Shown here: piece by piece, positions 1 through 35,886 of the stretch
Numbering within the stretch: the stretch's first letter is position 1
How the letters are laid out: every line of letters begins with the position of its first letter
Assembly: GCA_964476545.1 (NCBI GenBank)
Contig: CAYZAZ010000005.1
Span: 1-35,886 of the forward strand
DNA from: an uncultured Gammaproteobacteria bacterium
GTDB lineage: Bacteria > Patescibacteriota > Microgenomatia > UBA1406 > GWC2-37-13
Direction: 5' to 3'
Length of the DNA: 35,886 nt
Made by a program: the position numbers and the translations under genes
Notes under the pieces: generated by a model
What the model saw: the letters and a program-made list of their open reading frames with translations, nothing else
Databases searched by the model: none
Told to the model about the DNA's origin: nothing

Positions 1-16
1 ATCCCTAACTACTAAT

Positions 17-847
17 TTAATGGTGCTTTGTCACCGCCATACTAATAAATACTGCACTCAACATTGAAAAAACCAGCGCCTGAACTAAACCAACAAATAT
101 TTCCAAAAGTAAAAAAGGGAAAGAAGCGGCGACTGGAATCAAAAAGGCAACAATTGTCAAAAGCACTTCCCCAGCAAAAATATTACCAAAAAGTCGAAAT
201 GAAAATGACAAAACTTTTGAAATCTCAGAAACAATTTCCAGAATTCCAACAAAAAAATTAATTGGATTAGAAAAATCCAAAAATTTCTTAATATAGGTTC
301 CAAAACCTAAATATTTAACACCAAAATATTGAATGGAAGTTACTGAAACCAATCCCAAAACTAAAGTTGTATTTAAATCAGCATTATTACCCCGAAGCAA
401 GGGAACGGTTAATTCTTTTCCGTGTTCGACAATTTTAATCATAATACTGCCCACTCCAGGCAATAACCCAAACCAGTTATTAAATAAAACAAACAAAAAA
501 TAAGCACCAAGAAGGGGGAAAAAATATTCAGTTTTTTCCTTCAAGACCGAATAAAAAATATCATAAATACTTTTTATGATCATGTTAAAAAAATAGAAAA
601 AACCAGATTTTTTCCTTAAGGCTACCTCTTTTGAATATTTAAGAGCGAGAAGAAAAAAAACAATTAAAACAATTACTGCGGTAAATAAGCTGTTAGTTAC
701 TTTAAAGTTACCAAGATGAAAAATAGGTTCGGCCTTAATACTTATTTCAGGAAATCCAGATTTATGTTCTTTAGTTGGTGATTCAATTTCGATTTGTTTT
801 TCTGAAATTGAATTTGAAGTATTCGTAATTTCTTTAAACTCAGACAT
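17..847 (-). CDS. atpB: F0F1 ATP synthase subunit a
   Basis: 276-aa polytopic membrane ORF with the subunit-a signature around the essential Arg (LSFSFRLFGNIFAGEVLL). ATG start, TAA stop. Sits immediately downstream of an AtpZ/AtpI-like gene. Confidence 0.9.
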   Translation of the reverse strand: MSEFKEITNTSNSISEKQIEIESPTKEHKSGFPEISIKAEPIFHLGNFKVTNSLFTAVIVLIVFFLLALKYSKEVALRKKSGFFYFFNMIIKSIYDIFYSVLKEKTEYFFPLLGAYFLFVLFNNWFGLLPGVGSIMIKIVEHGKELTVPLLRGNNADLNTTLVLGLVSVTSIQYFGVKYLGFGTYIKKFLDFSNPINFFVGILEIVSEISKVLSFSFRLFGNIFAGEVLLTIVAFLIPVAASFPFLLLEIFVGLVQALVFSMLSAVFISMAVTKHH

Positions 848-854
848 TTTATTT

Positions 855-1124
855 TCAAGAATTTTTAGTTAACCGTCCTAGATTGTAAATAGTACTAAAA
901 AAACCAAAAAAAATCAACAGTAATGTAAAAATATTTCTGGTATTAAATTGTTTATCCAGATATAAACCAACTGGAATAGCAATAATTAAAGGCGCCACAA
1001 TATAAAAACCCACATTTAATAAATAAGCCGGCAAAGGCAAAGATTTTTTTTTAATTTTTGAATTTTCTAATTTTAAATCTGTTGCCTTTAATTCAAAATC
1101 AGTCCCAATCTTATAATTTCCCAT
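855..1124 (-). CDS. AtpZ/AtpI-family small membrane protein (putative ATP synthase accessory protein)
   Basis: 89 aa with two predicted TM helices. The GLYLDKQFNT...FTLLLIFFGF pattern resembles the AtpZ/AtpI family. Positioned 7 nt upstream of atpB. Confidence 0.6.
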   Translation of the reverse strand: MGNYKIGTDFELKATDLKLENSKIKKKSLPLPAYLLNVGFYIVAPLIIAIPVGLYLDKQFNTRNIFTLLLIFFGFFSTIYNLGRLTKNS

Positions 1125-1132
1125 AGACTTTG

Positions 1133-1156
1133 CTAATCACTAACCACTAATCACTA
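1133..1156. repeat. Tandem heptamer array CTAATCA CTAACCA CTAATCA CTA
   Basis: Same heptamer as at 7635-7662. Lies between the dnaE stop and the atpZ-like start. Confidence 0.7.
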
Positions 1157-4100
1157 TTTTAACTGTACCGCATTATCCACCAACACACTCAATTTATCTT
1201 CCCGGTTACTAACTTTTCCTTTTAAAATTATCACATTATTAATACCAATAAATGTTTTGAGTTTTGTAAATATTTTTGGGAATATTACACATTCGATAGA
1301 TCCAGTCTCATCGAAGATTGTTAAAAAAGCCATTTCATGATTGTCCTTTTTTGTCTTTATAATTTTCTTATTGCTGATTAAACCAACTAAAATAACATCT
1401 TTTTTATCATCTTCAATATTTACCTCACCAATTTTTTTAGTTGATTTTTTGGCAATGATGTCTTTAAATTTGTCTAAAGGATTTTTGGTAATCAAAAAAC
1501 CAATTACCTCCTTTTCCATATTATAAATGTCATCTTCAGGAAAATCAGCCATTTTCTCAAAATTATCTTGAAAAACAGAGGCAGTAATGCTTTGCTGAAA
1601 CAAACCAAACTGACCTTTTTCTTTATCATCTTTTAGGGAAGCAATATCCCTTACAAAAATGGGGTAATGATGCATTAATGTGGCTCTATTGGCAAATCCC
1701 GAAAAAGCACTCGCTTTTACTAAACTTTCAATGGTTTTTTTATTTACCCTTCTTAAATCTACCTTAAATAAAAAGTCCTTAAAACTTGTAAAGGATCCGG
1801 CTTTTCTCGATTCCATAATTGAATCAATTGCCGCCTCACCAACATTTTTAATCGCCGAGAGTCCAAATCTAATACCATCATTTTCAATAGAAAAACTATG
1901 TTCTGATTTATTTATATCTGGCGGGTATACTTTTAATTCCATTCTACGACACTCCTCCAAAGCCTGCGACATTTTAATCTCGCGCATTGGGCCGGCCATT
2001 CCCTGAAGTTCTGCCGAAAGAAGAGCAGTCATAAACTCTACCGGATAATTTGCTTTAACATAGGCTGTCCAATAAGCAATTAATCCATATGAAGCCGAAT
2101 GAGGCTTGTTAAACCCATAAGCCGCAAACTTTTCCATAAAGCTAAAGATATTCTCGGCTAATCCTTTTGAATAACCCTTGACTACACAACCTTTAATAAA
2201 TTTTTCTTTTTCTAACTTCATCAGCGACTTCTTCTTTTTTCCCATGGCCATGCGCAAATTATCGGCCTGACTCATTGTGTACCCAGCTAATTTATTAGCA
2301 ATTTCCATTACTTGCTCCTGATAAACTAAAATACCATAAGTCTCTTCGAGAATTGATTTTAAATCAGGATGCAAATATTTAATTTTCTTTGCATTCTTTT
2401 TACCTTCCAAAAACATCGGGATCAGTTCCATCGGACCCGGTCGATAAAGAGCCACCATAGCAGAAATGTCAGACATTTTATTAGGCTGTAATTCTTTCGC
2501 TAACTTTCGCATTCCCCCAGATTCGAGTTGAAAAACACCCACTGTCGCACCAGAAGCAATTAAATCATAGGCTAATTTATTATCTAAGGGAACATGATGA
2601 ATATCAATTTTTTGCTTTTTGAATTTTTCGACAAATTTCAAAGCTTTTTCTAAGATAGTTAAGTTACGCAGTCCCAAAAAATCCACTTTCAAAAGCCCAA
2701 TGGCTCGGTTATTTGAAACAGCATTCAAATCCAAACAATACATGTCATATTGGGAAATAATTCGTCCTTCTTTTGGCTCTTTTTGCAATGGCACGTAATC
2801 TGTAAGATTTGTATCTGAAATAACCACTCCCGCCGCGTGAACAGAAGAATGCCTTGGTAGGCCTTCAACTTTACGAGCAATATCGAGTACTTTTTTTGTG
2901 TCTTTTTCAGTCTGGTAAGCAAATTTAAGCTGTGATGATTCTTCAATTGCTTGAGAAATTGTCATATTAAAACCTTGCTTGCCAGGAGGAATCATTTTTG
3001 CCAACCGATCTCCTTGGGAGTATGACATTCCCAGTGCTCGGGTCACGTCACGTACCGCCAATCTTGCCTCCATTTTTCCGAAAGTAATAATTTGGGCTAC
3101 TTTATCGTCTCCATATTTATTGGTCACGTATTTAAGTACTTCATCACGGCGAATATCAGCAAAATCAATATCAATATCTGGTGGAGTTGGCCGATCTGGG
3201 TTTAAAAAACGTTCAAAGGGCAGATTATATTCCAAAGGATTAATATCGGTAATCCCTAAAACATAAGCCACTAATGAGCCAGCGACAGAACCTCTACCTG
3301 GTCCAACACCAATCTCGTGATTTTTCGCCCAGTTTACAAAATCCTGAACAATTAAAAAATAGGTGCTATAACCTTTACTAATAATAATTTTTAACTCATA
3401 ATCTAGTCTTTTATCAACAACTGATTGGTCATATTGAGAAAGTCTTTTTTTTGTTTGTGTAACCAACTCTTTAAGATATATTTCTGCAGTTTGGCCTTTT
3501 GGTGTGGTAAATTTCGGTAAAATCCAATTCCCATAAGGAATCTCCACATTGCATTCGCTAGCAATTTTTAAAGTATTTTCAATTGCTTCTGGCAAATCAA
3601 GAAAATTATTTTTCATTTCATCTGGTGATTTAAAATAAAAATCAGGGACATCAATCATCGACATGGGACGATTTTTTTCAATAATCGCTCTTTGCGTTTG
3701 GATACAGAGCAAGATTTCTTGAGCATAAGCATCTTCCGCATTTAAATAATGTACGTCATTGGTTGCAACAAGCGGGACACCAAATTTACGAGAAAGTTTA
3801 ACTAGTTGTTGATTCACTTTTTCCTGATCTTCGACTTGTGGATGACGTTGAAGTTCTAAATAAAAATCCTTTTCAAAAATAGTTAAATATTTCTTTAATA
3901 TTTTTTCGGCTTCAATATTTTGATTTTGTAAAAGTAGACTCGCAATTTCACCACTCAGACAGGCGGACAAACCAATTAATCCTTCATGATATTTTTCTAG
4001 AAGTTCAAAATCAATTCGGGGTTTGTAATAAAACCCATCCAAATGTGCCGCCGTCACTAATTTTAATAAATTCTTATACCCTTGCAGATTTTTAGCCAAA

Positions 4101-4369
4101 AGAACTAAATGATTTTGGTCACGATCAACTCCCGTTTGCTTATCTAATCGGGAATTCTTGGCTTTATATGTTTCGACCCCAATAATCGGCTTAATGCCAA
4201 TATCTTTGGCGGCTAAAAAAAATTTAAACGCTCCATAAAGTGCCCCATGATCGGTTAAAGCAACTGCTGACATGTTATAAGATTTTGCTTTAGCCACTAA
4301 ATCATCAATTCGACACATACCATCGAGTAAGGAAAATTCTGAATGAGTATGAAGGTGAACAAAAGACAT
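1154..4369 (-). CDS. dnaE: DNA polymerase III alpha subunit
   Basis: 1071 aa. N-terminal PHP motif HLHTHSEFSLLDG, polymerase core motifs (GVGPGRGSVAGSLVAYVLGITDI, DIDIDF, FNKPHSASYG) and a C-terminal OB-fold-like region. Confidence 0.95.
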   Translation of the reverse strand: MSFVHLHTHSEFSLLDGMCRIDDLVAKAKSYNMSAVALTDHGALYGAFKFFLAAKDIGIKPIIGVETYKAKNSRLDKQTGVDRDQNHLVLLAKNLQGYKNLLKLVTAAHLDGFYYKPRIDFELLEKYHEGLIGLSACLSGEIASLLLQNQNIEAEKILKKYLTIFEKDFYLELQRHPQVEDQEKVNQQLVKLSRKFGVPLVATNDVHYLNAEDAYAQEILLCIQTQRAIIEKNRPMSMIDVPDFYFKSPDEMKNNFLDLPEAIENTLKIASECNVEIPYGNWILPKFTTPKGQTAEIYLKELVTQTKKRLSQYDQSVVDKRLDYELKIIISKGYSTYFLIVQDFVNWAKNHEIGVGPGRGSVAGSLVAYVLGITDINPLEYNLPFERFLNPDRPTPPDIDIDFADIRRDEVLKYVTNKYGDDKVAQIITFGKMEARLAVRDVTRALGMSYSQGDRLAKMIPPGKQGFNMTISQAIEESSQLKFAYQTEKDTKKVLDIARKVEGLPRHSSVHAAGVVISDTNLTDYVPLQKEPKEGRIISQYDMYCLDLNAVSNNRAIGLLKVDFLGLRNLTILEKALKFVEKFKKQKIDIHHVPLDNKLAYDLIASGATVGVFQLESGGMRKLAKELQPNKMSDISAMVALYRPGPMELIPMFLEGKKNAKKIKYLHPDLKSILEETYGILVYQEQVMEIANKLAGYTMSQADNLRMAMGKKKKSLMKLEKEKFIKGCVVKGYSKGLAENIFSFMEKFAAYGFNKPHSASYGLIAYWTAYVKANYPVEFMTALLSAELQGMAGPMREIKMSQALEECRRMELKVYPPDINKSEHSFSIENDGIRFGLSAIKNVGEAAIDSIMESRKAGSFTSFKDFLFKVDLRRVNKKTIESLVKASAFSGFANRATLMHHYPIFVRDIASLKDDKEKGQFGLFQQSITASVFQDNFEKMADFPEDDIYNMEKEVIGFLITKNPLDKFKDIIAKKSTKKIGEVNIEDDKKDVILVGLISNKKIIKTKKDNHEMAFLTIFDETGSIECVIFPKIFTKLKTFIGINNVIILKGKVSNREDKLSVLVDNAVQLK

Positions 4370-4375
4370 AAAGAT

Positions 4376-4404
4376 ATCTTAAATTTTAAATGTTAAAACT
4401 CAAA
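4376..4404 (-). promoter_or_regulatory. Candidate promoter of dnaE (TTTGAG-N17-TAAGAT), -10 box 6 nt from the ATG
   Basis: Minus-strand TAAGAT is plus 4376-4381 and TTTGAG is plus 4399-4404. The ATG is at 4369. It lies in a 44-nt module shared with the NUDIX promoter. Confidence 0.4.
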
Positions 4405-4419
4405 ACTACATCTTAAATC
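4376..4419. repeat. 44-nt heptamer-phased module, copy 1 (upstream of dnaE)
   Basis: ATCTTAA ATTTTAA ATGTTAA AACTCAA AACTACA TCTTAAA TC. Confidence 0.65.
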
Positions 4420-4436
4420 AAATTATAAATTCAGAT

Positions 4437-5834
4437 TTAAGATTTAACATGTAGATTTGACATTTGAGCTTTAAGTTTTGAGATAACAATATTGGCGTCA
4501 GCTTGCCCTCTCATCTCTCTCATCACCTGCCCGACTAAAAACATAATTGAATTTACCTTTCCTTTTTTATAATCCTCTACCACTTTTGGATTTTCCTTAA
4601 TTAACTGGTTAATTAAGGAATCCAGTCTCGCCACGTCAGTTTCCTTTGGTTGTAATGAATCCTTAGCTAACTTTATCAATTCTTTTTCAGATAACCTAAT
4701 TGAAATTTTTTTATTAATTATCACATTTACAAATTTTTCTGCAGACAATTTTTCTTTGAGCAAAACTTTAAACAGCTTGTCAATTTTTTCTGCTTCCTCG
4801 ACGGTTTCAAATATTAACTCGGTTAGCTTACGATTAACCTTATAATCTTTTTCCCAACGAATAAAAACTTCATTTAGAGTTTCTGGAACAGTAGATTTTA
4901 TTTCGTTTAACCACAGTTCATCAAACTTAATTGGTGGCAAATCCGGGTCTGGAAAATAACGATAGTCAGCCGCATTTTCCTTTGATCTTTGAACATAAGT
5001 AATATTTTTTTCCGCATTATAGCCCCGCGTCTCTTGATCAGGTAAATTGTTTTCGTCTAAAATTTTTGTTTGCCTGGCAATTTCATATTCAATACCTTTT
5101 TCTAAGTATCGAAATGAATTAATATTTTTAAGCTCAACTTTATATTTAGGTAATATGTCATCGCGAGGAGCGGTAGCGACGTGGCGATCTCCTTGAGATT
5201 GCTTCGCTTCCGCTCGCAATGACACCTTGGCCAAGGATATATTTGCTTCGAGTCTCATCCCCCCCTTCTCCATGTCACAATCTGAAATATCTAAATAACG
5301 AACAATTTGTCTCAATTTTTTCGCATATTCTTTTGCTTGAGCTGAAGAATATATTTCTGGCTCAGTGACAATTTCAACTAAAGGAACACTGGAACGATTA
5401 AAGTCAATTAAGCTCACGTCTTGACCATTTACTTGTTGATGAATTAATTTTCCAGTATCTTCTTCCAAATGAACGCGAGTTATACCAACTGGACCAAAAG
5501 ATGTCTCCACTTTTCCACCATAACAGAATGGTAAATCATACTGCGAAATCTGATAACCTTTAGGCAAATCAGGATAAAAATAATGTTTACGGTCAAATTT
5601 TGAAATTAAATTAATCTTGCAACCTAAAGCCAAACCTAATTTGATTGTCCACTCAATGGCTTTTTTATTGGCCACAGGTAATGCTCCGGGCATTCCCAAA
5701 CAAACTGGACAGGTATAGATATTTGGTTTTTCTGCGTGAAAAGGATCGTTTTTACAACCACAAAACATCTTCGAAGCTGTCTTTAACTCGACATGCACTT
5801 CCATGCCAATAATTGTTTGATATTTTTTATCCAT
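4437..5834 (-). CDS. gatB: Asp/Glu-tRNA amidotransferase subunit B, carrying an in-frame palindromic insertion
   Basis: 465 aa with GatB motifs (GMEVHVEL, CPVCLGMPGALP, ADYRYFPDPDLPP) and a C-terminal GatB/YqeY-like tail. Overlaps the gatA stop by 8 nt. The loop between ANISL and ELKNINSF is about 20 aa longer than I recall for B. subtilis GatB. Confidence 0.95.
   Translation of the reverse strand: MDKKYQTIIGMEVHVELKTASKMFCGCKNDPFHAEKPNIYTCPVCLGMPGALPVANKKAIEWTIKLGLALGCKINLISKFDRKHYFYPDLPKGYQISQYDLPFCYGGKVETSFGPVGITRVHLEEDTGKLIHQQVNGQDVSLIDFNRSSVPLVEIVTEPEIYSSAQAKEYAKKLRQIVRYLDISDCDMEKGGMRLEANISLAKVSLRAEAKQSQGDRHVATAPRDDILPKYKVELKNINSFRYLEKGIEYEIARQTKILDENNLPDQETRGYNAEKNITYVQRSKENAADYRYFPDPDLPPIKFDELWLNEIKSTVPETLNEVFIRWEKDYKVNRKLTELIFETVEEAEKIDKLFKVLLKEKLSAEKFVNVIINKKISIRLSEKELIKLAKDSLQPKETDVARLDSLINQLIKENPKVVEDYKKGKVNSIMFLVGQVMREMRGQADANIVISKLKAQMSNLHVKS
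5157..5223. repeat. GTCATTGCGAG-type palindromic element inside gatB, translated in frame
   Basis: Terminal inverted repeats GTCATCGCGAG (5157-5167) and CTCGCAATGAC (5213-5223). Central stem GCGATCTC-ctt-GAGATTGC. Encodes VSLRAEAKQSQGDRHVATAPRDD. Confidence 0.75.
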
Positions 5835-7248
5835 TATTTTCTAAAATTGTTGGTAATTTTTTATGCCAATCAGTTTCCTGCTGATATAAGTAGCCCATTT
5901 GTAATAGTTCGTTTTCTGCAAATCTTTTACCAATGATCTGCATTCCGACTGGTAATCCCTCGGCAAAGCCGGCAGGAATCGCTAAACTGGGTGCACCCAC
6001 TAAATTAATCGTCACGGTATACAAATCTTCTAAAATATTTTTTAGAGGATCATTTATTAATTCACCAATTTTGGCCGGTAAACTGGGGGAAACTGGCGCC
6101 AGCAAAACATCACACCCTTTCAGGGCGTTTTCATATTCTGCAATCAAAATTGTTCTTAATTTCTGAGCTTTTTTATAAAGTTCGTCAGCATATCCGGCCG
6201 ACAAGGCATAAGTACCCAACAATATTCTTCTTTTTGTTTCCGCAGAAAACAACTCTCTCTGTCCTCCATATCTTATTCCGTCATAGCGACTCAAATTCGA
6301 GCTCGTCTCACTGGGGGCAATCAAATAATATATAGAAACTCCATAAATAAAATGAGGTAAACTAACTTCTCTCACTTCCGCTCCTAATTTTTCAAAAACT
6401 TTGGTGGCTTCAATGATTGTTTCTTTAGCTTTGGGATCAAGACCCTTGCCAAAAAATTCTTTAGGCAAACCAATCACTTTGCCTTTGATTGACTGACCTA
6501 AAAATTGAGAATATTGATCGACCTTCTGATGAGAACTTGTCGAATCCAAATTATCTTTTCCAGCCATAATTTCGAGCAAATAACTCAAGTCTTCAACGGA
6601 TTTAGCCATGGGTCCGATTGTATCCAACGACGAAGCGTAAGCGATTGTTCCCAGTCTCGAAACCCGACCATAAGTAACTTTTAAACCAGAAATACTACAC
6701 ATGCTGGCTGGACTCCGAATAGATCCTCCCGTATCTTCGCCAATCGAAAAAGGAACCATGCGGGTGGAAATGGCAATGGCCGATCCACCAGATGATCCTC
6801 CAGGGATTCTTGACAAATCCCAAGGATTATGGGCTGGTTGATAATCGGTATTTTCAGTGGACCCACCATGACCCCAAGCATCCATATTATTTTTTCCAAT
6901 CAAGATTGATCCTGATTGAATAATTTTTTTAAAAACAGTGGCGCTATATTGGGGTAAATAATCATCAAGAATTTTATTACCGGCTGTCGTGCGAATATTT
7001 TCCGTGCAGTAAGCATCTTTGATTGAAAAAGGCAGGCCAGATACAATTGACGCACTTTCATCTCTTAGTTCATCATTTTTCTCTGCTTCTTTTAAAACAT
7101 CTTTCTTATCTCTAATTGTTATAAAACTATGAAGTTTGCTATCTAATTTTTCCACCTGAGCAAAAGATTCTTTTACTAAGTCCACAGAACTCACTTCCTT
7201 TTTTTTTAGCATTAGTGCCAACTCTTTGATTGATTTGTTAATTAGCAT
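5827..7248 (-). CDS. gatA: Asp/Glu-tRNA amidotransferase subunit A (amidase family)
   Basis: 473 aa with the amidase signature GGSSGGSA and flanking Ser/Gly-rich motif. Lies in gatC-gatA-gatB order. Confidence 0.95.
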   Translation of the reverse strand: MLINKSIKELALMLKKKEVSSVDLVKESFAQVEKLDSKLHSFITIRDKKDVLKEAEKNDELRDESASIVSGLPFSIKDAYCTENIRTTAGNKILDDYLPQYSATVFKKIIQSGSILIGKNNMDAWGHGGSTENTDYQPAHNPWDLSRIPGGSSGGSAIAISTRMVPFSIGEDTGGSIRSPASMCSISGLKVTYGRVSRLGTIAYASSLDTIGPMAKSVEDLSYLLEIMAGKDNLDSTSSHQKVDQYSQFLGQSIKGKVIGLPKEFFGKGLDPKAKETIIEATKVFEKLGAEVREVSLPHFIYGVSIYYLIAPSETSSNLSRYDGIRYGGQRELFSAETKRRILLGTYALSAGYADELYKKAQKLRTILIAEYENALKGCDVLLAPVSPSLPAKIGELINDPLKNILEDLYTVTINLVGAPSLAIPAGFAEGLPVGMQIIGKRFAENELLQMGYLYQQETDWHKKLPTILENNG

Positions 7249-7249
7249 A

Positions 7250-7549
7250 TTAATCGTCTTTTAGAATTTGCGGTACTAAAAAATAACCATTGTGATTACT
7301 TTTACTATTTTTTAAGACTTGCTCCTGGGTAAAAGAAGACGTCACTTCATCCGCCCGAAAAACATTTCCCTCATCCGAAACTCGCGTTGTTTCTTGAATA
7401 TCTTTCACATCCAGATTTTTTATTTCTTCCATATAGCCAATAACCGAGGAAAACTGACCCGTATATTTTTCCACTTCATCATCGGTTAAATTAATCTTCG
7501 CCAGCTTGGCCAAATTTTTTATCAAATCTTTGGAAATAGTATTAGTCAT
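7250..7549 (-). CDS. gatC: Asp/Glu-tRNA amidotransferase subunit C
   Basis: 99 aa, ends 1 nt before the gatA start. GatC-like N-terminus (LAKLAKINLTDDEVEKY). Shine-Dalgarno AAAGGTGA sits 4 nt upstream of the ATG on the minus strand. Confidence 0.85.
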   Translation of the reverse strand: MTNTISKDLIKNLAKLAKINLTDDEVEKYTGQFSSVIGYMEEIKNLDVKDIQETTRVSDEGNVFRADEVTSSFTQEQVLKNSKSNHNGYFLVPQILKDD

Positions 7550-7568
7550 AATTCACCTTTTAACTTGT

Positions 7569-7637
7569 AACACATAGCGCGTAACATATAACTCAGAACT
7601 TTACCCTCCGATTCGGAGGGTTTATAACTTAGAACTA
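7569..7637 (+). repeat. Intergenic repeat element, copy 1 (CACRTAGC heptamers, CCCTCCG hairpin, TAACTTAGAAC)
   Basis: AACACATAGCGCGTAACATATAACTC...CCCTCCGattCGGAGGG...TTTATAACTTAGAACTA aligns with 14539-14618. Confidence 0.7.
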
Positions 7638-7662
7638 ATCACTAATCACTAATCACTAATAA
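7635..7662. repeat. Tandem heptamer array CTAATCA x3 plus CTAATAA
   Basis: Read directly. In phase with the preceding TTTATAA CTTAGAA heptamers. Confidence 0.75.
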
Positions 7663-7705
7663 TTATTCTCCAAACACTTGTCCCATCAAGCCACCGAAAC
7701 TACTT

Positions 7706-9346
7706 TTATTCCCAAATCATTAAACTTTGATCAATTTTTACATCTATTATTACTGAAAGTTCTTCTTTTTGAGCTAATTTAAAAGCCTTTTCAAATTCTT
7801 CTTTTGAATCCAATTTATACCCTTTCATTTTATATGCATGGGCAATTTTTACATAATCTGGATTAATGAATGTATCAGCACAATCATGACCATAAATACT
7901 TTTATGATAATCAACAATTGACATGCAACCGCTATTATTTTCTATAACAAAGATTACTTTTATATCATAATTCATTGCTGTTCCTAATTCATTAAGAGAC
8001 ATTTGAAACCCACCGTCACCAACAAAACAAATAACTTCTTTTTTACTTGCCAAGGCTGCCCCAATCGCCGCTGGGACAGAATAACCCATTGGTCCATTTT
8101 TATCTGCTGTTAAAAATTGTTGAGTAAGTTTTGTTCTAAATTTTACGATTGCCATTGATTTTGCGTAACCTGTATCACATACAATAATCGAATTATCAGT
8201 TACCAAATCTTCAACAATATTATTTACATTTAATGGATTAACTCCATCACCGTCAGGATATCTTTTTTTTCTTGGATAATTAATATTTAATTGAACAACT
8301 TCTTTTATTAAAATTTTCGAAAAATCGTGTTCTTTCAACTCAAAGTTAGAAAAAAAACTTAAAACACTACCAATAGCAGATATATCAACTGGATAAACAC
8401 GACCTATCTCACTATAATCTGGATCAACCTGCGCTAATACTACATCACCAAAAATGCTTCTATCATACCAAGCCATTTCCCATTCTTGCATTCTATCTCC
8501 AAGGAATAAAATTAAATCTGATTTCTTCATGTATTCATAAACTTTCTGTGTTTTTCCCTCTTGTCTAATTACCCCCAAAAATAACTTATCATACTCATCA
8601 ATAAAGTTTTTTGCCAAAGGAGATACAGTGTAAGGAATTGCAAGTTTTTGTAATATCTGAGGAAGTTTCTTTTTAATATTCTGTTCATCGGCTCCCTCAC
8701 CAATTACCAACAATGGATGTTTAGCTTGATATAATTTTTCTGCAATTTTCACACTATCACTTTTACTACAACTTGGCGAATTCAAATTTTTATATTTACA
8801 AGGTTGTATTTTTTCATAATCAATTTCTACATTCCAGAAATCTGATGGTATTTCAATATAAACTGGACCTTTTCTTCCAGAATTAGCTAATCTAAATGCC
8901 TCTCTTACCATATTGGGCACTGCATCTGGACTTGGCGCAAGCATAGCTTGTTTGCAACAAGCTTTAAAAACTAATCTTTGTTCTATTGATTGCCCTCTCC
9001 CAGAACCATCTTGAACAGGATTTCTTCCAAAAGAACTAGTACTGACAGTCGCACCAATTGCAATAATAGGAACAGAATCCATAAGTGCAGTTGCAAGTCC
9101 GGTCACCATATTTGTTGCTCCAGGGCCAGCTGTCGCCAAAACTACCGCCGGACATTTTTTTACTCGCGCATATCCATCAGCCATATAAACCGCATTTCCT
9201 TCTTGTTTATTTAAAATTATTTTTATTTTCTCATTATTTACAGCCTCCCACAAATGCATTATATGACCACCAGTGTAACCAAAAACATGCTCTATTCCCT
9301 CTAATTTTAAAATGTCAGCAACTGCAGATTTTACATCAATTTTCAT
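7706..9346 (-). CDS. Thiamine-pyrophosphate-dependent enzyme, acetolactate-synthase-large-subunit-like
   Basis: 546 aa. N-terminal TPP pyrimidine-binding domain (GYTGGHIMHLWEA, GPGATNMVTGLATALMDSVPIIAIG) and C-terminal TPP motif GDGGFQMSLNELGT. No small subunit or other ilv genes nearby. Confidence 0.8.
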   Translation of the reverse strand: MKIDVKSAVADILKLEGIEHVFGYTGGHIMHLWEAVNNEKIKIILNKQEGNAVYMADGYARVKKCPAVVLATAGPGATNMVTGLATALMDSVPIIAIGATVSTSSFGRNPVQDGSGRGQSIEQRLVFKACCKQAMLAPSPDAVPNMVREAFRLANSGRKGPVYIEIPSDFWNVEIDYEKIQPCKYKNLNSPSCSKSDSVKIAEKLYQAKHPLLVIGEGADEQNIKKKLPQILQKLAIPYTVSPLAKNFIDEYDKLFLGVIRQEGKTQKVYEYMKKSDLILFLGDRMQEWEMAWYDRSIFGDVVLAQVDPDYSEIGRVYPVDISAIGSVLSFFSNFELKEHDFSKILIKEVVQLNINYPRKKRYPDGDGVNPLNVNNIVEDLVTDNSIIVCDTGYAKSMAIVKFRTKLTQQFLTADKNGPMGYSVPAAIGAALASKKEVICFVGDGGFQMSLNELGTAMNYDIKVIFVIENNSGCMSIVDYHKSIYGHDCADTFINPDYVKIAHAYKMKGYKLDSKEEFEKAFKLAQKEELSVIIDVKIDQSLMIWE

Positions 9347-9357
9347 TTTATTTTTTT

Positions 9358-9384
9358 AAAACTTTCAACACCTTGGGTTGAAAG
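9358..9384 (-). terminator. Rho-independent terminator after the NUDIX gene
   Basis: Minus strand: CTTTCAAC-ccaaggt-GTTGAAAG followed by TTTT. It lies only about 12 nt before the TPP-enzyme ATG. Confidence 0.5.
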
Positions 9385-9405
9385 GGGTGCTATAGCACTC
9401 TAAAC

Positions 9406-9849
9406 TTATAATTTTGAAAAAAACTTCCGATATTTTTTTAACGCTTTTAAATCTAATTTTGTAATTTCCGATAGTGGTTTTGGTAATTTGCTTAGCTTAA
9501 ACCAGCCAATTGCCAAACATTTTTCTGGTTCCAGTATTTTCGGTTCTTTGTTTCCTTTTACTTTACAAACGAAACAACTTGGTACCCAATGCTGTTTTTC
9601 TTTGGGCAACAAATGATTTTGGGCCGGCAACTGATGTAATAATACCAAATCAACACCATATTCTTCCAGCATTTCGCGCTTTATTGCTTTTTGTAATGTT
9701 TCCCCAAAATCGACCTTTCCTCCGGGAATTTCCCAACAACCTCTCTCATTTGTTACATTTTGACTTCTTTTAGATAAAAATAATTCGCGTTTTTGATTAA
9801 AAATCATCGCCCCCACTGAGATACCAATATAATCAATTCCTGTTTTCAT
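9406..9849 (-). CDS. NUDIX hydrolase
   Basis: 147 aa with Nudix box GGKVDFGETLQKAIKREMLEEYGV (GX5EX7REUXEEXGU). Confidence 0.85.
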   Translation of the reverse strand: MKTGIDYIGISVGAMIFNQKRELFLSKRSQNVTNERGCWEIPGGKVDFGETLQKAIKREMLEEYGVDLVLLHQLPAQNHLLPKEKQHWVPSCFVCKVKGNKEPKILEPEKCLAIGWFKLSKLPKPLSEITKLDLKALKKYRKFFSKL

Positions 9850-9857
9850 AATAGTTT

Positions 9858-9885
9858 ATCTTAAATCTCAAAACTTAAATGTCAA
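9858..9885 (-). promoter_or_regulatory. Promoter of the NUDIX gene (TTGACA-N16-TAAGAT), -10 box 8 nt from the ATG
   Basis: Minus-strand TTGACA is plus 9880-9885 and TAAGAT is plus 9858-9863. The ATG is at 9849. No SD. Confidence 0.55.
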
Positions 9886-9901
9886 AACCACATCTTAAAT
9901 C
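9858..9901. repeat. 44-nt heptamer-phased module, copy 2 (upstream of the NUDIX gene)
   Basis: ATCTTAA ATCTCAA AACTTAA ATGTCAA AACCACA TCTTAAA TC. 37 of 44 positions are identical to copy 1 by hand alignment. Confidence 0.65.
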
Positions 9902-9969
9902 TTTTTATCTCTGTTTTAAGATAAACAGTTTTTACATTTGGCTTTAACATTTAACATCTAACATTTGAG

Positions 9970-10788
9970 TTAAATCCGACTAATCATATTTGATCTTGCC
10001 TTATATTCCAAACTATCATCTAGTTTACTTAACTCTATCTTTTTTTTATATTTTATTTCCAGTGCTTTTTCAATCAGCCAATCGGCAATCTCCGGATTCT
10101 TTGGCAAAATCGGCCCGTGCAAATATGTCCCAATCGCATTTTTATATCTTATACCTTCGGTCCTATCCTCGCCATTATTCCCATATCCTTTTATAACACT
10201 AGCAAACGCTTGCGACTTATCTCCTAGATAAGTTCGTCCACCATGATTCTCAAAACCGACGAATTCAAATTTGTCATTGCGAAGCTGAGCGAAGTCGAAG
10301 CTGAAGCAATCCGATTGAGATTGCTTCGTCGTCCCATTATGATTTGGCTCCTCACAATAACATATAGGCTTAATCATCACATTCCCAATTAATCTTTTTT
10401 CTCCCACCTTTGAACTCTCTGTAAACAAGTCAAATAATCCTAAACCCTCTAATTTTTTTGATTCAGCCGTTAAATAATATTTTCCCATGAATTGATAAGC
10501 GCCACAAATAAATAAAGCCGGAATATTATTATTTATTAATTTTTTTATTTCTTCACCTTTTCCTGAAAATAAATCTTTATTCACAATCTCTTGTTGAGTG
10601 TCTTGCGCCCCGCCCATAAAAATTAAGTCAATATTTTGCAATTCATCAAGTTTAGATTGAACAGAAATCCTTTTTACTTCCACATCGATTCCCCGCCACT
10701 GGCATCTTTTTTTTAGAACAATCACATTGCCCCGGTCACCATACGTACTCATGAGATCAGGATAGAGCCAGGCTATATTCAATTTCAT
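9970..10788 (-). CDS. gatD: Lipid II isoglutaminyl synthase glutaminase subunit (CobQ-type GATase), carrying an in-frame palindromic insertion
   Basis: 272 aa. N-terminus LYPDLMSTYGDRGNV and VGFENHGGRTY are typical of GatD/CobQ-like amidotransferases. Lies 7 nt downstream of murT. There are about 25 extra residues between RLIGNVMI and VGFENH. Confidence 0.8.
   Translation of the reverse strand: MKLNIAWLYPDLMSTYGDRGNVIVLKKRCQWRGIDVEVKRISVQSKLDELQNIDLIFMGGAQDTQQEIVNKDLFSGKGEEIKKLINNNIPALFICGAYQFMGKYYLTAESKKLEGLGLFDLFTESSKVGEKRLIGNVMIKPICYCEEPNHNGTTKQSQSDCFSFDFAQLRNDKFEFVGFENHGGRTYLGDKSQAFASVIKGYGNNGEDRTEGIRYKNAIGTYLHGPILPKNPEIADWLIEKALEIKYKKKIELSKLDDSLEYKARSNMISRI
10273..10361. repeat. GTCATTGCGA-type palindromic element inside gatD, translated in frame
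   Basis: Termini GTCATTGCGAAG (10273-) and CTCACAATAAC (-10361). Perfect 9-bp core stem GAAGCAATC-cgattga-GATTGCTTC (10303-10327). Shares the 14-mer TTGAGATTGCTTCG with the gatB element. Confidence 0.75.
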
Positions 10789-10795
10789 ATTAATT

Positions 10796-12040
10796 TTAAA
10801 TTAATGATTTGCCAACTAAAATTTTCCTCACTTCCAACATTCCTGTATAGGTGGCTAAAATAACTATTTTTTCCTCTTTTTTTGTACTCGCAACAATCTC
10901 TTCCACAGCATCTTCTAAATCTTCTAAAATTTTAAATTTTTCTATTTCTCCATATTTCAATCGTATTCCCATATCTAGGCAACGATCCCCGGAAACTACA
11001 ATTTGGCCTTCTAATTGTTCAAACTCTACGTCCCAAATCCATGAGATATCTTTTCCGTCGGGTATGCGATCATTCAAAACCAAAAGTAAATGACGTTTGT
11101 CTTTTCCAAATATTTCATTCATAACCGCAATTGATTGATTAAATCCCGTTGGATTTTTGGAAAGTAATAAATAGATTTTTCTACCTTTATAGATAATTTC
11201 TTCTTGCCTACCAAAGGCAGGTTTGAACTGCTTTAAGGCAATAGCAATTTTTTCAAGCGGTATGTGTAAAATCTGATCTAAAAAAGTAAAAACTGCATTC
11301 GTATTATATTTATTATAAATTCCTTTTAAGGGGAGTTCTAGATTGTAATTAATAATCGTTGGATTCATAAATTTACATTTTAAACACTGATATTTTCCCA
11401 AATGTGAATAAGAGATTCCGCTATAAGTAAGCATGCTATTGCATTTTGGACAGTAGATTGAATCAACATCGTGGGGAATATCTTTAACTTGAGCTAAATC
11501 CTGACTTACACCAAAGTAGTAAACATTGGCTTTACAATTTTCGCCAAGATATGCAATTTGCGGATCATCGCCATTTAAAATTAAACTTGTATTCTTATCT
11601 AGAGTCTGAATACTCTTTCGCCAATTATTAGCAATTGTATTTACCTCACCATATCTATCTAATTGATCACGAAATAAATTTAATAAAATTAAAGTATGAG
11701 GTTTTAGTTGCTTTAGAGTTTGAGGTAAAGTATTTTCATCTATTTCAAAAGTGGCAAAATCATAAGTTATTTTTTTTGGAAAATTAACACTCTTAATTAT
11801 TGCCGAGGCCACGCCATTTAATAAATTTGCTCCTTCTTCATTTTGAAAAACAGTTTTCCCATCTGCTTCCAAAATAAATTTAATCAAAGTTGATGTGGTT
11901 GTCTTCCCATTTGTTCCCGCTATTAAAATAACTTTTGTATCAGACGTGGAAAAAAAATCCTTAATAAAATTTTTATTGAATCTCAAAGCAATCTCTCCCG
12001 GCCACGTCGAACCAGACCCTAGACTTAACAATCTAATCAA
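10796..12040 (-). CDS. murT: Lipid II isoglutaminyl synthase, Mur-ligase-family subunit
   Basis: 414 aa. P-loop GTNGKTTT, a Cys4 ribbon (CPKCNSML...CLKC) typical of MurT and a C-terminal DUF1727-like region. The start as listed is a TTG codon, and no in-frame ATG lies upstream before a stop. Confidence 0.85.
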   Translation of the reverse strand: MIRLLSLGSGSTWPGEIALRFNKNFIKDFFSTSDTKVILIAGTNGKTTTSTLIKFILEADGKTVFQNEEGANLLNGVASAIIKSVNFPKKITYDFATFEIDENTLPQTLKQLKPHTLILLNLFRDQLDRYGEVNTIANNWRKSIQTLDKNTSLILNGDDPQIAYLGENCKANVYYFGVSQDLAQVKDIPHDVDSIYCPKCNSMLTYSGISYSHLGKYQCLKCKFMNPTIINYNLELPLKGIYNKYNTNAVFTFLDQILHIPLEKIAIALKQFKPAFGRQEEIIYKGRKIYLLLSKNPTGFNQSIAVMNEIFGKDKRHLLLVLNDRIPDGKDISWIWDVEFEQLEGQIVVSGDRCLDMGIRLKYGEIEKFKILEDLEDAVEEIVASTKKEEKIVILATYTGMLEVRKILVGKSLI

Positions 12041-12086
12041 TTCATTAACTATCTTGGTAATAAATATAATTAGCTGATTTTTTACT

Positions 12087-12139
12087 GAAAATTTAAAATT
12101 AAAAATTGATTAAAAATTAAAAATTAATAATTTAAAATT
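12087..12139. repeat. Tandem heptamer array NAAAATT (3 copies, GATT, 4 copies)
   Basis: GAAAATT TAAAATT AAAAATT gatt AAAAATT AAAAATT AATAATT TAAAATT, between the htpX stop and the murT start. Confidence 0.7.
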
Positions 12140-13031
12140 ACATTGCCCTCAATATCTTGATTCTCTCCTCAATCGGTGGGTGAGTGCTAAATAAATTCAC
12201 CAACCAAGAAGATTTACTTTTCGTTTTAAATGGATTAGAAATAAATAGGTGAGCCGTTGATGAGCTAACATTTCTCATTGGTGGAGAAGTACTAATTTTT
12301 TCTAAGGCACGAGCTAAACCTTCAGGATATCTAGTAATCAAAGACCCATCTGCATCGGCTAAATATTCCCGCTTTCTCGAAATCGCCAATTGAATTAACG
12401 TTGCCACAAGTGGTCCGATAATCAAAGCCACAAAAAATAAAACAATCATCAAAGGATTTTTTCCTCGATCTTCATCATTATTACGCCTGCCACCCCACCA
12501 CATACTTCTCATAATCCAGTCAGAAGCAATTGCCAAAGTCCCCACAAGAACAGCGACCACTGAAGAAATTAAAATATCATAATTTTTTACATGGGAAAGT
12601 TCGTGAGCAATTACCCCTTCAAGCTCGGTGCGATCAAGTATTTCAAGTAGACCGGTTGTTACACAAACAACTGCGTGCTTTGGATCTCGACCAGTCGCAA
12701 AAGCGTTCGGAGATGGGTCATTAATTACGTAAAGTTTCGGCATTGGTATTCCCGATGCGATTGCTAAATTTTCAGTAACTGTATAAAAATCAAAGAATTG
12801 TTTTTTATTCGCCGATTTGGCTCCTGTTGTAAAAAGAACAATTTTATCTGAGTAAAAATAACTTCCGGCAGTTGAAAAAAGAGAAAAATTAAATCCTAGG
12901 ATTAAATACTCAGTCGGAGAAGAATAATATTGTCCAACTATGTAAAAGAAACCAGAAATCACAAAAATAAATAGGCCAAAAATTAAAAAAGTCTTCAATC
13001 GATTAGAAGATATTTGAGAATATATGGACAT
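12138..13031 (-). CDS. htpX: M48-family zinc metalloprotease HtpX
   Basis: 297 aa with N-terminal TM helices and the HEXXH motif HELSHVKNYD. Shows the conserved lemA-htpX adjacency. Confidence 0.9.
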   Translation of the reverse strand: MSIYSQISSNRLKTFLIFGLFIFVISGFFYIVGQYYSSPTEYLILGFNFSLFSTAGSYFYSDKIVLFTTGAKSANKKQFFDFYTVTENLAIASGIPMPKLYVINDPSPNAFATGRDPKHAVVCVTTGLLEILDRTELEGVIAHELSHVKNYDILISSVVAVLVGTLAIASDWIMRSMWWGGRRNNDEDRGKNPLMIVLFFVALIIGPLVATLIQLAISRKREYLADADGSLITRYPEGLARALEKISTSPPMRNVSSSTAHLFISNPFKTKSKSSWLVNLFSTHPPIEERIKILRAM

Positions 13032-13041
13032 AATTGTCTAT

Positions 13042-13096
13042 AAAACACGTAACACGTAGCACGTAACATAGAACTAAGAACTTTATAACTTAAAAC
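13042..13096 (+). repeat. Hairpin-less relative of the same intergenic element
   Basis: Heptamer string GTAACAC GTAGCAC GTAACAT AGAACTA AGAACTT TATAACT TAAAACT between lemA and htpX. Confidence 0.55.
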
Positions 13097-13104
13097 TTTG
13101 TGCC

Positions 13105-13659
13105 TTACTCAAACTTCACATCTACCTTTTTCTTCTCTTCTTCAGTTGCGGTAAAAAATTCAAACTGCTTGAAACTGAACATATTAGCAACTAAATTACT
13201 AGGAAACATTTGTACTTTAGTATTAAAATCCAAAACATTAGCATTGTAAAATTGTCTTGAATAGGCAACTTTATCTTCTGTGTCTTCAAGTTGCCTTTGT
13301 AAATCTTGAAAATTGGTATTTGCTTTCAATTCTGGATAAGCTTCGGCAATGGCAAAAACTGATTTTAAAGCTGAGGTCACCATATTATTGGCTTCGGCTT
13401 TTTCCGACATTGACCCAGCTGAAACTAATGCACTTCGAGCTTTAGTTACGTTTTCAAAAACTGTTTTTTCATGCTTCGCATATCCTTTGACTGTTTCCAC
13501 TAAATTAGGAATCAAATCCGCTCGCCTTTTTAACTGCACATCGATTCCCGACAACGCTTCCTCAATTCTTTCCCGTAAAGTAACAAACCCGTTATACAAA
13601 CCAACTAAATAAAGTATGAAAACAACTACCAAACCAAAGATAATAATTGGAAGTGACAT
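13105..13659 (-). CDS. lemA: LemA family protein
   Basis: 184 aa with a single N-terminal TM helix and LemA-like helical body ([13 protein letters not shown]...[25 protein letters not shown]). Confidence 0.85.
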
Positions 13660-13689
13660 AATAATAATTTCTTAACTATTAATATTTTA

Positions 13690-13698
13690 ATTATATCA
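13690..13698 (-). promoter_or_regulatory. Extended -10 (TGaTATAAT) upstream of lemA
   Basis: The minus strand reads GTGATATAAT, followed by 30 nt to the ATG at 13659. Confidence 0.45.
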
Positions 13699-13791
13699 CT
13701 ATTTTAATTTCATATATATTGTTTCATATAACGAGGCAAATGTATTTTCTAAGTTCTTCAAAATAGGTGGCAAAAGTTTTAGGGATCCCGA

Positions 13792-13878
13792 CCCCACTTC
13801 GTCTTTAAATATTTTGGACTTCGAGGGGCAAAGCAGCGTTAACGGGCTTGCCCTCCGAAGCTTTAGCGAAGGATGGGG
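13792..13878. repeat. Nested imperfect palindrome in the lemA/LysM divergent intergenic region
   Basis: The outer arm CCCCACTTCG pairs with CGAAGGATGGGG. The inner arm CTTCGAGGGGCAA pairs with TTGCCCTCCGAAG. It shares CCCTCCGA with the hairpins at 7604 and 14586. Confidence 0.5.
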
Positions 13879-13912
13879 AAAAAACCTTTGACAGAATCTA
13901 TTTTGAACAAAC

Positions 13913-13940
13913 TTGAAATTCAGTTTATTTTTGGTATTAT
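13913..13940 (+). promoter_or_regulatory. Promoter of the LysM gene (TTGAAA-N16-TGgTATTAT), implying a leaderless transcript
   Basis: -35 TTGAAA at 13913-13918 and extended -10 TGGTATTAT at 13932-13940. Only 6 nt separate the -10 from the ATG at 13947. Confidence 0.6.
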
Positions 13941-13946
13941 ATTGTC

Positions 13947-14510
13947 ATGTCGCCCAAAACTAAAATTGTAAATTATCAAATCGAACTTTCAGCCTTACTT
14001 AAAAATAAAAAAAAATATTTCTTGTTAGGATTATGCGTTTTTTTGGCAATTTTTTCCCTTCCTACTTTTAAATTACTAAATAAATTAGACAACTCAGCTA
14101 AAATAAAAACACCAAAAAATAAAGTAGTTGATAGTAAAGTAATTTATGAAGTTAAAGAGGGAGATTTTTTATGGAAAATTGCTGAAGATTATTATGGCTC
14201 CGGGTTTAATGCCTACGACATTGCAATTTACAACAAACTTCAAGAACCATACAGTCTAGTAACCGGTAATAAATTAATCCTCCCCCACGTAACTCCTAAA
14301 GAAGCAACTAAAGGCGAAATTTCCGCCACCAGCTCTGGACAAGTTAAATACTTTAGTCAAACTTACATTATTCAACCAGGAGATGACCTTTGCCAAATTG
14401 CTATCCGTTTTTATGGAGATTGTAATAATGCCTATCGCATTATTCAAGCAAACAATATTCTTAACCCTGACCTAGTCGAAGTCGGCACTATTCTTCAAAT
14501 CCCCAGATAA
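13947..14510 (+). CDS. Membrane-anchored protein with two LysM domains
   Basis: 187 aa with an N-terminal TM segment and two LysM-like repeats (YEVKEGDFLWKIAEDYYG...NKLILP and YIIQPGDDLCQIAIRFYGD...GTILQIP). Confidence 0.85.
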   Translation: MSPKTKIVNYQIELSALLKNKKKYFLLGLCVFLAIFSLPTFKLLNKLDNSAKIKTPKNKVVDSKVIYEVKEGDFLWKIAEDYYGSGFNAYDIAIYNKLQEPYSLVTGNKLILPHVTPKEATKGEISATSSGQVKYFSQTYIIQPGDDLCQIAIRFYGDCNNAYRIIQANNILNPDLVEVGTILQIPR

Positions 14511-14538
14511 ACCACATTACATATAACACGTTGCACGT

Positions 14539-14618
14539 AACACATAGCACGTAGCATATAACTCTAATTTTCAGTTTAAAATTTACCCTCCGACTCGGAG
14601 GGTTTTAACTTAGTACTA
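14539..14618 (+). repeat. Intergenic repeat element, copy 2
   Basis: AACACATAGCACGTAGCATATAACTC (24 of 26 identical to copy 1), hairpin 16 of 17 identical, then TTTTAACTTAGTACTA. Confidence 0.7.
14586..14606 (+). terminator. Rho-independent terminator after the LysM gene
   Basis: CCCTCCG-act-CGGAGGG hairpin followed by TTTT. Confidence 0.6.
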
Positions 14619-14641
14619 TTCGCTATTTTCCTTCTTAATTC

Positions 14642-14670
14642 TTGCTACTTGATGCCTAATGCTTTATACT
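14642..14670 (+). promoter_or_regulatory. Promoter of tRNA-Gly (TTGCTA-N17-TATACT)
   Basis: Hexamers at 14642-14647 and 14665-14670. The tRNA starts at 14685. Confidence 0.55.
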
Positions 14671-14684
14671 TAACTTTGTAAAAA

Positions 14685-14756
14685 GCGGTGGTAGTTCAGC
14701 GGTAGAATGTCTCCTTCCCAAGGAGAAGGTCGCCGGTTCAAATCCGGTCCACCGCT
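14685..14756 (+). tRNA. tRNA-Gly (anticodon CCC)
   Basis: Hand-folded cloverleaf: acceptor GCGGTGG/CCACCGC, D arm GTTC-AGCGGTA-GAAT, anticodon arm TCTCC-TTCCCAA-GGAGA, T arm GCCGG-TTCAAAT-CCGGT, discriminator T. CCA is not encoded. Confidence 0.9.
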
Positions 14757-14844
14757 CAGAAGGGGGCTATAGTCCTGAGAGCAGTCGAAGGATTCAATTC
14801 CCCTATCCCGCTCATAAATAAAAAGTTACCTAGAAATTACATAA

Positions 14845-15561
14845 ATGAATAATAAATGGGATAAACTTAGCTCTAAGTTTAATGTTCATAAAAATAGAGA
14901 CGAAATAGATCCTGGAGCAGCAGACAATATTCTTATTGCATGGCCACCAATTATTGACTTAATTACCAAACATTTTGGCAATTCCCAGATAAAAGGACTA
15001 AAAGCTTTAGATTATGGATGTGGAACAGGCGGATTCACTCAAAAGTTGGACTCTTTAGGATTTGATGTGATTGGAGTTGATACTTCCGAAGGCATGCTTG
15101 ATCTTGCTAGAAAATATAACAATAACAAAATACATTTTCTAAAAACAGAACAAATTCCAGTGAATGAAAAATACAACCTTATTACTGGAATTATGGTATT
15201 TCAATTTATTGAGAAAATTGAAGAAACTCTTAATCAATTGACCCAACGGTTAAATAAAGATGGGTTAATAGTATTTGCTGTTTTTAATCCAAAATTTGTT
15301 GCTTCATGTCTAAAGACACATGTTTTGTTTTCTCATTTTGATTCAGAAAGTAATCCAAAGAGAGGAATTATTAGCTTTGGGAAAGAATTAGATATTCAAA
15401 CCTTTATAAGAAACGCCGATGATTATAACAAAATCATGAATAATTTAGGTTTAAGTAAAAAATTAGAAGCGTATCCGAAATTTACGCAAGAATATTTAGA
15501 TAAATACCCTATTAATACACCAATTGATGAATCTGAGTATCTGATTTTAAGTTATTGTTAA
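14845..15561 (+). CDS. Class I SAM-dependent methyltransferase
   Basis: 238 aa with SAM-binding motif I (ALDYGCGTGGFT) followed by the acidic loop VIGVDTSEGM. Confidence 0.8.
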   Translation: MNNKWDKLSSKFNVHKNRDEIDPGAADNILIAWPPIIDLITKHFGNSQIKGLKALDYGCGTGGFTQKLDSLGFDVIGVDTSEGMLDLARKYNNNKIHFLKTEQIPVNEKYNLITGIMVFQFIEKIEETLNQLTQRLNKDGLIVFAVFNPKFVASCLKTHVLFSHFDSESNPKRGIISFGKELDIQTFIRNADDYNKIMNNLGLSKKLEAYPKFTQEYLDKYPINTPIDESEYLILSYC

Positions 15562-15680
15562 AATTGGATCAATATTTTTTATAACTTTTTATACCCATTC
15601 AATCTTTAAGTAAATGTAGACCCTTATGGCCATAAATTGAATCACAAGGAAATATTTTGCAAACAAAAGGTGACAAATTT

Positions 15681-15689
15681 TGGTAATAT
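15681..15689 (+). promoter_or_regulatory. Extended -10 element (TGgTAATAT) 6 nt upstream of the Bro-N gene ATG
   Basis: Same geometry as the LysM promoter: TGGTAWTAT-N6-ATG. No SD. Confidence 0.45.
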
Positions 15690-15695
15690 TTTGAT

Positions 15696-16523
15696 ATGTT
15701 ATCTCGCAAAATTGCCCTTTTTCAAGGTAACCGAATTCGTCGTTTATGGAACGATAAAGAAGAAAAATGGTATTTTTCTATTATAGATGTTGTAGCAGTA
15801 TTAACAGCGAGCACAAATCCCCAAGTTTATTGGAGAGTTCTTAAAAAAAGATTAATCGACGAAGGTTCAAATGAAACCGTTACAAAATGTAACGGGTTGA
15901 AAATGTTAGCCACTGACGGAAAAATGAGATTGACTGATGTCGCTGATACAGAAGTTCTGCTCCGAATAATTCAAAGTATCCCTTCACCAAACGCAGAACC
16001 ACTTAAACTTTGGCTAGCACGAGTTGGCTATGAACGACTTGAAGAAACAGCAGATCCAGAACTGACCATCAATCGTGCACTAAAAACATATTTACAAAAA
16101 GGTTACAGCCGAGAATGGATAAATCAACGTTTAAAAAGTATTGAAGTCCGCAAGGAATTAACCAATGAATGGGAAAATCGTGGAGTTAAAGAAGGATTGG
16201 AATTTGCGATTTTAACAAATGAAATAACTGAAGCTTGGGCTGAACTAACAACCAAACAATATAAACAGCTCAAAGGTTTAAAAAAACAAAACCTGAGAGA
16301 TAATATGACAAATTTGGAGTTGGTACTAAATATGCTTGCAGAAACAGCTACAACTGAAATCTCACAGAAAAAACAACCTAAAAACTTCCCCGAAAATAAA
16401 AAAGTAGCACGTGAGGGAGGAACCGTTGCTGGAAATGCCCGAAAAGAAATTGAATCAAAAACTAAAAAAAAAGTAATCACCAGTAAGAACGCAAAAGATT
16501 TAAAATTACTGAAGCAAAAATAA
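15696..16523 (+). CDS. Bro-N domain protein (phage-antirepressor / DinD-like)
   Basis: 275 aa. N-terminus (FQGNRIRRLWNDKEEKWYFSIIDVVAVLT ... NAEPLKLWLARVGYERLEE) matches my recollection of Bro-N family proteins. Lys-rich C-terminal tail. Confidence 0.7.
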   Translation: MLSRKIALFQGNRIRRLWNDKEEKWYFSIIDVVAVLTASTNPQVYWRVLKKRLIDEGSNETVTKCNGLKMLATDGKMRLTDVADTEVLLRIIQSIPSPNAEPLKLWLARVGYERLEETADPELTINRALKTYLQKGYSREWINQRLKSIEVRKELTNEWENRGVKEGLEFAILTNEITEAWAELTTKQYKQLKGLKKQNLRDNMTNLELVLNMLAETATTEISQKKQPKNFPENKKVAREGGTVAGNARKEIESKTKKKVITSKNAKDLKLLKQK

Positions 16524-16628
16524 TGACCTACTAATCCTCAAATTTTTGGCACTTGGAATTTAAAATAAACTTCTAGATGTTATACTTTATTTAGCCAGTT
16601 AGGCGCAACAGTATCCTCAGGGGCAACT

Positions 16629-16702
16629 GCCTTTTTAGCTCAACGGTAGAGCAGCGGTATCGTAAACCGTAGATGTCAGTTCAATTCTGACAAAAGGCTC
16701 CA
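16629..16702 (+). tRNA. tRNA-Thr (anticodon CGT), CCA encoded
   Basis: Hand-folded cloverleaf: acceptor GCCTTTT/AAAAGGC, D arm GCTC-AACGGTA-GAGC, anticodon arm GCGGT-ATCGTAA-ACCGT, T arm GTCAG-TTCAATT-CTGAC, discriminator T, CCA at 16700-16702. Confidence 0.9.
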
Positions 16703-17403
16703 TGACCACTATTCAATCCCACAAAAATAGATTATTTAAAAAACAAGTTGCTTTATTTGGTTTCTTATTATTATTAACCGTCATTTTTCTTTTTTCCTTT
16801 GGTTTTAAAATTCTTTTTGGTACTTCACTATTTATTAATCAAATCTTTAACAAAGACGATGCTTTAATTACGCCTACAAAAGAAATATTCCTGGGCGACC
16901 TCACTATTGATTCGATTCCAGAAGCGACCAATAGCGCCACCATTCTTGTTTCCGGCTTTATTGATAAATTTGATTCTGTCGCCATTTATTTAAATGAAAC
17001 AAAAGTCGATGAAATAAAAATTGCCAGCAATAGTTTTAATTTCGAAATCAAGGATCTACAAAAAGGCGAAAATAAACTTTACTTTTTAGCCAAATCAAAT
17101 AAACATAAAGAAAAAAAACAAACGGAAACCTTCAAAGTTTTATATGCCGATGAAAAACCAAAAATTGAAATTAAAGAACCAGCCGACCAACTTAAAACAG
17201 TTAAAAATGAAATTAAAATTATCGGGAGTACAGCGAAAGAAAATGTCACTAAAATTAATGGTTTTCCTATCGTCCTCGATGTTCAAGGCAACTTTGAAAG
17301 TAGTGTTAAATTAAAAAATGGCGAAAATAAAATAATTATCCTTGTTATCGATATTTATGGCAATTCTGAAGAAAAAACACTTACGATTATAAAAGAGGAA
17401 TAA
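16702..17403 (+). CDS. Membrane-anchored protein with Ig-like repeats
   Basis: 233 aa with an N-terminal TM helix (VALFGFLLLLTVIFLFSF). Two beta-rich segments end in the ...NGENK(I/L)...GN... pattern common in bacterial Ig-like domains. The ATG shares its A with the tRNA-Thr CCA end. Confidence 0.6.
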   Translation: MTTIQSHKNRLFKKQVALFGFLLLLTVIFLFSFGFKILFGTSLFINQIFNKDDALITPTKEIFLGDLTIDSIPEATNSATILVSGFIDKFDSVAIYLNETKVDEIKIASNSFNFEIKDLQKGENKLYFLAKSNKHKEKKQTETFKVLYADEKPKIEIKEPADQLKTVKNEIKIIGSTAKENVTKINGFPIVLDVQGNFESSVKLKNGENKIIILVIDIYGNSEEKTLTIIKEE

Positions 17404-18499
17404 CACTCAAAAGCAAAAATAAGACAAAAGGATGAAGTAAAATATTATCAAACAAAGATAGAATTGAAAGAAATAAAATAACCGAAGCAATTTTTTTATT
17501 TTGCCTTACTAAAGTCGCCAAAAAACCTAACCACCCCACCAACCCCACAACTCCTCCCGTTACTAAAATTATTAAAAAACTCGAATGATAAGACGCTCCA
17601 GCATTCCCAATTCTAAAACTTTCTCTACCATATCGGATATGATTATAGCCTATCCCAATAAGCCAATTACCTCTCCATAAATCAATTGCCTGCTGGTAAT
17701 TTTTAACTCTTGAATTGATCGAAAAAACTCGCAATAAATTTACTCCCTCACCGTTAGGTTTCGGCACAACAAAAATAAGCAAACCAAATAAAAAAATACT
17801 AACTAATAAATACTTAAATTTTCTTTGACGAAATAAAATAAAAAAACTTGTTAACAAAAATCCAAGATAAACACTCCGAGAAAAAGTTAAAACTAAAAAT
17901 ATTAAAAAAATAATTATTAAAAAATATTTAAAATACGAATTAATTTTCGCTTGATATAAAAAAATTAAAATCATCCCAAATACCGCTCCAGCCACCCCGG
18001 TATCAAAAAATACTCCAAACATCCGATATAAGTGCGGATCCCAACCAAGATAAAATAAATTTCTTAAATCCGGATAAAAAAAGTATTGCATAAGCGAAGT
18101 AAATAAAGTCACAAGAACGAAAATAAAAGCCCCACCAAACAAAACTTTAGTTTTACGTTCTTTTTTTACCCAATAAAATAAATAAATAAAATAACTAAAA
18201 TAAAAAAATAATCGTTTCAAATACAAAAAAGCAACTAAATTTTCTAGAAAATTATATTTTAAGGAATTTACAAAAAAAGAAAAAATCATAAATAAGCAAA
18301 GAACGAAAAAAATCTTTAACTTCTTATAATAAATAGTAAAAGGGATAAATCTAAATTTAAAAAATAAAGAAAGAAAGAAAACCATCATCAATACTTCATA
18401 CAAATAAAAATTCACTTGTCCATTCAGCAAAGAAACTCTCCCAATCTGCCCCAAAGAGAAGAACAAAAAAATTAAATAAAATAGAAAATTAAAGTACAT
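17387..18499 (-). CDS. O-antigen ligase (Wzy_C)-family polytopic membrane protein
   Basis: 370 aa with about 10 TM helices, an FSRSVYLGF segment and a later YHSSFLIILVTGGVVGLVG segment resembling O-antigen ligase/polymerase motifs. It is the last gene of the glycosyltransferase operon. Confidence 0.65.
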   Translation of the reverse strand: MYFNFLFYLIFLFFSLGQIGRVSLLNGQVNFYLYEVLMMVFFLSLFFKFRFIPFTIYYKKLKIFFVLCLFMIFSFFVNSLKYNFLENLVAFLYLKRLFFYFSYFIYLFYWVKKERKTKVLFGGAFIFVLVTLFTSLMQYFFYPDLRNLFYLGWDPHLYRMFGVFFDTGVAGAVFGMILIFLYQAKINSYFKYFLIIIFLIFLVLTFSRSVYLGFLLTSFFILFRQRKFKYLLVSIFLFGLLIFVVPKPNGEGVNLLRVFSINSRVKNYQQAIDLWRGNWLIGIGYNHIRYGRESFRIGNAGASYHSSFLIILVTGGVVGLVGWLGFLATLVRQNKKIASVILFLSILSLFDNILLHPFVLFLLLSVIPLL

Positions 18500-19292
18500 A
18501 TTTTTGATAAAGTTTTATTCTCACCAAAAAAGAATGGAAGCTCATAAAAAATGAGTAAACGAATCCCGCCGGCCCATCTAAAAACCCAAATTTTAGAAAG
18601 TAAGAAAATATAAATTTAAATAATGGGAAAGTAATAATCTCAAAAATAGTTGTTTTCTTACCTTGCTTATGCAATTCATCAGCGCGGATTGATGAATAAA
18701 AATTCACACTTTCAATAAATTCCTTCACCGTCTGATGAGGATAGTGTTCAATGTATCCATTTAAGCTTTCAACTTTATGAACTTTATAACTTCGTACTTT
18801 ATAAACTCTGTATTCTTCATGTACTTTCCCCTCCCACTTCCCAGAATCCTTTTTCACTAACCGAATTATGCCGACTTTTCTAATTTTCTGAGTCTCTCCA
18901 TATTTCAATTCTTTTCCCCAAAAATAATCTCGGCGCTTTAAATAAAAAGCTTGGTAACCATTAACCATTGAACCATTTAGCAATTTAGTTATTTCACTCG
19001 CCAAATCTTGGCTTACAGTCTCATCACTGTCAACAAATAAAATCCACTCACCACTTGCCTTTTCCATTCCAAAATTTCTTTGCTCTGAAAAATTATTTAA
19101 TCTTCTTTGAAATATTTGAATTTTACACTTATCTAAAAATTGCTGTTTAAGTTTTTGAATTTCATCTAAGGTACCATCAGTTGAATAATCATCAATAATA
19201 ATTATTTCCTCACAAAACTTAAGCGACAGCAAACAACGCTTAATCTCCTTCTGATTATTTTTTGTTAAAACTACTCCTGTTAACTTCATCAT
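18489..19292 (-). CDS. Glycosyltransferase family 2
   Basis: Motifs IIIDDYSTDGT and FVDSDE. I place the start at ATG 19292 (MMKLTGVVLTKNN, a typical GT2 N-terminus). The ORF track extends to a TTG at 19340, which would overlap the upstream gene by 40 nt. Confidence 0.8.
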   Translation of the reverse strand: MMKLTGVVLTKNNQKEIKRCLLSLKFCEEIIIIDDYSTDGTLDEIQKLKQQFLDKCKIQIFQRRLNNFSEQRNFGMEKASGEWILFVDSDETVSQDLASEITKLLNGSMVNGYQAFYLKRRDYFWGKELKYGETQKIRKVGIIRLVKKDSGKWEGKVHEEYRVYKVRSYKVHKVESLNGYIEHYPHQTVKEFIESVNFYSSIRADELHKQGKKTTIFEIITFPLFKFIFSYFLKFGFLDGPAGFVYSFFMSFHSFLVRIKLYQKYVL

Positions 19293-19300
19293 AATAACTT

Positions 19301-20245
19301 TTAAAAAAACTTTACTAATTCCTCGATGTATTTCTTCCAAGAAAAAATATTTATCAATTTCTTATGATTAATAACTTGCTTTTTATAACAAACTATTTTC
19401 ATTTTACTTACAAAATTATCTATATTATTATCGCATATATTTACAAATTCTTTCATCTCAGGAATTATTGCTGATTTCAATCCAATTACCGGACAATCAT
19501 TAACCAGCGCCTCAAGGACAGGAAAATTAAAACTTTCATAATGCGAAGCAGTTAAAAGTGCCGTCGCATTTTGATAAAGTTTTTTTAACTCAACTCGAGA
19601 AATATTATCAGAAATAATTTTTAATTCATAATTCTTGTAATTCTCATCTTGTATAAATTCGTTAAACACTTTTTTAATAAACTCAACATTTTTAATTACG
19701 TGATCCATCCCTACATAAAGAAAGTATTTTTGTTTATCTTTTAACTTTACAGACTTTACGACCCTAACCTTATTTTCCATATCAAATGGAATTCCAAAAG
19801 GCAAAACCATTACTCTCTTTTCGATGTATTGATACATCGTGCTTAACTCATCTTTAACTTTTTGTGAGGAAACAACAATAATATCTGCTCGCTTAATCAT
19901 CTCGCTCAACTGTTTTTCCAACCTAGCGACATCATTTTTTGAATATAATTCCGGAAAATACCGATAAGAAAGACCATGAGAAAAACTAATAATTTTTCCG
20001 CGAGTTAATCTTGGTGGTTGTTGATTTAAAACTAAAACAACATCATCAAACATTCCCCAAAAACTAAAAAGATTTGAAGGTAATTTGATAACTGATGAAA
20101 TCTGATTACTGAAACAAAATGAATAGTAAAGATATTTGTTCACTCGGTCATATTTCTGTAGAGCCTGCACAAAATTTTCCGTAAAAGTATATGTCCCAAA
20201 ATACTTTTTACTACAAATAGCACCCACATCAACTGCGACTTTCAT
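19301..20245 (-). CDS. Glycosyltransferase, GT-B fold (GT4/GT1-like)
   Basis: 314 aa with a C-terminal EX7E-type motif (SHYESFNFPVLEALVNDCPVI). Confidence 0.8.
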   Translation of the reverse strand: MKVAVDVGAICSKKYFGTYTFTENFVQALQKYDRVNKYLYYSFCFSNQISSVIKLPSNLFSFWGMFDDVVLVLNQQPPRLTRGKIISFSHGLSYRYFPELYSKNDVARLEKQLSEMIKRADIIVVSSQKVKDELSTMYQYIEKRVMVLPFGIPFDMENKVRVVKSVKLKDKQKYFLYVGMDHVIKNVEFIKKVFNEFIQDENYKNYELKIISDNISRVELKKLYQNATALLTASHYESFNFPVLEALVNDCPVIGLKSAIIPEMKEFVNICDNNIDNFVSKMKIVCYKKQVINHKKLINIFSWKKYIEELVKFF

Positions 20246-22118
20246 AAAATAAATATTTTCGAATAAAATAATAACCGAACACCAAATTTAATATCTCACA
20301 AATTATTGTAATATAGGCACTCGCAAATAGCGAAAACCTGGGAATAAAAATTAAATTTAATATTAAATTAACAAATATTTGAAATAAGTATATTAAAATT
20401 ACCGTCTTCACTTTCTTCAGAACATAAAGAGCACTAAAACAGACCGTTGTCCCAAGCACAAAAGGCAAAGAAAAAACAACAATTCTGGCTACTGCCAAGG
20501 AATTCTGATACTTTGATTTTAAAAACAAAGTTAACAAATAAGGAGATAAAAAATAAAAAATTAAACTCACTATAAATCCAATAAATATAAACAAAACAAA
20601 GTCTCTTTTAACTCTTAATTTTAAAATTTCCTTCTTAGCTAATAATTTAGACAAAATCGGTAAAGAAACCATGCTATAACTTCCAGCAATTAACAATAAG
20701 GCCTCCAAAAATTTAAATCCGGCGGAATAAACTCCCACAACTTGATCAGATTGTAAATATTTTAGTAAAAATATATCTTGCTTAAAATACAACCCTGAAA
20801 AAAACCCTACTAAAACAAAAAAGGTTGATTTTTTTAAAATAGGCATCCAATTTTTAAAATCAAATTTAATCTTTAAATCAAAAAATTCCTTTTTTACTAA
20901 ATACCAGTTAATAACTGTGTAAATTGCATAACAAAAAAATATTGCTCCAAAAATTAAACTAAGATCACGCTTTAACCAAAGGAGTAAAATAAGAATAGAA
21001 ATTAAAAAAAAGTTAAAAATCACCGAAACACCAGAGGCCTGATATACCTTCTCCTTTAACGAAGTAATAATTAGATAACTTCCCGACCACATATTGGCTA
21101 AGACAACTATTGAAGTTAAAAAAATAAAAAATGAAATATGCAATTGATTGGGAAAAAACACTAAAGACGCCGGAGTAATAATTGCAAAAATTACTAACAT
21201 TAAAAAAAACCTTAAAGAAACTAACCGACTGAAATTTTGTTTTTTTTCTTGTGGAAGATAAGTTAGGCCATAAGAAGTAGTTCCAAAGTCTAAAAACGGG
21301 GAAAAAAATTCTATAAAAGCCCAAACCAATACATAGATTCCATAATTAGCAGGTGTTAAATAACCAATTAAAAAAGTAAATAAAATAAAATTCAAGAATT
21401 TATTTATTAAGCTTGAGAAATTAAGACTGGCAAAATTAAAAATAAATTTTCCCAACATTACCTTTCTCAATCTTTGCCAAACACAAGCGTATTTATTAAA
21501 AAATATTTCATGGCTTTTGGCTAATTGAATATCTTTTTTTTTATTTAAAATACTGGAGCTTTCAAAATGCTCATAACTATTCCTTGCGTCAATTCCCACT
21601 TTTAATCCTGCTTTTTTTGCCCGCAAACAGTAATCTACATCTTCGTAATACATAAAATACGATTCGTCAAACAATCCAATTTTATTAAGAGTCTGAGCTT
21701 TAATAATCATTAATGATCCTGACACAAAATCCACTTCGATGAATTGATACATCGGAGTCTTCACCCTTAGCCCGCCACTGAGTTTCCATTTATCAATTTC
21801 CCCTCCATAATAAATTTTTCCTCTTTGCCTCATTGCCAATCCCCAAATATCAAAATTTTTACTTCCTCCAAATATTTTTCCTGCCGTCAATCCTTTTAAG
21901 GAAATATCTGGATTCATGATAATTACCGTATCACAGTTACCCGCCAAAGCTTTTTTAATTCCTTCATTAACACCAGTTGCATACCCTTGGTTATTAAATG
22001 AATTGTCAATTAAATATATTTCAAAGTTATCAAATCCTAGATCTTTAATTTCATCTTTAAGACGCCCAACTTCATCCTTTGGAGTTTGATACAAAACAAT
22101 AATAAACGCAGTTTTCAT
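20229..22118 (-). CDS. Fusion protein: N-terminal GT2 glycosyltransferase plus C-terminal Wzx/MOP-type flippase-like polytopic domain
   Basis: 629 aa. Residues 1-~215 carry GT2 (rhamnosyltransferase-like) motifs (IDNSFNNQGYATGVNEGIKKA, FMYYEDVDYCLRAKKAG). Residues ~225-629 form about 12 hydrophobic helices resembling polysaccharide-biosynthesis (Wzx) proteins. Confidence 0.8.
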   Translation of the reverse strand: MKTAFIIVLYQTPKDEVGRLKDEIKDLGFDNFEIYLIDNSFNNQGYATGVNEGIKKALAGNCDTVIIMNPDISLKGLTAGKIFGGSKNFDIWGLAMRQRGKIYYGGEIDKWKLSGGLRVKTPMYQFIEVDFVSGSLMIIKAQTLNKIGLFDESYFMYYEDVDYCLRAKKAGLKVGIDARNSYEHFESSSILNKKKDIQLAKSHEIFFNKYACVWQRLRKVMLGKFIFNFASLNFSSLINKFLNFILFTFLIGYLTPANYGIYVLVWAFIEFFSPFLDFGTTSYGLTYLPQEKKQNFSRLVSLRFFLMLVIFAIITPASLVFFPNQLHISFFIFLTSIVVLANMWSGSYLIITSLKEKVYQASGVSVIFNFFLISILILLLWLKRDLSLIFGAIFFCYAIYTVINWYLVKKEFFDLKIKFDFKNWMPILKKSTFFVLVGFFSGLYFKQDIFLLKYLQSDQVVGVYSAGFKFLEALLLIAGSYSMVSLPILSKLLAKKEILKLRVKRDFVLFIFIGFIVSLIFYFLSPYLLTLFLKSKYQNSLAVARIVVFSLPFVLGTTVCFSALYVLKKVKTVILIYLFQIFVNLILNLIFIPRFSLFASAYITIICEILNLVFGYYFIRKYLFYESRS

Positions 22119-22120
22119 AA

Positions 22121-22912
22121 TTATAAAATTCTAAAGTAAGGCAAATTATATTGCCATACTTTTAAAAATAAAACAAAATAAGTTACAAACTCCATATACC
22201 CAAACCCAATATCCAATGGTAGTCGAAACATTCCATCCTTATACCCTTTATCTTTTATAAATCTTGCCCAAATCATATGCAATGGGTACAAAAATATTTT
22301 TTTAAAAGAACTTCTTTCCCCCATTTTATACTTTTCATGAGCCATTTTGAAAGCATAGTCCGTAAATTTTTTATACATTTCCGAAATTGATCGATAAGAA
22401 TAATGCAGTATTTTATTTCTCAATTTACTTGTCTTACCTTTTTTCACCACAAAATGTTCGTGGACATTAACCAAATCAATTTTCACACAACTTTTTTTAA
22501 AAAGTGCAAATTTTGAATAATTTTCACCTCCATAATAAAGTGGTCGACCCAAATAGAAACTTTGAAAAGGAATTAGAAACGCAGTATTTTTAATCATTGA
22601 ACCAGTTAGCCATTTAATCATTTCTTTTTTTAGTTCAGCTGAAATTCTCTCATCCGCATCCAAAATTAACACCCAGTCATTAGTTACTTTACTTAAACCA
22701 TATTTTCGCTGACCAGCCACTGTTCCGGTACTTTCAATAAAAACTTTCGCTTGATATTTTTTAGCAATTAAAACAGTATTATCAGTCGAAAAATCATCCA
22801 CCAAAATAATTTCATTCACTAGTCCCCTTACCGACTCCAGACAATCACCCACCATCTTTTCCTCGTTTTTGGTAATAATTAAAAGTGATAAACCGACTTT
22901 ACTTTGACTCAT
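22121..22912 (-). CDS. Glycosyltransferase family 2
   Basis: 263 aa with motifs ILVDDFSTDNT and ILDADE. First gene of the minus-strand glycan operon. Confidence 0.85.
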   Translation of the reverse strand: MSQSKVGLSLLIITKNEEKMVGDCLESVRGLVNEIILVDDFSTDNTVLIAKKYQAKVFIESTGTVAGQRKYGLSKVTNDWVLILDADERISAELKKEMIKWLTGSMIKNTAFLIPFQSFYLGRPLYYGGENYSKFALFKKSCVKIDLVNVHEHFVVKKGKTSKLRNKILHYSYRSISEMYKKFTDYAFKMAHEKYKMGERSSFKKIFLYPLHMIWARFIKDKGYKDGMFRLPLDIGFGYMEFVTYFVLFLKVWQYNLPYFRIL

Positions 22913-22921
22913 AATTATTTT

Positions 22922-22930
22922 ATTATATCA
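22922..22930 (-). promoter_or_regulatory. Extended -10 (TGaTATAAT) 9 nt upstream of the first glycosyltransferase gene
   Basis: The minus strand reads CTTGATATAATaaaataattATG. The intergenic region is only 35 nt. Confidence 0.45.
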
Positions 22931-22947
22931 AGCTAAACAACCAATCT

Positions 22948-23322
22948 ATGAGCGCCCTACCTGAATCACCTATAGAAAAAATTTACTTTGACTTCTCTAA
23001 ATCTATATACGCACCATCTATCACAACTAATTCTGCTGATAAAAATACAAATTCTCTGACAGGCTATACCGTTTTAGAATCAGGTTGGTATAACAAAGGT
23101 AATCAAAGAGAAGCCCAGTGGCAAGAGGCTTTAACTCTTAGAGTCGAAACGGAGTTATTTCCATTGCTACCAGTCGCAGTTATCACTCAAGGATTATTTG
23201 GTTTAAGATTTACATCCTTAAAAGTTTGTCAACCTACACCCGGCCATATTATTCCCATTCATATTCTTCGTCCACCAAGTAAAGAAGAGCTTAAAGAAGT
23301 TTTTCTCCAACATCACAAATAA
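22948..23322 (+). CDS. Hypothetical protein (weakly supported)
   Basis: 124-aa ORF in an otherwise unassigned 540-nt gap. No recognisable motif, signal peptide or TM segment. Confidence 0.35.
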   Translation: MSALPESPIEKIYFDFSKSIYAPSITTNSADKNTNSLTGYTVLESGWYNKGNQREAQWQEALTLRVETELFPLLPVAVITQGLFGLRFTSLKVCQPTPGHIIPIHILRPPSKEELKEVFLQHHK

Positions 23323-23405
23323 AAATCTCTTTAAATATATTTTAAACAAATTTACTATATCGACATTTGTCTACATGTCCCTCGGCTCTAATCTCCATTA
23401 AATGC

Positions 23406-23417
23406 GGACTATAATCC
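23406..23417 (+). promoter_or_regulatory. Shared motif GGACTATAATCC (copy 1), putative -10 region of the GT-C-like gene
   Basis: TGCGGACTATAATCC ends 35 nt upstream of the ATG at 23453. A near-identical TGTGGACTATAATCC occurs at 24530-24543. Confidence 0.4.
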
Positions 23418-23452
23418 ATAGACAAAAATATTTTTTCAGTAAATAATAAACT

Positions 23453-24517
23453 ATGAGGAAAATCATTATTCTTGGCTTAGTCATTCGAGTTGGAGTTATT
23501 TTCTTAAGCCTAAATTTTACTAATTTTGATTTAAACTCATATCTCAAAGTTGGCCAACTAACCCTGCAGGGAATGAATATTTATCCTGAAACAGCTCGCG
23601 TCCACCACCCCTACTTTCCTTTTTTTCTCTATATTGAAGCCTTTGCAATTTATTTAAAACAACTCTATATCCACCCAATATTATTTATCAAAACCCTAAT
23701 TATTGCTTTTGATACCGGTATTATTTACTTAGTCTATTTACTTTCAAATAGAAATTTGAAATCAACTTTCGCTTATGCAATCAATCCAATAGCAATTCTT
23801 ATCTGTGGCTTTCACGGCCAATTTGATTCTATTCCTTTATTTTTTCTGCTTCTAGCAATCTATCTAGCAAAAAAGCAAGAATTAATTTCAATCCTTTTAT
23901 TATCAATGGCAATAATGTTTAAAACTTGGCCTCTTTTTTTTGCTATTTCAATATTTAGAAAGCTCAAAAATAAATTACTCTTTATACTCGTGGGAATTTT
24001 TCCCTTTGGATCAATATTACTATATTCATATATTTTCAAAACTAAAATAGTTGAGGTTGTTTCGATCATTTTCAAACATCATAGTCTTTTTGGCATTTTT
24101 GGCGCCGGAAAAATTATTGACTTAATTTATCGAAATTTAAATCTTCTCCCCTCAATCTTTGAGCAACGCTTTTTTTTCAGCTTCTTTGCCTTTACTTTTA
24201 TTTCTTTTTCTTTATTAACCAAACGCAGTTCTATTTTAGAAGAACTATTAATTTTATTACTTTTCTTTTACACTTTTACAACAAATTTTGCCGTCCAGTA
24301 TTTTTTATGGCTAACACCATTTCTTATTCTTTTAAAACCAAAACGTTGGCTTGAGTTAAATTTACTGATAGCCATCTATTTATTAACAAACTATGCTTCT
24401 TGGTATCTCAAGTATACCCTTGAGTTTCCACTTACCCTCATTGGTCTTCTAATCTGGTGCTTATCTTTCAAAATGTTATGTGGATATCGCAAAAAAAACG
24501 TTGATTTGATGCGCTAA
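23453..24517 (+). CDS. Polytopic membrane protein, GT-C / DUF2029-like glycosyltransferase candidate
   Basis: 354 aa with about 10 TM helices. An N-terminal loop with ...NIYPETARVHHPYFPFFLY... resembles DUF2029/mannosyltransferase-type GT-C proteins. Adjacent to the glycan operon. Confidence 0.5.
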   Translation: MRKIIILGLVIRVGVIFLSLNFTNFDLNSYLKVGQLTLQGMNIYPETARVHHPYFPFFLYIEAFAIYLKQLYIHPILFIKTLIIAFDTGIIYLVYLLSNRNLKSTFAYAINPIAILICGFHGQFDSIPLFFLLLAIYLAKKQELISILLLSMAIMFKTWPLFFAISIFRKLKNKLLFILVGIFPFGSILLYSYIFKTKIVEVVSIIFKHHSLFGIFGAGKIIDLIYRNLNLLPSIFEQRFFFSFFAFTFISFSLLTKRSSILEELLILLLFFYTFTTNFAVQYFLWLTPFLILLKPKRWLELNLLIAIYLLTNYASWYLKYTLEFPLTLIGLLIWCLSFKMLCGYRKKNVDLMR

Positions 24518-24531
24518 AAATCTACTTTTGT

Positions 24532-24543
24532 GGACTATAATCC
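24532..24543 (+). promoter_or_regulatory. Shared motif GGACTATAATCC (copy 2), putative -10 region of the lipase-fusion gene
   Basis: Identical 12-mer to 23406-23417, ending 38 nt upstream of the GTG at 24582. Confidence 0.4.
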
Positions 24544-24581
24544 GTTGCAATTATTTTTAACTTTATTTTAATTATGGTATT

Positions 24582-27242
24582 GTGAGAAAAATCAAGATTC
24601 TAATCTTTATTTTTTTCTTGCTATTTATACCCGACAGAGTTTCTGCCTTTGATTCATTTACCCGAAATCAAAATAATCCCTTGCCAGTAGAGTATGTTTC
24701 ACCTTTTAACACCAATCAACAAGTTCATGTTTATTTTGAAGATAATATCTTTAAAGCAATATTCTCCACGAAACAAATTGGTCAAACAGCTCATTCATTA
24801 GTCTATGGTAATTCAAGTGACGGACTAAACTGGAAACAAGAAAAAATAATTCTAACCAGTCCAGAAGACCTCTCCAATCCAAGAGTTACTAGATTAAACG
24901 AAACTAGTATTAAAATATATTTTACTCGCTTGGATAATGATGGTCTCTATCGCCAATATAGTATAAATTGCGATAATAATTTCAACTGTTCAGATATAGT
25001 TTTAGTCCTCCAACCAAGTTATTATTGGGAAAATTATGGTAATTTTGCCGCTTTTCCATTTTCCCAAAATTCCACTAATTATTTGTTTTATGGTGCTTGG
25101 GGGCCGGGTGGATTTAGAATTAATTTAGCAACTCAAGTAAATAATACCTGGGAAAAATGTACTACCGCCACTCTTCCATCGGCAGATGGCCCTTTTGTCT
25201 TTGAAGAAAATGGAGTTACCTATCTATTTTTTCACAATTCAAATGACCCTCATGCTATTAATTATGTTCAAACTACTGAACCAATTTCCTGCACTACTCA
25301 CTGGTCTGATCGCCGACCTGTTTTATTTTCTCAAGAAAGTTATGATTTAAGACATCTTATTTTTCCCTCTATTGTTAAAAAAGATAATGTTCATTATCTC
25401 TATTATTCGGGATATGCCGTAGATAATATTTGGCGGCTAAATTTAGCTACCGATCATGAAATTGCCCAAAATAAAACACCCCTTATTATTCTACCGGGCT
25501 TCATGGGCTCTTGGAATAAACAGGCTATTCTTCATAATGAAACTATCAATCAAACAGATTGGATACTCAATCCGATTGTTCATGAGTATGATGGACTTAA
25601 ACAAACACTAAACAATATCGGATATGTTGAAAATTCAGATTACTATTTTTTTTATTACGACTGGCGTAAGGGACTAAATGGACTTGCCGATGATCTTAAT
25701 AATTTTATTACAACCAATAACCAATTACCTGTAACAAATATTCAAATAGTTGGTCATTCTCTTGGTGGCTTAGTTTCTCGAATATATTTTCAAAAACACA
25801 GTCCTACAAATATCTCAAAAATTATTACCCTTGGTTCACCTCATCAAGGAACTCCCCAAGCTTACACTGCGGTGGAAGCAGGTGAATTAAATACCGAAAA
25901 TAATTTGCTATGGCTTGCCCAAAAATTAATTCTCCAAATTAACAAAAATAGCCTCGTGACTGACAAACAACTAATTAGTGATAAATTTCCGATTGCCCGC
26001 GACCTCCTCCCTATCTATAATTTTCTAAAAAATAACAATGACCAGATAATAAACATATCCGATATGGTAGAAATGAATAATAATTTACTTTCGTATCAAC
26101 CCACCTTACCCACGACTAATACCGTTCTAACCACGATCGTGGGTGAGACGGTATCAACAATTTCAGGCTACAAAATCGGAGCAAGAACAATCTTTGATCA
26201 ACTACTCAATTACTATCCCGACGGCCGGCCAACAGAAAGCTTTTATGAAATCGGTGATGAAACAGTTATTTCCTCAAGTGCCAAAATTAATAGTAATCCC
26301 CAAATTTTAAACTTAAATCATGGAGAGTTAGTTTATAAAAAAGAAGGTATAAAAGCCATATTAGATACTTTATCAATTCCTTATCAAGAAAGTCAAATTG
26401 TTGAGGGAAGTCGCACCCAAATTTTTCCTTCGCTTATCTTTTTAGTATTTTCACCAGTTACTTTAAAAGTAAATTTTTTAAATAACACATATTTAGAAAA
26501 TAATGGAATTATCCATATTCCCAATCCTCAATCTGGCAGTTATGCACTTGAGGCGACTGGCAATACGCCTGGTCGCTATACTATTCTCATCGGTCAACTA
26601 ACAGAAAATAAAAATGTGTGGTCAAAAATTGAGGGAAAAATAAATAGCTTGCCTCAAGTTGATAGTTATTCATTTGAATTTAATTTAAACTCACCCCAAG
26701 AGATAGAAACATCCAGTGACATTGCAGGCCAATTTGACGAATTAATTATTTATTTAAGCGACATAAATCTCACCTTAAAAAAAGCTGACATAAATAAATC
26801 AATTACCAATCTCCAAAAAGCCAAAGAATATTTTCAACAAAAAAGTTATGGAAAATTAAAACCAGCTCTTCAACTTACTCAAAATCAAATTTTAATTACA
26901 ATAAATGGAATTAGTGGAGAAAATAAAGCCAAATTACTATCCGCGCTCGAAAAACTGGAAAAAATATATTCAATTTCTCTCCAAACCTACTCATTTGGAG
27001 TTTTCCCTCAAAGATTAAAAACTGATTTAACTAATCTCAAAAAAACAGTTCTTTCTCATCAACAATACTTGCTAACAAACAAAAATGCAGGAAAAAATGT
27101 TTTTCTCAACTCTCTCTTACTTTCTCAAATTGATTTAAAAATTAAAAAAGCAGAAAATTCCCTAAATGAAAAACTGTATAATTCCACCGAAGTCCTCCTC
27201 AAATCCGCAAGTGAATTATTAAAAAATGTAAGAAGGTTATAA
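24582..27242 (+). CDS. Secreted multidomain protein: beta-propeller-like N-domain, alpha/beta-hydrolase (lipase/LCAT/PGAP1-like) domain and a helical C-terminal region
   Basis: 886 aa, GTG start, signal peptide ending VSA/FD. The N-domain has repeated YxFY/YLFF/YLYYSG strands suggesting a GH43/GH32-like propeller. The lipase-type motifs are PLIILPGFMGSW, the nucleophile elbow GHSLGG and LGSPHQGT. Confidence 0.7.
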   Translation: MRKIKILIFIFFLLFIPDRVSAFDSFTRNQNNPLPVEYVSPFNTNQQVHVYFEDNIFKAIFSTKQIGQTAHSLVYGNSSDGLNWKQEKIILTSPEDLSNPRVTRLNETSIKIYFTRLDNDGLYRQYSINCDNNFNCSDIVLVLQPSYYWENYGNFAAFPFSQNSTNYLFYGAWGPGGFRINLATQVNNTWEKCTTATLPSADGPFVFEENGVTYLFFHNSNDPHAINYVQTTEPISCTTHWSDRRPVLFSQESYDLRHLIFPSIVKKDNVHYLYYSGYAVDNIWRLNLATDHEIAQNKTPLIILPGFMGSWNKQAILHNETINQTDWILNPIVHEYDGLKQTLNNIGYVENSDYYFFYYDWRKGLNGLADDLNNFITTNNQLPVTNIQIVGHSLGGLVSRIYFQKHSPTNISKIITLGSPHQGTPQAYTAVEAGELNTENNLLWLAQKLILQINKNSLVTDKQLISDKFPIARDLLPIYNFLKNNNDQIINISDMVEMNNNLLSYQPTLPTTNTVLTTIVGETVSTISGYKIGARTIFDQLLNYYPDGRPTESFYEIGDETVISSSAKINSNPQILNLNHGELVYKKEGIKAILDTLSIPYQESQIVEGSRTQIFPSLIFLVFSPVTLKVNFLNNTYLENNGIIHIPNPQSGSYALEATGNTPGRYTILIGQLTENKNVWSKIEGKINSLPQVDSYSFEFNLNSPQEIETSSDIAGQFDELIIYLSDINLTLKKADINKSITNLQKAKEYFQQKSYGKLKPALQLTQNQILITINGISGENKAKLLSALEKLEKIYSISLQTYSFGVFPQRLKTDLTNLKKTVLSHQQYLLTNKNAGKNVFLNSLLLSQIDLKIKKAENSLNEKLYNSTEVLLKSASELLKNVRRL

Positions 27243-27248
27243 GTTCAA

Positions 27249-28007
27249 TTATGCCGAAACAGGCAAATCAGTTTGTATAGTTACTGGAAAAATAAATGGA
27301 TTATCTACTTCAACTGGAGGATTAGACCCTGCACCACCAGTTAACTTATTCCAAATATCTTCGCTATTAAGCGCTGTCACTCGTGCATTAGCTAAAGAAA
27401 AACCAATCTTCCCAATCTTTCCACTTGTTATTTGTTGTGCTGAATCAAATTTAAATTCGAGACCAATATCATGACATATAGTTTCAAATAATTCACCACT
27501 TACTTCCTTCTCGTTTATATCTCTATCTGTACATTCTAAAGTAATTGCTTTTATATCTCCATTACTAAGTCTTGAAACTATAAACGTCGAGGAACTATTA
27601 TCACCTATAAGTTCATGTCGTTTTAAATCATCTAAATATTTTTTTTCCAAAATAATTTGAATCTCCTGTGTTTCTAACCAAGTATTTAAATCTTCAATTT
27701 GATTAGCTCGAGTAAAAACCATTAACTTTTCAACATCTTTACTTAAACCAGAAGATAATACCAAAGCTGAATGCATACCATCATCTGATAAAGCAATATC
27801 AACTTCATATTTTCCATTTGGATCTCTATATGATTGCCTTATTGATTGATTTTCGCCTGCTAATTCAACACTATTTAATGGACCCATCCAAAATTGATGC
27901 TGATGGTAGGGGCCTTGAAGCCTTTTATTTTGGGTAGAATCAATAAATTTTTTCCATTTTTCAAATTGAGGAAAATACTGTGATGGTCTATTATTTTCTA
28001 CTGACAT
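27249..28007 (-). CDS. Hypothetical protein, paralogue A of a tandem pair
   Basis: 252 aa with no signal peptide or TM segment. Shares N-terminal (PQFEKWKKF vs PQFEELKRF) and C-terminal (DIGL.F.F...G.IGKI.F.LAN...IWN.LTG...NPFIFPV) blocks with the adjacent ORF. Confidence 0.6.
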   Translation of the reverse strand: MSVENNRPSQYFPQFEKWKKFIDSTQNKRLQGPYHQHQFWMGPLNSVELAGENQSIRQSYRDPNGKYEVDIALSDDGMHSALVLSSGLSKDVEKLMVFTRANQIEDLNTWLETQEIQIILEKKYLDDLKRHELIGDNSSSTFIVSRLSNGDIKAITLECTDRDINEKEVSGELFETICHDIGLEFKFDSAQQITSGKIGKIGFSLANARVTALNSEDIWNKLTGGAGSNPPVEVDNPFIFPVTIQTDLPVSA

Positions 28008-28045
28008 GTGGTTATTATATTATCAGTGTGCGATAAAGTCAAATT

Positions 28046-28705
28046 TTAGTAATTATCTATCTCCACACTTACAGGAAAAATAAAAGGATTGCCCTGTCCT
28101 TTTCCTGTCAAAGAATTCCAAATATTTTCTTTATCAAGCACAGTCTCAGCGACATTAGCCAGATTAAATCTTATTTTTCCAATTTGACCAACTATATTAT
28201 TATCCATTTGTCCAAAACCAAAGGACAATCCAATATCTTCACATATTTTATCAAGTGCTTCGCTACTTAATTCATCACTTTGAGGTAAACTTATTTCAAT
28301 TTTTTGGAAAGGCACCCAATCTTTTTTGTTTAAAGGTCGGTTAGCTTCACTCAATATATGGATATGATCAACAATTCCATTAATATAAATTACCAAATCA
28401 CTAAATATATGGTGATCACTTAAGCCTGTTTTAATAATATATCTACCAGCAAAATCACTATATTCTTGAGTAATTGATTCCGGTCTATATTTATGACCAA
28501 GATGAGCATAATTTACCTTCGTATCAATAAATCTAGGATTTGTATAACCAAATCCCGTATATATACCATCGTCAAAGGAATATTTTGGTAATGCATGCAC
28601 AAATCTTTTTAATTCTTCAAATTGAGGTAATAATTCCGTAGGGTTTAATCTACCAAAATTGTGCGGAAGCATTAATGTCTTTAAAATTGATGTTTCTGCT
28701 GACAT
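28046..28705 (-). CDS. Hypothetical protein, paralogue B of a tandem pair
   Basis: 219 aa, collinear similarity to 27249-28007. Has clustered His residues (HLGH, DHH, DHIH) and its own canonical promoter immediately upstream. Confidence 0.6.
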   Translation of the reverse strand: MSAETSILKTLMLPHNFGRLNPTELLPQFEELKRFVHALPKYSFDDGIYTGFGYTNPRFIDTKVNYAHLGHKYRPESITQEYSDFAGRYIIKTGLSDHHIFSDLVIYINGIVDHIHILSEANRPLNKKDWVPFQKIEISLPQSDELSSEALDKICEDIGLSFGFGQMDNNIVGQIGKIRFNLANVAETVLDKENIWNSLTGKGQGNPFIFPVSVEIDNY

Positions 28706-28734
28706 ACTTACATATCTAATATGTATAATTATAT

Positions 28735-28762
28735 ATTATACCATATTATAACTATAGGTCAA
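28735..28762 (-). promoter_or_regulatory. Promoter of the tandem-paralogue pair (TTGACC-N16-TGgTATAAT)
   Basis: Minus-strand TTGACC is plus 28757-28762 and TGGTATAAT is plus 28735-28743. It lies between the permease stop (28769) and the paralogue B start (28705). Confidence 0.6.
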
Positions 28763-28768
28763 TAAAAG

Positions 28769-29575
28769 TTAAGAATTGCAACCTCGAGAAGATCTCTCTT
28801 TACAACAAGTATTTTTTATCAAATATGTAAAAATAAAAATTGCAATACTCGTCAAAACCACAATTGGACCGGTAGGTAAGTCAATTCTGGCTGAAATTAA
28901 TATCCCAACAACCGATGAAATTACCCCAAACAAAATTGACCAAAGATAATATTCCTGAATATTACGACTAATATTTTTTGCACTGGCCGCCGGAATTATC
29001 ACTAATGCCCCCATGAGTAGTGTCCCAACAAATCTCACTCCCAAAGAGACAATCGCTCCAACCATGATCAAATAGATAAAATTTATTTTATGAGTCGATA
29101 TATTCACGGATTTTGCCAACCCCACGGAAATTGTTCCTAATAATAATTTTTTAGAAACGTAATATGTAATATAAATAATAATTAAAGAAAGAAAAACGGC
29201 CACTAAACCTTCTAATATACTAATTTTTTCAATGCTTCCAAATAAAGCTTCAAAAATGTCTGGTTCAGGGGTAATAAGTATTCCGATGGCCAATGCCGTA
29301 GTAAAAAATATTCCCACTAATGCTTCTGGATAAACTGTGGAAGTTTTTTCAAAATACCAAACCCCGATTACGGCAATAATCAAAGCCACAAAAGCACCAA
29401 TCATTGGCGATAGATGAAGCATCAGCGCAATCGCAATTCCCGGTAGCGCCACATGGGACAAAGCATCCCCCACCAAGGACATTCTTTTTAAAACCATAAA
29501 AGAACCGACATAGCTCGTTGCAATGCTAATAAAAATTCCGACTAATAATAATATTGCTAAATTTGTTTCAATCAT
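28769..29575 (-). CDS. Metal (Zn/Mn/Fe-type, ABC-3 family) ABC transporter permease
   Basis: 268 aa, polytopic, with ABC-3 family pattern (MSLVGDALSHVALPGIA). Lies 2 nt downstream of the ATPase gene. Unusual Cys-rich C-terminal tail CCKERSSRGCNS. Confidence 0.9.
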   Translation of the reverse strand: MIETNLAILLLVGIFISIATSYVGSFMVLKRMSLVGDALSHVALPGIAIALMLHLSPMIGAFVALIIAVIGVWYFEKTSTVYPEALVGIFFTTALAIGILITPEPDIFEALFGSIEKISILEGLVAVFLSLIIIYITYYVSKKLLLGTISVGLAKSVNISTHKINFIYLIMVGAIVSLGVRFVGTLLMGALVIIPAASAKNISRNIQEYYLWSILFGVISSVVGILISARIDLPTGPIVVLTSIAIFIFTYLIKNTCCKERSSRGCNS

Positions 29576-29577
29576 AT

Positions 29578-30291
29578 TTAATGATGTTTATAAAGACCGA
29601 CATTGCTTCCATATAATTTATTCAAACTATCTTTATTCAAAGTCAAGTTAGGTGGGCCATAACAAATGGCTTCCTTATTCAAGCAAAGGACGTTATTAGC
29701 ATATTTGTAAACTACATTTAAGTCATGGGAAATTAAAACAATTGCAATTTTTTTATCATTTTGTAATTCATGCAAAAGGCTATAAATAGTTTCTTCAGCG
29801 GAGATATCGACTCCAGAAGTGGGCTCATCAAATAATAAAATGTCCGGATTACCAATCAAAGCCCAAGCAATCATTACTCGCTGAAATTCCCCACCTGATA
29901 AAAAACCAATTTTCTTATTCAAAATATGCTCCTTCAAGTGACTTCGATGCGGTTGATTTTCTTCAAAACCAACTGTTTTTAAAGCCAAATCTATCTCCTT
30001 TTTATTTGTTTCCTTCAACTTAAAAAAGTCCAGCGTCGTCAAAGGAAGGTCAGTGTCAATATTCATTCTTTGAGGAACATAGCCAATCTTTACACCCTTT
30101 TTCCATTCAATTTTTCCTTGATAGGCAATTAAATTCAAAAGAGCATGAAATAAGGTCGTCTTCCCCGAACCATTGGGCCCAATAATCGCCAAGGTTTCTT
30201 TACTCTTTACCTTAAAACTTACATTATGAAGAACATGATTTTTATTAAACATTACGCATAAATTTGAAACAGAAAGAAGTGGTACTGACAT
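29578..30291 (-). CDS. Metal ABC transporter ATP-binding protein (ZnuC/MntB-like)
   Basis: 237 aa. Walker A GPNGSGKTT, signature LSGGEFQR, Walker B LLFDEPTSGVD, H-loop SHD. Confidence 0.9.
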   Translation of the reverse strand: MSVPLLSVSNLCVMFNKNHVLHNVSFKVKSKETLAIIGPNGSGKTTLFHALLNLIAYQGKIEWKKGVKIGYVPQRMNIDTDLPLTTLDFFKLKETNKKEIDLALKTVGFEENQPHRSHLKEHILNKKIGFLSGGEFQRVMIAWALIGNPDILLFDEPTSGVDISAEETIYSLLHELQNDKKIAIVLISHDLNVVYKYANNVLCLNKEAICYGPPNLTLNKDSLNKLYGSNVGLYKHH

Positions 30292-30296
30292 AATAT

Positions 30297-30302
30297 ATTA
30301 TA
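30297..30302 (-). promoter_or_regulatory. Perfect TATAAT 5 nt upstream of the ABC ATPase start codon
   Basis: The minus strand reads ...AATGTATAATatattATG. No SD. Confidence 0.4.
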
Positions 30303-30373
30303 CATTAATTGCACTAATTTAGCATTAATGACAAATAAAATAGTATATTTTTATCGTCCGTATAAAAAACCCC

Positions 30374-30402
30374 TTGACAAATTAATTTTATATATTTATG
30401 AT
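30374..30402 (+). promoter_or_regulatory. Sigma70-type promoter of the TasA-like gene (TTGACA-N17-TATGAT)
   Basis: TTGACA at 30374-30379, a 17-nt spacer and TATGAT at 30397-30402. This gives a leader of about 55 nt ending in a strong SD (30444-30454). Confidence 0.6.
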
Positions 30403-30461
30403 GTTATTTGTATTAAGAATATTTATAAATTTCACAAAAAAAGAGAGGGGGTGAAAAATAA

Positions 30462-31019
30462 ATGAAAAGAATTATTTTATCTTTAGTATTAGTCGTAGGA
30501 ACAATATTTGCCAGCATTGCTTATACTAGAGCAGCTTGGACAGATACTGTAACTGTTACTAATAACATAATTACAACAGGAACAGTTGATCTAGAAGTAT
30601 CAACAGACAGTGGTACAACTTGGGATTCCACAACTGCTTCCTCAACGATGACTCTATCAAATTTAGCACCAGGTGCAGCAGCAACATCAGCCTATTCATT
30701 CTCACTCAGAAATTCTGGAACAGTAGGCCCAATGACGCTTAGCGCTCAAGTCACTTCAACAAACATCACACCAACTGCTGGAGTAGATAAATCAATGTTA
30801 TATTTGACTATCTATGATACAGATACATTGGCAGATGTCTCAGCTGAAGTTACTATGTTAGCTTGGGAATCTGGATTACAAGCATTGACAACAACGCTTC
30901 CATCCGGAGGAACACCAGCTAATTTTGGTATAAGAGCTCGTTTAGATACAACAGCAGACAATACATGGCAAGGACAAACCGTGACATTTACTTTAAGTGT
31001 TACTGGAACCCAACCATAA
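30462..31019 (+). CDS. TasA/camelysin-family secreted protein with SipW-type signal peptide (candidate fibre subunit)
   Basis: 185 aa. The N-terminus MKRIILSLVLVVGTIFASIAYTRAAWTDTVTVTNNIITTGTVDLEV parallels the camelysin/TasA pattern ...GGGTFAYFSD...NNTFAAGTLDL. The internal NLAPG...SFSLRNSGTV and C-terminal NTWQGQTVTFTLSVTGTQ parallel DLKPGD...LQNRGS and FQGDSL..W.F.A.Q. Strong SD GAGGGGGTGA. Confidence 0.8.
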   Translation: MKRIILSLVLVVGTIFASIAYTRAAWTDTVTVTNNIITTGTVDLEVSTDSGTTWDSTTASSTMTLSNLAPGAAATSAYSFSLRNSGTVGPMTLSAQVTSTNITPTAGVDKSMLYLTIYDTDTLADVSAEVTMLAWESGLQALTTTLPSGGTPANFGIRARLDTTADNTWQGQTVTFTLSVTGTQP

Positions 31020-31033
31020 TTTGTCAATTCTTT

Positions 31034-31059
31034 GGAAGCCTGAAACAATTCAGGCTTCC
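31034..31059 (+). terminator. Perfect 11-bp hairpin between the TasA-like gene and the SipW-fusion gene (terminator or attenuator candidate)
   Basis: GGAAGCCTGAA-acaa-TTCAGGCTTCC. The sequence downstream is T-rich but not an uninterrupted T-run. Confidence 0.45.
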
Positions 31060-31088
31060 TCTAGAATTTAAAAAATTTTTCATTATTA

Positions 31089-34000
31089 ATGAGTAAAGTA
31101 TTAAAAATCATTTGGCGAATTCTTCCTACAATTATTTTAGTGCTTACTAGCGTTTCAATTTTGACTATTTTACCGCTTCGAAATTCTCCTTTTAAGGCAT
31201 TTATCGTAACTACAGGAAGTATGCGACCAAAAATTCCAGAAGGTTCAATCGTTTTTGTTGATAGAAAACCTTCAAAACCATTAAAAACCAATGACATTAT
31301 TACTTTTAAAAAACCAAATAATCCAATTGACAATGTAACTCACCGTATTGTTAAAATAATTTTAAAGTCAGGAAAACCAGTTATTATCACCAAAGGAGAC
31401 GCAAATAATTCAAATGACGTTTGGGATCTAAAAAAAGATGCTATTTGGGGAAAGGTTGTTTTTTCTCTTCCGTATATCGGCTACTTTGCTAATTTTGCAA
31501 AAACTAAAATTGGTGTAATTATTTTAGTGCTTATTCCTCTCGGATTTATTGCAATTAGTGAACTGTTTGTAATATTTAAAGAAGTAGAGAAATTTAAAGA
31601 AAGAAGAAGAAAGAAAAAGCAAAAAAATTCTTCTACTGAAATTTTATCCAAAACACTACCTCTTCTTCTTATTTTTTTAAATATAACGCTATTAAATAGT
31701 TTTGGAGTTTTTACAGATAGAATTACTAGTACATTAGCTGTTGTTACTACAAAATGCTGGACTAACCCATTACAACCAACATCGTTATTACCAAACAATA
31801 ATACAGTTAGTAACAGTACTGATATTAACTTTAGTTGGCCTGCGACCACTTCAAACTGCCCAATTGCCACTCTCGAATATAATTTTCAAATTTTTAGTGA
31901 CTCATCTTTAACAACTCTTGTTACTGAGTCCGGATTTTTATCTAATCTATCTTTCAACTATACATCTATTCCCGAGGGAGAGTATTGGTGGAGAGTTCAA
32001 GCTAAAGATCAATATAATAATACATCTAATAGTACTTCCCATCATTTAATTATAGACAGAACCAGTCCAACAGTTCCCGGACAGATTGATTGGACGACTG
32101 AAAATCCACCAAGCGGATCTGATTACATTAGTGGATCGGACTTTGATAATTTTAAAACTTGTAATGGAGCGTTAAATTATTCTCCAATGACTAACCTTTG
32201 GTCGCCCTCAACTGATACAAATAGTTTTACTTATGAAAGAGAAGTCTATTCTCCAATTGGCAATCTTATATATTTTCATCTTGGAATGACAACTAATTAT
32301 GAAAATGGTGGTGGAGCAGTTGATGGAACCACCTATTGGGTGCGAATAAGAGCCAAAGATATTGCCGGAAATTATAGTGCTTGGACAAGCAAATGCGCAA
32401 TTACTTACGACACAACTTCCCCTTCAATCCCCTCTCTTTCCGTTACCGGCTCATTTACTAAGGCAGTTGAGGAAAAAATTAATAATAGTGATTTTGAAAC
32501 TGGCGATCTGACTAATTGGAGAAGCGCTGGCGACGTACAAGTTATGACAACCGATAATGGTAGTACTCCGGACTTTACCGTCACTCCTTATGATGGTGTA
32601 TACATGACCCGAATTGGCCAAGCGAGTTCTTATGTTTGGGAAAATAGATTAATGGGTTCATTTGACTCTGGCGCCAAAAGTCTTTCCATGCGCTACAACT
32701 TTTTTAGCCGTGATGCCGGCAGTCAAGACAATCCAGGATTTTTCATCCGTTTGAATGGTCAAGAAATATTTTCCTTAAATACCAGTAGCGTCAATCCAGG
32801 CGCAATCAATGATGGCAATGCAAGGTCTACTGATTGGCAAGAATATAAATACGATTTAAGTAATGTTACTGATTCCAAAATTAATTTAGCCATGTATGCA
32901 GGCAATACAAGTGATACTTTAAATAATTCCTGGGTTTATGTTGATAAAATCACCACTTACTTTGTCTCTGCCCCGGCCCATGCAATTTATGATTTATCAG
33001 GTAGTGATAATCTTGGTGGTTCCGGTATTAGTCATTTTGAATATGATATCGATGGCTCAGGTTGGCTAACAGGTAATTCTTTTGGTAATGTTGCTCCATT
33101 TTCAAATGGAGGCACTCATACTTTACTTTACCGCTCAATTGACAACGCCGGCAATTCGAGTGCTATTTCAACAGTCAGAATTATTACCGATGACATTGCA
33201 CCAAGCACTATTTCTGATCTAGCCGTTACCTCAACGAGTAATACTGCTAATTTAACTTGGACTGCTCCCGGAAATGATGGTACTTCCAATCGTGCGAGTT
33301 CTTATGACATAAGATATTCCACCTCAAATATTACCGATGACACAACTTTTAATTCGGCCACTAAAGTAGAAAAGGTTCCTGTTCCCAAAGAACCAGGCGA
33401 AACTGAAAATTTAGAAATTATTGGCCTTAATCCATCAACTCTTTATTACTTTGCAGTTAAAACTAGTGATGAAGCACCCAATACATCTTTACTTTCCAAT
33501 GTTCCTTCAGACACAACCAGTGCCGGATCAACAATTAACGCCGGTGATCTTATCATCAACGAATTAATGTGGATGGGTTCCAGTCAAGGTGCAGATGACC
33601 AATGGATTGAACTACGCAATATGACCGATCATGCCATTGATTTAACCAATGTAACCTTCACCAAATATGATGGTACAACAGATATTTTAATGTTAACAAT
33701 TCCATCAGGGAACATCCCAGCCCATGGATATTTCTTAATTGCCAACTTTGCCAATACTGCTTCTAAATTAAAAGACAGTCTCACCGTCGATTTAGTTACC
33801 ACTGATGTCGATTTAAGTAATGCTAATTTATCAATAAAACTTTTTGATTCTACCTTAAATATGATCGATGAAGCTTGGGATCAGTCAGCTCCAATTGAAG
33901 GAATTTATGACGCGACTCCTGGTAGTGAAAAATATTATTCAATGGAGAGAACTTCTGTTCCCGGAAATGGAACCGATCCTCTAAATTGGTATACTTGTAT

Positions 34001-34319
34001 TGATGAAGCTTCTAAATCAGATTTCTTTGATAATACGGCTGATGAAAGAGGCACGCCAGGCGCAACTAACCGTTCAGAAAACGAACCCTATGTCGAAAAT
34101 CCAACTCAATCACCCACTCAATCACCCATGCCAACAATTGAGATTACACCTGTTCCAGAATTTACAGAAACACCAGTTCAGCCCACCCCAACAATCTTTT
34201 CAACCCCCGGGGTTGAAAGTGAAGTTACGCCAACTATTGAACCAACGGTCGAGCCCACAAATCAACCAGTTAGTGAACCAACTAACGAACCAATTACTGA
34301 TCCAACACCCACAATATGA
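31089..34319 (+). CDS. SipW/archaeal-type (S26B) signal peptidase I fused to a large extracellular adhesin-like region (Ig/FN3-like, CBM-like, lamin-tail domain, Pro/Thr-rich tail)
   Basis: 1076 aa. Residues 1-165 read TM, then VTTGSMRPKIPEGSIVFV...ITF...VTHRIV...TKGDANNSND, then TM, matching the SipW/ER-type peptidase boxes. Residues 166-210 form an internal signal-peptide-like segment ending FGVFTD. Downstream are WRVQAKD../WVRIRAKDIAGN Ig-like modules, NSDFETGDLTNW (CBM4/9-like), FN3 (TWTAPGNDG...YDIRYS), lamin-tail motif INELMWMGS..DQWIELRN and a PT-rich tail. Confidence 0.8.
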   Translation: MSKVLKIIWRILPTIILVLTSVSILTILPLRNSPFKAFIVTTGSMRPKIPEGSIVFVDRKPSKPLKTNDIITFKKPNNPIDNVTHRIVKIILKSGKPVIITKGDANNSNDVWDLKKDAIWGKVVFSLPYIGYFANFAKTKIGVIILVLIPLGFIAISELFVIFKEVEKFKERRRKKKQKNSSTEILSKTLPLLLIFLNITLLNSFGVFTDRITSTLAVVTTKCWTNPLQPTSLLPNNNTVSNSTDINFSWPATTSNCPIATLEYNFQIFSDSSLTTLVTESGFLSNLSFNYTSIPEGEYWWRVQAKDQYNNTSNSTSHHLIIDRTSPTVPGQIDWTTENPPSGSDYISGSDFDNFKTCNGALNYSPMTNLWSPSTDTNSFTYEREVYSPIGNLIYFHLGMTTNYENGGGAVDGTTYWVRIRAKDIAGNYSAWTSKCAITYDTTSPSIPSLSVTGSFTKAVEEKINNSDFETGDLTNWRSAGDVQVMTTDNGSTPDFTVTPYDGVYMTRIGQASSYVWENRLMGSFDSGAKSLSMRYNFFSRDAGSQDNPGFFIRLNGQEIFSLNTSSVNPGAINDGNARSTDWQEYKYDLSNVTDSKINLAMYAGNTSDTLNNSWVYVDKITTYFVSAPAHAIYDLSGSDNLGGSGISHFEYDIDGSGWLTGNSFGNVAPFSNGGTHTLLYRSIDNAGNSSAISTVRIITDDIAPSTISDLAVTSTSNTANLTWTAPGNDGTSNRASSYDIRYSTSNITDDTTFNSATKVEKVPVPKEPGETENLEIIGLNPSTLYYFAVKTSDEAPNTSLLSNVPSDTTSAGSTINAGDLIINELMWMGSSQGADDQWIELRNMTDHAIDLTNVTFTKYDGTTDILMLTIPSGNIPAHGYFLIANFANTASKLKDSLTVDLVTTDVDLSNANLSIKLFDSTLNMIDEAWDQSAPIEGIYDATPGSEKYYSMERTSVPGNGTDPLNWYTCIDEASKSDFFDNTADERGTPGATNRSENEPYVENPTQSPTQSPMPTIEITPVPEFTETPVQPTPTIFSTPGVESEVTPTIEPTVEPTNQPVSEPTNEPITDPTPTI

Positions 34320-35626
34320 AAAATTTAACTAAATATCTAATTAATTTTACAATTATTTTTTATTCATTATTCTTTATTAATTTATCTTTTACATTTGCCG
34401 CTGATTTTAATTTAGACTGTACCGGTTCAGGATGTAATAAAACAGGTATTGAACCTCTCTTTAATAATACGACCGATGGCGTCTGGTACCCAGGCCGAAC
34501 TCTTACAAAATCAATTAATTTGAAAAACTCTTCCGCTGATTCTAAAGAAATGGATATTAAACCAACAAGAACATCCACTTCAAATATTTTAGAAGATGTT
34601 ATGCAGATTAGTATTGTTACAAATCCAGGTGGCTTAGTAATTTGGGCTGGAAGCTTGAGTGATTTTTATAATCAAACGAAAATAAATATGGGAACATTTT
34701 CCTCGGGAGTAAATCAAGATTATAACTTTAGTGCCACTATGAACTCATCTGCCGACAATAGCTATCAAAATTTAGAGTCAGTTTTTGATTTGACTCTTGG
34801 TTTTTGGGAAGAATCACCCACGCCTACTCCAACAGATGCTGGTGGAGGCGGTGGCGGAGGAGGAACAAGTGACGGATCAGTTTCTGGCGCCTCAGCACCA
34901 GTTTGTAATGACACTGCACCAGCCAGCGCCCCAAATATTTTATTTGCAACAGGTGGAACCAATAGTGTCACTTTAACTTGGAGTGAAGCATCTGCTCCAG
35001 TTTCTTATTATTTAGTGGCTTATGGCGCTTCTCCAAGTAATAATACATATGGTAATCCCAATGTCGGAGGAAATGGCACAACAAGCTACACTGTCTCTGG
35101 CTTATCAGGTGGCACTAACTATTGTTTCATTGTTCGCGCAGGGAATGGTTGTAAGCCAGGTCCTTTTTCAGGTCAAGTTTGTGCAACTCCTGGAGGAATT
35201 TTTATTCCTGCTGGACCAGCCGCTGGCTTTGCCGAAGGCGTCCTCGGAGAAGCTACTCAATCGGCGGAATTAAGCTCCACCCCATCAGCCGGAATTCTTG
35301 GCGCAACTCAAAATAAAACTTGTAAAGATTGTCTTTGGTGGCAGATACTTCTTGGAGAGTTTATTGTTCTTTTAGCTTTTTATTTTATATTAGTAAAAAA
35401 ACTACACAAAAAAGTAAAATACACTGCTTATTTTGGAATTTTTATTCCAATTTTAACCTATATTATATTTCTTTGGTTAAATAGAAATTGCTTTGGTGGC
35501 TTTAAATTTACCTTTATTATTCCTTCAATTAATTTTTTCTGTAAATATTTTCTTATCTTAGCGACAATTCTTTATACAGCGGTCACACTTTATTGGAGAC
35601 ATAAAAAAACAGAAGTAGTTAAATAA
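34316..35626 (+). CDS. Membrane-anchored protein: N-terminal signal/anchor, TasA/camelysin-like domain, Gly/Pro-Thr linker, FN3 domain and three C-terminal TM helices
   Basis: 436 aa. Its start overlaps the upstream stop (ATGA). VWYPGRTLTKSINLKNSS and ...NSYQNLESVFDLTLGF parallel the TasA-family PGD...KN.GS and C-terminal FQG...F motifs. Also has a G8 linker, an FN3-like SVTLTWSEASAPVSYYLVAYG...YCFIVRAGN, and hydrophobic helices after residue ~340. Confidence 0.65.
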   Translation: MKNLTKYLINFTIIFYSLFFINLSFTFAADFNLDCTGSGCNKTGIEPLFNNTTDGVWYPGRTLTKSINLKNSSADSKEMDIKPTRTSTSNILEDVMQISIVTNPGGLVIWAGSLSDFYNQTKINMGTFSSGVNQDYNFSATMNSSADNSYQNLESVFDLTLGFWEESPTPTPTDAGGGGGGGGTSDGSVSGASAPVCNDTAPASAPNILFATGGTNSVTLTWSEASAPVSYYLVAYGASPSNNTYGNPNVGGNGTTSYTVSGLSGGTNYCFIVRAGNGCKPGPFSGQVCATPGGIFIPAGPAAGFAEGVLGEATQSAELSSTPSAGILGATQNKTCKDCLWWQILLGEFIVLLAFYFILVKKLHKKVKYTAYFGIFIPILTYIIFLWLNRNCFGGFKFTFIIPSINFFCKYFLILATILYTAVTLYWRHKKTEVVK

Positions 35627-35718
35627 AGTGGATACCGTCCAGAAAGTGGCACCTAATATAACCACTTTAACTTGATTTAGTATAACAAACTCTTCATAAA
35701 TGGGGCATATAAAAAATT

Positions 35719-35818
35719 GTCATTCTGGCAAACGATGAGTGCTGAAGTGCGTCCAGAATCGTCGTCTAAACAACGATCCTGGATAATCCTTCGATAAACT
35801 CAGGATTACCAGGATGAC
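35719..35818. repeat. Intergenic double-hairpin palindromic element with GTCATTCTGG / CCAGGATGAC termini
   Basis: Terminal inverted repeat matches 9 of 10. Inner pairings are ATTCTGG...CCAGAAT and ATCCTGGATAATCC...GGATTACCAGGAT. Confidence 0.6.
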
Positions 35819-35846
35819 TATTAAATGTAAAATAGAGTACAAATGA

Positions 35847-35875
35847 CAAAAAAGAGCGGGTTATTCTACCGCTCT
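35847..35875 (-). terminator. Rho-independent terminator for a minus-strand gene lying beyond the right edge
   Basis: Minus strand: AGAGCGG-tagaataac-CCGCTCT followed by TTTTTTG. Confidence 0.5.
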
Positions 35876-35886
35876 ATTTCTAAGGG

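Follow-up and report, generated by a model that had tools for sequence, protein, structure and literature searches.

A palindrome that is read through in frame within an essential gene raises the question of what kind of element it is, and of how the encoded protein accommodates it. Such a palindrome lies in gatB, in the stretch of DNA analyzed here (35,886 nt in all, hereafter the window). The features at this locus are as follows.

4437-5834, minus strand: gatB, a 465-aa open reading frame and host gene of the palindrome
5157-5223, no strand assigned: 67-nt palindrome, probably a tail-to-tail doublet of two Ssn-related hairpin units (from sequence, fold and GC content)
5197-5223, minus strand: 5' unit in the gene sense, canonical family A, GTC-ATTGC-GAGCGGAAGCGAA-GCAAT-C (nhmmer, unit finder)
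5190-5196, no strand assigned: 7-nt spacer between the units (sequence)
5157-5189, plus strand (antisense to the gene): 3' unit, variant GTC-ATCGC-GAGGAGCGGTAGCGACGTG-GCGAT-C (unit finder)

The product of the host gene is matched by Pfam GatB_N (E = 2e-106, 302 residues against 275 profile positions), by GatB_Yqey and by the NCBIfam GatB equivalog models. The imperfect palindrome of about 67 nt that a preliminary description had reported in this gene is indeed present at 5157-5223 and stands out against shuffled sequence. Its termini are GTCATCGCGAG and CTCGCAATGAC, it spans the third base of codon 204 to codon 226 (residues 204-226), and it reads as VSLRAEAKQSQGDRHVATAPRDD. The RNA fold of 5140-5240 has an energy of -39.3 kcal/mol, versus -22.9 +/- 3.4 for shuffled sequences (z = -4.8; equalled by 0 of 200 shuffles), the terminal 11-mer occurs three times in the window versus 0.21 times expected, and the GC content of the palindrome is 57% versus approximately 35% in the surrounding DNA. 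An identical palindrome is found in gatB of two loci with approximately 96% DNA identity to the window, L121 (JGI) and L122 (ENA), which were assembled independently; three independent assemblies thus agree, and the palindrome is a true sequence and not an assembly artefact.

Comparison with 120 GatB orthologues (62-98% identity; named members are Roizmanbacteria/Patescibacteria) locates the insert. Between ANISL and ELKNINSF the protein carries 32 residues, versus 13 in the shortest orthologues and approximately 12 in Aquifex GatB, in line with the extended loop noted earlier. That the palindrome supplies these extra residues is borne out by its distribution, since it is absent from 118 of the 120 sequences and present only in the query and its 98%-identical relative; orthologues that lack it have short loops or unrelated inserts.

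The two halves of the palindrome measure 27 nt (5197-5223) and 33 nt (5157-5189), and each consists of a 5-bp basal stem around a mini-hairpin. The 5' unit scores 28.2 bits (E = 3e-7) against an nhmmer profile of 124 family A units. In the 3' unit the basal stem is altered on both sides, from ATTGC/GCAAT to ATCGC/GCGAT, and this variant, with ..GCCACG.., also occurs in a gammaproteobacterium (L020) and in L097. The spacer corresponds to the position that Ssn genes occupy in gene-bearing copies, such as the 96-aa GIY-YIG gene of L066.

SsnA of Neisseria is a nuclease that cuts single-stranded DNA (ssDNA) at specific sites and has NTS/SRM hairpin repeats on its flanks (Chenal et al., Nat Commun 2025, PMC11893778). 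An SRM unit, a class that includes the Neisseria NTS/dRS3, is a sequence of 20-50 nt able to form a hairpin; the Neisseria Ssn hairpin is bound only as single-stranded DNA and cut a few nucleotides upstream, and cleavage requires the conserved triplet GTC 5' of the palindrome, binding the C immediately 3' of it (PMC11893778). Ssn genes encode single-domain GIY-YIG proteins of approximately 95 aa (cd10448-type) and have units on both sides; the published enzyme was shown to cut ssDNA only and limits transformation in Neisseria, and an IS-like nature of NTS-ssnA-NTS appears solely as speculation (PMC11893778). Both gatB units read GTC-stem...stem-C, and thus preserve the GTC and the C that are critical for SsnA. 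The published SRM pattern, HGTCWYN(0-2)YYVSBRHN(0-5)WNVSBRGN(0-2)RNCYNB (PMC11893778), matched neither the gatB units nor consensus family A units, and had 0 matches in the window; NTS, used as controls, matched, as did the units from the gatB loop of L123 and L125. This pattern was built by hand from 29 genomes, so its failure says more about the reach of the pattern than about the relationship.

The link to a nuclease was detected only through a search for open reading frames bracketed by two units. In L066, a 96-aa GIY-YIG frame (PF01541, E = 6e-18) lies exactly between two arms. In a flank test on 80 metagenomic loci selected solely by protein similarity to the L066 protein, a left terminus lay no more than 200 nt upstream of the gene in 59/70 loci and a right terminus no more than 200 nt downstream in 64/70, while 47/60 had both termini (a range of 78-91% over the three counts). 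Terminus density was 10.3 per kb beside the gene versus 0.36 per kb at distances of at least 400 nt, a 29-fold enrichment. The family A-flanked protein is 44% identical (E = 9e-17) to the product of a gonococcal gene flanked by canonical NTS units, and a single profile also retrieves a 94-aa N. meningitidis protein; judged by sequence, the family A-flanked protein of approximately 95 aa is an Ssn, homologous to Neisseria SsnA. As the units, across many phyla, bracket GIY-YIG genes whose products are homologous to SsnA, the gatB element can be read as a gene-less doublet of an Ssn-related motif. Neither tblastn nor profile searches found an Ssn homologue in the 36-kb window, and the only GIY-YIG frame in approximately 200 kb of CPR loci, in L015, is just a hint because it is truncated; the nuclease may be missing from the host.

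The palindrome is not unique in the window, which contains three doublets in all (gatB, gatD and intergenic).

9970-10788, minus strand: gatD, lipid II isoglutaminyl synthase glutaminase subunit, 272 aa (Pfam GATase_3, NCBIfam GatD)
10273-10361, no strand assigned: 89-nt doublet of family A, the second copy, in frame within gatD (alignment to the gatB copy, nhmmer matches)
10796-12040: murT, the partner of gatD (Pfam MurT_C)
35719-35818, no strand assigned: third tail-to-tail doublet, intergenic, of another variant, GTC-ATTCT..AGAAT-C / GTC-ATCCT..AGGAT-C (unit finder)

NCBIfam GatD models match the gatD product in two stretches, and at a point where residues 136 and 137 of S. aureus GatD are contiguous the protein encoded here has approximately 30 extra residues; the minimal loop of GatD orthologues, found in 33/121 sequences, has approximately 7. 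The doublet is read as ..CYCEEPNHNGTTKQSQSDCFSFDFAQLRNDK... One of its units is intact, the other has decayed (GTT-ATTGT..), and the unit finder reports 10273-10311. The RNDK-type peptide that the preliminary description had associated with CPR metagenome annotations is recovered here, the gatD copy ending in ...LRNDK. No frame is open through the doublet at 35719-35818, which is followed by a terminator-like hairpin. With a generic unit definition (GTC plus a 5-nt stem ... complementary stem plus C), the window holds five units and two tail-to-tail doublets, versus 0.59 units and no doublets in dinucleotide shuffles, 0/200 of which reach the observed values; the doublet at 35719-35818 is included in this control. 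An Rfam search of the window at gathering thresholds returned two tRNAs only, and relaxed thresholds on 5100-5280 yielded only snoRNA/lncRNA matches attributable to chance.

Beyond the window, the repeat proved widespread, in keeping with the preliminary description: species-representative genomes from many phyla, Patescibacteria among them, carry its signature at no fewer than 120 loci, 28 of which have a complete doublet. One Novosphingobium replicon has 40 or more such places, none of them annotated. The arms of the gatB copy are up to approximately 90% identical to copies in unrelated phyla, the 3' arm matching L040 (Chloroflexi). All units encountered incidentally in Microgenomates loci lie within genes and preserve the frame (L129 at 4241, L123 at 4967, L127 at 6211 and L125 at 20975-21058), and in related CPR loci in-frame units occur in several genes other than gatB and gatD. 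Testing for intragenic copies across phyla by open-frame length was given up, since long spurious frames arise in GC-rich genomes. No flanking direct repeat or target-site duplication was seen around the copies, only a pyrimidine...purine (Y...R) extension of the palindrome. Among the frames of the 120 loci the recurrent neighbor families were only housekeeping ones (ABC ATPases, dehydrogenases, IF2), with no transposase family. In a single case, L050, a Mutator-family transposase is bracketed by two doublets. A Flavo-1 match in L208 was rejected, being an sRNA that lies 1.9 kb away and has no relation to the element. Literature searches with the DNA and peptide motif strings returned only primer coincidences, and those for repeats in CPR/Patescibacteria nothing relevant.

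How GatB accommodates the insert is suggested by the variability of the site. Loop length among the orthologues ranges from 6 to 38 residues, and approximately 30 of the 120 have a 6-residue loop, QKKGET. The insertion site aligns to the loop that follows INVSI in Aquifex GatB (3H0L), and the insert is modelled at a pLDDT below 50 between confidently predicted strands. In L127 the site is empty, the DNA reading CAGAAAAAAGGAGAGACAGAA; the gatB loop of L123 and L125 holds units that match the SRM pattern (canonical NTS-type), that of L130 a different palindrome, and those of L128 and L129 heptamer arrays. Slippage-prone heptamer arrays are abundant in the gatB loop region of the orthologues. Sequence comparison marks both loops, that of GatB and that of GatD, as insertion hotspots, at which different orthologues have canonical NTS-type units, other palindromes or heptamer arrays. 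The preliminary description had left a choice between a peptide tolerated in a surface loop and processing of the RNA; the length variation and the low pLDDT lean towards the tolerated loop.

These observations bear on the strongest alternative, namely that the insert has been retained because it serves a function itself, either as a useful extension of the GatB loop (e.g. a transamidosome contact) or as a hairpin in the mRNA that adjusts gatCAB expression via RNase III cleavage or pausing of ribosomes. The element is unchanged between strains that differ at 3.4% of gatB positions, its predicted RNA hairpin is strong (-39 kcal/mol), and many orthologues have some insert at the site. However, the 0/47 substitutions that fall in the element between the window and its 96% relatives are not significant (P = 0.10), so that neither constraint on the element nor neutrality is demonstrated; the insert peptide is predicted to be disordered; and gatD, intergenic DNA and other phyla all have repeats of the same type. 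At the gatB site itself orthologues have unrelated sequence or nothing, and thus no particular peptide or hairpin is needed. We therefore regard a function of this kind as improbable.

The reading that we favor, and hold to be likely, is that the palindrome is a gene-less tail-to-tail doublet of Ssn-related hairpin units that inserted in gatB and was kept in a tolerant loop. The doublet would have entered gatB not long ago, in an ancestor of this Roizmanbacteria lineage. Movement is presumed to rely on an Ssn nuclease working in trans on ssDNA, after which the host would repair or ligate the DNA; no member of the Ssn family is known to transpose or to copy DNA. Survival of the gatB copy would be explained by three circumstances: it landed in DNA for a beta-hairpin loop that tolerates 6 to 38 residues, it took an orientation in which two of the three frames are free of stop codons, and the net change preserved the reading frame. 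Most probably the insert is transcribed and translated, and lengthens the loop by 23 disordered residues without a required function. The same process would have struck gatD and, in related genomes, would have placed other unit variants in the same two loops.

An origin as a REP/REPIN-type element mobilised by a RAYT, an HUH Y1 tyrosine transposase, has a smaller chance still. The architecture is similar, with imperfect hairpins of 27-33 nt, a conserved 5' GTC(A) and both single units and inverted doublets, and the copies outside CPR are numerous and mostly extragenic. Nevertheless, the gene between or beside the arms encodes a GIY-YIG nuclease and not a Y1 transposase, no transposase family recurs near the 120 copies, and the 5' motif is GTCA here versus GTAG in RAYT-associated REPs.

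Membership of, or direct relationship to, the RPE family, reportedly described by Ogata et al. in 2000, is very improbable. The preliminary description had drawn this parallel, and the likeness holds for behavior and not for family: a palindromic repeat is read through in frame in unrelated housekeeping enzymes (gatB, gatD), while the NCBIfam RPE/WPE models have no match, at E values up to 10 and in any frame, to the gatB and gatD inserts or to consensus family A peptides. A Wolbachia WPE peptide model does weakly match an NTS-type peptide (E = 0.036, below the model cut-off), and Rickettsia is listed among the SRM-rich genomes (PMC11893778). Against these stand the element's 67 nt, far from the approximately 150 bp of RPEs, and a host that is a CPR bacterium. 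Finally, a local origin by template switching or inverted duplication in a repeat-prone loop, for which the slippage-prone heptamer arrays of orthologue loops could be cited, or an assembly chimera, is scarcely credible given arm matches of up to approximately 90% identity across phyla (e.g. L040), a GC content of 57% in a 35% context and the agreement of three assemblies.

A broader proposal, which we put forward tentatively and consider rather doubtful as a whole, is that Ssn-type doublets are active mobile DNA that inserts, or is preferentially retained, in DNA for surface loops of conserved CPR enzymes, that such insertions displace one another and nest, both in each other and in heptamer arrays, which would make a few loops in each protein hypervariable, and that family A represents a cross-phylum Ssn-hairpin pairing. 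If so, the filled and empty sites of gatB and gatD would be the first footprints of Ssn-dependent mobility, the ends of the element would be set by Ssn cuts on ssDNA just outside each unit, and family A would be a large pairing, spanning phyla, that the published pattern overlooked.

Several consequences would follow from the favored reading. In CPR and other metagenomes, the GC-rich "spurious peptides" (…KQSQ…, …RNDK) would be translations of hairpin repeats that go with a nuclease family described only recently, and that family would be extended by an abundant multi-phylum hairpin variant outside the published pattern, with a reach that includes Patescibacteria. The filled and empty gatB and gatD sites, and the differing variants at one site, offer comparative evidence for doublet movement. 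In small gene-dense genomes such elements would land in essential genes at permissive loops. This would matter for gene calling, domain models and orthologue alignments, and for the use of such loops as engineering sites.

Among known systems, classical MITEs (Correia, ERIC, Nezha) share with the elements described here a small, gene-less, inverted-repeat form and the possibility of in-frame fusions (PMC10969869), but here neither a target-site duplication nor a partner transposase of the DDE type was found, and the arms are structured hairpin units instead of simple terminal inverted repeats. RPEs, which are palindromic repeats of approximately 150 bp in frame inside conserved enzymes (PMC10969869), and WPEs have in common with them the in-frame position in unrelated conserved genes, an extra peptide at apparently permissive sites and small-genome hosts (PMC10969869). 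The elements here, in contrast, are 67-89 nt long and made of two Ssn-type units, and the same loops are struck repeatedly by several repeat types across lineages; no report of such recurrent strikes by RPEs was found in the text of the review (PMC10969869).

With REP/REPIN elements the resemblance lies in short imperfect hairpins with a conserved 5' motif, in the occurrence of singlets and inverted doublets, and in non-autonomous copies that presumably rely on an enzyme acting on ssDNA, encoded by a single-copy gene with the repeats on its flanks. REPINs are described as lineage-specific and extragenic, whereas the units here are near-identical across phyla and often intragenic in CPR, and a GIY-YIG nuclease takes the place of the HUH Y1 transposase.

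From the SRM/NTS-Ssn system the present elements differ in four respects: the family A stem, ATTGC..GCAAT around a variable mini-hairpin, fails the published pattern; copies lie in frame within essential genes, whereas NTS are rarely intragenic (2% in N. meningitidis; PMC11893778); the host belongs to CPR, a group that goes without mention in the main text of that paper; and no cognate Ssn gene was seen in the 36-kb window. Shared with it are hairpins of 20-50 nt with GTC 5' of the stem and C 3' of it, inverted units on either side of a single-domain GIY-YIG gene of approximately 95 aa, numerous gene-less copies in many phyla, a hairpin variant proper to each nuclease clade and, in L123 and L125, pattern-matching NTS-type units in the very same gatB loop.

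An imperfect palindrome read through in frame within gatB had been proposed in the preliminary description, and it is confirmed at 5157-5223 (termini GTCATCGCGAG / CTCGCAATGAC) by the ORF, Pfam, NCBIfam and the RNA fold. The host gene is:

4437-5834, minus strand: gatB, a 465-aa ORF matching Pfam GatB_N (E=2e-106) and GatB_Yqey, and the NCBIfam GatB equivalogs

Read along the gene, the 67 nt begin at the third base of codon 204, finish with codon 226 and encode VSLRAEAKQSQGDRHVATAPRDD. In this orientation one of the three frames of the element is closed by TGA (CGA TGA C), and gatB uses one of the two open frames. Chance would hardly produce such a structure: the region folds at -39.3 kcal/mol, shuffled sequences at -22.9 ± 3.4 (z -4.8); three copies of the terminal 11-mer lie in the window (0.21 expected), and GC content is 57%, against ~35% in the surroundings.

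Orthologue alignment and comparison with solved structures establish insertion polarity and a variable loop. Among 120 GatB orthologues (62-98% identity; named members are Roizmanbacteria, Microgenomates or Patescibacteria), the palindrome sequence is carried only by the query and one 98% relative, while in ~30 a loop of six residues, QKKGET, joins the invariant RLEANISL to LPNYKVELKNINSF. The site aligns with a short inter-strand loop in Aquifex 3H0L and Thermotoga 3AL0. In an AlphaFold2 model built with 72 orthologues, the insert is flanked by confident strands (193-203 and 233-238), and residues 209-226 have pLDDT <50. Judged from these comparisons, the palindrome is an insertion; its read-through translation would produce a disordered loop, and the insert would be neutral. 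An assembly artefact is ruled out, since L121 and L122, independent assemblies with ~96% DNA identity to the window, have the identical palindrome. The 47 gatB differences between these assemblies and the window all lie outside the element, which is not significant (P=0.10).

Copies elsewhere establish the identity of the repeated unit, a hairpin of type GTC-ATTGC...GCAAT-C (family A), with the modular layout [Y]GTCATTGCGAG - variable mini-hairpin - CGAAGCAATC - loop - GATTGCTTCG - variable - CTCGCAATGAC[R]. Because each arm can fold alone, with ATTGC paired to GCAAT, and is also found singly and in tandem, we take one arm as the basic unit and the palindrome as a tail-to-tail doublet. The tandem case, three single units repeated directly every 51 nt with identical spacers in a Chloroflexus MAG (L007, 1372-1506), is not accounted for by the doublet model. 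The 5' unit in gatB is canonical (nhmmer E=3e-7); the other is a variant with its basal stem altered on both sides (ATCGC/GCGAT), also present in L020, from a gammaproteobacterium, and in the comparison locus L097. No target-site duplication is visible at the copies examined.

As to whether the palindrome is unique, a second, more decayed family A copy (10273-10361) lies in frame in the gene adjoining murT, namely gatD of lipid II isoglutaminyl synthase. It encodes ..CYCEEPNHNGTTKQSQSDCFSFDFAQLRNDK.., and between the positions matching the adjacent residues 136 and 137 of S. aureus GatD the window protein carries ~30 extra residues. A sensitive profile search of the window found no family A copies beyond these two. 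A generic unit search of the window returned five units and two strict doublets (dinucleotide shuffles: 0.59 units, 0 doublets), including:

35719-35818: third tail-to-tail doublet, of another GTCAT...ATC variant (stems ATTCT/AGAAT and ATCCT/AGGAT); intergenic, followed by a terminator-like hairpin

This doublet suggests that several variants of Ssn-type hairpin coexist in the genome.

At least 120 loci in species-representative genomes carry the family A signature, the hosts among the matches listed being Alpha-, Gamma- and Deltaproteobacteria, Bacteroidota, Chloroflexota, Cyanobacteria, Planctomycetota, Zixibacteria and Patescibacteria. We estimate ~34 chance matches to the gapped pattern in 596 Gb; at least 28 complete doublets were found, and paired inverted matches cannot be attributed to chance. 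Where plasmids and chromids are annotated, the element lies between genes and has no annotation of its own, and one Novosphingobium resinovorum replicon has it at 40 places or more. It was not recognised by Rfam, NCBIfam or literature string searches.

ORF clustering revealed no recurrent mobile-element gene near the 120 copies. A search for ORFs bracketed by two units led instead to the Planctomycetota locus L066, where the two arms exactly enclose a 96-aa GIY-YIG ORF (PF01541, E=6e-18), 11 nt past the left arm and 4 nt before the right. The association was established in 80 metagenomic loci fetched solely by similarity to this protein.

Family A termini around the GIY-YIG gene
Left terminus (≤1 mismatch), ≤200 nt upstream: 59/70 loci
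Right terminus, ≤200 nt downstream: 64/70 loci
Both termini: 47/60 loci
Terminus density, ≤200 nt from the gene: 10.3 per kb
Terminus density, ≥400 nt from the gene: 0.36 per kb

In L066 itself (4960-5480), gene and arms sit between pheS and pheT, with a duplicated pheT 5' fragment (..FDLTPEELAQKLTFLGLEVAALSA..), which ends in a stop codon, upstream of the element and full pheT beginning downstream; this looks like an insertion footprint with the target gene restored. Separately, in a 2.4-kb Patescibacteria contig (L050, 556-1838), a 308-aa Mutator-family transposase (PF00872, E=1e-7) lies between two complete family A doublets, which could be coincidence, or an IS landing in or carrying these repeats.

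The protein of L066 type shares 44% identity (E=9e-17) with the product of a gonococcal gene flanked by canonical NTS units, and one profile also recovers the N. meningitidis 94-aa protein among at least 8000 relatives. Ssn are single-domain GIY-YIG proteins (cd10448); in N. meningitidis, the 94-aa SsnA binds a hairpin repeat, NTS (CGTCATTCCCGCGMAVGCGGGAATCYRG), solely when it is single-stranded DNA, and its cut falls a few nucleotides upstream of the repeat. The C directly 3' of the palindrome matters most for binding, whereas cleavage depends on the three nucleotides on the 5' side (Chenal et al. 2025, PMC11893778). Ssn-related motifs (SRM) lie near 71% of Ssn homologues, and the NTS-ssnA-NTS layout was described as IS-like, with mobility as a hypothesis only (PMC11893778). 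Ssn homologues of Planktothrix (GTCATTCTGAG-TGAAA-CGAAGAATCTC) and Novosphingobium (GTCGCCCCGTG...CACGGGGC) have their own hairpins. Family A units retain GTC and C at the critical positions but do not match the published degenerate SRM pattern, whereas NTS-type units in the gatB loop of two comparison loci, L123 and L125, do. On the retained GTC and C, the Ssn-gene association and the Ssn homology, the gatB palindrome is probably a gene-less doublet of an Ssn-related hairpin variant. An Ssn working on ssDNA would have mobilised it in trans; against this, neither the window nor ~200 kb of CPR loci contain an Ssn gene, except for one truncated ORF (L015). To our knowledge, no Ssn has to date been demonstrated to move DNA.

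The GatB loop is occupied differently among the comparison loci, and in-frame units occur in other genes.

GatB site
L123, L125: NTS-type doublets (AVIPAKAGIQ...LRGDD)
L130: a different, CACCCTAAGGGTGTC palindrome, peptide HPKGV...HPKGV (fold z -7.5)
L128, L129: heptamer arrays (AAGTCAA, AATGACA)
L129 (loop at ~10610-10700): mini-palindrome CTGCC..GGCAGG (CCTGCCTTGCCGGCAGGCAGG), peptide PALPAGRQ, nested in AATGACA heptamers
L127: empty

Canonical NTS-type units, in frame, in CPR genomes
L129 4241-4264: FAD/NAD oxidoreductase gene
L123 4967-4990 and L127 6211-6234: membrane protein gene in both genomes
L125 20975-21058: N-terminal region
L015 3535-3559: 1318-codon ORF

Every by-catch unit flanking Microgenomates gatB loci is intragenic and in frame, whereas 2% of NTS are reported as intragenic in N. 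meningitidis (PMC11893778). The GatD loop has ~7 residues in 33/121 sequences and up to 40 in others; P0215 and P0231, proteins 56-57% identical to window GatD, carry two more family A insertions there, and relatives closer to the window are without them. This hotspot pattern may mean that insertions survive where loops are permissive, or that pre-existing repeats are targeted.

Heptamer tandem arrays (CTAATCA, AGATTTA, ACTAATC, TTTAACA, AACACGT, CACGTAG) also occur in the window, at 1133-1156, 4433-4484, 7634-7660, 9860-9888, 9943-9966, 13044-13068 and 14513-14562, clustering at gene 3' ends; that at 4433-4484 encodes the final ~16 GatB residues (..KLKAQMSNLHVKS*). Similar heptamers (AAGTCAA, AATGACA, GTTCACA) occupy the GatB and GatD loops of orthologues. 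A terminator-like hairpin, ACCCTCCGAnTCGGAGGGT, is repeated at 7597-7623 and 14579-14605, preceded by CACGTAA-type heptamers (repeat families D1/D20). The M48 peptidase (12138-13031) aligns 213 of its residues with 176 Pfam profile positions, and the ~37 extra could be another repeat-derived insertion. A Bro-N domain protein (15696-16523) between tRNA genes (14685-14756 and 16629-16699) may be what is left of a phage or some other mobile element.

The analogy drawn initially with Rickettsia palindromic elements (RPE) holds for behaviour (PMC10969869) and fails for membership, the NCBIfam RPE models giving no match. The Wolbachia (WPE) domain model TIGR02697 has a weak, sub-threshold match (E=0.036) to LLSFPRRRKSKLNNWIPASAGMT, the peptide of an in-frame NTS-type unit in L123, and at least WPE may be translated Ssn-type units. 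Three features appear undescribed: a widespread hairpin variant outside the published SRM pattern, Ssn-related repeats within CPR essential genes, and repeated insertions into the same loops. In architecture the closest analogue is REP/REPIN-RAYT, although the enzyme differs; the element itself belongs to known kinds, namely Ssn-related repeats and protein-coding palindromic repeats.

Follow-up and report, generated by a model that had tools for sequence, protein, structure and literature searches.

Thirty extra residues in the GatD of a CPR bacterium probably derive from a decayed REP-type hairpin doublet

Introduction

Where do the additional residues come from that one bacterium of the Candidate Phyla Radiation (CPR) carries in GatD, the glutamine amidotransferase subunit of lipid II isoglutaminyl synthase? 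The gene (gatD, positions 9970-10788, minus strand, 272 aa) encodes the GATase_3 partner of MurT, and murT itself (10796-12040, minus strand), the gene of the partner ligase, lies directly upstream in the same operon. Both belong to the window, that is, the whole stretch of 35,886 nucleotides analysed here. A preliminary description of this DNA had ascribed the extra residues to an 89-nt palindrome, had placed it in one family with a second palindrome in gatB, and had proposed a mobile or copy-spread element that is selected or filtered for preservation of the frame. In the following, we argue that the 30 residues are probably the product of a small selfish palindromic repeat which landed in frame in a tolerant surface loop.

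Results

A 30-residue insert at the tip of a surface beta-hairpin

The insertion-derived codons are 30 in number and correspond exactly to GatD residues 143-172 (CYCEEPNHNGTTKQSQSDCFSFDFAQLRND, CYCEE...LRND), covering 90 nt of the minus strand in frame (10273-10362). They are missing from the S. aureus protein (5N9M), which aligns as two blocks with the break at query residues 140/171 and chain residues 136/137, and from the five nearest orthologues, which are 70-76% identical outside the loop and whose own loops, 11-12 residues long, hold no palindrome. An orthologue keeping a homologous insert without the palindrome, which the preliminary description took as the contrary case, is not found among these closest relatives, since they lack both. 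The best comparator for an empty site is an orthologue with 67% identity overall and 76% outside the loop, and in an insert-free orthologue the site is occupied by an (AAAGTC)5 repeat with no palindrome. Across orthologues the length of this loop ranges from about 6 to 39 residues.

The catalytic residues C95, R132 and H224 are invariant and retained. The AlphaFold2 model of GatD has a mean pLDDT of 89.7, with a low-pLDDT insert region (residues 141-170; means of 65, 51 and 52 for its 10-residue blocks) between the strands 133-141 and 176-182. Taken together, we show that in this lineage the doublet entered the DNA coding for the tip of a surface beta-hairpin of GatD, adding 90 nt without a stop. 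The insert, its translation being read from the open frame, would form a 30-residue loop that is probably disordered according to the model, and it presumably serves no host function. The gatD and gatB inserts are present in every assembly found, and an identical GatD occurs on 6 contigs from 6 assemblies. Two other kinds of insert were considered: an intein was rejected, the insert being far too short, and an intron or excision from the RNA is unsupported, and the open frame is kept up.

Two hairpin units within the 89-nt palindrome

The palindrome at 10273-10361 has the sequence and coordinates originally described, reading GTCATTGCGAAG...GAAGCAATC-cgattga-GATTGCTTC...CTCACAATAAC on the + strand, and its 9-bp core stem is indeed perfect; the termini are there as well, but with complementarity at just 8 of 11 positions (GTCATTGCGAA vs GTTATTGTGAG), and the palindrome as a whole is imperfect. 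The element has 47% GC, against 36% for the gatD gene. It is made of two REP-type hairpin units placed head to head and now decayed, and it aligns with its family at all four conserved boxes.

Arm A (10273-10311, + strand) reads GTC-ATTGC-GAA-[GCTGAGCGAAGTCGAAGCT]-GAA-GCAAT-C and is preceded by a T that completes a TGTC tag. Its DNA fold consists of a 5-bp basal stem, ATTGC/GCAAT, and an AGCT/AGCT stem, while the distal part holds GCGAAGT, a degenerate version of the GCGAAGC mini-hairpin, and is at 10285-10299 itself a GAG-CGAAGT-CGA unit, which amounts to nesting. After an apical spacer of 7 nt (CGATTGA, 10312-10318) follows arm B (10319-10361, minus strand, coding), which reads GTT-ATTGT-GAG-[GAGCCAAATCATAATGGGACGAC]-GAA-GCAAT-C and has suffered two C>T changes in the terminal box. 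Its 23-nt distal segment belongs to a GAGCC...GGCGAC class that recurs in other copies of the family, for which reason an 11-nt AT-rich insertion was rejected as the sole cause of the length of this arm. Within the window, the tags are tGTC (arm A) and tGTT (arm B, one C>T) in gatD and tGTC on both arms in gatB, with the tails CCG and CTC in gatD and CTC on both gatB arms.

The fold of the whole gatD element is modestly better than those of shuffles (RNA sense z = -2.7, + strand z = -1.7, DNA z = -0.9). Both halves also fit the two-box arm pattern GTCATTGCGAG-N(3-35)-GAAGCAATC, searched with at most 2 mismatches per box and expected to give 0.12 arms per shuffled window, and this fit disfavours a chance origin more strongly than the fold energies do. 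About 100 members of the family can be aligned with the gatD copy in every box. This copy seems to have drifted toward the AT-rich composition of the genome after its insertion.

Related copies in the same genome

A second doublet of the same family lies in gatB (5157-5223, 67 nt), where it encodes residues 204-226 (VSLRAEAKQSQGDRHVATAPRDD). It is better preserved than the gatD copy, with 60% GC, arms ATCGC/GCGAT and ATTGC/GCAAT, the distal mini-hairpins GCGGAAGC and GCGGTAGC, and folding z-scores of -5.7 (RNA) and -4.8. The two copies share the 14-mer TTGAGATTGCTTCG noticed earlier, which occurs exactly twice in the window, at 5193 and 10315. If up to 2 mismatches are tolerated, the matches number 3 against 0.31 expected, and 0 of 100 shuffles have as many. 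That gatD and gatB carry members of one palindromic family is borne out by the arm pattern and by the alignment with family members. Two further likenesses carry less information than had been supposed: the common KQSQ peptide is present and reflects a shared reading frame through that box, and the shared orientation means little in a pseudo-symmetric doublet, in which GAAGCAATC precedes the loop on the coding strand whichever way the element lies.

The preliminary description had proposed a search for further copies, and a third related doublet, of a sister type and intergenic, was found at 35719-35818 (GTC-ATTCTGG...CCAGAAT-C + GTC-ATCCTGG[TA-ATCCT-GAG-TTTATC-GA-AGGAT-TA]CCAGGAT-C; DNA fold z = -3.25), with an ATCCT unit nested inside it. 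This makes three related copies in about 42 kb of the organism's genome, the extension of about 6.3 kb beyond both window ends holding no more of them.

Some minor observations concern the assemblies. A contig from another assembly stops 11 nt short of the third doublet. An apparently short GatB allele (L002), considered as an empty site, turned out to reflect the N gaps of a scaffold, and a GatB of 459 aa (L179) still has the element.

Unit structure and covariation in the family

The unit of the family is (C/T)GTC-ATTGC-GA-[distal hairpin]-GAA-GCAAT-C, in which an unpaired (C/T)GTC tag is followed by a 5-bp basal stem starting with A-T and T-A, a purine-rich GA/GAA internal loop, a variable distal hairpin and a short C-rich tail, with CCA as the family consensus after the inner box (GAAGCAATCCA). 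The basal stems ATTGC/GCAAT, ATCGC/GCGAT, ATCCT/AGGAT and ATTCT/AGAAT all begin AT...AT. In short arms the distal part takes the form GCGNAGC or GCGNNAGC, as exemplified by GCGAAGC, GCGCAGC, GCGGAGC and GCGTAGC. Head-to-head dimers make up all three window copies and most of the collected ones, an excess partly accounted for by the dimer search pattern, and single arms are seen too. The terminal boxes were likewise preset by the search, which partly builds in their conservation; the inner box, which the search did not demand, is found in 154 of 184 copies.

Covariance across copies, put forward earlier as a check on the structure, speaks for pairing within the arms. Terminal T/C against inner A/G of the same arm gives T:A 195, C:G 20, T:G 2 and C:A 0 (Fisher 2.6e-26), and the C sits on one arm only in 23 of the 25 elements that carry it. 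Doubly changed cells number 19 within arms, compared with 1.9 in shuffles (0/500 shuffles reach 19), and 2 between arms, compared with 2.1. The change from ATTGC/GCAAT to ATCGC/GCGAT therefore supports, at the level of sequence covariation, pairing inside each arm and not across the arms. Distal hairpins covary freely as well, for example GCCCCAAAGGGGCC and GCTACGGAGTAGCC. When single arms are folded by nearest-neighbour rules, the expected shapes appear, with energies no better than those of shuffles (z about 0). Single-arm energies being uninformative, the support for the within-arm structure comes from covariation at a single basal-stem position in each arm and from the variable distal hairpins. 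A metagenome scan anchored on GAGCGNAGCGAA, with the basal-stem positions left free, gave TGC/GCA in 105 of 121 arms among the matches listed, indicating a conserved basal stem with little extra covariation. Judged by these patterns, the element is palindromic as first described, but is two inverted hairpin units and not a single long hairpin.

Distribution, ends and reading frame

Matches to the terminal-box pattern come from 43 viral contigs and more than 120 genome contigs, so that the family extends over at least 12 bacterial phyla as well as viral contigs. Carriers include Alpha-, Beta-, Gamma- and Deltaproteobacteria, Bacteroidota, Chloroflexi, Cyanobacteria, Nitrospirae, Nitrospinae, Planctomycetes, Acidobacteria, Armatimonadetes, Omnitrophota and Firmicutes, and among the CPR Berkel-, Saccharibacteria and Woesebacteria. 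Near-identical copies with differing flanks can share one contig, as in L032 for example. This, with the dispersal in other genomes, supports the proposal of a mobile or copy-spread element, which would presumably have moved in the present lineage too.

Among 173 distinct copies, no target-site duplication above chance was detected for k = 2-5 (k=3: 0 vs 2.7 expected). The flanks show Y at -1 and R at +1, extending the ends to CGTC...GACG; immediately 5' of GTC, 112 of the 173 copies have C and 47 have T, with G/A correspondingly following GAC. Lengths of canonical copies modulo 3 are distributed 54/50/48, with no 3n bias, and about half of the copy/strand/frame combinations are free of stops, about 17% being both stop-free and 3n-long. 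Frame preservation in genes is thus a selective filter and not a built-in property, which upholds the filtering suggested before, though not any length bias of the element itself. Canonical copies in low-GC loci are mostly intergenic.

Neither the window nor canonical copies matched Rfam at gathering or E-value thresholds, save for spurious microRNA matches. Literature searches with the strings GTCATTGCGAG, CTCGCAATGAC, GCGAAGCAATCC and related ones returned primer coincidences only, and a search combining CPR/Patescibacteria with REP returned nothing relevant.

Recurrent insertion in the same loops

Other lineages carry hairpins at the same places. The GatD orthologues of L170 and L171 have the ATTGC type in the same loop, at different codons; those of L172 and L173 have the ATCCT type, and that of L174 has a C5/G5 hairpin. 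Many Microgenomates have CGTC-1-type peptides in the GatB loop, and units in which a 4-nt loop closes an 8-bp stem (GTCATCCTGAACTTGTTTCAGGATC) lie on the related CPR contigs L170 and L172. In other Microgenomates, several hairpin families arrived independently in the same GatD and GatB loops, and this points to selection for permissive loops.

Comparison with known systems

The closest known kind are the CGTC-tagged REP dimers (Di Nocera et al. 2013, PMC3733652), surveyed as families CGTC-1 to CGTC-4 by Di Nocera, De Gregorio and Rocco (BMC Genomics 2013;14:522), who assigned the Rickettsia elements RPE-4 and RPE-6 to CGTC-4 and CGTC-1. According to the survey, the repeats are not known to have a dedicated transposase, and dimers occur in frame within genes, coding for 20-30 residues, so that in-frame genic copies of such elements are already known (PMC3733652). 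In common with the present family, these REPs have a CGTC tag left unpaired at one end (TGTC, as in the window copies, is allowed and CCTC accepted), a stem starting A-T, T-A, and a short C-rich tail, of which CCA is the commonest in the family here; both are mostly head-to-head dimers, occur in several phyla and have no dedicated transposase found. They differ in that the published units form a continuous 8-9-bp stem with a 4-5-nt loop, whereas in ours the basal stem has only 5 bp and is separated by a GA/GAA internal loop from a distal hairpin of variable length. The survey's intragenic list gives peptides such as VIPAKAGIQ..DSRLRGND (CGTC-1) and VMPGLDPGIH..DGRVKPGHD (CGTC-3), and none of the VIASEAKQS, LAMT or ARND kind; the five phyla it names do not include CPR, Chloroflexi, Nitrospirae and others found here. 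The ATTGCGAG...GAAGCAAT unit may already fall within its subset of 'Bradyrhizobium CGTC-1 with other loops' (PMC3733652).

Like the gatD doublet, the Rickettsia palindromic elements (RPE) are palindromic repeats lying in frame in conserved protein genes of a reduced-genome bacterium, tolerated in loops and found repeatedly in the same gene classes; the gatD copy shares the trait of an in-frame palindromic repeat in a conserved gene that is absent from orthologues. The RPEs were reportedly described by Ogata et al. in 2000. Their host is Rickettsia, compared with a free-living or episymbiotic CPR bacterium here, and the stem and loop sequences differ. RPE-1 is also longer, at about 100-150 bp. 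The tie between the two is solely through the published assignment of RPE-4 and RPE-6 to CGTC families. The gatD doublet adds a further case to an already known class of elements, as seen in Rickettsia.

REPIN/RAYT systems resemble the present family in having two inverted REP hairpins within a larger hairpin, a 5' tetranucleotide tag at the foot of each hairpin, no target-site duplication and a presumed movement as single-stranded DNA, as we presume here. These GTAG-tagged REPIN/RAYT and BIME systems of Gammaproteobacteria are said to have been described by Bertels and Rainey (2011), Nunvar (2010) and Ton-Hoang (2012). Their tag is GTAG and not CGTC/TGTC, the flanking RAYT gene is not found here (in the window and in the flanks of about 180 copies), and REPIN families are species- or genus-specific, whereas the boxes of ours are conserved from phylum to phylum. 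Bacterial MITEs (Correia, Nezha, ERIC, others) are small, non-coding, dispersed and foldable like the present element, but have terminal inverted repeats taken from a parent insertion sequence, and they make target-site duplications; neither is seen here. Such MITEs sometimes occur within genes, in frame.

In the short arms, the distal part corresponds exactly to a mini-hairpin motif, d(GCGNAGC)/d(GCGNNAGC), reportedly studied as DNA by Hirao and co-workers. This is a physico-chemical motif (phage origins, ssi sites, N4 promoters) and not a repeat family, and its role in the element is putative. The d(GCGNAGC) mini-hairpin is extraordinarily stable as DNA and considerably less so as RNA (PMC13037366).

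Discussion

Judged by its sequence, the 89-nt palindrome most probably goes back to a small non-coding repeat of the REP/REPIN type, of which it is a decayed copy. Such elements would insert regardless of frame, and a gene-dense genome would keep only the stop-free, 3n-long copies in permissive loops of essential genes; the gatD copy would have been retained since its 90 nt are stop-free. Movement would most likely proceed as single-stranded DNA hairpins handled in trans by an HUH/Y1-type or other enzyme, and the combination of no target-site duplication with a hairpin-plus-tag anatomy is consistent with this. No transposase was found in the window. The flanks of about 180 copies, which add up to about 1.2 Mb, were searched by phmmer for ORFs of 100 aa or more that resemble any of five published RAYT/TIRYT sequences; this search, limited in sensitivity, found no Y1/RAYT-like ORF, and clustering of ORFs around about 160 loci gave no gene common across phyla, the clusters being related alphaproteobacterial contigs and spurious high-GC ORFs only.

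It is possible, though unlikely, that the hairpins are transposase-free and multiply through host replication and repair (template switching at quasi-palindromes, gene conversion) and horizontal transfer, with insertion biased to hairpin-prone DNA. Such a bias would account both for the nesting of units within units (arm A at 10285-10299, the ATCCT unit in the third element) and for the repeated hits on one loop, where different hairpin families meet in the GatD of a single clade. In line with it, an associated transposase was found neither for the copies here nor for the CGTC repeats of the survey, which also places REP dimers inside other palindromes (PMC3733652), and mini-hairpin DNA binds SSB poorly and marks priming sites (review PMC13037366). 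Against it, the near-identical copies with unrelated flanks in L032 resemble copy-and-insert events, and the insert-free orthologue offers no palindrome as a target, its site holding only the hexamer repeat; moreover, the insertion points differ by a few codons between lineages, which protein-loop selection fits equally with DNA targeting. A related and similarly doubtful reading takes the ATTGC/GAAGCAATC doublet for a separate, still active single-stranded-DNA hairpin family, transposase-free and d(GCGNAGC)-based, with a sequence conserved over at least 12 bacterial phyla including CPR; it would spread by exploiting a universally conserved replication-fork function of the host and would prefer sites in or beside hairpin-forming DNA. 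Candidate fork functions would then be primase, SSB-excluded hairpins or a widespread trans-acting HUH enzyme. Were this so, the beta-hairpin loops of essential enzymes such as GatD and GatB would be recurrent landing pads, and the family would supply ultra-small CPR genomes generally with new protein loops.

That the gatD and gatB copies were recruited by the host, as mRNA hairpins slowing translation or stabilising the message or as a new surface loop of the enzyme, seems very improbable. In its favour, the survey regards REP-type hairpins of other settings as probable RNA elements (PMC3733652), the gatB copy folds well as RNA, and the clean copies of L170/L171 stay near the consensus in host proteins only 74% identical. 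The gatD copy, however, is decaying, with box mutations, a weak RNA fold and a still weaker DNA fold; the closest relatives do without the insert, the loop contents are unrelated across lineages (hexamer repeat, different hairpin families), the insert is predicted to be disordered, and the same element is mostly intergenic in the wider family.

Still less probable is an origin as a classical MITE, which would be an insertion sequence of a DDE transposase reduced by deletion and mobilised through its terminal inverted repeats in cut-and-paste fashion. Small size, inverted termini, multiple copies and lack of coding capacity would suit it, but target-site duplications were not found among the 173 distinct copies, nor was a parent insertion sequence seen. 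Complementarity, moreover, extends over the entire element and not just its termini, the conserved pairing is internal to each half, and single arms are found alone. An ancestral or chance feature of GatD, with palindrome and likeness to gatB due to coincidence or misassembly, can practically be dismissed: the loop does vary in length across orthologues, but the four-box match to an external family, the identical sequence in 6 independent assemblies, the insert missing from the 5 nearest orthologues and a shared 14-mer not expected by chance all stand against it.

If the gatD insert is the decayed selfish repeat that we favour, selfish DNA inside protein genes, a feature of Rickettsia and a few other bacteria, also operates in CPR bacteria, and the transposase-orphan hairpin superfamily extends to many more phyla. 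Its targets would be essential enzymes of cell-wall synthesis (GatD) and translation (GatB), hit repeatedly at the same permissive loops. The anatomy gives a testable structural model of two independent tagged hairpins with DNA mini-hairpin caps. For annotation, odd inserts of 20-30 residues with peptides such as VIASEAKQS, SLRAEAKQS, DCF..LAMT, ..ARND or PRDD would be repeat-derived and not lineage-specific functional motifs.

A palindromic insert in GatD

The gatD element is an 89-nt doublet at window 10273-10361, reading GTCATTGCGAAGCTGAGCGAAGTCGAAGCTGAAGCAATC-CGATTGA-GATTGCTTCGTCGTCCCATTATGATTTGGCTCCTCACAATAAC on the + strand, with a perfectly paired core stem of 9 bp and 11-nt termini that are complementary at 8/11 positions. 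Its host ORF (9970-10788, minus strand, 272 aa) encodes a GATase_3 partner of a MurT ligase and is therefore GatD of lipid II isoglutaminyl synthase; on the minus strand the insert supplies codons 143-172 (10273-10362), encoding the peptide CYCEEPNHNGTTKQSQSDCFSFDFAQLRND. The source organism, with a GC content of 33% and its closest proteins from Levybacteria and Roizmanbacteria, is a low-GC member of the CPR Microgenomates group. An assembly artefact is excluded as the origin of the insert, because the identical GatD protein recurs in six assemblies of the Rifle groundwater project and related samples, on six contigs in all.

The insertion is lineage-specific and sits in a loop predicted to be disordered. 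Alignment with S. aureus GatD (5N9M, 6GS2) falls into two blocks, with the break at residues 140/171 of the window protein and 136/137 of the S. aureus chain, the latter being the turn of a beta-hairpin. Among 120 orthologues, the loop between RLIGN.. and VGFENHGG ranges from about 6 to 39 residues, while in the five nearest relatives, which are 70-76% identical when the loop is left out, it measures 11-12 residues and holds no palindrome. The sequence and these two alignments confirm the palindrome, the 9-bp core and the extra GatD residues of the preliminary description. The AlphaFold2 model, based on 66 orthologues, is confident as a whole (pLDDT 89.7) and places the insert between strands 133-141 and 176-182, with 10-residue block means over residues 141-170 of 65, 51 and 52. 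The alignment columns C95, R132 and H224, the counterparts of the S. aureus active-site residues C94, R128 and H189, are invariant, and so the enzyme looks intact despite the insert, which would be translated and presumably neutral.

In the nearest relative (protein P0002), the loop is filled by the hexamer repeat (AAAGTC)5 (contig L302, 2203-2235), coding for KSKVKSQKSKV. Many GatB loops hold low-complexity runs of K, S, V and Q resembling the P0002 loop (QSQKSKVKSQNLNSKVKS and others). Together these suggest hexamer-repeat expansion as a second frame-safe route of GatD and GatB loop growth.

A family of hairpin doublets

A copy of the same family, cleaner than that in gatD, occupies 67 nt of gatB (window 5157-5223, residues 204-226) and reads GTCATCGCGAGGAGCGGTAGCGACGTGGCGATCTC-CTT-GAGATTGCTTCGCTTCCGCTCGCAATGAC. 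Its GC content is 60% vs 35% for the gene, it folds with z-scores of -5.7 and -4.8, and its basal stems are a compensated ATCGC/GCGAT on one arm and ATTGC/GCAAT on the other, with the mini-hairpin motifs GCGGTAGC and GCGGAAGC inside. The 14-mer common to both inserts occurs exactly twice in the window; with up to two mismatches it gives 3 matches vs 0.31 expected.

The family search used the termini only (GTCATYGCGAG-N25-55-CTCGCRATGAC), and the terminal boxes of the copies are therefore fixed by the pattern itself. It matched 43 viral contigs and at least 120 of the one-genome-per-species GTDB contigs; by record title, the matches listed come from Alpha-, Beta-, Gamma- and Deltaproteobacteria, Bacteroidota, Chloroflexi, Cyanobacteria, Nitrospirae, Nitrospinae, Planctomycetes, Acidobacteria, Armatimonadetes, Omnitrophota, Firmicutes and three CPR lineages. 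Although outside the search pattern, the inner box GAAGCAATC/GATTGCTTC is found in 154 of 184 copies. A few matches with only the termini in common, such as a Pseudomonas putida REP in contig L123, were rejected as non-members. The gatD copy belongs to this family: both of its halves fit the arm pattern GTCATTGCGAG-N3-35-GAAGCAATC with at most two mismatches per box (0.12 arms expected per shuffled window), and it can be aligned box for box to about 100 members. The proposed kinship of the gatD and gatB inserts is thus supported by the shared 14-mer, the arm pattern and this alignment.

A further related copy, whose absence from the genome would have refuted the preliminary description, does occur. 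A looser tagged-hairpin search recovered a third, related doublet of a sister type at window 35719-35818 (stems ATTCTGG/CCAGAAT and ATCCTGG/CCAGGAT), lying in the intergenic spacer that follows a gene with an fn3 domain (34316-35626). A complete smaller unit, TA-ATCCT-GAG-TTTATC-GA-AGGAT-TA, is nested in the second arm of this doublet. A contig of another assembly, L176, ends 11 nt short of it; assemblies often stop at repeats. A weak single-arm match in gatA (GTCATAGCGAC...GGGGCAATC, 6280-6322), without a partner arm, is probably due to chance, given the expectation of 0.12 arms per window.

Each arm is a hairpin

In distinct copies, perfect covariation links position 3 of the terminal ATYGC to the inner GCRAT on its own arm (T:A 195, C:G 20, T:G 2, C:A 0; Fisher 2.6e-26), and 23 of the 25 C-carrying elements have the C on one arm only, where one long hairpin would be mispaired. 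A formal covariation count (alignment A2, 500 shuffles) gave the within-arm structure 99.8% paired cells and 19 doubly changed cells vs 1.9 in shuffles, a value reached by none of the 500. The between-arm structure had 2 vs 2.1 (reached by 315/500), with 9 unpaired cells at each of two variable pairs. Covariance across copies upholds pairing within each arm and not between the arms, and so two hairpins in place of a long one.

Between the boxes lies a variable hairpin that covaries freely (GCCGAAGGCC, GCCCCAAAGGGGCC, GCTACGGAGTAGCC, GAGCCCCGATGAATCGGGGCGAC). Its short form, G-CGNAG-C or G-CGNNAG-C, is the d(GCGNAGC)/d(GCGNNAGC) mini-hairpin, a type described (PMC13037366) as extraordinarily stable when made of DNA, considerably less so as RNA, and poorly bound by SSB. 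In related CPR copies the entire basal stem is swapped in compensatory fashion, to ATCCT/AGGAT and ATTCT/AGAAT. Within-arm covariation, the variable distal hairpin and the compensatory stems therefore define a unit composed of a (C/T)GTC tag, the stem ATTGC, GA, the distal hairpin, G(A/T/C)(A/G), GCAAT and a C-rich tail, with two such units head to head in each element. Nearest-neighbour models, which give no credit to sheared G-A pairs, assign single arms energies no better than those of shuffles.

The distal part of gatD arm A (10285-10299) has the shape of a small unit in its own right, GCT-GAG-CGAAGT-CGA-AGC, and the 15-mer TTCGACTTCGCTCAG (peptide FDFAQ) is common to this site and to the GatD loop of P0087 (contig L175, 1612-1626).

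Recurrent insertions into GatD and GatB loops

Several independent events are visible among the GatD orthologues. Clean ATTGC-type copies, of 72 nt in L170 (P0111) and 81 nt in L171 (P0095), lie at differing codons of the loop and share the frame of the window copy through the core (TTKQS) and at the 3' end (RND/RDD). The ATCCT sister type occupies the loop in L173 (P0115), from the clade of L170 and L171, and in L172 (P0101), from another clade, where the nearest relative of P0101 (80% identity) carries no insert. P0048 (L174, 648-677) holds an unrelated C5/G5 hairpin, CCCCCTTTTTCAAAGGGGG, encoding PPFSKGE, in a clade whose other members have ATTGC-type or ATCCT-type units in this loop. The window gatD copy is an independent event, because its own clade is without inserts. 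As a separate observation, P0095 (L171, 3316-4689) is a 457-aa fusion protein in which a GrpB domain precedes GatD.

In GatB (homologues P0122-P0240), the loop between RLEANISL and LPNYKVELKN shows the same behaviour and forms a second such hot spot in Microgenomates. Of 121 sequences, 34 have the minimal loop, QKKGETK; others carry CGTC-1-type peptides (AVIPVKTRIQENMDSRLRGND in P0122/124/125/128, and AVIPAKAGIQ...LRGDD; peptides of this type also in P0155/166), single arms (P0138, P0220, P0130, P0150), the VILASGQ...LLPRMT type (P0149, VILASGQSPRVQNP..LLPRMT) or, in the window, the ATTGC type. Hairpins have thus inserted recurrently and independently into the same protein loops, and a filter for permissive loops fits better than a precise target site, since the insertion points vary by a few codons.

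Behaviour of the family

Near-identical copies with unrelated flanks on single contigs (three in L032, for example) support the interpretation of a mobile or copy-spread element. No target-site duplication was found across 173 distinct copies, in which the -1 flank is Y (C 112, T 47) and the +1 flank R (G 114, A 48), so that the unit is bounded by CGTC...GACG. About half of the copy/strand/frame combinations are stop-free, and about 17% combine freedom from stops with a length of 3n. Filtering for frame, as the preliminary description had suggested, agrees with copy lengths that are unbiased modulo 3 (54/50/48) and with canonical copies that are mostly intergenic, a minority being read through by long ORFs, in a tally confined to low-GC loci, since long ORFs are informative there.

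Tandem arrays occur in L138 (44-437, six 60-nt doublets, period 67 nt), L030 (3052-3440) and L048 (4415-4803; three copies each, about 156 nt apart), L215 (3910-4903, eight arms, period 121 nt, fixed spacers of 33 nt and 20 nt) and L256 (1897-2223, six arms); they may represent a repeat protein, an array or a satellite. In L155 the doublet is held within a 142-nt composite repeat present three times, in both orientations (1536-1677, 5537-5678, 7282-7430). On related CPR contigs, an ATTGC-type doublet occupies most of an 87-nt two-gene spacer (L171, 6667-6734), and single units of the GTCATCCTGAACTTGTTTCAGGATC type, with an 8-bp stem and 4-nt loop (L170, 3923-3946; L172, 214-237), match the published description of a CGTC unit. 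A different GC-rich palindrome of 116 nt (ATCCTCCCCTGCAAGGGGAGG...) adjoins a family copy in L033 (991-1106), where Rfam gave only weak, spurious microRNA matches.

Relation to known repeats and mode of spread

A GTAG REPIN with RAYT and a MITE were both rejected as the identity of the element, which is not among the Rfam families. Its anatomy matches the CGTC-tagged REPs, which include Rickettsia RPE-4 and RPE-6 and Neisseria dRS3, as described by Di Nocera et al. 2013 (PMC3733652): both have an unpaired CGTC or TGTC tag, stems beginning A-T, T-A, a CCA tail, predominantly head-to-head dimers and intragenic dimers coding for 20-30 residues, and both are without a dedicated transposase. In the present family, a search of the sequence flanking about 180 copies turned up no Y1/RAYT-like ORF. 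Unlike the present unit, the four published families are described as having 8-9-bp stems and 4-5-nt loops; the intragenic peptides given there belong to the VIPAKAGIQ/DSRLRGND and VMPGLDPGIH/DGRVKPGHD types, with the present type absent, and the hosts reported do not include CPR and several further phyla of our family (PMC3733652). The present unit could correspond to the subset called 'Bradyrhizobium CGTC-1 with other loops', or it could form a further family. A known kind of element is hence placed in a new host group and new target genes.

The main rival to an enzymatic mode of spread is transposase-free spread through replication and repair by the host, favouring DNA prone to form hairpins; the nested units and the families stacked in the same loop fit this rival. 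Under the mechanism that we propose, an enzyme acting in trans would handle the elements as single-stranded DNA hairpins and so spread them.

The window holds no transposase genes. Between two tRNA genes (14685-14756 and 16629-16699) lie genes for a methyltransferase (14845-15561) and for a protein with a Bro-N domain (15696-16523); this domain is often phage-associated, and the segment may be a small integrated remnant.

Follow-up and report, generated by a model that had tools for sequence, protein, structure and literature searches.

The DNA comes from an uncultured, ultra-small Patescibacteria/Microgenomates bacterium, and the window (the whole stretch that was analyzed) is 36 kb long. On its plus strand, three consecutive open reading frames lie exactly where an earlier, sequence-only reading of this DNA had placed them: gene 1 (30462-31019, 185 aa), gene 2 (31089-34319, 1076 aa), and gene 3 (34316-35626, 436 aa), with genes 2 and 3 overlapping via an ATGA that holds the gene 2 stop and the gene 3 start. 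That reading had also reported the absence of sortase, pilin, and type IV pilus genes, which holds inside the 36-kb window, where we found none, and is a statement about the window rather than the whole genome. Gene 1 and its surroundings display the following features.

30374..30402, plus strand: sigma-70-like promoter TTGACA-N17-TATGAT upstream of gene 1
30443..30454, plus strand: Shine-Dalgarno (SD) sequence GAGAGGGGGTGA, 7 nt ahead of the gene 1 ATG
30462..30533, plus strand: gene 1 signal peptide (aa 1-24), SipW-cognate in type, predicted cut YTRA↓AWTD
30534..30581, plus strand: putative gene 1 donor strand (aa 25-40), AWTDTVTVTNNIITTG, assigned from conservation, low pLDDT, and position in TasA
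30582..31019, plus strand: gene 1 beta-sandwich (jelly-roll) body (aa 41-185 and stop) of a candidate major fibre subunit, assigned from AF2, Foldseek, and Pfam
31034..31059, plus strand: perfect 11-bp stem-loop between genes 1 and 2, assigned from fold energy against shuffles

Profile searches and structure prediction identify the gene 1 product as a divergent subunit of the TasA/camelysin superfamily, in line with the earlier reading, whose quoted motifs AYTRAAWTD and TGTVDLEV are both found in gene 1. Its own match to PF12389 is weak (16.8 bits, E 0.0064, under the 22.5 cutoff), but the model is matched by 13 of 34 relatives, and syntenic counterparts in other loci score over threshold, at 26-42 bits. 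The family is large, with 1395 cluster representatives at E <= 1e-3. The AF2 model has a mean pLDDT of 82 for the whole protein (82-97 per 10-residue block in the body), and the top five structures found with it by Foldseek, with modest TM-scores of 0.37-0.45, are all donor-strand fibres: FimA, which is the best match, the TasA fibre 8aur (E 3.3e-4), the bundling pilus 7ueg, the thread 7pnb, and the cannulae 9h8b. If the weak PF12389 match were taken in the literal sense of the Pfam name Peptidase_M73, gene 1 would be a secreted camelysin-like metalloprotease. We give this almost no credence because the protein contains no His and no Cys, and the seven His present in the entire 34-member family are not conserved, which leaves no plausible zinc site. 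Whether TasA and camelysin are proteases at all is doubtful.

Within the gene 1 family, conservation peaks in the 16-residue N-terminal donor strand (invariant W26, V30, N35, T39, and G40). In the monomer model this strand has a pLDDT under 50, as expected since such a strand would be exchanged between subunits. It would be freed by cleavage at YTRA↓AWTD, which we take to parallel the GTWA↓AFND cut of TasA. Related gene 1-type proteins match TIGR04088, the model for "SipW-dependent-type signal peptide" proteins (best 28.9 bits, cutoff 19), and one homologue bears a corresponding name at JGI, whereas gene 1 itself gave no match to the model in the NCBIfam search. TIGR04088 proteins share with our locus the motif spanning signal peptide and mature N terminus, as well as an adjacent S26B peptidase. 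However, the gene 1 and gene 2 segments in the window are under the model threshold, and what the model defines is a class of signal peptides rather than a three-part architecture. The position of the gene 1 strand is equivalent to that of the TasA donor strand, residues 28-38 (PMC9674648).

The near-consensus promoter claimed earlier is present, with 11 of 12 positions matching; it is the best match of the region and, as a consensus match, a candidate promoter. The claim that gene 1 has the strongest SD in the window proved strikingly right, with a predicted anti-SD duplex of -15.4 kcal/mol, against -3.4 for the next best among the other 28 genes. The SD motif GGAGGUGAAAA is kept ahead of gene 1-type genes in related loci, where the median duplex energy is -15.2 for these genes versus -1.7 for their neighbours (p = 5e-6). 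Downstream, region 31015-31090 has a minimum free energy of -23 kcal/mol (z = -5.06), a stability reached by none of 200 shuffles. The stem is not followed by a clean U-run, so the hairpin may either attenuate transcription as a terminator or stabilise the mRNA. Together, the strong SD, the promoter, and the hairpin after the stop codon are consistent with high gene 1 expression.

Gene 2 is composed of four segments.

31089..31643, plus strand: S26B/SipW-type signal peptidase module (aa 1-185) with TM1, catalytic domain, and TM2, matched by TIGR02228 and NF046067
31644..31706, plus strand: internal signal-peptide-like segment (aa ~186-206), a hydrophobic TM3 with the small-residue end NSFG
31707..31754, plus strand: donor-strand-like segment (aa 207-222), VFTDRITSTLAVVTTK, followed by a CW-x-x-P motif, assigned from a PSSM and within-locus identity
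31755..34319, plus strand: adhesin-like ectodomain (aa 223-1076), assigned from Pfam/NCBIfam domains

The start of gene 2 had been read as a SipW/archaeal-type signal peptidase, and the archaeal-type signal peptidase I model TIGR02228 agrees, with 93.9 bits against a cutoff of 51.85, as does the SipW model NF046067 (97.5 bits). Catalytic residues Ser44 (SGSM), His85 (THR), and Asp104 (GDAN) are kept in 14 of 14 aligned homologues and, judging by these residues, the peptidase is intact and appears active. Its KR-rich loop (aa 169-177) precedes TM3 in an n-h-c organisation that can be read from the sequence and recurs in homologues, and fused homologues keep the loop, TM3, small residues, and the donor-like strand. 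In 10 of 11 database homologues, no other window along the ~1000-aa protein scores as well as this strand site with a PSSM of gene 1 residues 24-41. With strand registers set by eye, identity between gene 2 and gene 1 strands is 7.1/16 within a locus and 4.05/16 between loci (permutation p <= 5e-5), although in the two closest loci (L001 and L003) the gene 2 strand is only 2-3/16 identical to that of its own gene 1. A short donor-strand HMM gives E 0.1-0.6, which is individually insignificant and comparable to shuffled sequences. The evidence for a strand copy is positional and comparative. The internal SipW-type signal peptide and the strand copy had been overlooked in the sequence-only reading. 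The N terminus of TapA has been reported to mimic the TasA donor strand in sequence (PMC9674648), and we find a counterpart of this mimicry in genes 2 and 1.

The gene 2 ectodomain contains an Ig-like region (~246-329), an OmpL47-type barrel (635-698), FN3 (708-794), a lamin-tail domain (817-928), and a Pro/Thr-rich tail. Peptidase_S26, FN3 (fn3, 3.8e-06), and LTD (1.8e-11) are above Pfam gathering and barrel_OmpL47 (2.6e-14) is above cutoff, while Big_3_3 is sub-threshold. HMMs of gene 1 and of the gene 3 N-domain both lack a match inside the ectodomain. Since a strand copy is present and a jelly-roll absent, the ectodomain could donate a strand but not accept one. Gene 2 has no match to a TapA model in NCBIfam; it is nevertheless gene 2, not gene 3, that we regard as the TapA-like donor-only part because its ectodomain begins with the strand copy, right after the internal signal peptide of SipW type.

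Whether this ectodomain is released from TM3 bears on the direction of any fibre. TapA has been described as a membrane- or cell-associated anchor (PMC10151520), the fusion to a membrane enzyme would be an obvious anchor, and the c-region NSFG↓V in the window is less canonical than the AxA of the other loci examined. An uncleaved ectodomain held by TM3 would then nucleate and anchor the fibre close to the cell, as TapA is classically seen to do, and gene 3 would serve as a cap or terminator of fibres near the membrane or catch those of neighbouring cells. We find this rather improbable. In loci with a separate SipW, the next gene begins with the TM3 element as its signal peptide, an ordinary SipW-type one that carries A-x-A↓YF(T/S)D and resembles that of gene 1, and the fused forms retain small residues at -1 and -3. 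Moreover, the TasA donor strand sits at the free N terminus of the mature protein (PMC9674648), and a strand that directly continues a TM helix would have little steric freedom.

Gene 3 is also modular.

34316..34399, plus strand: gene 3 signal peptide (aa 1-28), predicted cut TFA↓ADFNLDC, with AxA↓ADL(N/D)V-C conserved in the family
34400..34810, plus strand: TasA-like jelly-roll (aa 29-165), putatively acceptor-only, assigned from hhalign, AF2, and lack of a donor strand
34934..35173, plus strand: FN3 domain (aa 207-286) after a Gly-rich linker (Pfam fn3 1.6e-10)
35321..35626, plus strand: membrane anchor (aa 336-436) with CxxC, three predicted TM helices, and a basic C terminus

The second TasA-like domain, FN3, and membrane anchor proposed earlier for gene 3 are all recovered. 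The gene 1 and gene 3 families align by hhalign with a probability of 97% and E 1.2e-10 (gene 1 67-180 on gene 3 56-161). Block-mean pLDDT of the AF2 model is mostly 83-93 over aa 31-150, going down to 75 and then 63 near aa 165. Foldseek matches of this model are dominated by FN3 and offer no direct fold comparison with TasA. The FN3 domain itself has pLDDT > 90 and PDB FN3 matches, the C-terminal helices span 341-362, 367-388, and 412-435, and C336 and C409 are nearly invariant. After the presumed cleavage at TFA↓ADFNLDC, 29 aa would separate residue +1 from the conserved PG motif, versus 45 aa in the gene 1 family. By this 16-aa difference in the sequences, the gene 3 jelly-roll lacks exactly the 16-residue donor strand. 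With this strand absent, gene 3 fits an acceptor-only membrane anchor or terminator; of the TapA-like role once suggested for it, this agrees with anchoring but not with nucleation.

Gene 3 might instead be an independent membrane-anchored adhesin or receptor that stands outside the fibre and has only its fold and operon in common with it, with the gene 2 ectodomain nucleating a gene 1 fibre that is released into a matrix as in Bacillus biofilms, where TasA fibres have no known membrane-anchored acceptor (PMC9674648). In the AF2 model, a disulfide hairpin at the N terminus (aa 31-44) is folded with high confidence and might self-complement the groove. The FN3 and TM module is a generic anchor, related modules (FN3 + GF..GVLG + TM) forming the C-terminal end of many giant, unrelated Microgenomates surface proteins. 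We nonetheless judge this scenario unlikely. Wherever over ~1.4 kb of sequence is available upstream of a gene 3 N-domain, the locus includes SipW, and in nearly all cases a gene 1-type gene as well. The ATGA couples gene 3 translationally to gene 2, and an acceptor body with no donor strand is hard to explain in an unrelated adhesin.

Donor-only and acceptor-only components imply a one-dimensional polymer with two distinct ends. This, and the linear donor-strand filaments that are the best structural matches of gene 1, argue against gene 1 forming a two-dimensional, S-layer-like coat or sheath with genes 2 and 3 as accessory surface proteins, which we consider highly improbable. Such a coat would fit the very high expression signals on gene 1. 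S-layers are also built by beta-sandwich proteins, and a TasA-superfamily relative is reported to assemble into a para-crystalline fibril lattice (bioRxiv 10.64898/2026.01.04.697558).

Subunit, peptidase, donor-only protein, and anchored acceptor follow each other in this order in ~16 distinct Patescibacteria loci, and many related genomes carry the trio. The cassette has two variants: in about half of the relatives the peptidase is free-standing and a separate donor-only gene follows it, whereas in the window and in about half of the relatives it is fused to the donor-only protein. Family matches, folds, and co-occurrence, the three points on which the sequence-only reading had staked its proposal, were thus all tested, and none spoke against it.

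Taken together, these findings make it reasonably probable that genes 1 to 3 encode a self-contained, cell-tethered TasA-type fibre assembled by donor-strand exchange. SipW-type cleavage of gene 1 would free its 16-residue N-terminal strand, which would insert into the beta-sandwich of the next subunit, gene 1 forming the abundant shaft. Gene 2 would be a dedicated S26B signal peptidase translationally fused to one of its own substrates, with TM3 as an internal signal peptide ending in the cleavage-type motif NSFG↓VFTD. Once freed, its TapA-like ectodomain would start or cap the fibre and bear the adhesive domains. In Bacillus, the TapA N terminus mimics the TasA donor strand and nucleates the fibre, and a subunit cannot extend its own strand before being complemented (PMC9674648; PMC10151520). 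Gene 3 would be the mirror image of gene 2, presenting an acceptor domain on an FN3 stalk and three-helix anchor; by taking the last free donor strand, it would fix the fibre to the membrane. The resulting polar fibre would run from the membrane through gene 3 and (gene 1)n to the gene 2 adhesin.

Among the closest parallels is tapA-sipW-tasA of Bacillus subtilis, in which a dedicated S26B/SipW-type peptidase also adjoins its substrates, the beta-sandwich body of the major subunit is preceded by a SipW-type signal peptide and an N-terminal donor strand, and a second protein carries only a donor-strand copy ahead of non-jelly-roll Ig-like domains. In contrast, the cassette here, in a Patescibacterium host, is subunit first, its peptidase is fused to the donor-only protein, and the latter is a much larger protein of ~870 aa that includes LTD, FN3, and OmpL47-type domains. 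The acceptor-only TasA-like domain on a membrane anchor has no Bacillus counterpart, and gene 1 is sub-threshold for PF12389. Archaeal bundling pili (ABP) of Pyrobaculum calidifontis (AbpA/AbpB), whose structure 7ueg is among the Foldseek matches above, have a TasA-homologue pilin and donor-strand complementation, and the product of the downstream gene, AbpB, was proposed as first-strand provider with distal beta-domains as adhesin (PMC9245690). They belong to another domain of life and their operon content differs: it has no dedicated signal peptidase, unlike the cassette here (PMC9245690), and no membrane-anchored acceptor-only subunit has been described for ABP. Chaperone-usher (type 1/P) pili of Gram-negative bacteria, to which FimA belongs, are donor-strand exchange polymers with specialised end subunits as well, one without a donor strand (FimH, an adhesin plus an acceptor pilin domain) and another acting as terminator. 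However, chaperone, usher, and outer membrane are all absent here, the two families are evolutionarily unrelated (Bohning et al., PMC9674648), and the polarity that we infer is opposite, with the acceptor-only part at the membrane base and the adhesin domains on the donor-only part.

The TasA family in Patescibacteria is not new since PF12389 homologues were mentioned in passing by Wang et al. 2022 (PMC9245690). The three-gene architecture is new; no description of it was found in the literature searched. The cassette resembles a full set of parts for a TasA-type fibre anchored to the cell: a subunit for the shaft, a peptidase-fused tip or starter protein, and a membrane-anchored base. Such a fibre could be a means for these bacteria to attach to surfaces or hosts.

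An ORF scan returned three consecutive plus-strand ORFs at exactly the coordinates proposed in an earlier reading made without database searches (the sequence-only reading), together with the ATGA overlap that it had described between gene 2 and gene 3. The promoter that it placed before gene 1 was also recovered. The cassette and its signals are laid out as follows.

30374-30402: promoter-like site TTGACA-N17-TATGAT, 11/12 positions, top match in the region
30443-30454: Shine-Dalgarno (SD) sequence of gene 1, near-perfect GGAGGUGA, the sole recognisable SD among the 29 window genes
30462-31019, plus strand: gene 1, 185 aa, proposed shaft subunit
31034-31059: perfect 11-bp stem-loop after the gene 1 stop codon (MFE -23 kcal/mol, z = -5.1)
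31089-34319, plus strand: gene 2, 1076 aa
34316-35626, plus strand: gene 3, 436 aa
35627-35886: 260 nt without an ORF downstream of gene 3, no Rfam match; a small GC-rich hairpin followed by T-rich sequence (~35852-35876) could be the operon terminator

Gene 1 had been credited with the strongest SD in the window, which proved an understatement. Duplex energies with the canonical anti-SD sequence were computed for all 29 window genes from the 25 nt preceding each; gene 1 reached -15.4 kcal/mol versus -3.4 or weaker for the rest. The organism thus seems to start translation largely without an SD, yet retains a near-perfect one for this gene. Related loci likewise show a strong SD for gene 1-type genes and weak ones for their neighbours, with median duplex energies of -15.2 kcal/mol (20 gene 1-type genes) and -1.7 (45 other genes in the same loci), respectively (Mann-Whitney p = 5e-6). 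This conserved strong SD fits a far higher output of the shaft subunit.

The remainder of the window holds housekeeping and envelope genes typical of a low-GC (~33%) organism, including ATP synthase subunit a, DnaE, GatA/GatB, MurT/GatD, HtpX, LemA, glycosyltransferases, a flippase, and an ABC-3 metal transporter. The reported absence of sortase and type IV pilus genes was borne out for the 36-kb window only: none of its 29 ORFs has a sortase domain, and it contains no type IV pilus genes. Neither the window nor the related loci examined contain periplasmic chaperone or outer-membrane usher genes. Scanning the window against Rfam gave two tRNAs only. A Bro-N domain protein (15696-16523, within 14685-16702) lies between tRNA-Gly(CCC) and tRNA-Thr(CGT) and may, with a methyltransferase gene, be the remnant of a tRNA-integrated mobile element or phage. 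Closer to the cassette, an 886-aa protein with a GTG start (24582-27242) has a central LCAT/PGAP1-like alpha/beta-hydrolase (lipase) domain between flanks without assignment, and could be a lipase, secreted or at the cell surface, that may bear on a host-dependent way of life. Between this large lipase-like gene and the metal ABC transporter lie two adjacent minus-strand paralogues of 252 and 219 aa (27249-28007 and 28046-28705), which share the motifs IGKI.F.LAN and NPFIFPV and have no Pfam match.

Gene 1 had been described as TasA/camelysin-like, a description that stands for the superfamily fold and relatives; the camelysin family model itself is matched below its gathering score. Against Pfam PF12389 (Peptidase_M73), gene 1 scores 16.8 bits (E 0.0064), short of the required 22.5. 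Matches to PF12389 occur in 13/34 of its close homologues (best 1.4e-5), and genes at the same position in more distant Patescibacteria loci exceed the gathering score, with 26-42 bits (39.3 and 25.9 in L018, 42.0 in L065, 32.0 in L013, and 27.9 in L042; L numbers denote related Patescibacteria loci compared with the window). In L013 and L042, the match spans nearly the full model. Most of these distant syntenic genes are reached by a gene 1 HMM at 1e-7 to 1e-22. Since gene 1 is sub-threshold but its relatives and syntenic counterparts match PF12389, it is a divergent TasA-superfamily relative outside scored PF12389 membership. The gene 1 family is large: 1395 representative clusters reach E <= 1e-3, and 202 reach E <= 1e-10. 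In NCBIfam, gene 1 had no match at E <= 1, including to TIGR04088, the SipW-cognate signal peptide model; the motif TRA↓AWTD...TGTVDL (↓, predicted cut) is visible in it, and related gene 1-type proteins score 28.9 and 17 bits against TIGR04088 (cutoff 19).

Because sequence searches of the PDB with gene 1 and its family profile gave nothing significant (TasA structures 5of1 and 8aur appeared only at E 0.36-0.48), we used structure prediction instead. An AlphaFold2 model built from a 34-sequence alignment has a mean pLDDT of 82. When it was compared with the PDB using Foldseek, 7/7 matches at E <= 0.001, and the next two, were donor-strand-complemented filament subunits. These matches comprise FimA variants, the TasA fibre 8aur, the Pyrobaculum bundling pilus 7ueg, the Sulfolobus thread 7pnb, and Pyrodictium cannulae 9h8b. 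The comparison with TasA itself (8aur) gave E 3.3e-4, probability 1.00, and TM 0.45/0.37. TM-scores are modest throughout (0.35-0.45), so gene 1 is placed at the superfamily level and no close relationship is claimed. As modelled, gene 1 has the beta-sandwich/jelly-roll fold of a TasA fibre subunit with a predicted N-terminal donor strand. A rival explanation would make gene 1 a two-dimensional coat; the matches, down to E 0.001 and just beyond, are to filament subunits. Another would make it a protease, as the Pfam family name has it. In its literal, metalloprotease (camelysin-type) form this is ruled out, because gene 1 has no His or Cys and its family no conserved His.

Residues 22-47 are the most conserved in the gene 1 family (W26, V30, N35, T39, and G40 are invariant), and this segment directly follows the predicted cut YTRA↓AWTD. 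Residues 18-39 have pLDDT < 50; within the mature protein, it is only here that the monomer model fails to place the chain. The donor strand of TasA, by which the next subunit is completed, comprises its first 11 mature residues, 28-38 (PMC9674648). On the basis of this conservation, position, low pLDDT, and parallel with TasA, we read AWTDTVTVTNNIITTG (aa 25-40) as the putative donor strand of gene 1.

The sequence-only reading had assigned gene 3 a second TasA-like domain, FN3, and a membrane anchor. Pfam detects FN3 only (1.6e-10), a domain present in 52/53 family members, and PF12389 matches 0/53 of them. A profile-profile comparison (hhalign) of the gene 1 and gene 3 families gave a probability of 97% and E 1.2e-10, aligning gene 1 67-180 with gene 3 56-161, with the motifs PG, N.S, and N.(W/Y)Q common to both. 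The second TasA-like domain was therefore correctly called. In an AlphaFold2 model (mean pLDDT 81.5), gene 3 consists of a signal peptide, a beta-domain (aa 31-163), a Gly-rich linker, FN3 (aa 208-290), and three C-terminal helices (aa 341-435), in agreement with the predicted anchor. FN3 matches dominate the Foldseek list for the full model, and the N-domain was compared through hhalign with the gene 1 family instead.

What sets gene 3 apart from gene 1 is its N-terminus. The conserved mature start, AxA↓ADL(N/D)V-C, aligns with GTVDLEV of gene 1, which is the first body strand and not the donor strand. From position +1 to the conserved PG, the gene 1 family has a median of 45 residues (43-50) and the gene 3 family 29 (24-32). 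The 16 residues by which they differ equal the donor strand in length, so gene 3 could in principle take up a strand while having none to donate. The N-terminal disulfide hairpin of gene 3 (aa 31-44) might itself fill the groove.

The tail of gene 3 is made of the FN3 domain, a GF..GVLG motif, and three TM helices. Many giant Microgenomates proteins (1000-2700 aa) end in a similar module, with FN3 (YYFxVRAGNGCxPG), GPAxGFxxGVLG, a low-complexity spacer, a TM helix, and a Lys/Arg tail (L024 4465-8691, L025 1435-9528, L027 5830-9537, L033 3286-9531, L041 1792-9534, and others). Gene 3 (34934-35626) carries a three-TM version with a CxxC motif. The module looks like a lineage-specific surface-anchor or sorting signal, and gene 3 thus sits on an apparently lineage-wide anchoring module.

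Gene 2 starts, as had been proposed, as a SipW/archaeal-type signal peptidase: residues 3-154 match TIGR02228 (archaeal-type signal peptidase I) at 93.9 bits (cutoff 51.85). Its score against the Bacillus SipW equivalog NF046067, 97.5 bits, is below the cutoff of 190; the peptidase is thus SipW-like without equivalog status. Peptidases of the S26B/SipW type use a catalytic Ser and His, plus a conserved Asp, in place of a Ser-Lys dyad, as established by SipW mutagenesis. Ser44 (SGSM), His85 (THR), and Asp104 (GDAN) are kept in 14/14 aligned gene 2 homologues.

Past its second membrane helix, gene 2 has a feature that the sequence-only reading missed. A Lys/Arg-rich loop is followed by a third hydrophobic helix, small residues, and NSFG↓VFTDRITSTLAVVTTKCW, an arrangement organised like a predicted internal signal peptide that leads into a copy of the gene 1 N-terminus (aa 207-222). 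This element is kept across gene 2 homologues (e.g., AAFSDTTSVTNSQVATSCW and AVFTDTVFSANQQISTGDW). An HMM of 28 positions of the gene 1 N-terminus found the correct position in five gene 2 homologues at E 0.1-0.6, no better than shuffles. Since so short a motif is individually insignificant, support for the strand rests on position and comparison, and we replaced the HMM with a within-protein rank test and a locus permutation test. With a PSSM of gene 1 family residues 24-41, the site after the third TM helix ranks first in the ~1000-aa protein in 10/11 database homologues, and in the free-standing L004 protein the extreme N-terminus is chosen.

The decisive comparison for this reading is between loci with fused and free-standing peptidases. 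SipW and the donor-only protein, i.e., one with the strand but no jelly-roll, are fused in the window, L001, L003, L005, L007, L008, L011, and L065. In L004, L006, L012, L013, L016, L018, L020, L029, and L042, SipW is a separate gene (175-250 aa), and an adjoining gene, usually the next downstream, begins with an N-terminal signal peptide ending in A-x-A↓YF(T/S)D, followed by a donor-like strand, 'CW..P', and Ig-like domains. A rival explanation leaves gene 2 uncleaved, acting as a proximal anchor. Fusion to a membrane enzyme would provide such an anchor; where SipW stands free, the same strand follows an ordinary N-terminal signal peptide.

The strands also co-vary within loci. On average, the gene 2-type strand is identical to the donor strand of its own gene 1-type neighbour at 7.1/16 positions, versus 4.05/16 between loci (16 loci, registers assigned by eye, permutation p <= 5e-5), a result that holds after three near-duplicate loci are dropped.

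Strands of gene 1-type and gene 2-type proteins from the same locus
Window: gene 1, A↓AWTDTVTVTNNIITTGTV; gene 2, G↓VFTDRITSTLAVVTTKCW
L012: gene 1-type, YYTDSVTLSGITFSTG; gene 2-type, SFLDFVTLSGITITTG
L013: gene 1-type, YFSDTETSSGNRITAG; gene 2-type, SFVDLETSAGNRIVAG
L011: gene 1-type, AFTSNSVTITGVVLSS; gene 2-type, SFTSGLATITGVTLST

The rest of the gene 2 ectodomain consists of an Ig-like region, an OmpL47-type barrel (E 2.6e-14), FN3 (E 3.8e-06), a lamin-tail domain (LTD; E 1.8e-11), and a Pro/Thr-rich tail. It shows no jelly-roll: the HMMs for gene 1 and for the gene 3 N-domain both give no match within the window's gene 2.

How conserved is the cassette? We scanned with module HMMs 80 loci from GTDB species representatives, obtained via the gene 3 family, and five more found by exact-protein look-up. 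A recurrent order, gene 1-type gene, SipW (free or fused), donor-only protein, and gene 3, is present in L001, L003, L004, L005 (the same locus as L019), L006, L007, L008, L011, L012, L013, L016, L018, L020, L042, and L065. About 16 distinct Patescibacteria loci in this sample of up to 80 carry the cassette, so the predicted co-occurrence of the trio in related genomes holds. There are two partial cases: L010, where the sequence ends just upstream of its SipW, and L029, whose gene 1-type gene (178 aa) is missed by the gene 1 HMM. A further rival explanation is that the fibre is released as matrix and gene 3 is independent of it. Against it, SipW accompanies the gene 3 N-domain in all loci with more than ~1.4 kb of sequence upstream.

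Several loci depart from this basic layout. Two tandem sets of subunit and donor-only protein occur in L018 (4797-8887), L042 (4203-8920), and L065 (4445-9001), the last two with two SipW genes each. In these loci each donor-only strand matches its own adjoining subunit, which suggests two fibre types or specificity pairs per cell. In L010, the 977-aa product of the gene after the separate SipW (688-3618) starts with a SipW-type signal peptide and a donor strand, retains a jelly-roll behind them (PF12389, 27.4 bits), and also has Big, FN3, and LTD domains; it is a plausible evolutionary intermediate linking the shaft subunit to the gene 2 ectodomain. A CAP-domain (PF00188) gene, itself followed by a ~90-aa gene, lies after the cassette or within ~3 kb downstream in L001 (12712-13860), L003 (8949-10049), and L005 (11877-13062), and similar-looking genes of ~280-300 aa come just after the gene 3-type gene in L042 (10375-11220), L065 (10575-11438) and, less clearly, L016 (9911-10819). 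The CAP-domain gene could be one more conserved part of the system; the window stops 260 nt past gene 3. The names under which homologues are listed (Gottesmanbacteria, Roizmanbacteria, Levybacteria, Daviesbacteria, and Shapirobacteria) place the organism of the window in the Microgenomates group of Patescibacteria. Many GTDB-representative MAGs with the locus (L010, L013, L014, L020, L025, and many more) were deposited under the titles 'uncultured Gammaproteobacteria', 'Pseudomonadales', 'Alphaproteobacteria', or 'Clostridia bacterium'; most likely these taxonomic labels are placeholders or errors.

The closest known system is Bacillus tapA-sipW-tasA. Behind a SipW-dependent signal peptide, the N-terminus of TapA resembles in sequence the strand that TasA donates, and its Ig-type domain is complete from the start; by giving up its strand TapA nucleates TasA, but it cannot itself be extended (PMC9674648; PMC10151520). 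Gene 2 shares this logic, with what its sequence predicts to be a SipW-type signal peptide and a strand mimic, and with no acceptor jelly-roll. No TapA/YqxM model matched gene 2 or gene 3 in the NCBIfam scan (E <= 1), and the resemblance is one of predicted function. The archaeal AbpA/AbpB bundling pili come second in closeness and have no dedicated peptidase (PMC9245690); chaperone-usher pili are alike in fold and principle only. In a full-text search with incomplete coverage of subscription journals, the only mention of TasA, SipW, camelysin, or LTD in Patescibacteria was a one-line remark, from a Pfam survey, on PF12389 homologues there (Wang et al. 2022, PMC9245690), and we found no description of this locus, the SipW fusion, a donor-only giant, or an anchored acceptor-only domain in these bacteria.

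We observed module homologies, intact catalytic residues, a copy of the donor strand in gene 2 that gene 3 lacks, synteny, and expression signals. The locus probably is a TasA-type donor-strand fibre system with a dedicated peptidase. The complete polar fibre that we propose is an evenly balanced proposition. In this model, the gene 2 peptidase would remove the signal peptides of gene 1 and of its own ectodomain (with a cut near G206↓V207), and possibly that of gene 3. The released ectodomain would donate its strand to a gene 1 monomer, whose own strand would be freed to invade the next monomer, by analogy with TasA, for which complementation has been argued to free the monomer's strand in this way (PMC9674648). 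The last free strand would be captured by the membrane-anchored gene 3 domain, giving a polar fibre that runs from the membrane through gene 3 and (gene 1)n to the gene 2 adhesin. Fusion would secure release of the nucleator at the site of subunit processing. More tentatively, and with the balance of our judgement against it, the cassette might encode a third kind of monoderm cell-anchored pilus, neither sortase-built nor type IV, which would be ATP-independent and serve Microgenomates as an organelle for host or surface attachment. Such a pilus would have side-by-side genes for its anchored acceptor-only base, shaft, and donor-only adhesin tip, and the peptidase-nucleator fusion would supply one fibre starter per peptidase molecule, where subunits are processed.

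Much of bacterial diversity belongs to the Patescibacteria (the candidate phyla radiation, CPR), whose members are believed to live attached to other cells. We know of no cultures of Microgenomates, and of almost no surface machinery in them except type IV pili. The TasA/TapA/SipW paradigm is extended here by a natural peptidase-substrate fusion, which argues that SipW and the nucleator work at the same place, and by an anchored acceptor-only TasA-like domain, which would answer a question left by Bacillus, namely the fate of the last donor strand and how the fibre is tied to the cell. Co-variation of donor strands within loci offers a sequence-only route to pairing subunits with nucleators. 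With ~16 loci and 1395 subunit-family clusters, the cassette is a concrete and widespread candidate for an attachment fibre in these bacteria.

Follow-up and report, generated by a model that had tools for sequence, protein, structure and literature searches.

A SipW-Type Signal Peptidase Fused through an Internal Signal-Peptide-Like Segment to a Large Passenger Protein in CPR Bacteria

Introduction

Type I signal peptidases are normally separate from the proteins that they cut. In the polyproteins of flaviviruses, pestiviruses and hepaciviruses, internal signal sequences re-initiate translocation and signal peptidase frees the downstream ectodomains; in contrast to the locus described here, the peptidase is a host enzyme outside the polyprotein and the systems belong to the eukaryotic ER. 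Self-cleavage in vitro at a site in the own chain is known for the type I signal peptidases LepB of E. coli and SipS of B. subtilis. Different from the present case, the enzyme is degraded there in a side reaction, at a site that is cut by chance and is no conserved signal peptide before a passenger.

The closest described system is the tapA-sipW-tasA operon of Bacillus subtilis, in which SipW processes both TasA and TapA. TasA carries Phe at P2' and is poorly cut by LepB; since LepB poorly accepts an aromatic residue at this position, TasA needs SipW (PMC10269814). The donor strand of TasA comprises residues 28–38, the first 11 after SipW cleavage (PMC9674648). The N-terminus of TapA resembles this strand and nucleates the fibres (PMC9674648, PMC10151520). 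SipW and TapA are both of low abundance, and the stop codon of tapA overlaps the start codon of sipW (PMC10151520). In the archaeal bundling pili AbpA/AbpB of Pyrobaculum, a TasA-like pilin is likewise paired with a large multi-domain TapA-like protein, and the AbpB-type protein was proposed to be first-strand donor and adhesin (PMC9245690); unlike the locus studied here, that of AbpA/AbpB holds no dedicated peptidase and no fusion. SipA/LepA of Streptococcus pyogenes has the signal-peptidase fold and serves the assembly of a single surface fibre (PMC4049620), but it is devoid of the catalytic residues and not fused to the pilus protein. No description of a signal peptidase–substrate fusion was found in the literature searched. 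This agrees with an earlier note on the same DNA, in which no such case was known for type I signal peptidases.

The window, that is the whole stretch of DNA analysed (35,886 nucleotides), comes from a CPR bacterium. Similar to the B. subtilis operon, the locus combines genes for an ER/archaeal-type Ser-His peptidase, a TasA/camelysin-like subunit and a minor accessory protein, and the predicted sites are of the A↓x-F-x-D type (↓, cleavage site), the residues after the cut being those that may correspond to the donor strand (PMC9674648, PMC10269814). Unlike in B. subtilis, enzyme and accessory protein are one polypeptide, and the signal peptide of the latter is therefore internal and would stay on the enzyme after cleavage. 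The order differs as well, with the subunit followed by the enzyme joined to the accessory protein. In contrast to TapA, the 870-aa passenger carries CBM-like, Ig, FN3 and lamin-tail (LTD) domains and has no TapA homology.

Results and Discussion

The fused gene is composed of the following parts.

31089–34319, + strand: fused gene, 1076 aa, with SipW-type peptidase, predicted internal signal peptide and passenger (open reading frame and profile matches)
31119–31175, + strand: TM1, residues 11–29, with K3, K6 and R10 before it on the cytoplasmic side (Kyte-Doolittle)
31176–31517, + strand: extracytoplasmic catalytic domain, residues 30–143, with Ser44 (31218–31220), His85 (31341–31343), Asp104 and Asp110
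31518–31574, + strand: TM2, residues 144–162 (Kyte-Doolittle)
31575–31655, + strand: basic cytoplasmic loop, corresponding to the n-region, residues 163–189, holding an A7 run (31621–31627)
31656–31706, + strand: h- and c-region of the predicted internal signal peptide, residues 190–206, LPLLLIFLNITLLNSFG, with cleavage predicted after Gly206, between 31706 and 31707
31707–31760, + strand: predicted new N-terminus of the passenger, V207–W224, VFTDRITSTLAVVTTKCW, a donor-strand-like motif
31707–34316, + strand: passenger, 870 aa, predicted to be extracytoplasmic

The peptidase module is recognized by TIGR02228 (archaeal-type signal peptidase I) with 93.9 bits over residues 3–154 (cutoff 51.85) and by Pfam Peptidase_S26 with 25.6 bits (cutoff 22.9). 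Its arrangement of TM1, catalytic domain and TM2, with Ser44 within GSM, His85 within THRIV and GDANN as residues 103–107, had been read from the letters in the earlier note and was borne out by the coordinates, the TIGR02228 match and the hydrophobicity scan. Ser-His (+ Asp) catalytic residues are present instead of the bacterial Ser-Lys dyad, and S44, H85, D104 and D110 are unvaried in 127/127 fused relatives and in alignment A1. The best Foldseek matches of the peptidase fold are 7P2Q_A and 7P2P_A, human SEC11C and SEC11A (E 3e-6, TM target 0.58–0.60); 4N31, S. pyogenes SipA/LepA, is also among the fold matches. By its sequence the module is assigned to the ER/archaeal-type (SipW-like) signal peptidases, MEROPS S26B, and peptidase activity is predicted. 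The Bacillus SipW equivalog model NF046067 gives 97.5 bits, under its cutoff of 190, and the window peptidase is placed by profile in the Bacillus SipW subfamily, not in the equivalog.

Three hydrophobic segments were found in the 1076-aa protein by the Kyte-Doolittle scan, at residues 11–29, 144–162 (with a weaker shoulder from 130) and 190–208. In the AlphaFold model, helices at 2–27 and 140–179 flank the catalytic domain. The equivalent of TM2 is the usual C-terminal anchor in stand-alone SipW.

The third hydrophobic segment lies in a layout that was described in the earlier note as a basic n-region, an h-region and the motif FGVFTD; the scan recovered the segment, and the positions given there are exact (E165 at 31581–31583; F205–D210 at 31701–31718). 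From TM2 to the hydrophobic core, 11 K/R face 4 D/E, and 10 K/R vs 4 D/E are counted in the loop 165–195. With these charges and the hydrophobicity profile, the earlier positive-inside argument, according to which the basic stretch is inside and the passenger outside, holds. The core is short (about 13 residues), and from its start to position −1 there are 17 residues. In the site S-F-G↓V-F-T-D, S204 takes −3 and G206 −1, so that basic n-region, short h-region and small residues at −3/−1 are all present. F208-T209-D210 provides an aromatic P2' followed by [ST]-D, as in SipW-dependent signal peptides. Unlike these N-terminal signal peptides, the segment is preceded by a complete peptidase and begins only at about residue 165. 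Separate synthesis of the passenger is precluded, as residues 151–215 include no in-frame ATG, GTG or TTG.

How far the window's own motif resembles the known class depends on the length of sequence compared. TIGR04088, the model of the SipW-dependent signal peptide (cutoff 19 bits), gave no match to the window junction even at E 10, and consequently the short motif is unusable by itself; a motif-only HMM from 123 relatives did not find the window motif either. On these scores the short motif by itself is not significant. The whole junction (n-region, h-region and motif) is found at the correct place with 30.3 bits and E 3e-9 by a leave-one-out HMM from the 126 other fused proteins. An HMM from seven split-passenger signal peptides, one of them mis-trimmed, hits it weakly (E 0.075). 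The junction falls in columns strongly conserved across the fused family, and by comparison with these columns the window's motif is judged a weak family member, with Gly at −1 (2/127 in the family) and the G-N-T core replaced by L-A-V. Of the earlier suggestion that FGVFTD mirrors the TasA-like subunit and the class motif of SipW substrates, the aromatic P2'-T-D and the junction-level similarity stood, and a match to TIGR04088 or to the motif-only HMM was not obtained.

Residues 1–230 were modelled with AlphaFold from an 11-sequence alignment. Peptidase and helices are modelled, residues 197–230 have pLDDT <50, and the site is not docked in the active site. Since the model is not confident around the site, it is uninformative on cleavage in cis or in trans.

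The surroundings of the fused gene hold the following features.

30374–30402, + strand: promoter-like site before the TasA-like gene, TTGACA-17-TATGAT, 11/12 (consensus match only)
30462–31019, + strand: TasA/camelysin-like subunit, 185 aa, signal peptide residues 1–24, predicted site ..YTRA↓AWTDTVTVTNNIITTG
31034–31059, + strand: stable RNA hairpin between subunit gene and fusion gene, 11-bp stem GGAAGCCUGAA/UUCAGGCUUCC
34316–35626, + strand: 436-aa protein with signal peptide (..FTFA↓ADFNLDC), beta-rich N-domain, Gly run, fn3 and C-terminal membrane anchor

The 185-aa TasA-like protein is presumed to be the major fibre protein. It scores 16.8 bits against Pfam Peptidase_M73 (PF12389; cutoff 22.5), and TIGR04088 gave no match to it. 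The proteins at the same position in the related operons L004, L005 and L007 carry PF12389, and the subunit shares 30% identity over 86 aa with that of L005. Its N-terminus is recognized by an HMM built from internal junctions only (28.8 bits, E 9.5e-9) and, with 19.5 bits, by the motif-only HMM. The predicted N-termini of mature passenger and upstream subunit are alike by eye, VFTDRITSTLAVVTTKCW vs AWTDTVTVTNNIITTGTV and, compared as donor strands, VFTDRITSTLAVVTT vs AWTDTVTVTNNIITT; such likeness is also seen in L009 for AFSDTTSVTNSQVAT vs AWTDTVTVTSNEVQT.

A terminator scan between subunit gene and fusion gene returned no canonical terminator, the hairpin not being called because no T-run directly follows it. 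The 71-nt stretch that contains it (31020–31090) has an MFE of −22.4 kcal/mol, with z −6.0 compared to shuffles. By attenuation or stabilisation, the hairpin may keep the subunit well in excess of the minor protein. The 436-aa protein downstream is kept in all related operons. Its gene and the fusion gene share 4 nt where the former starts and the latter stops, and the protein could be a fibre partner close to the cell.

Within the passenger, these domains were assigned.

Residues about 246–440: Ig-like modules
Residues 445–640 (32421–33008, + strand): CBM-like jelly roll
Residues 635–698: OmpL47-type barrel, passing the NCBIfam cutoff
Residues 708–794 (33210–33470, + strand): fn3, passing the Pfam cutoff
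Residues 817–928 (33537–33872, + strand): lamin-tail domain, passing the Pfam cutoff
Residues about 1030–1076: Pro/Thr-rich tail

The domain list proposed for the passenger beforehand was essentially right. Fn3 and LTD pass their cutoffs; the 'CBM4/9-like' domain (Pfam, 15.6 bits, under the cutoff of 25.9) and, in the full-length scan, the PT repeat and most Ig models stay below theirs. Big_3_3 reaches 28.1 bits (cutoff 27) only with residues 205–444 scanned alone. The AlphaFold model of the CBM-like domain (pLDDT 85.4) has its best matches among CBM4/27/22/61 folds, with E 5e-5 and TM 0.4–0.59. No match to the passenger was obtained in a PDB sequence search at E up to 1. TapA homology (TIGR04087) was not detected in the window, and among the relatives this model gave only 15.6 bits, for the junction of P0076 (cutoff 80).

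To what extent the fusion recurs was examined among SipW homologues, of which there are 38,422 matches with E ≤ 0.001. Among the best 150 cluster representatives, 122 carry the fusion, which makes at least 122 distinct 50%-identity clusters. Fused examples such as P0002, P0003, P0004, P0007, P0011 and P0015–P0018 come from many independent assemblies, and a scan for related loci with a single protein found loci of Gottesmanbacteria and Roizmanbacteria. The arrangement of enzyme and putative substrate in one chain occurs in many ultrasmall (CPR) bacteria. In L030, a high-GC contig, a TasA-like gene is followed by SipW joined to a LamG passenger via ..TAAA↓FAATTD..STW. The proteins P0039–P0050 (SipW + 450 aa) were considered as extra fusions and rejected. 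Similar to the window, a SipW-type domain is followed by several hundred extra residues, but there is no third hydrophobic segment and no cleavage motif; since the extension is charged and predicted to be cytoplasmic, it is not a substrate fusion.

Across the family the site is conserved. Position −1 is A in 113, S in 11, G in 2 and T in 1 of the 127 fused proteins, and −3 is T, A, S, V or I in 124/126. Phe occupies +2 in 102/127, S or T is found at +3 in 91/126, and +4 is typically D or S, with D in 74/126; G-N-T-[IF]-S-T-G-x-W follows after +4. The median is 7 K/R for the n-region and 21 residues (range 14–26) from the hydrophobic core to −1. Judged from these patterns, the family junction is built like a cleaved signal peptide and unlike a plain anchor. 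When TIGR04088 was applied to fused internal junctions, P0075 passed the cutoff of 19 with 21.3 bits, and P0076 and P0077 reached 18.2 and 17.6 bits.

Orthologues, whose fused or split state had been named as a check in the earlier note, are a mixture of fused and split genes, and the motif occurs in both kinds. L004, L005, L006 and L007 have the gene order TasA-like, sipW (165–180 aa), passenger and FN3 protein, with sipW and passenger separate. In L004, L005 and L007 the passenger ATG overlaps the sipW stop by 17–20 nt in another frame. The split SipW proteins end 15–45 residues after the helix equivalent to TM2. The N-terminal signal peptides of the split passengers align column for column with the fused internal junction, their initiator Met falling on the basic stretch of the fused forms; the split passenger P0013 scores 18.0 bits with TIGR04088 (cutoff 19). 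By means of these split operons, the internal segment is matched to the N-terminal signal peptide of the gene beside sipW. L001–L003 were discarded as a split example because their operon encodes a peptidase of LepB type instead of SipW. There, the TasA-like protein of L001 scores 30.1 bits with TIGR04088, and the passenger site differs (..VSD↓YFDE).

Taken together, we consider it fairly probable that the gene is a natural fusion of sipW with the following gene, whose product is a TapA-like, large and secreted accessory protein or adhesin, that the internal signal peptide is cut by the SipW module, and that the passenger has a donor-strand role. The comparison confirms the fusion described in the earlier note and supports the suggestion made there that the enzyme may release its own passenger, in cis or in trans. 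A rather unlikely alternative is an uncleaved signal-anchor, with the third segment exporting and tethering the passenger and the peptidase module processing only the TasA-like subunit. It would fit the rare Gly at −1 and the degenerate motif of the window as well as the AlphaFold helix 186–199 with nothing docked, and a tethered passenger would anchor the fibre in the membrane. However, the downstream gene already provides a membrane-anchored protein of its own, the hydrophobic core, of about 13 residues, is short, and in the split orthologues the segment serves as N-terminal signal peptide. In addition, −1 is only A/S/G/T in 127/127 and −3 is small or aliphatic, neither of which an anchor needs. 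That the site is cut by another enzyme, for example a housekeeping LepB-type signal peptidase, is distinctly less probable still. The operon of the passenger-only orthologue in L001–L003 encodes a LepB-type peptidase and has no SipW in its vicinity, but the site of the L001 passenger is a different one, LepB poorly accepts the aromatic P2' (PMC10269814), and the fused enzyme with its unvaried catalytic residues is the nearest possible peptidase.

Two further readings concern the join itself. Slippage of RNA polymerase or ribosome at the A7 run 31621–31627 would yield a stand-alone SipW of 183 aa beside the fusion, one added A leading to a stop after QKKFFY at residue 183. The split orthologue L004 indeed has an A8 run exactly at the junction, but the split junctions of L005, L007 and L006 are without long runs, A-runs are expected at lysine codons in a genome of 33% GC, no evidence of conservation was seen, and the slipped product would include no passenger; slippage is accordingly given very little weight. 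An assembly or sequencing artefact, that is, a lost stop codon or frameshift joining two genes, was a concern already raised in the earlier note, and split and fused forms do differ by very small changes at overlapping stop and start. It is countered by the recurrence of the fusion in independent NCBI, JGI, ENA and Logan assemblies at 37–54% identity and in 122 of the best 150 cluster representatives, and is effectively refuted.

For the natural fusion of sipW and passenger gene, we infer the following course. TM1 would insert N-in, leaving the catalytic domain outside, and TM2 would bring the chain back to the cytoplasm, where the basic loop is expected to be kept by the positive-inside rule. 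The third, short hydrophobic segment would then act as an internal signal peptide and export the 870-aa passenger. The SipW module, of the own or of a neighbouring molecule, would cut after S-F-G206; judging from the sequence, the fused enzyme itself most likely cuts this join, the former signal peptide. The latter would from then on be part of the enzyme, as its third membrane helix, and the passenger would be freed with the new N-terminus VFTDRITS... A cleaved signal peptide tethered beside the active site could compete with other substrates, which is a point against this scheme.

The new N-terminus appears to mimic the donor strand at the start of the TasA-like subunit encoded upstream, and the passenger would therefore plug into a subunit, initiating or capping the fibre like TapA in the case of TasA. 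The CBM-like, Ig, FN3 and lamin-tail domains could form the adhesive end. By the fusion, enzyme and initiator would be set at 1:1 and the initiator placed where subunits are processed. The passenger thus probably acts in a TapA-like manner, priming or capping the fibre and carrying adhesin domains. Given that it has no detectable TapA homology, this role rests on operon position and the 18-residue resemblance. More speculative, and in our view possible rather than probable, is a self-processing membrane polyprotein. The cut would be made in cis during or just after export and the signal peptide kept as third helix; one TapA-like initiator/adhesin would be released by the active site where the TasA-like subunits emerge, giving one fibre per enzyme, and repeated switching between fused and split forms by changes of 1 nt would tune the coupling. 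It would be the first natural type I signal peptidase–substrate fusion.

Conclusion

A conserved and widespread fusion of this kind would represent a built-in, genetically defined enzyme–substrate pair for peptidases of the SipW/SEC11 type. How these enzymes choose their substrates is poorly understood, and the fusion could serve for studies of recognition, of cleavage in cis vs trans and of the fate of a captive signal peptide. For annotation, hundreds of proteins labelled only 'signal peptidase I' are two-part proteins. CPR/Patescibacteria live attached to other cells, and little is known of their attachment machinery beyond type IV pili. The finding suggests that donor-strand fibres of the TasA type, tipped with large adhesins, are common on the surface of these bacteria.

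Peptidase module and junction

The fused gene lies in ordinary chromosomal DNA (33% GC; dnaE, gatA, gatB, murT and others) of a CPR bacterium from the Microgenomates group, with Candidatus Gottesmanbacteria and Roizmanbacteria as nearest named relatives. The reading frame and the position of the motif FGVFTD (F205-D210, 31701-31718; E165 starts at 31581) agree exactly with the earlier note.

31089..34319, + strand: fused open reading frame, 1076 aa (ORF call)

Residues 3-154 match TIGR02228 (archaeal/ER-type signal peptidase I) with 93.9 bits (cutoff 51.85) and Pfam Peptidase_S26 above its cutoff; with the Bacillus SipW equivalog model the protein reaches 97.5 bits vs a cutoff of 190. The catalytic residues Ser44 (GSM) and His85 (THRIV) named earlier were found, as was GDANNSND with Asp104 and Asp110. 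In a Kyte-Doolittle scan the whole protein exhibits three hydrophobic segments, 11-29, 144-162 (TM2, with a weaker shoulder beginning at 130) and 190-208, and the basic stretch proposed to follow TM2 is present, with 10 K/R vs 4 D/E in the loop 165-195. The AlphaFold model of residues 1-230 (pLDDT 72.6) has a beta-rich domain and helices at 2-27, 140-179 (a long one) and 186-199, and in structure it is closest to human SEC11C and SEC11A. Profile, catalytic residues, topology and fold place the peptidase in the ER/archaeal-type signal peptidase family. The enzyme is shown to be intact and SipW-type, with the two helices expected of it and a positive loop after TM2; a third, short hydrophobic segment carries a signal-peptidase site that is conserved. 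Since no in-frame ATG, GTG or TTG occurs between residues 151 and 215, the passenger can be made solely as part of the fusion.

Site statistics were obtained from 127 fused sequences, some positions being counted over 126. Position -1 is occupied by Ala (113), Ser (11), Gly (2) or Thr (1) and position -3 by Thr, Ala, Ser, Val or Ile in 124/126. Phe stands at +2 in 102/127, followed by Ser or Thr at +3, Asp (74) or Ser (28) at +4, and G-N-T-[IF]-S-T-G-x-W beyond. The n-region contains a median of 7 K/R, and the distance from the start of the hydrophobic core to -1 has a median of 21 residues (range 14-26). Ser44, His85, Asp104 and Asp110 are invariant in 127/127.

The NCBIfam model TIGR04088 (SipW-dependent-type signal peptide, cutoff 19 bits) gives 30.1 bits for the TasA-like protein of the related locus L001 and 21.3 bits, a passing score, for the internal junction of the fused protein P0075; the junctions of P0076 and P0077 score 18.2 and 17.6 bits and the split passenger P0013 18.0 bits. 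Neither the window junction nor the window TasA-like protein is matched by this model. When the junctions of the remaining 126 fused proteins were made into an HMM and run over every six-frame ORF fragment of the window, the top match was the window junction at the correct place (residues about 170-226; 30.3 bits, E 3e-9); second came the upstream TasA-like subunit with its N-terminal signal peptide (28.8 bits, E 9.5e-9). This subunit (YTRAAWTDTVTVTNNIITTG, 19.5 bits) is also detected by an HMM of the motif only (-4 to W), which misses the fusion's own motif among the same fragments. By these profile results, the junction of the fused family belongs with SipW-type N-terminal signal peptides, the window junction being a divergent member that has Gly at -1 and L-A-V instead of G-N-T. 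The SipW-type signal peptide suggested earlier thus holds for the family and, by the family HMM, for the window, but not for the window by TIGR04088 or the motif-only HMM. The junction shares the features of the SipW-dependent class save the N-terminal position, the window copy also lying below the profile cutoff.

Split orthologues and alternative explanations

The full-protein search revealed both fused and split orthologues with the same junction motif. Peptidase and passenger occur together in P0002, P0003, P0004, P0007, P0011, P0015-P0018, P0024 and P0025, and the passenger alone in P0005, P0006, P0008-P0010 and P0012-P0014. The latter start with a normal N-terminal signal peptide and continue with the motif, as in P0013 (MKQKLKALLVSLLILLAFTPVTSA before and YFSDDGTSTTNAFSARCW after the cut). 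The loci L004, L005, L006 and L007 carry, in this order, a TasA-like gene, sipW (165-180 aa), the passenger and the FN3 protein, just as the window does apart from sipW and passenger being separate genes; the passenger ATG precedes the sipW stop by 17-20 nt and is in a different frame (L004, L005, L007), or the two genes are 5 nt apart (L006). Since aligning both forms together places the initiator Met of split passengers on the basic stretch of the fused proteins, and h-regions, small-x-small site and F-[ST]-D...W motif match column for column, the internal segment is a homologue of the N-terminal signal peptide of the gene adjoining sipW. In a neighbour-joining tree of the passenger region, built without bootstrap, fused and split forms are interleaved, which suggests repeated conversion between them; the split P0006 is the nearest relative of the window protein and the deepest branches are fused. 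The switch takes merely a small change at the overlapping stop/start.

An A7 run (31621-31627) lies within the lysine-rich loop of the fusion, where one added A would give a stand-alone 183-aa SipW, and the split locus L004 carries an A8 run at about 6917-6924, exactly at the sipW/passenger overlap. Such runs could be hotspots for fusion and fission, or for slippage. An operon variant in L001-L003 (genes at 7302-7946, 8001-10472 and 12171-12743) combines a TasA-like subunit with the passenger-only orthologue P0009 and a LepB-type (Ser-Lys) signal peptidase replacing SipW; the P0009 site (..TVSD↓YFDE; ↓, cut) is without Ala at -1.

That the third segment is an uncleaved anchor is conceivable for the window protein in particular, given its weak motif. 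We consider this unlikely, as the family-wide restriction at -1/-3 and the short h-region would be left unexplained. Cleavage by a LepB-type enzyme is less probable still, the sole hint being the L001-L003 operon with its different site near such a peptidase. Slippage on the A7 run to yield the 183-aa SipW finds an echo in the A8 run at L004, however no conservation speaks for it and it appears very improbable. An artefact can practically be dismissed: the fusion recurs in independent assemblies (four sources, 37-54% identity) and is genuine.

Distribution of the fusion

The first ~230 residues of eleven fused proteins were combined into a profile, which gave 38,422 matches at E up to 0.001 among 1.84 billion cluster representatives. 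Among the best 150 of these, 122 extend through the junction to the profile end, with 0-974 residues beyond; as the ranking favours fused proteins, this figure is no frequency but a minimum number of distinct 50%-identity clusters. Most matches listed by a word-indexed search are stand-alone SipW proteins of 166-200 aa, spread over many CPR phyla, and about 1/10 are long, so that the fusion is a sizeable minority form. On the high-GC contig L030 (1322-3932) a TasA-like gene (..TATSA↓AFTGTTESTGDFTAA..) precedes a SipW joined to a LamG-type passenger (Laminin_G_3) through a third hydrophobic segment and ..PATAAA↓FAATTDAPSSFTMTSTW, with the motif AAA↓FAATTD..STW. The layout therefore extends beyond low-GC CPR genomes, and L030 looks like an independent occurrence. 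Database names of the fused proteins read just "signal peptidase I".

A separate SipW-like family (P0039-P0050, 620-720 aa) carries a long, highly charged, apparently cytoplasmic C-terminal extension, recalling the second, non-peptidase role reported for the B. subtilis SipW C-terminus.

Passenger and operon

In the passenger, fn3 (708-794) and lamin-tail (817-928) domains exceed the Pfam cutoffs and an OmpL47-type barrel (635-698) that of NCBIfam. Of the further domains named in the earlier note, the PT repeat and most Ig models stay under cutoff in the full-length scan; Big_3_3 reaches 28.1 bits (cutoff 27) only with residues 205-444 scanned alone. The proposed CBM4/9-like domain misses the Pfam cutoff (15.6 vs 25.9 bits) but is right at fold level, since the confident AlphaFold model of residues 445-640 (pLDDT 85.4) is closest to the jelly rolls of CBM4, CBM27, CBM22 and CBM61 (E about 5e-5, TM 0.4-0.59). 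Passengers differ widely across fused proteins (LTD, FN3, Ig, Pro/Thr tails, a recurrent Cys-containing C-terminal domain). The latter, ~95 aa with the pattern ..LSYELSYD....G..G...........GTCS.G.C.Y......, closes P0002 (residues about 1040-1132), P0007-P0010 and many others; the window protein lacks it and has a Pro/Thr-rich tail at its end.

The TasA-like subunit gene, preceded by a promoter-like site, lies upstream of the fusion and a membrane-anchored FN3 protein downstream.

24582-27242, + strand: secreted LCAT/PGAP1-type alpha/beta hydrolase, 886 aa, upstream of the operon
27249-28007 and 28046-28705, - strand: two tandem paralogous genes (29% identity, E 2e-26)
31034-31059, + strand: GC-rich 11-bp hairpin between TasA-like gene and fusion gene
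34316-35626, + strand: 436-aa protein after the passenger, in every related operon

For the 71-nt stretch 31020-31090 holding the hairpin, the MFE is -22.4 kcal/mol (z -6.0); the hairpin is not called by the terminator scan. Speculatively, promoter-like site and hairpin would fit high subunit and low enzyme-initiator expression. In the 436-aa protein the signal peptide ends in another type of site (..FTFA↓ADFNLDC; consensus A↓AD[FL]x[LV]xC); the protein further has a beta-rich N-domain that contains WYPG..tK..N.S and lacks a Pfam match, a Gly run, fn3 and a C-terminal anchor of one helix (L005, L007, L008) or several (window, L001, L004, L006); it may form the membrane-proximal base of a fibre. 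In L006 a sortase gene (7296-7874, -) directly downstream of the split operon points to a second surface-attachment route nearby. The hydrolase also precedes the operon in L004 and L005, hence conserved synteny; its signal peptide (..PDRVSA↓FDSFTRNQNN) is the top match of a small signal-peptide HMM. The tandem paralogues share a conserved C-terminal IGKIxFxLAN...IWNxLTG...NPFIFPV motif and have no Pfam match.

Proposed function

The earlier note knew of no comparable enzyme-substrate fusion, and a full-text literature search likewise turned up no account of a signal peptidase joined to a substrate via an internal signal peptide. Viral polyproteins are a classical case of internal signal peptides that signal peptidase cuts, and self-cleavage in vitro is known for LepB and SipS; to our knowledge, neither is an evolved enzyme-substrate fusion. 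TasA homologues in Patescibacteria were previously reported (PMC9245690).

We propose that TM3 exports the passenger and that the SipW module cuts after Gly206, whereby the signal peptide would remain on the enzyme as a third helix and the passenger would be released with the N-terminus VFTDRITSTLAVVTT. This is similar to the N-terminus of the mature upstream subunit, AWTDTVTVTNNIITT; the corresponding pair in the P0004 operon is AFSDTTSVTNSQVAT and AWTDTVTVTSNEVQT. In B. subtilis TasA, the eleven residues just past the SipW cut (28-38, F29 at P2') are the fibre-building donor strand (PMC9674648), and the TapA N-terminus resembles it and nucleates assembly (PMC9674648; PMC10151520). Phe at P2' makes TasA a poor LepB substrate (PMC10269814), and tapA and sipW are overlapping genes with low-abundance products (PMC10151520). 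Because of these likenesses between N-termini, the passenger may be a TapA/AbpB-like initiator or tip protein bearing adhesin domains. The comparative case is strong and the family large, with the predicted cleavage as the key step. The window operon would then work like the tapA-sipW-tasA system, and the fusion would be the end point of tight tapA-sipW coupling.
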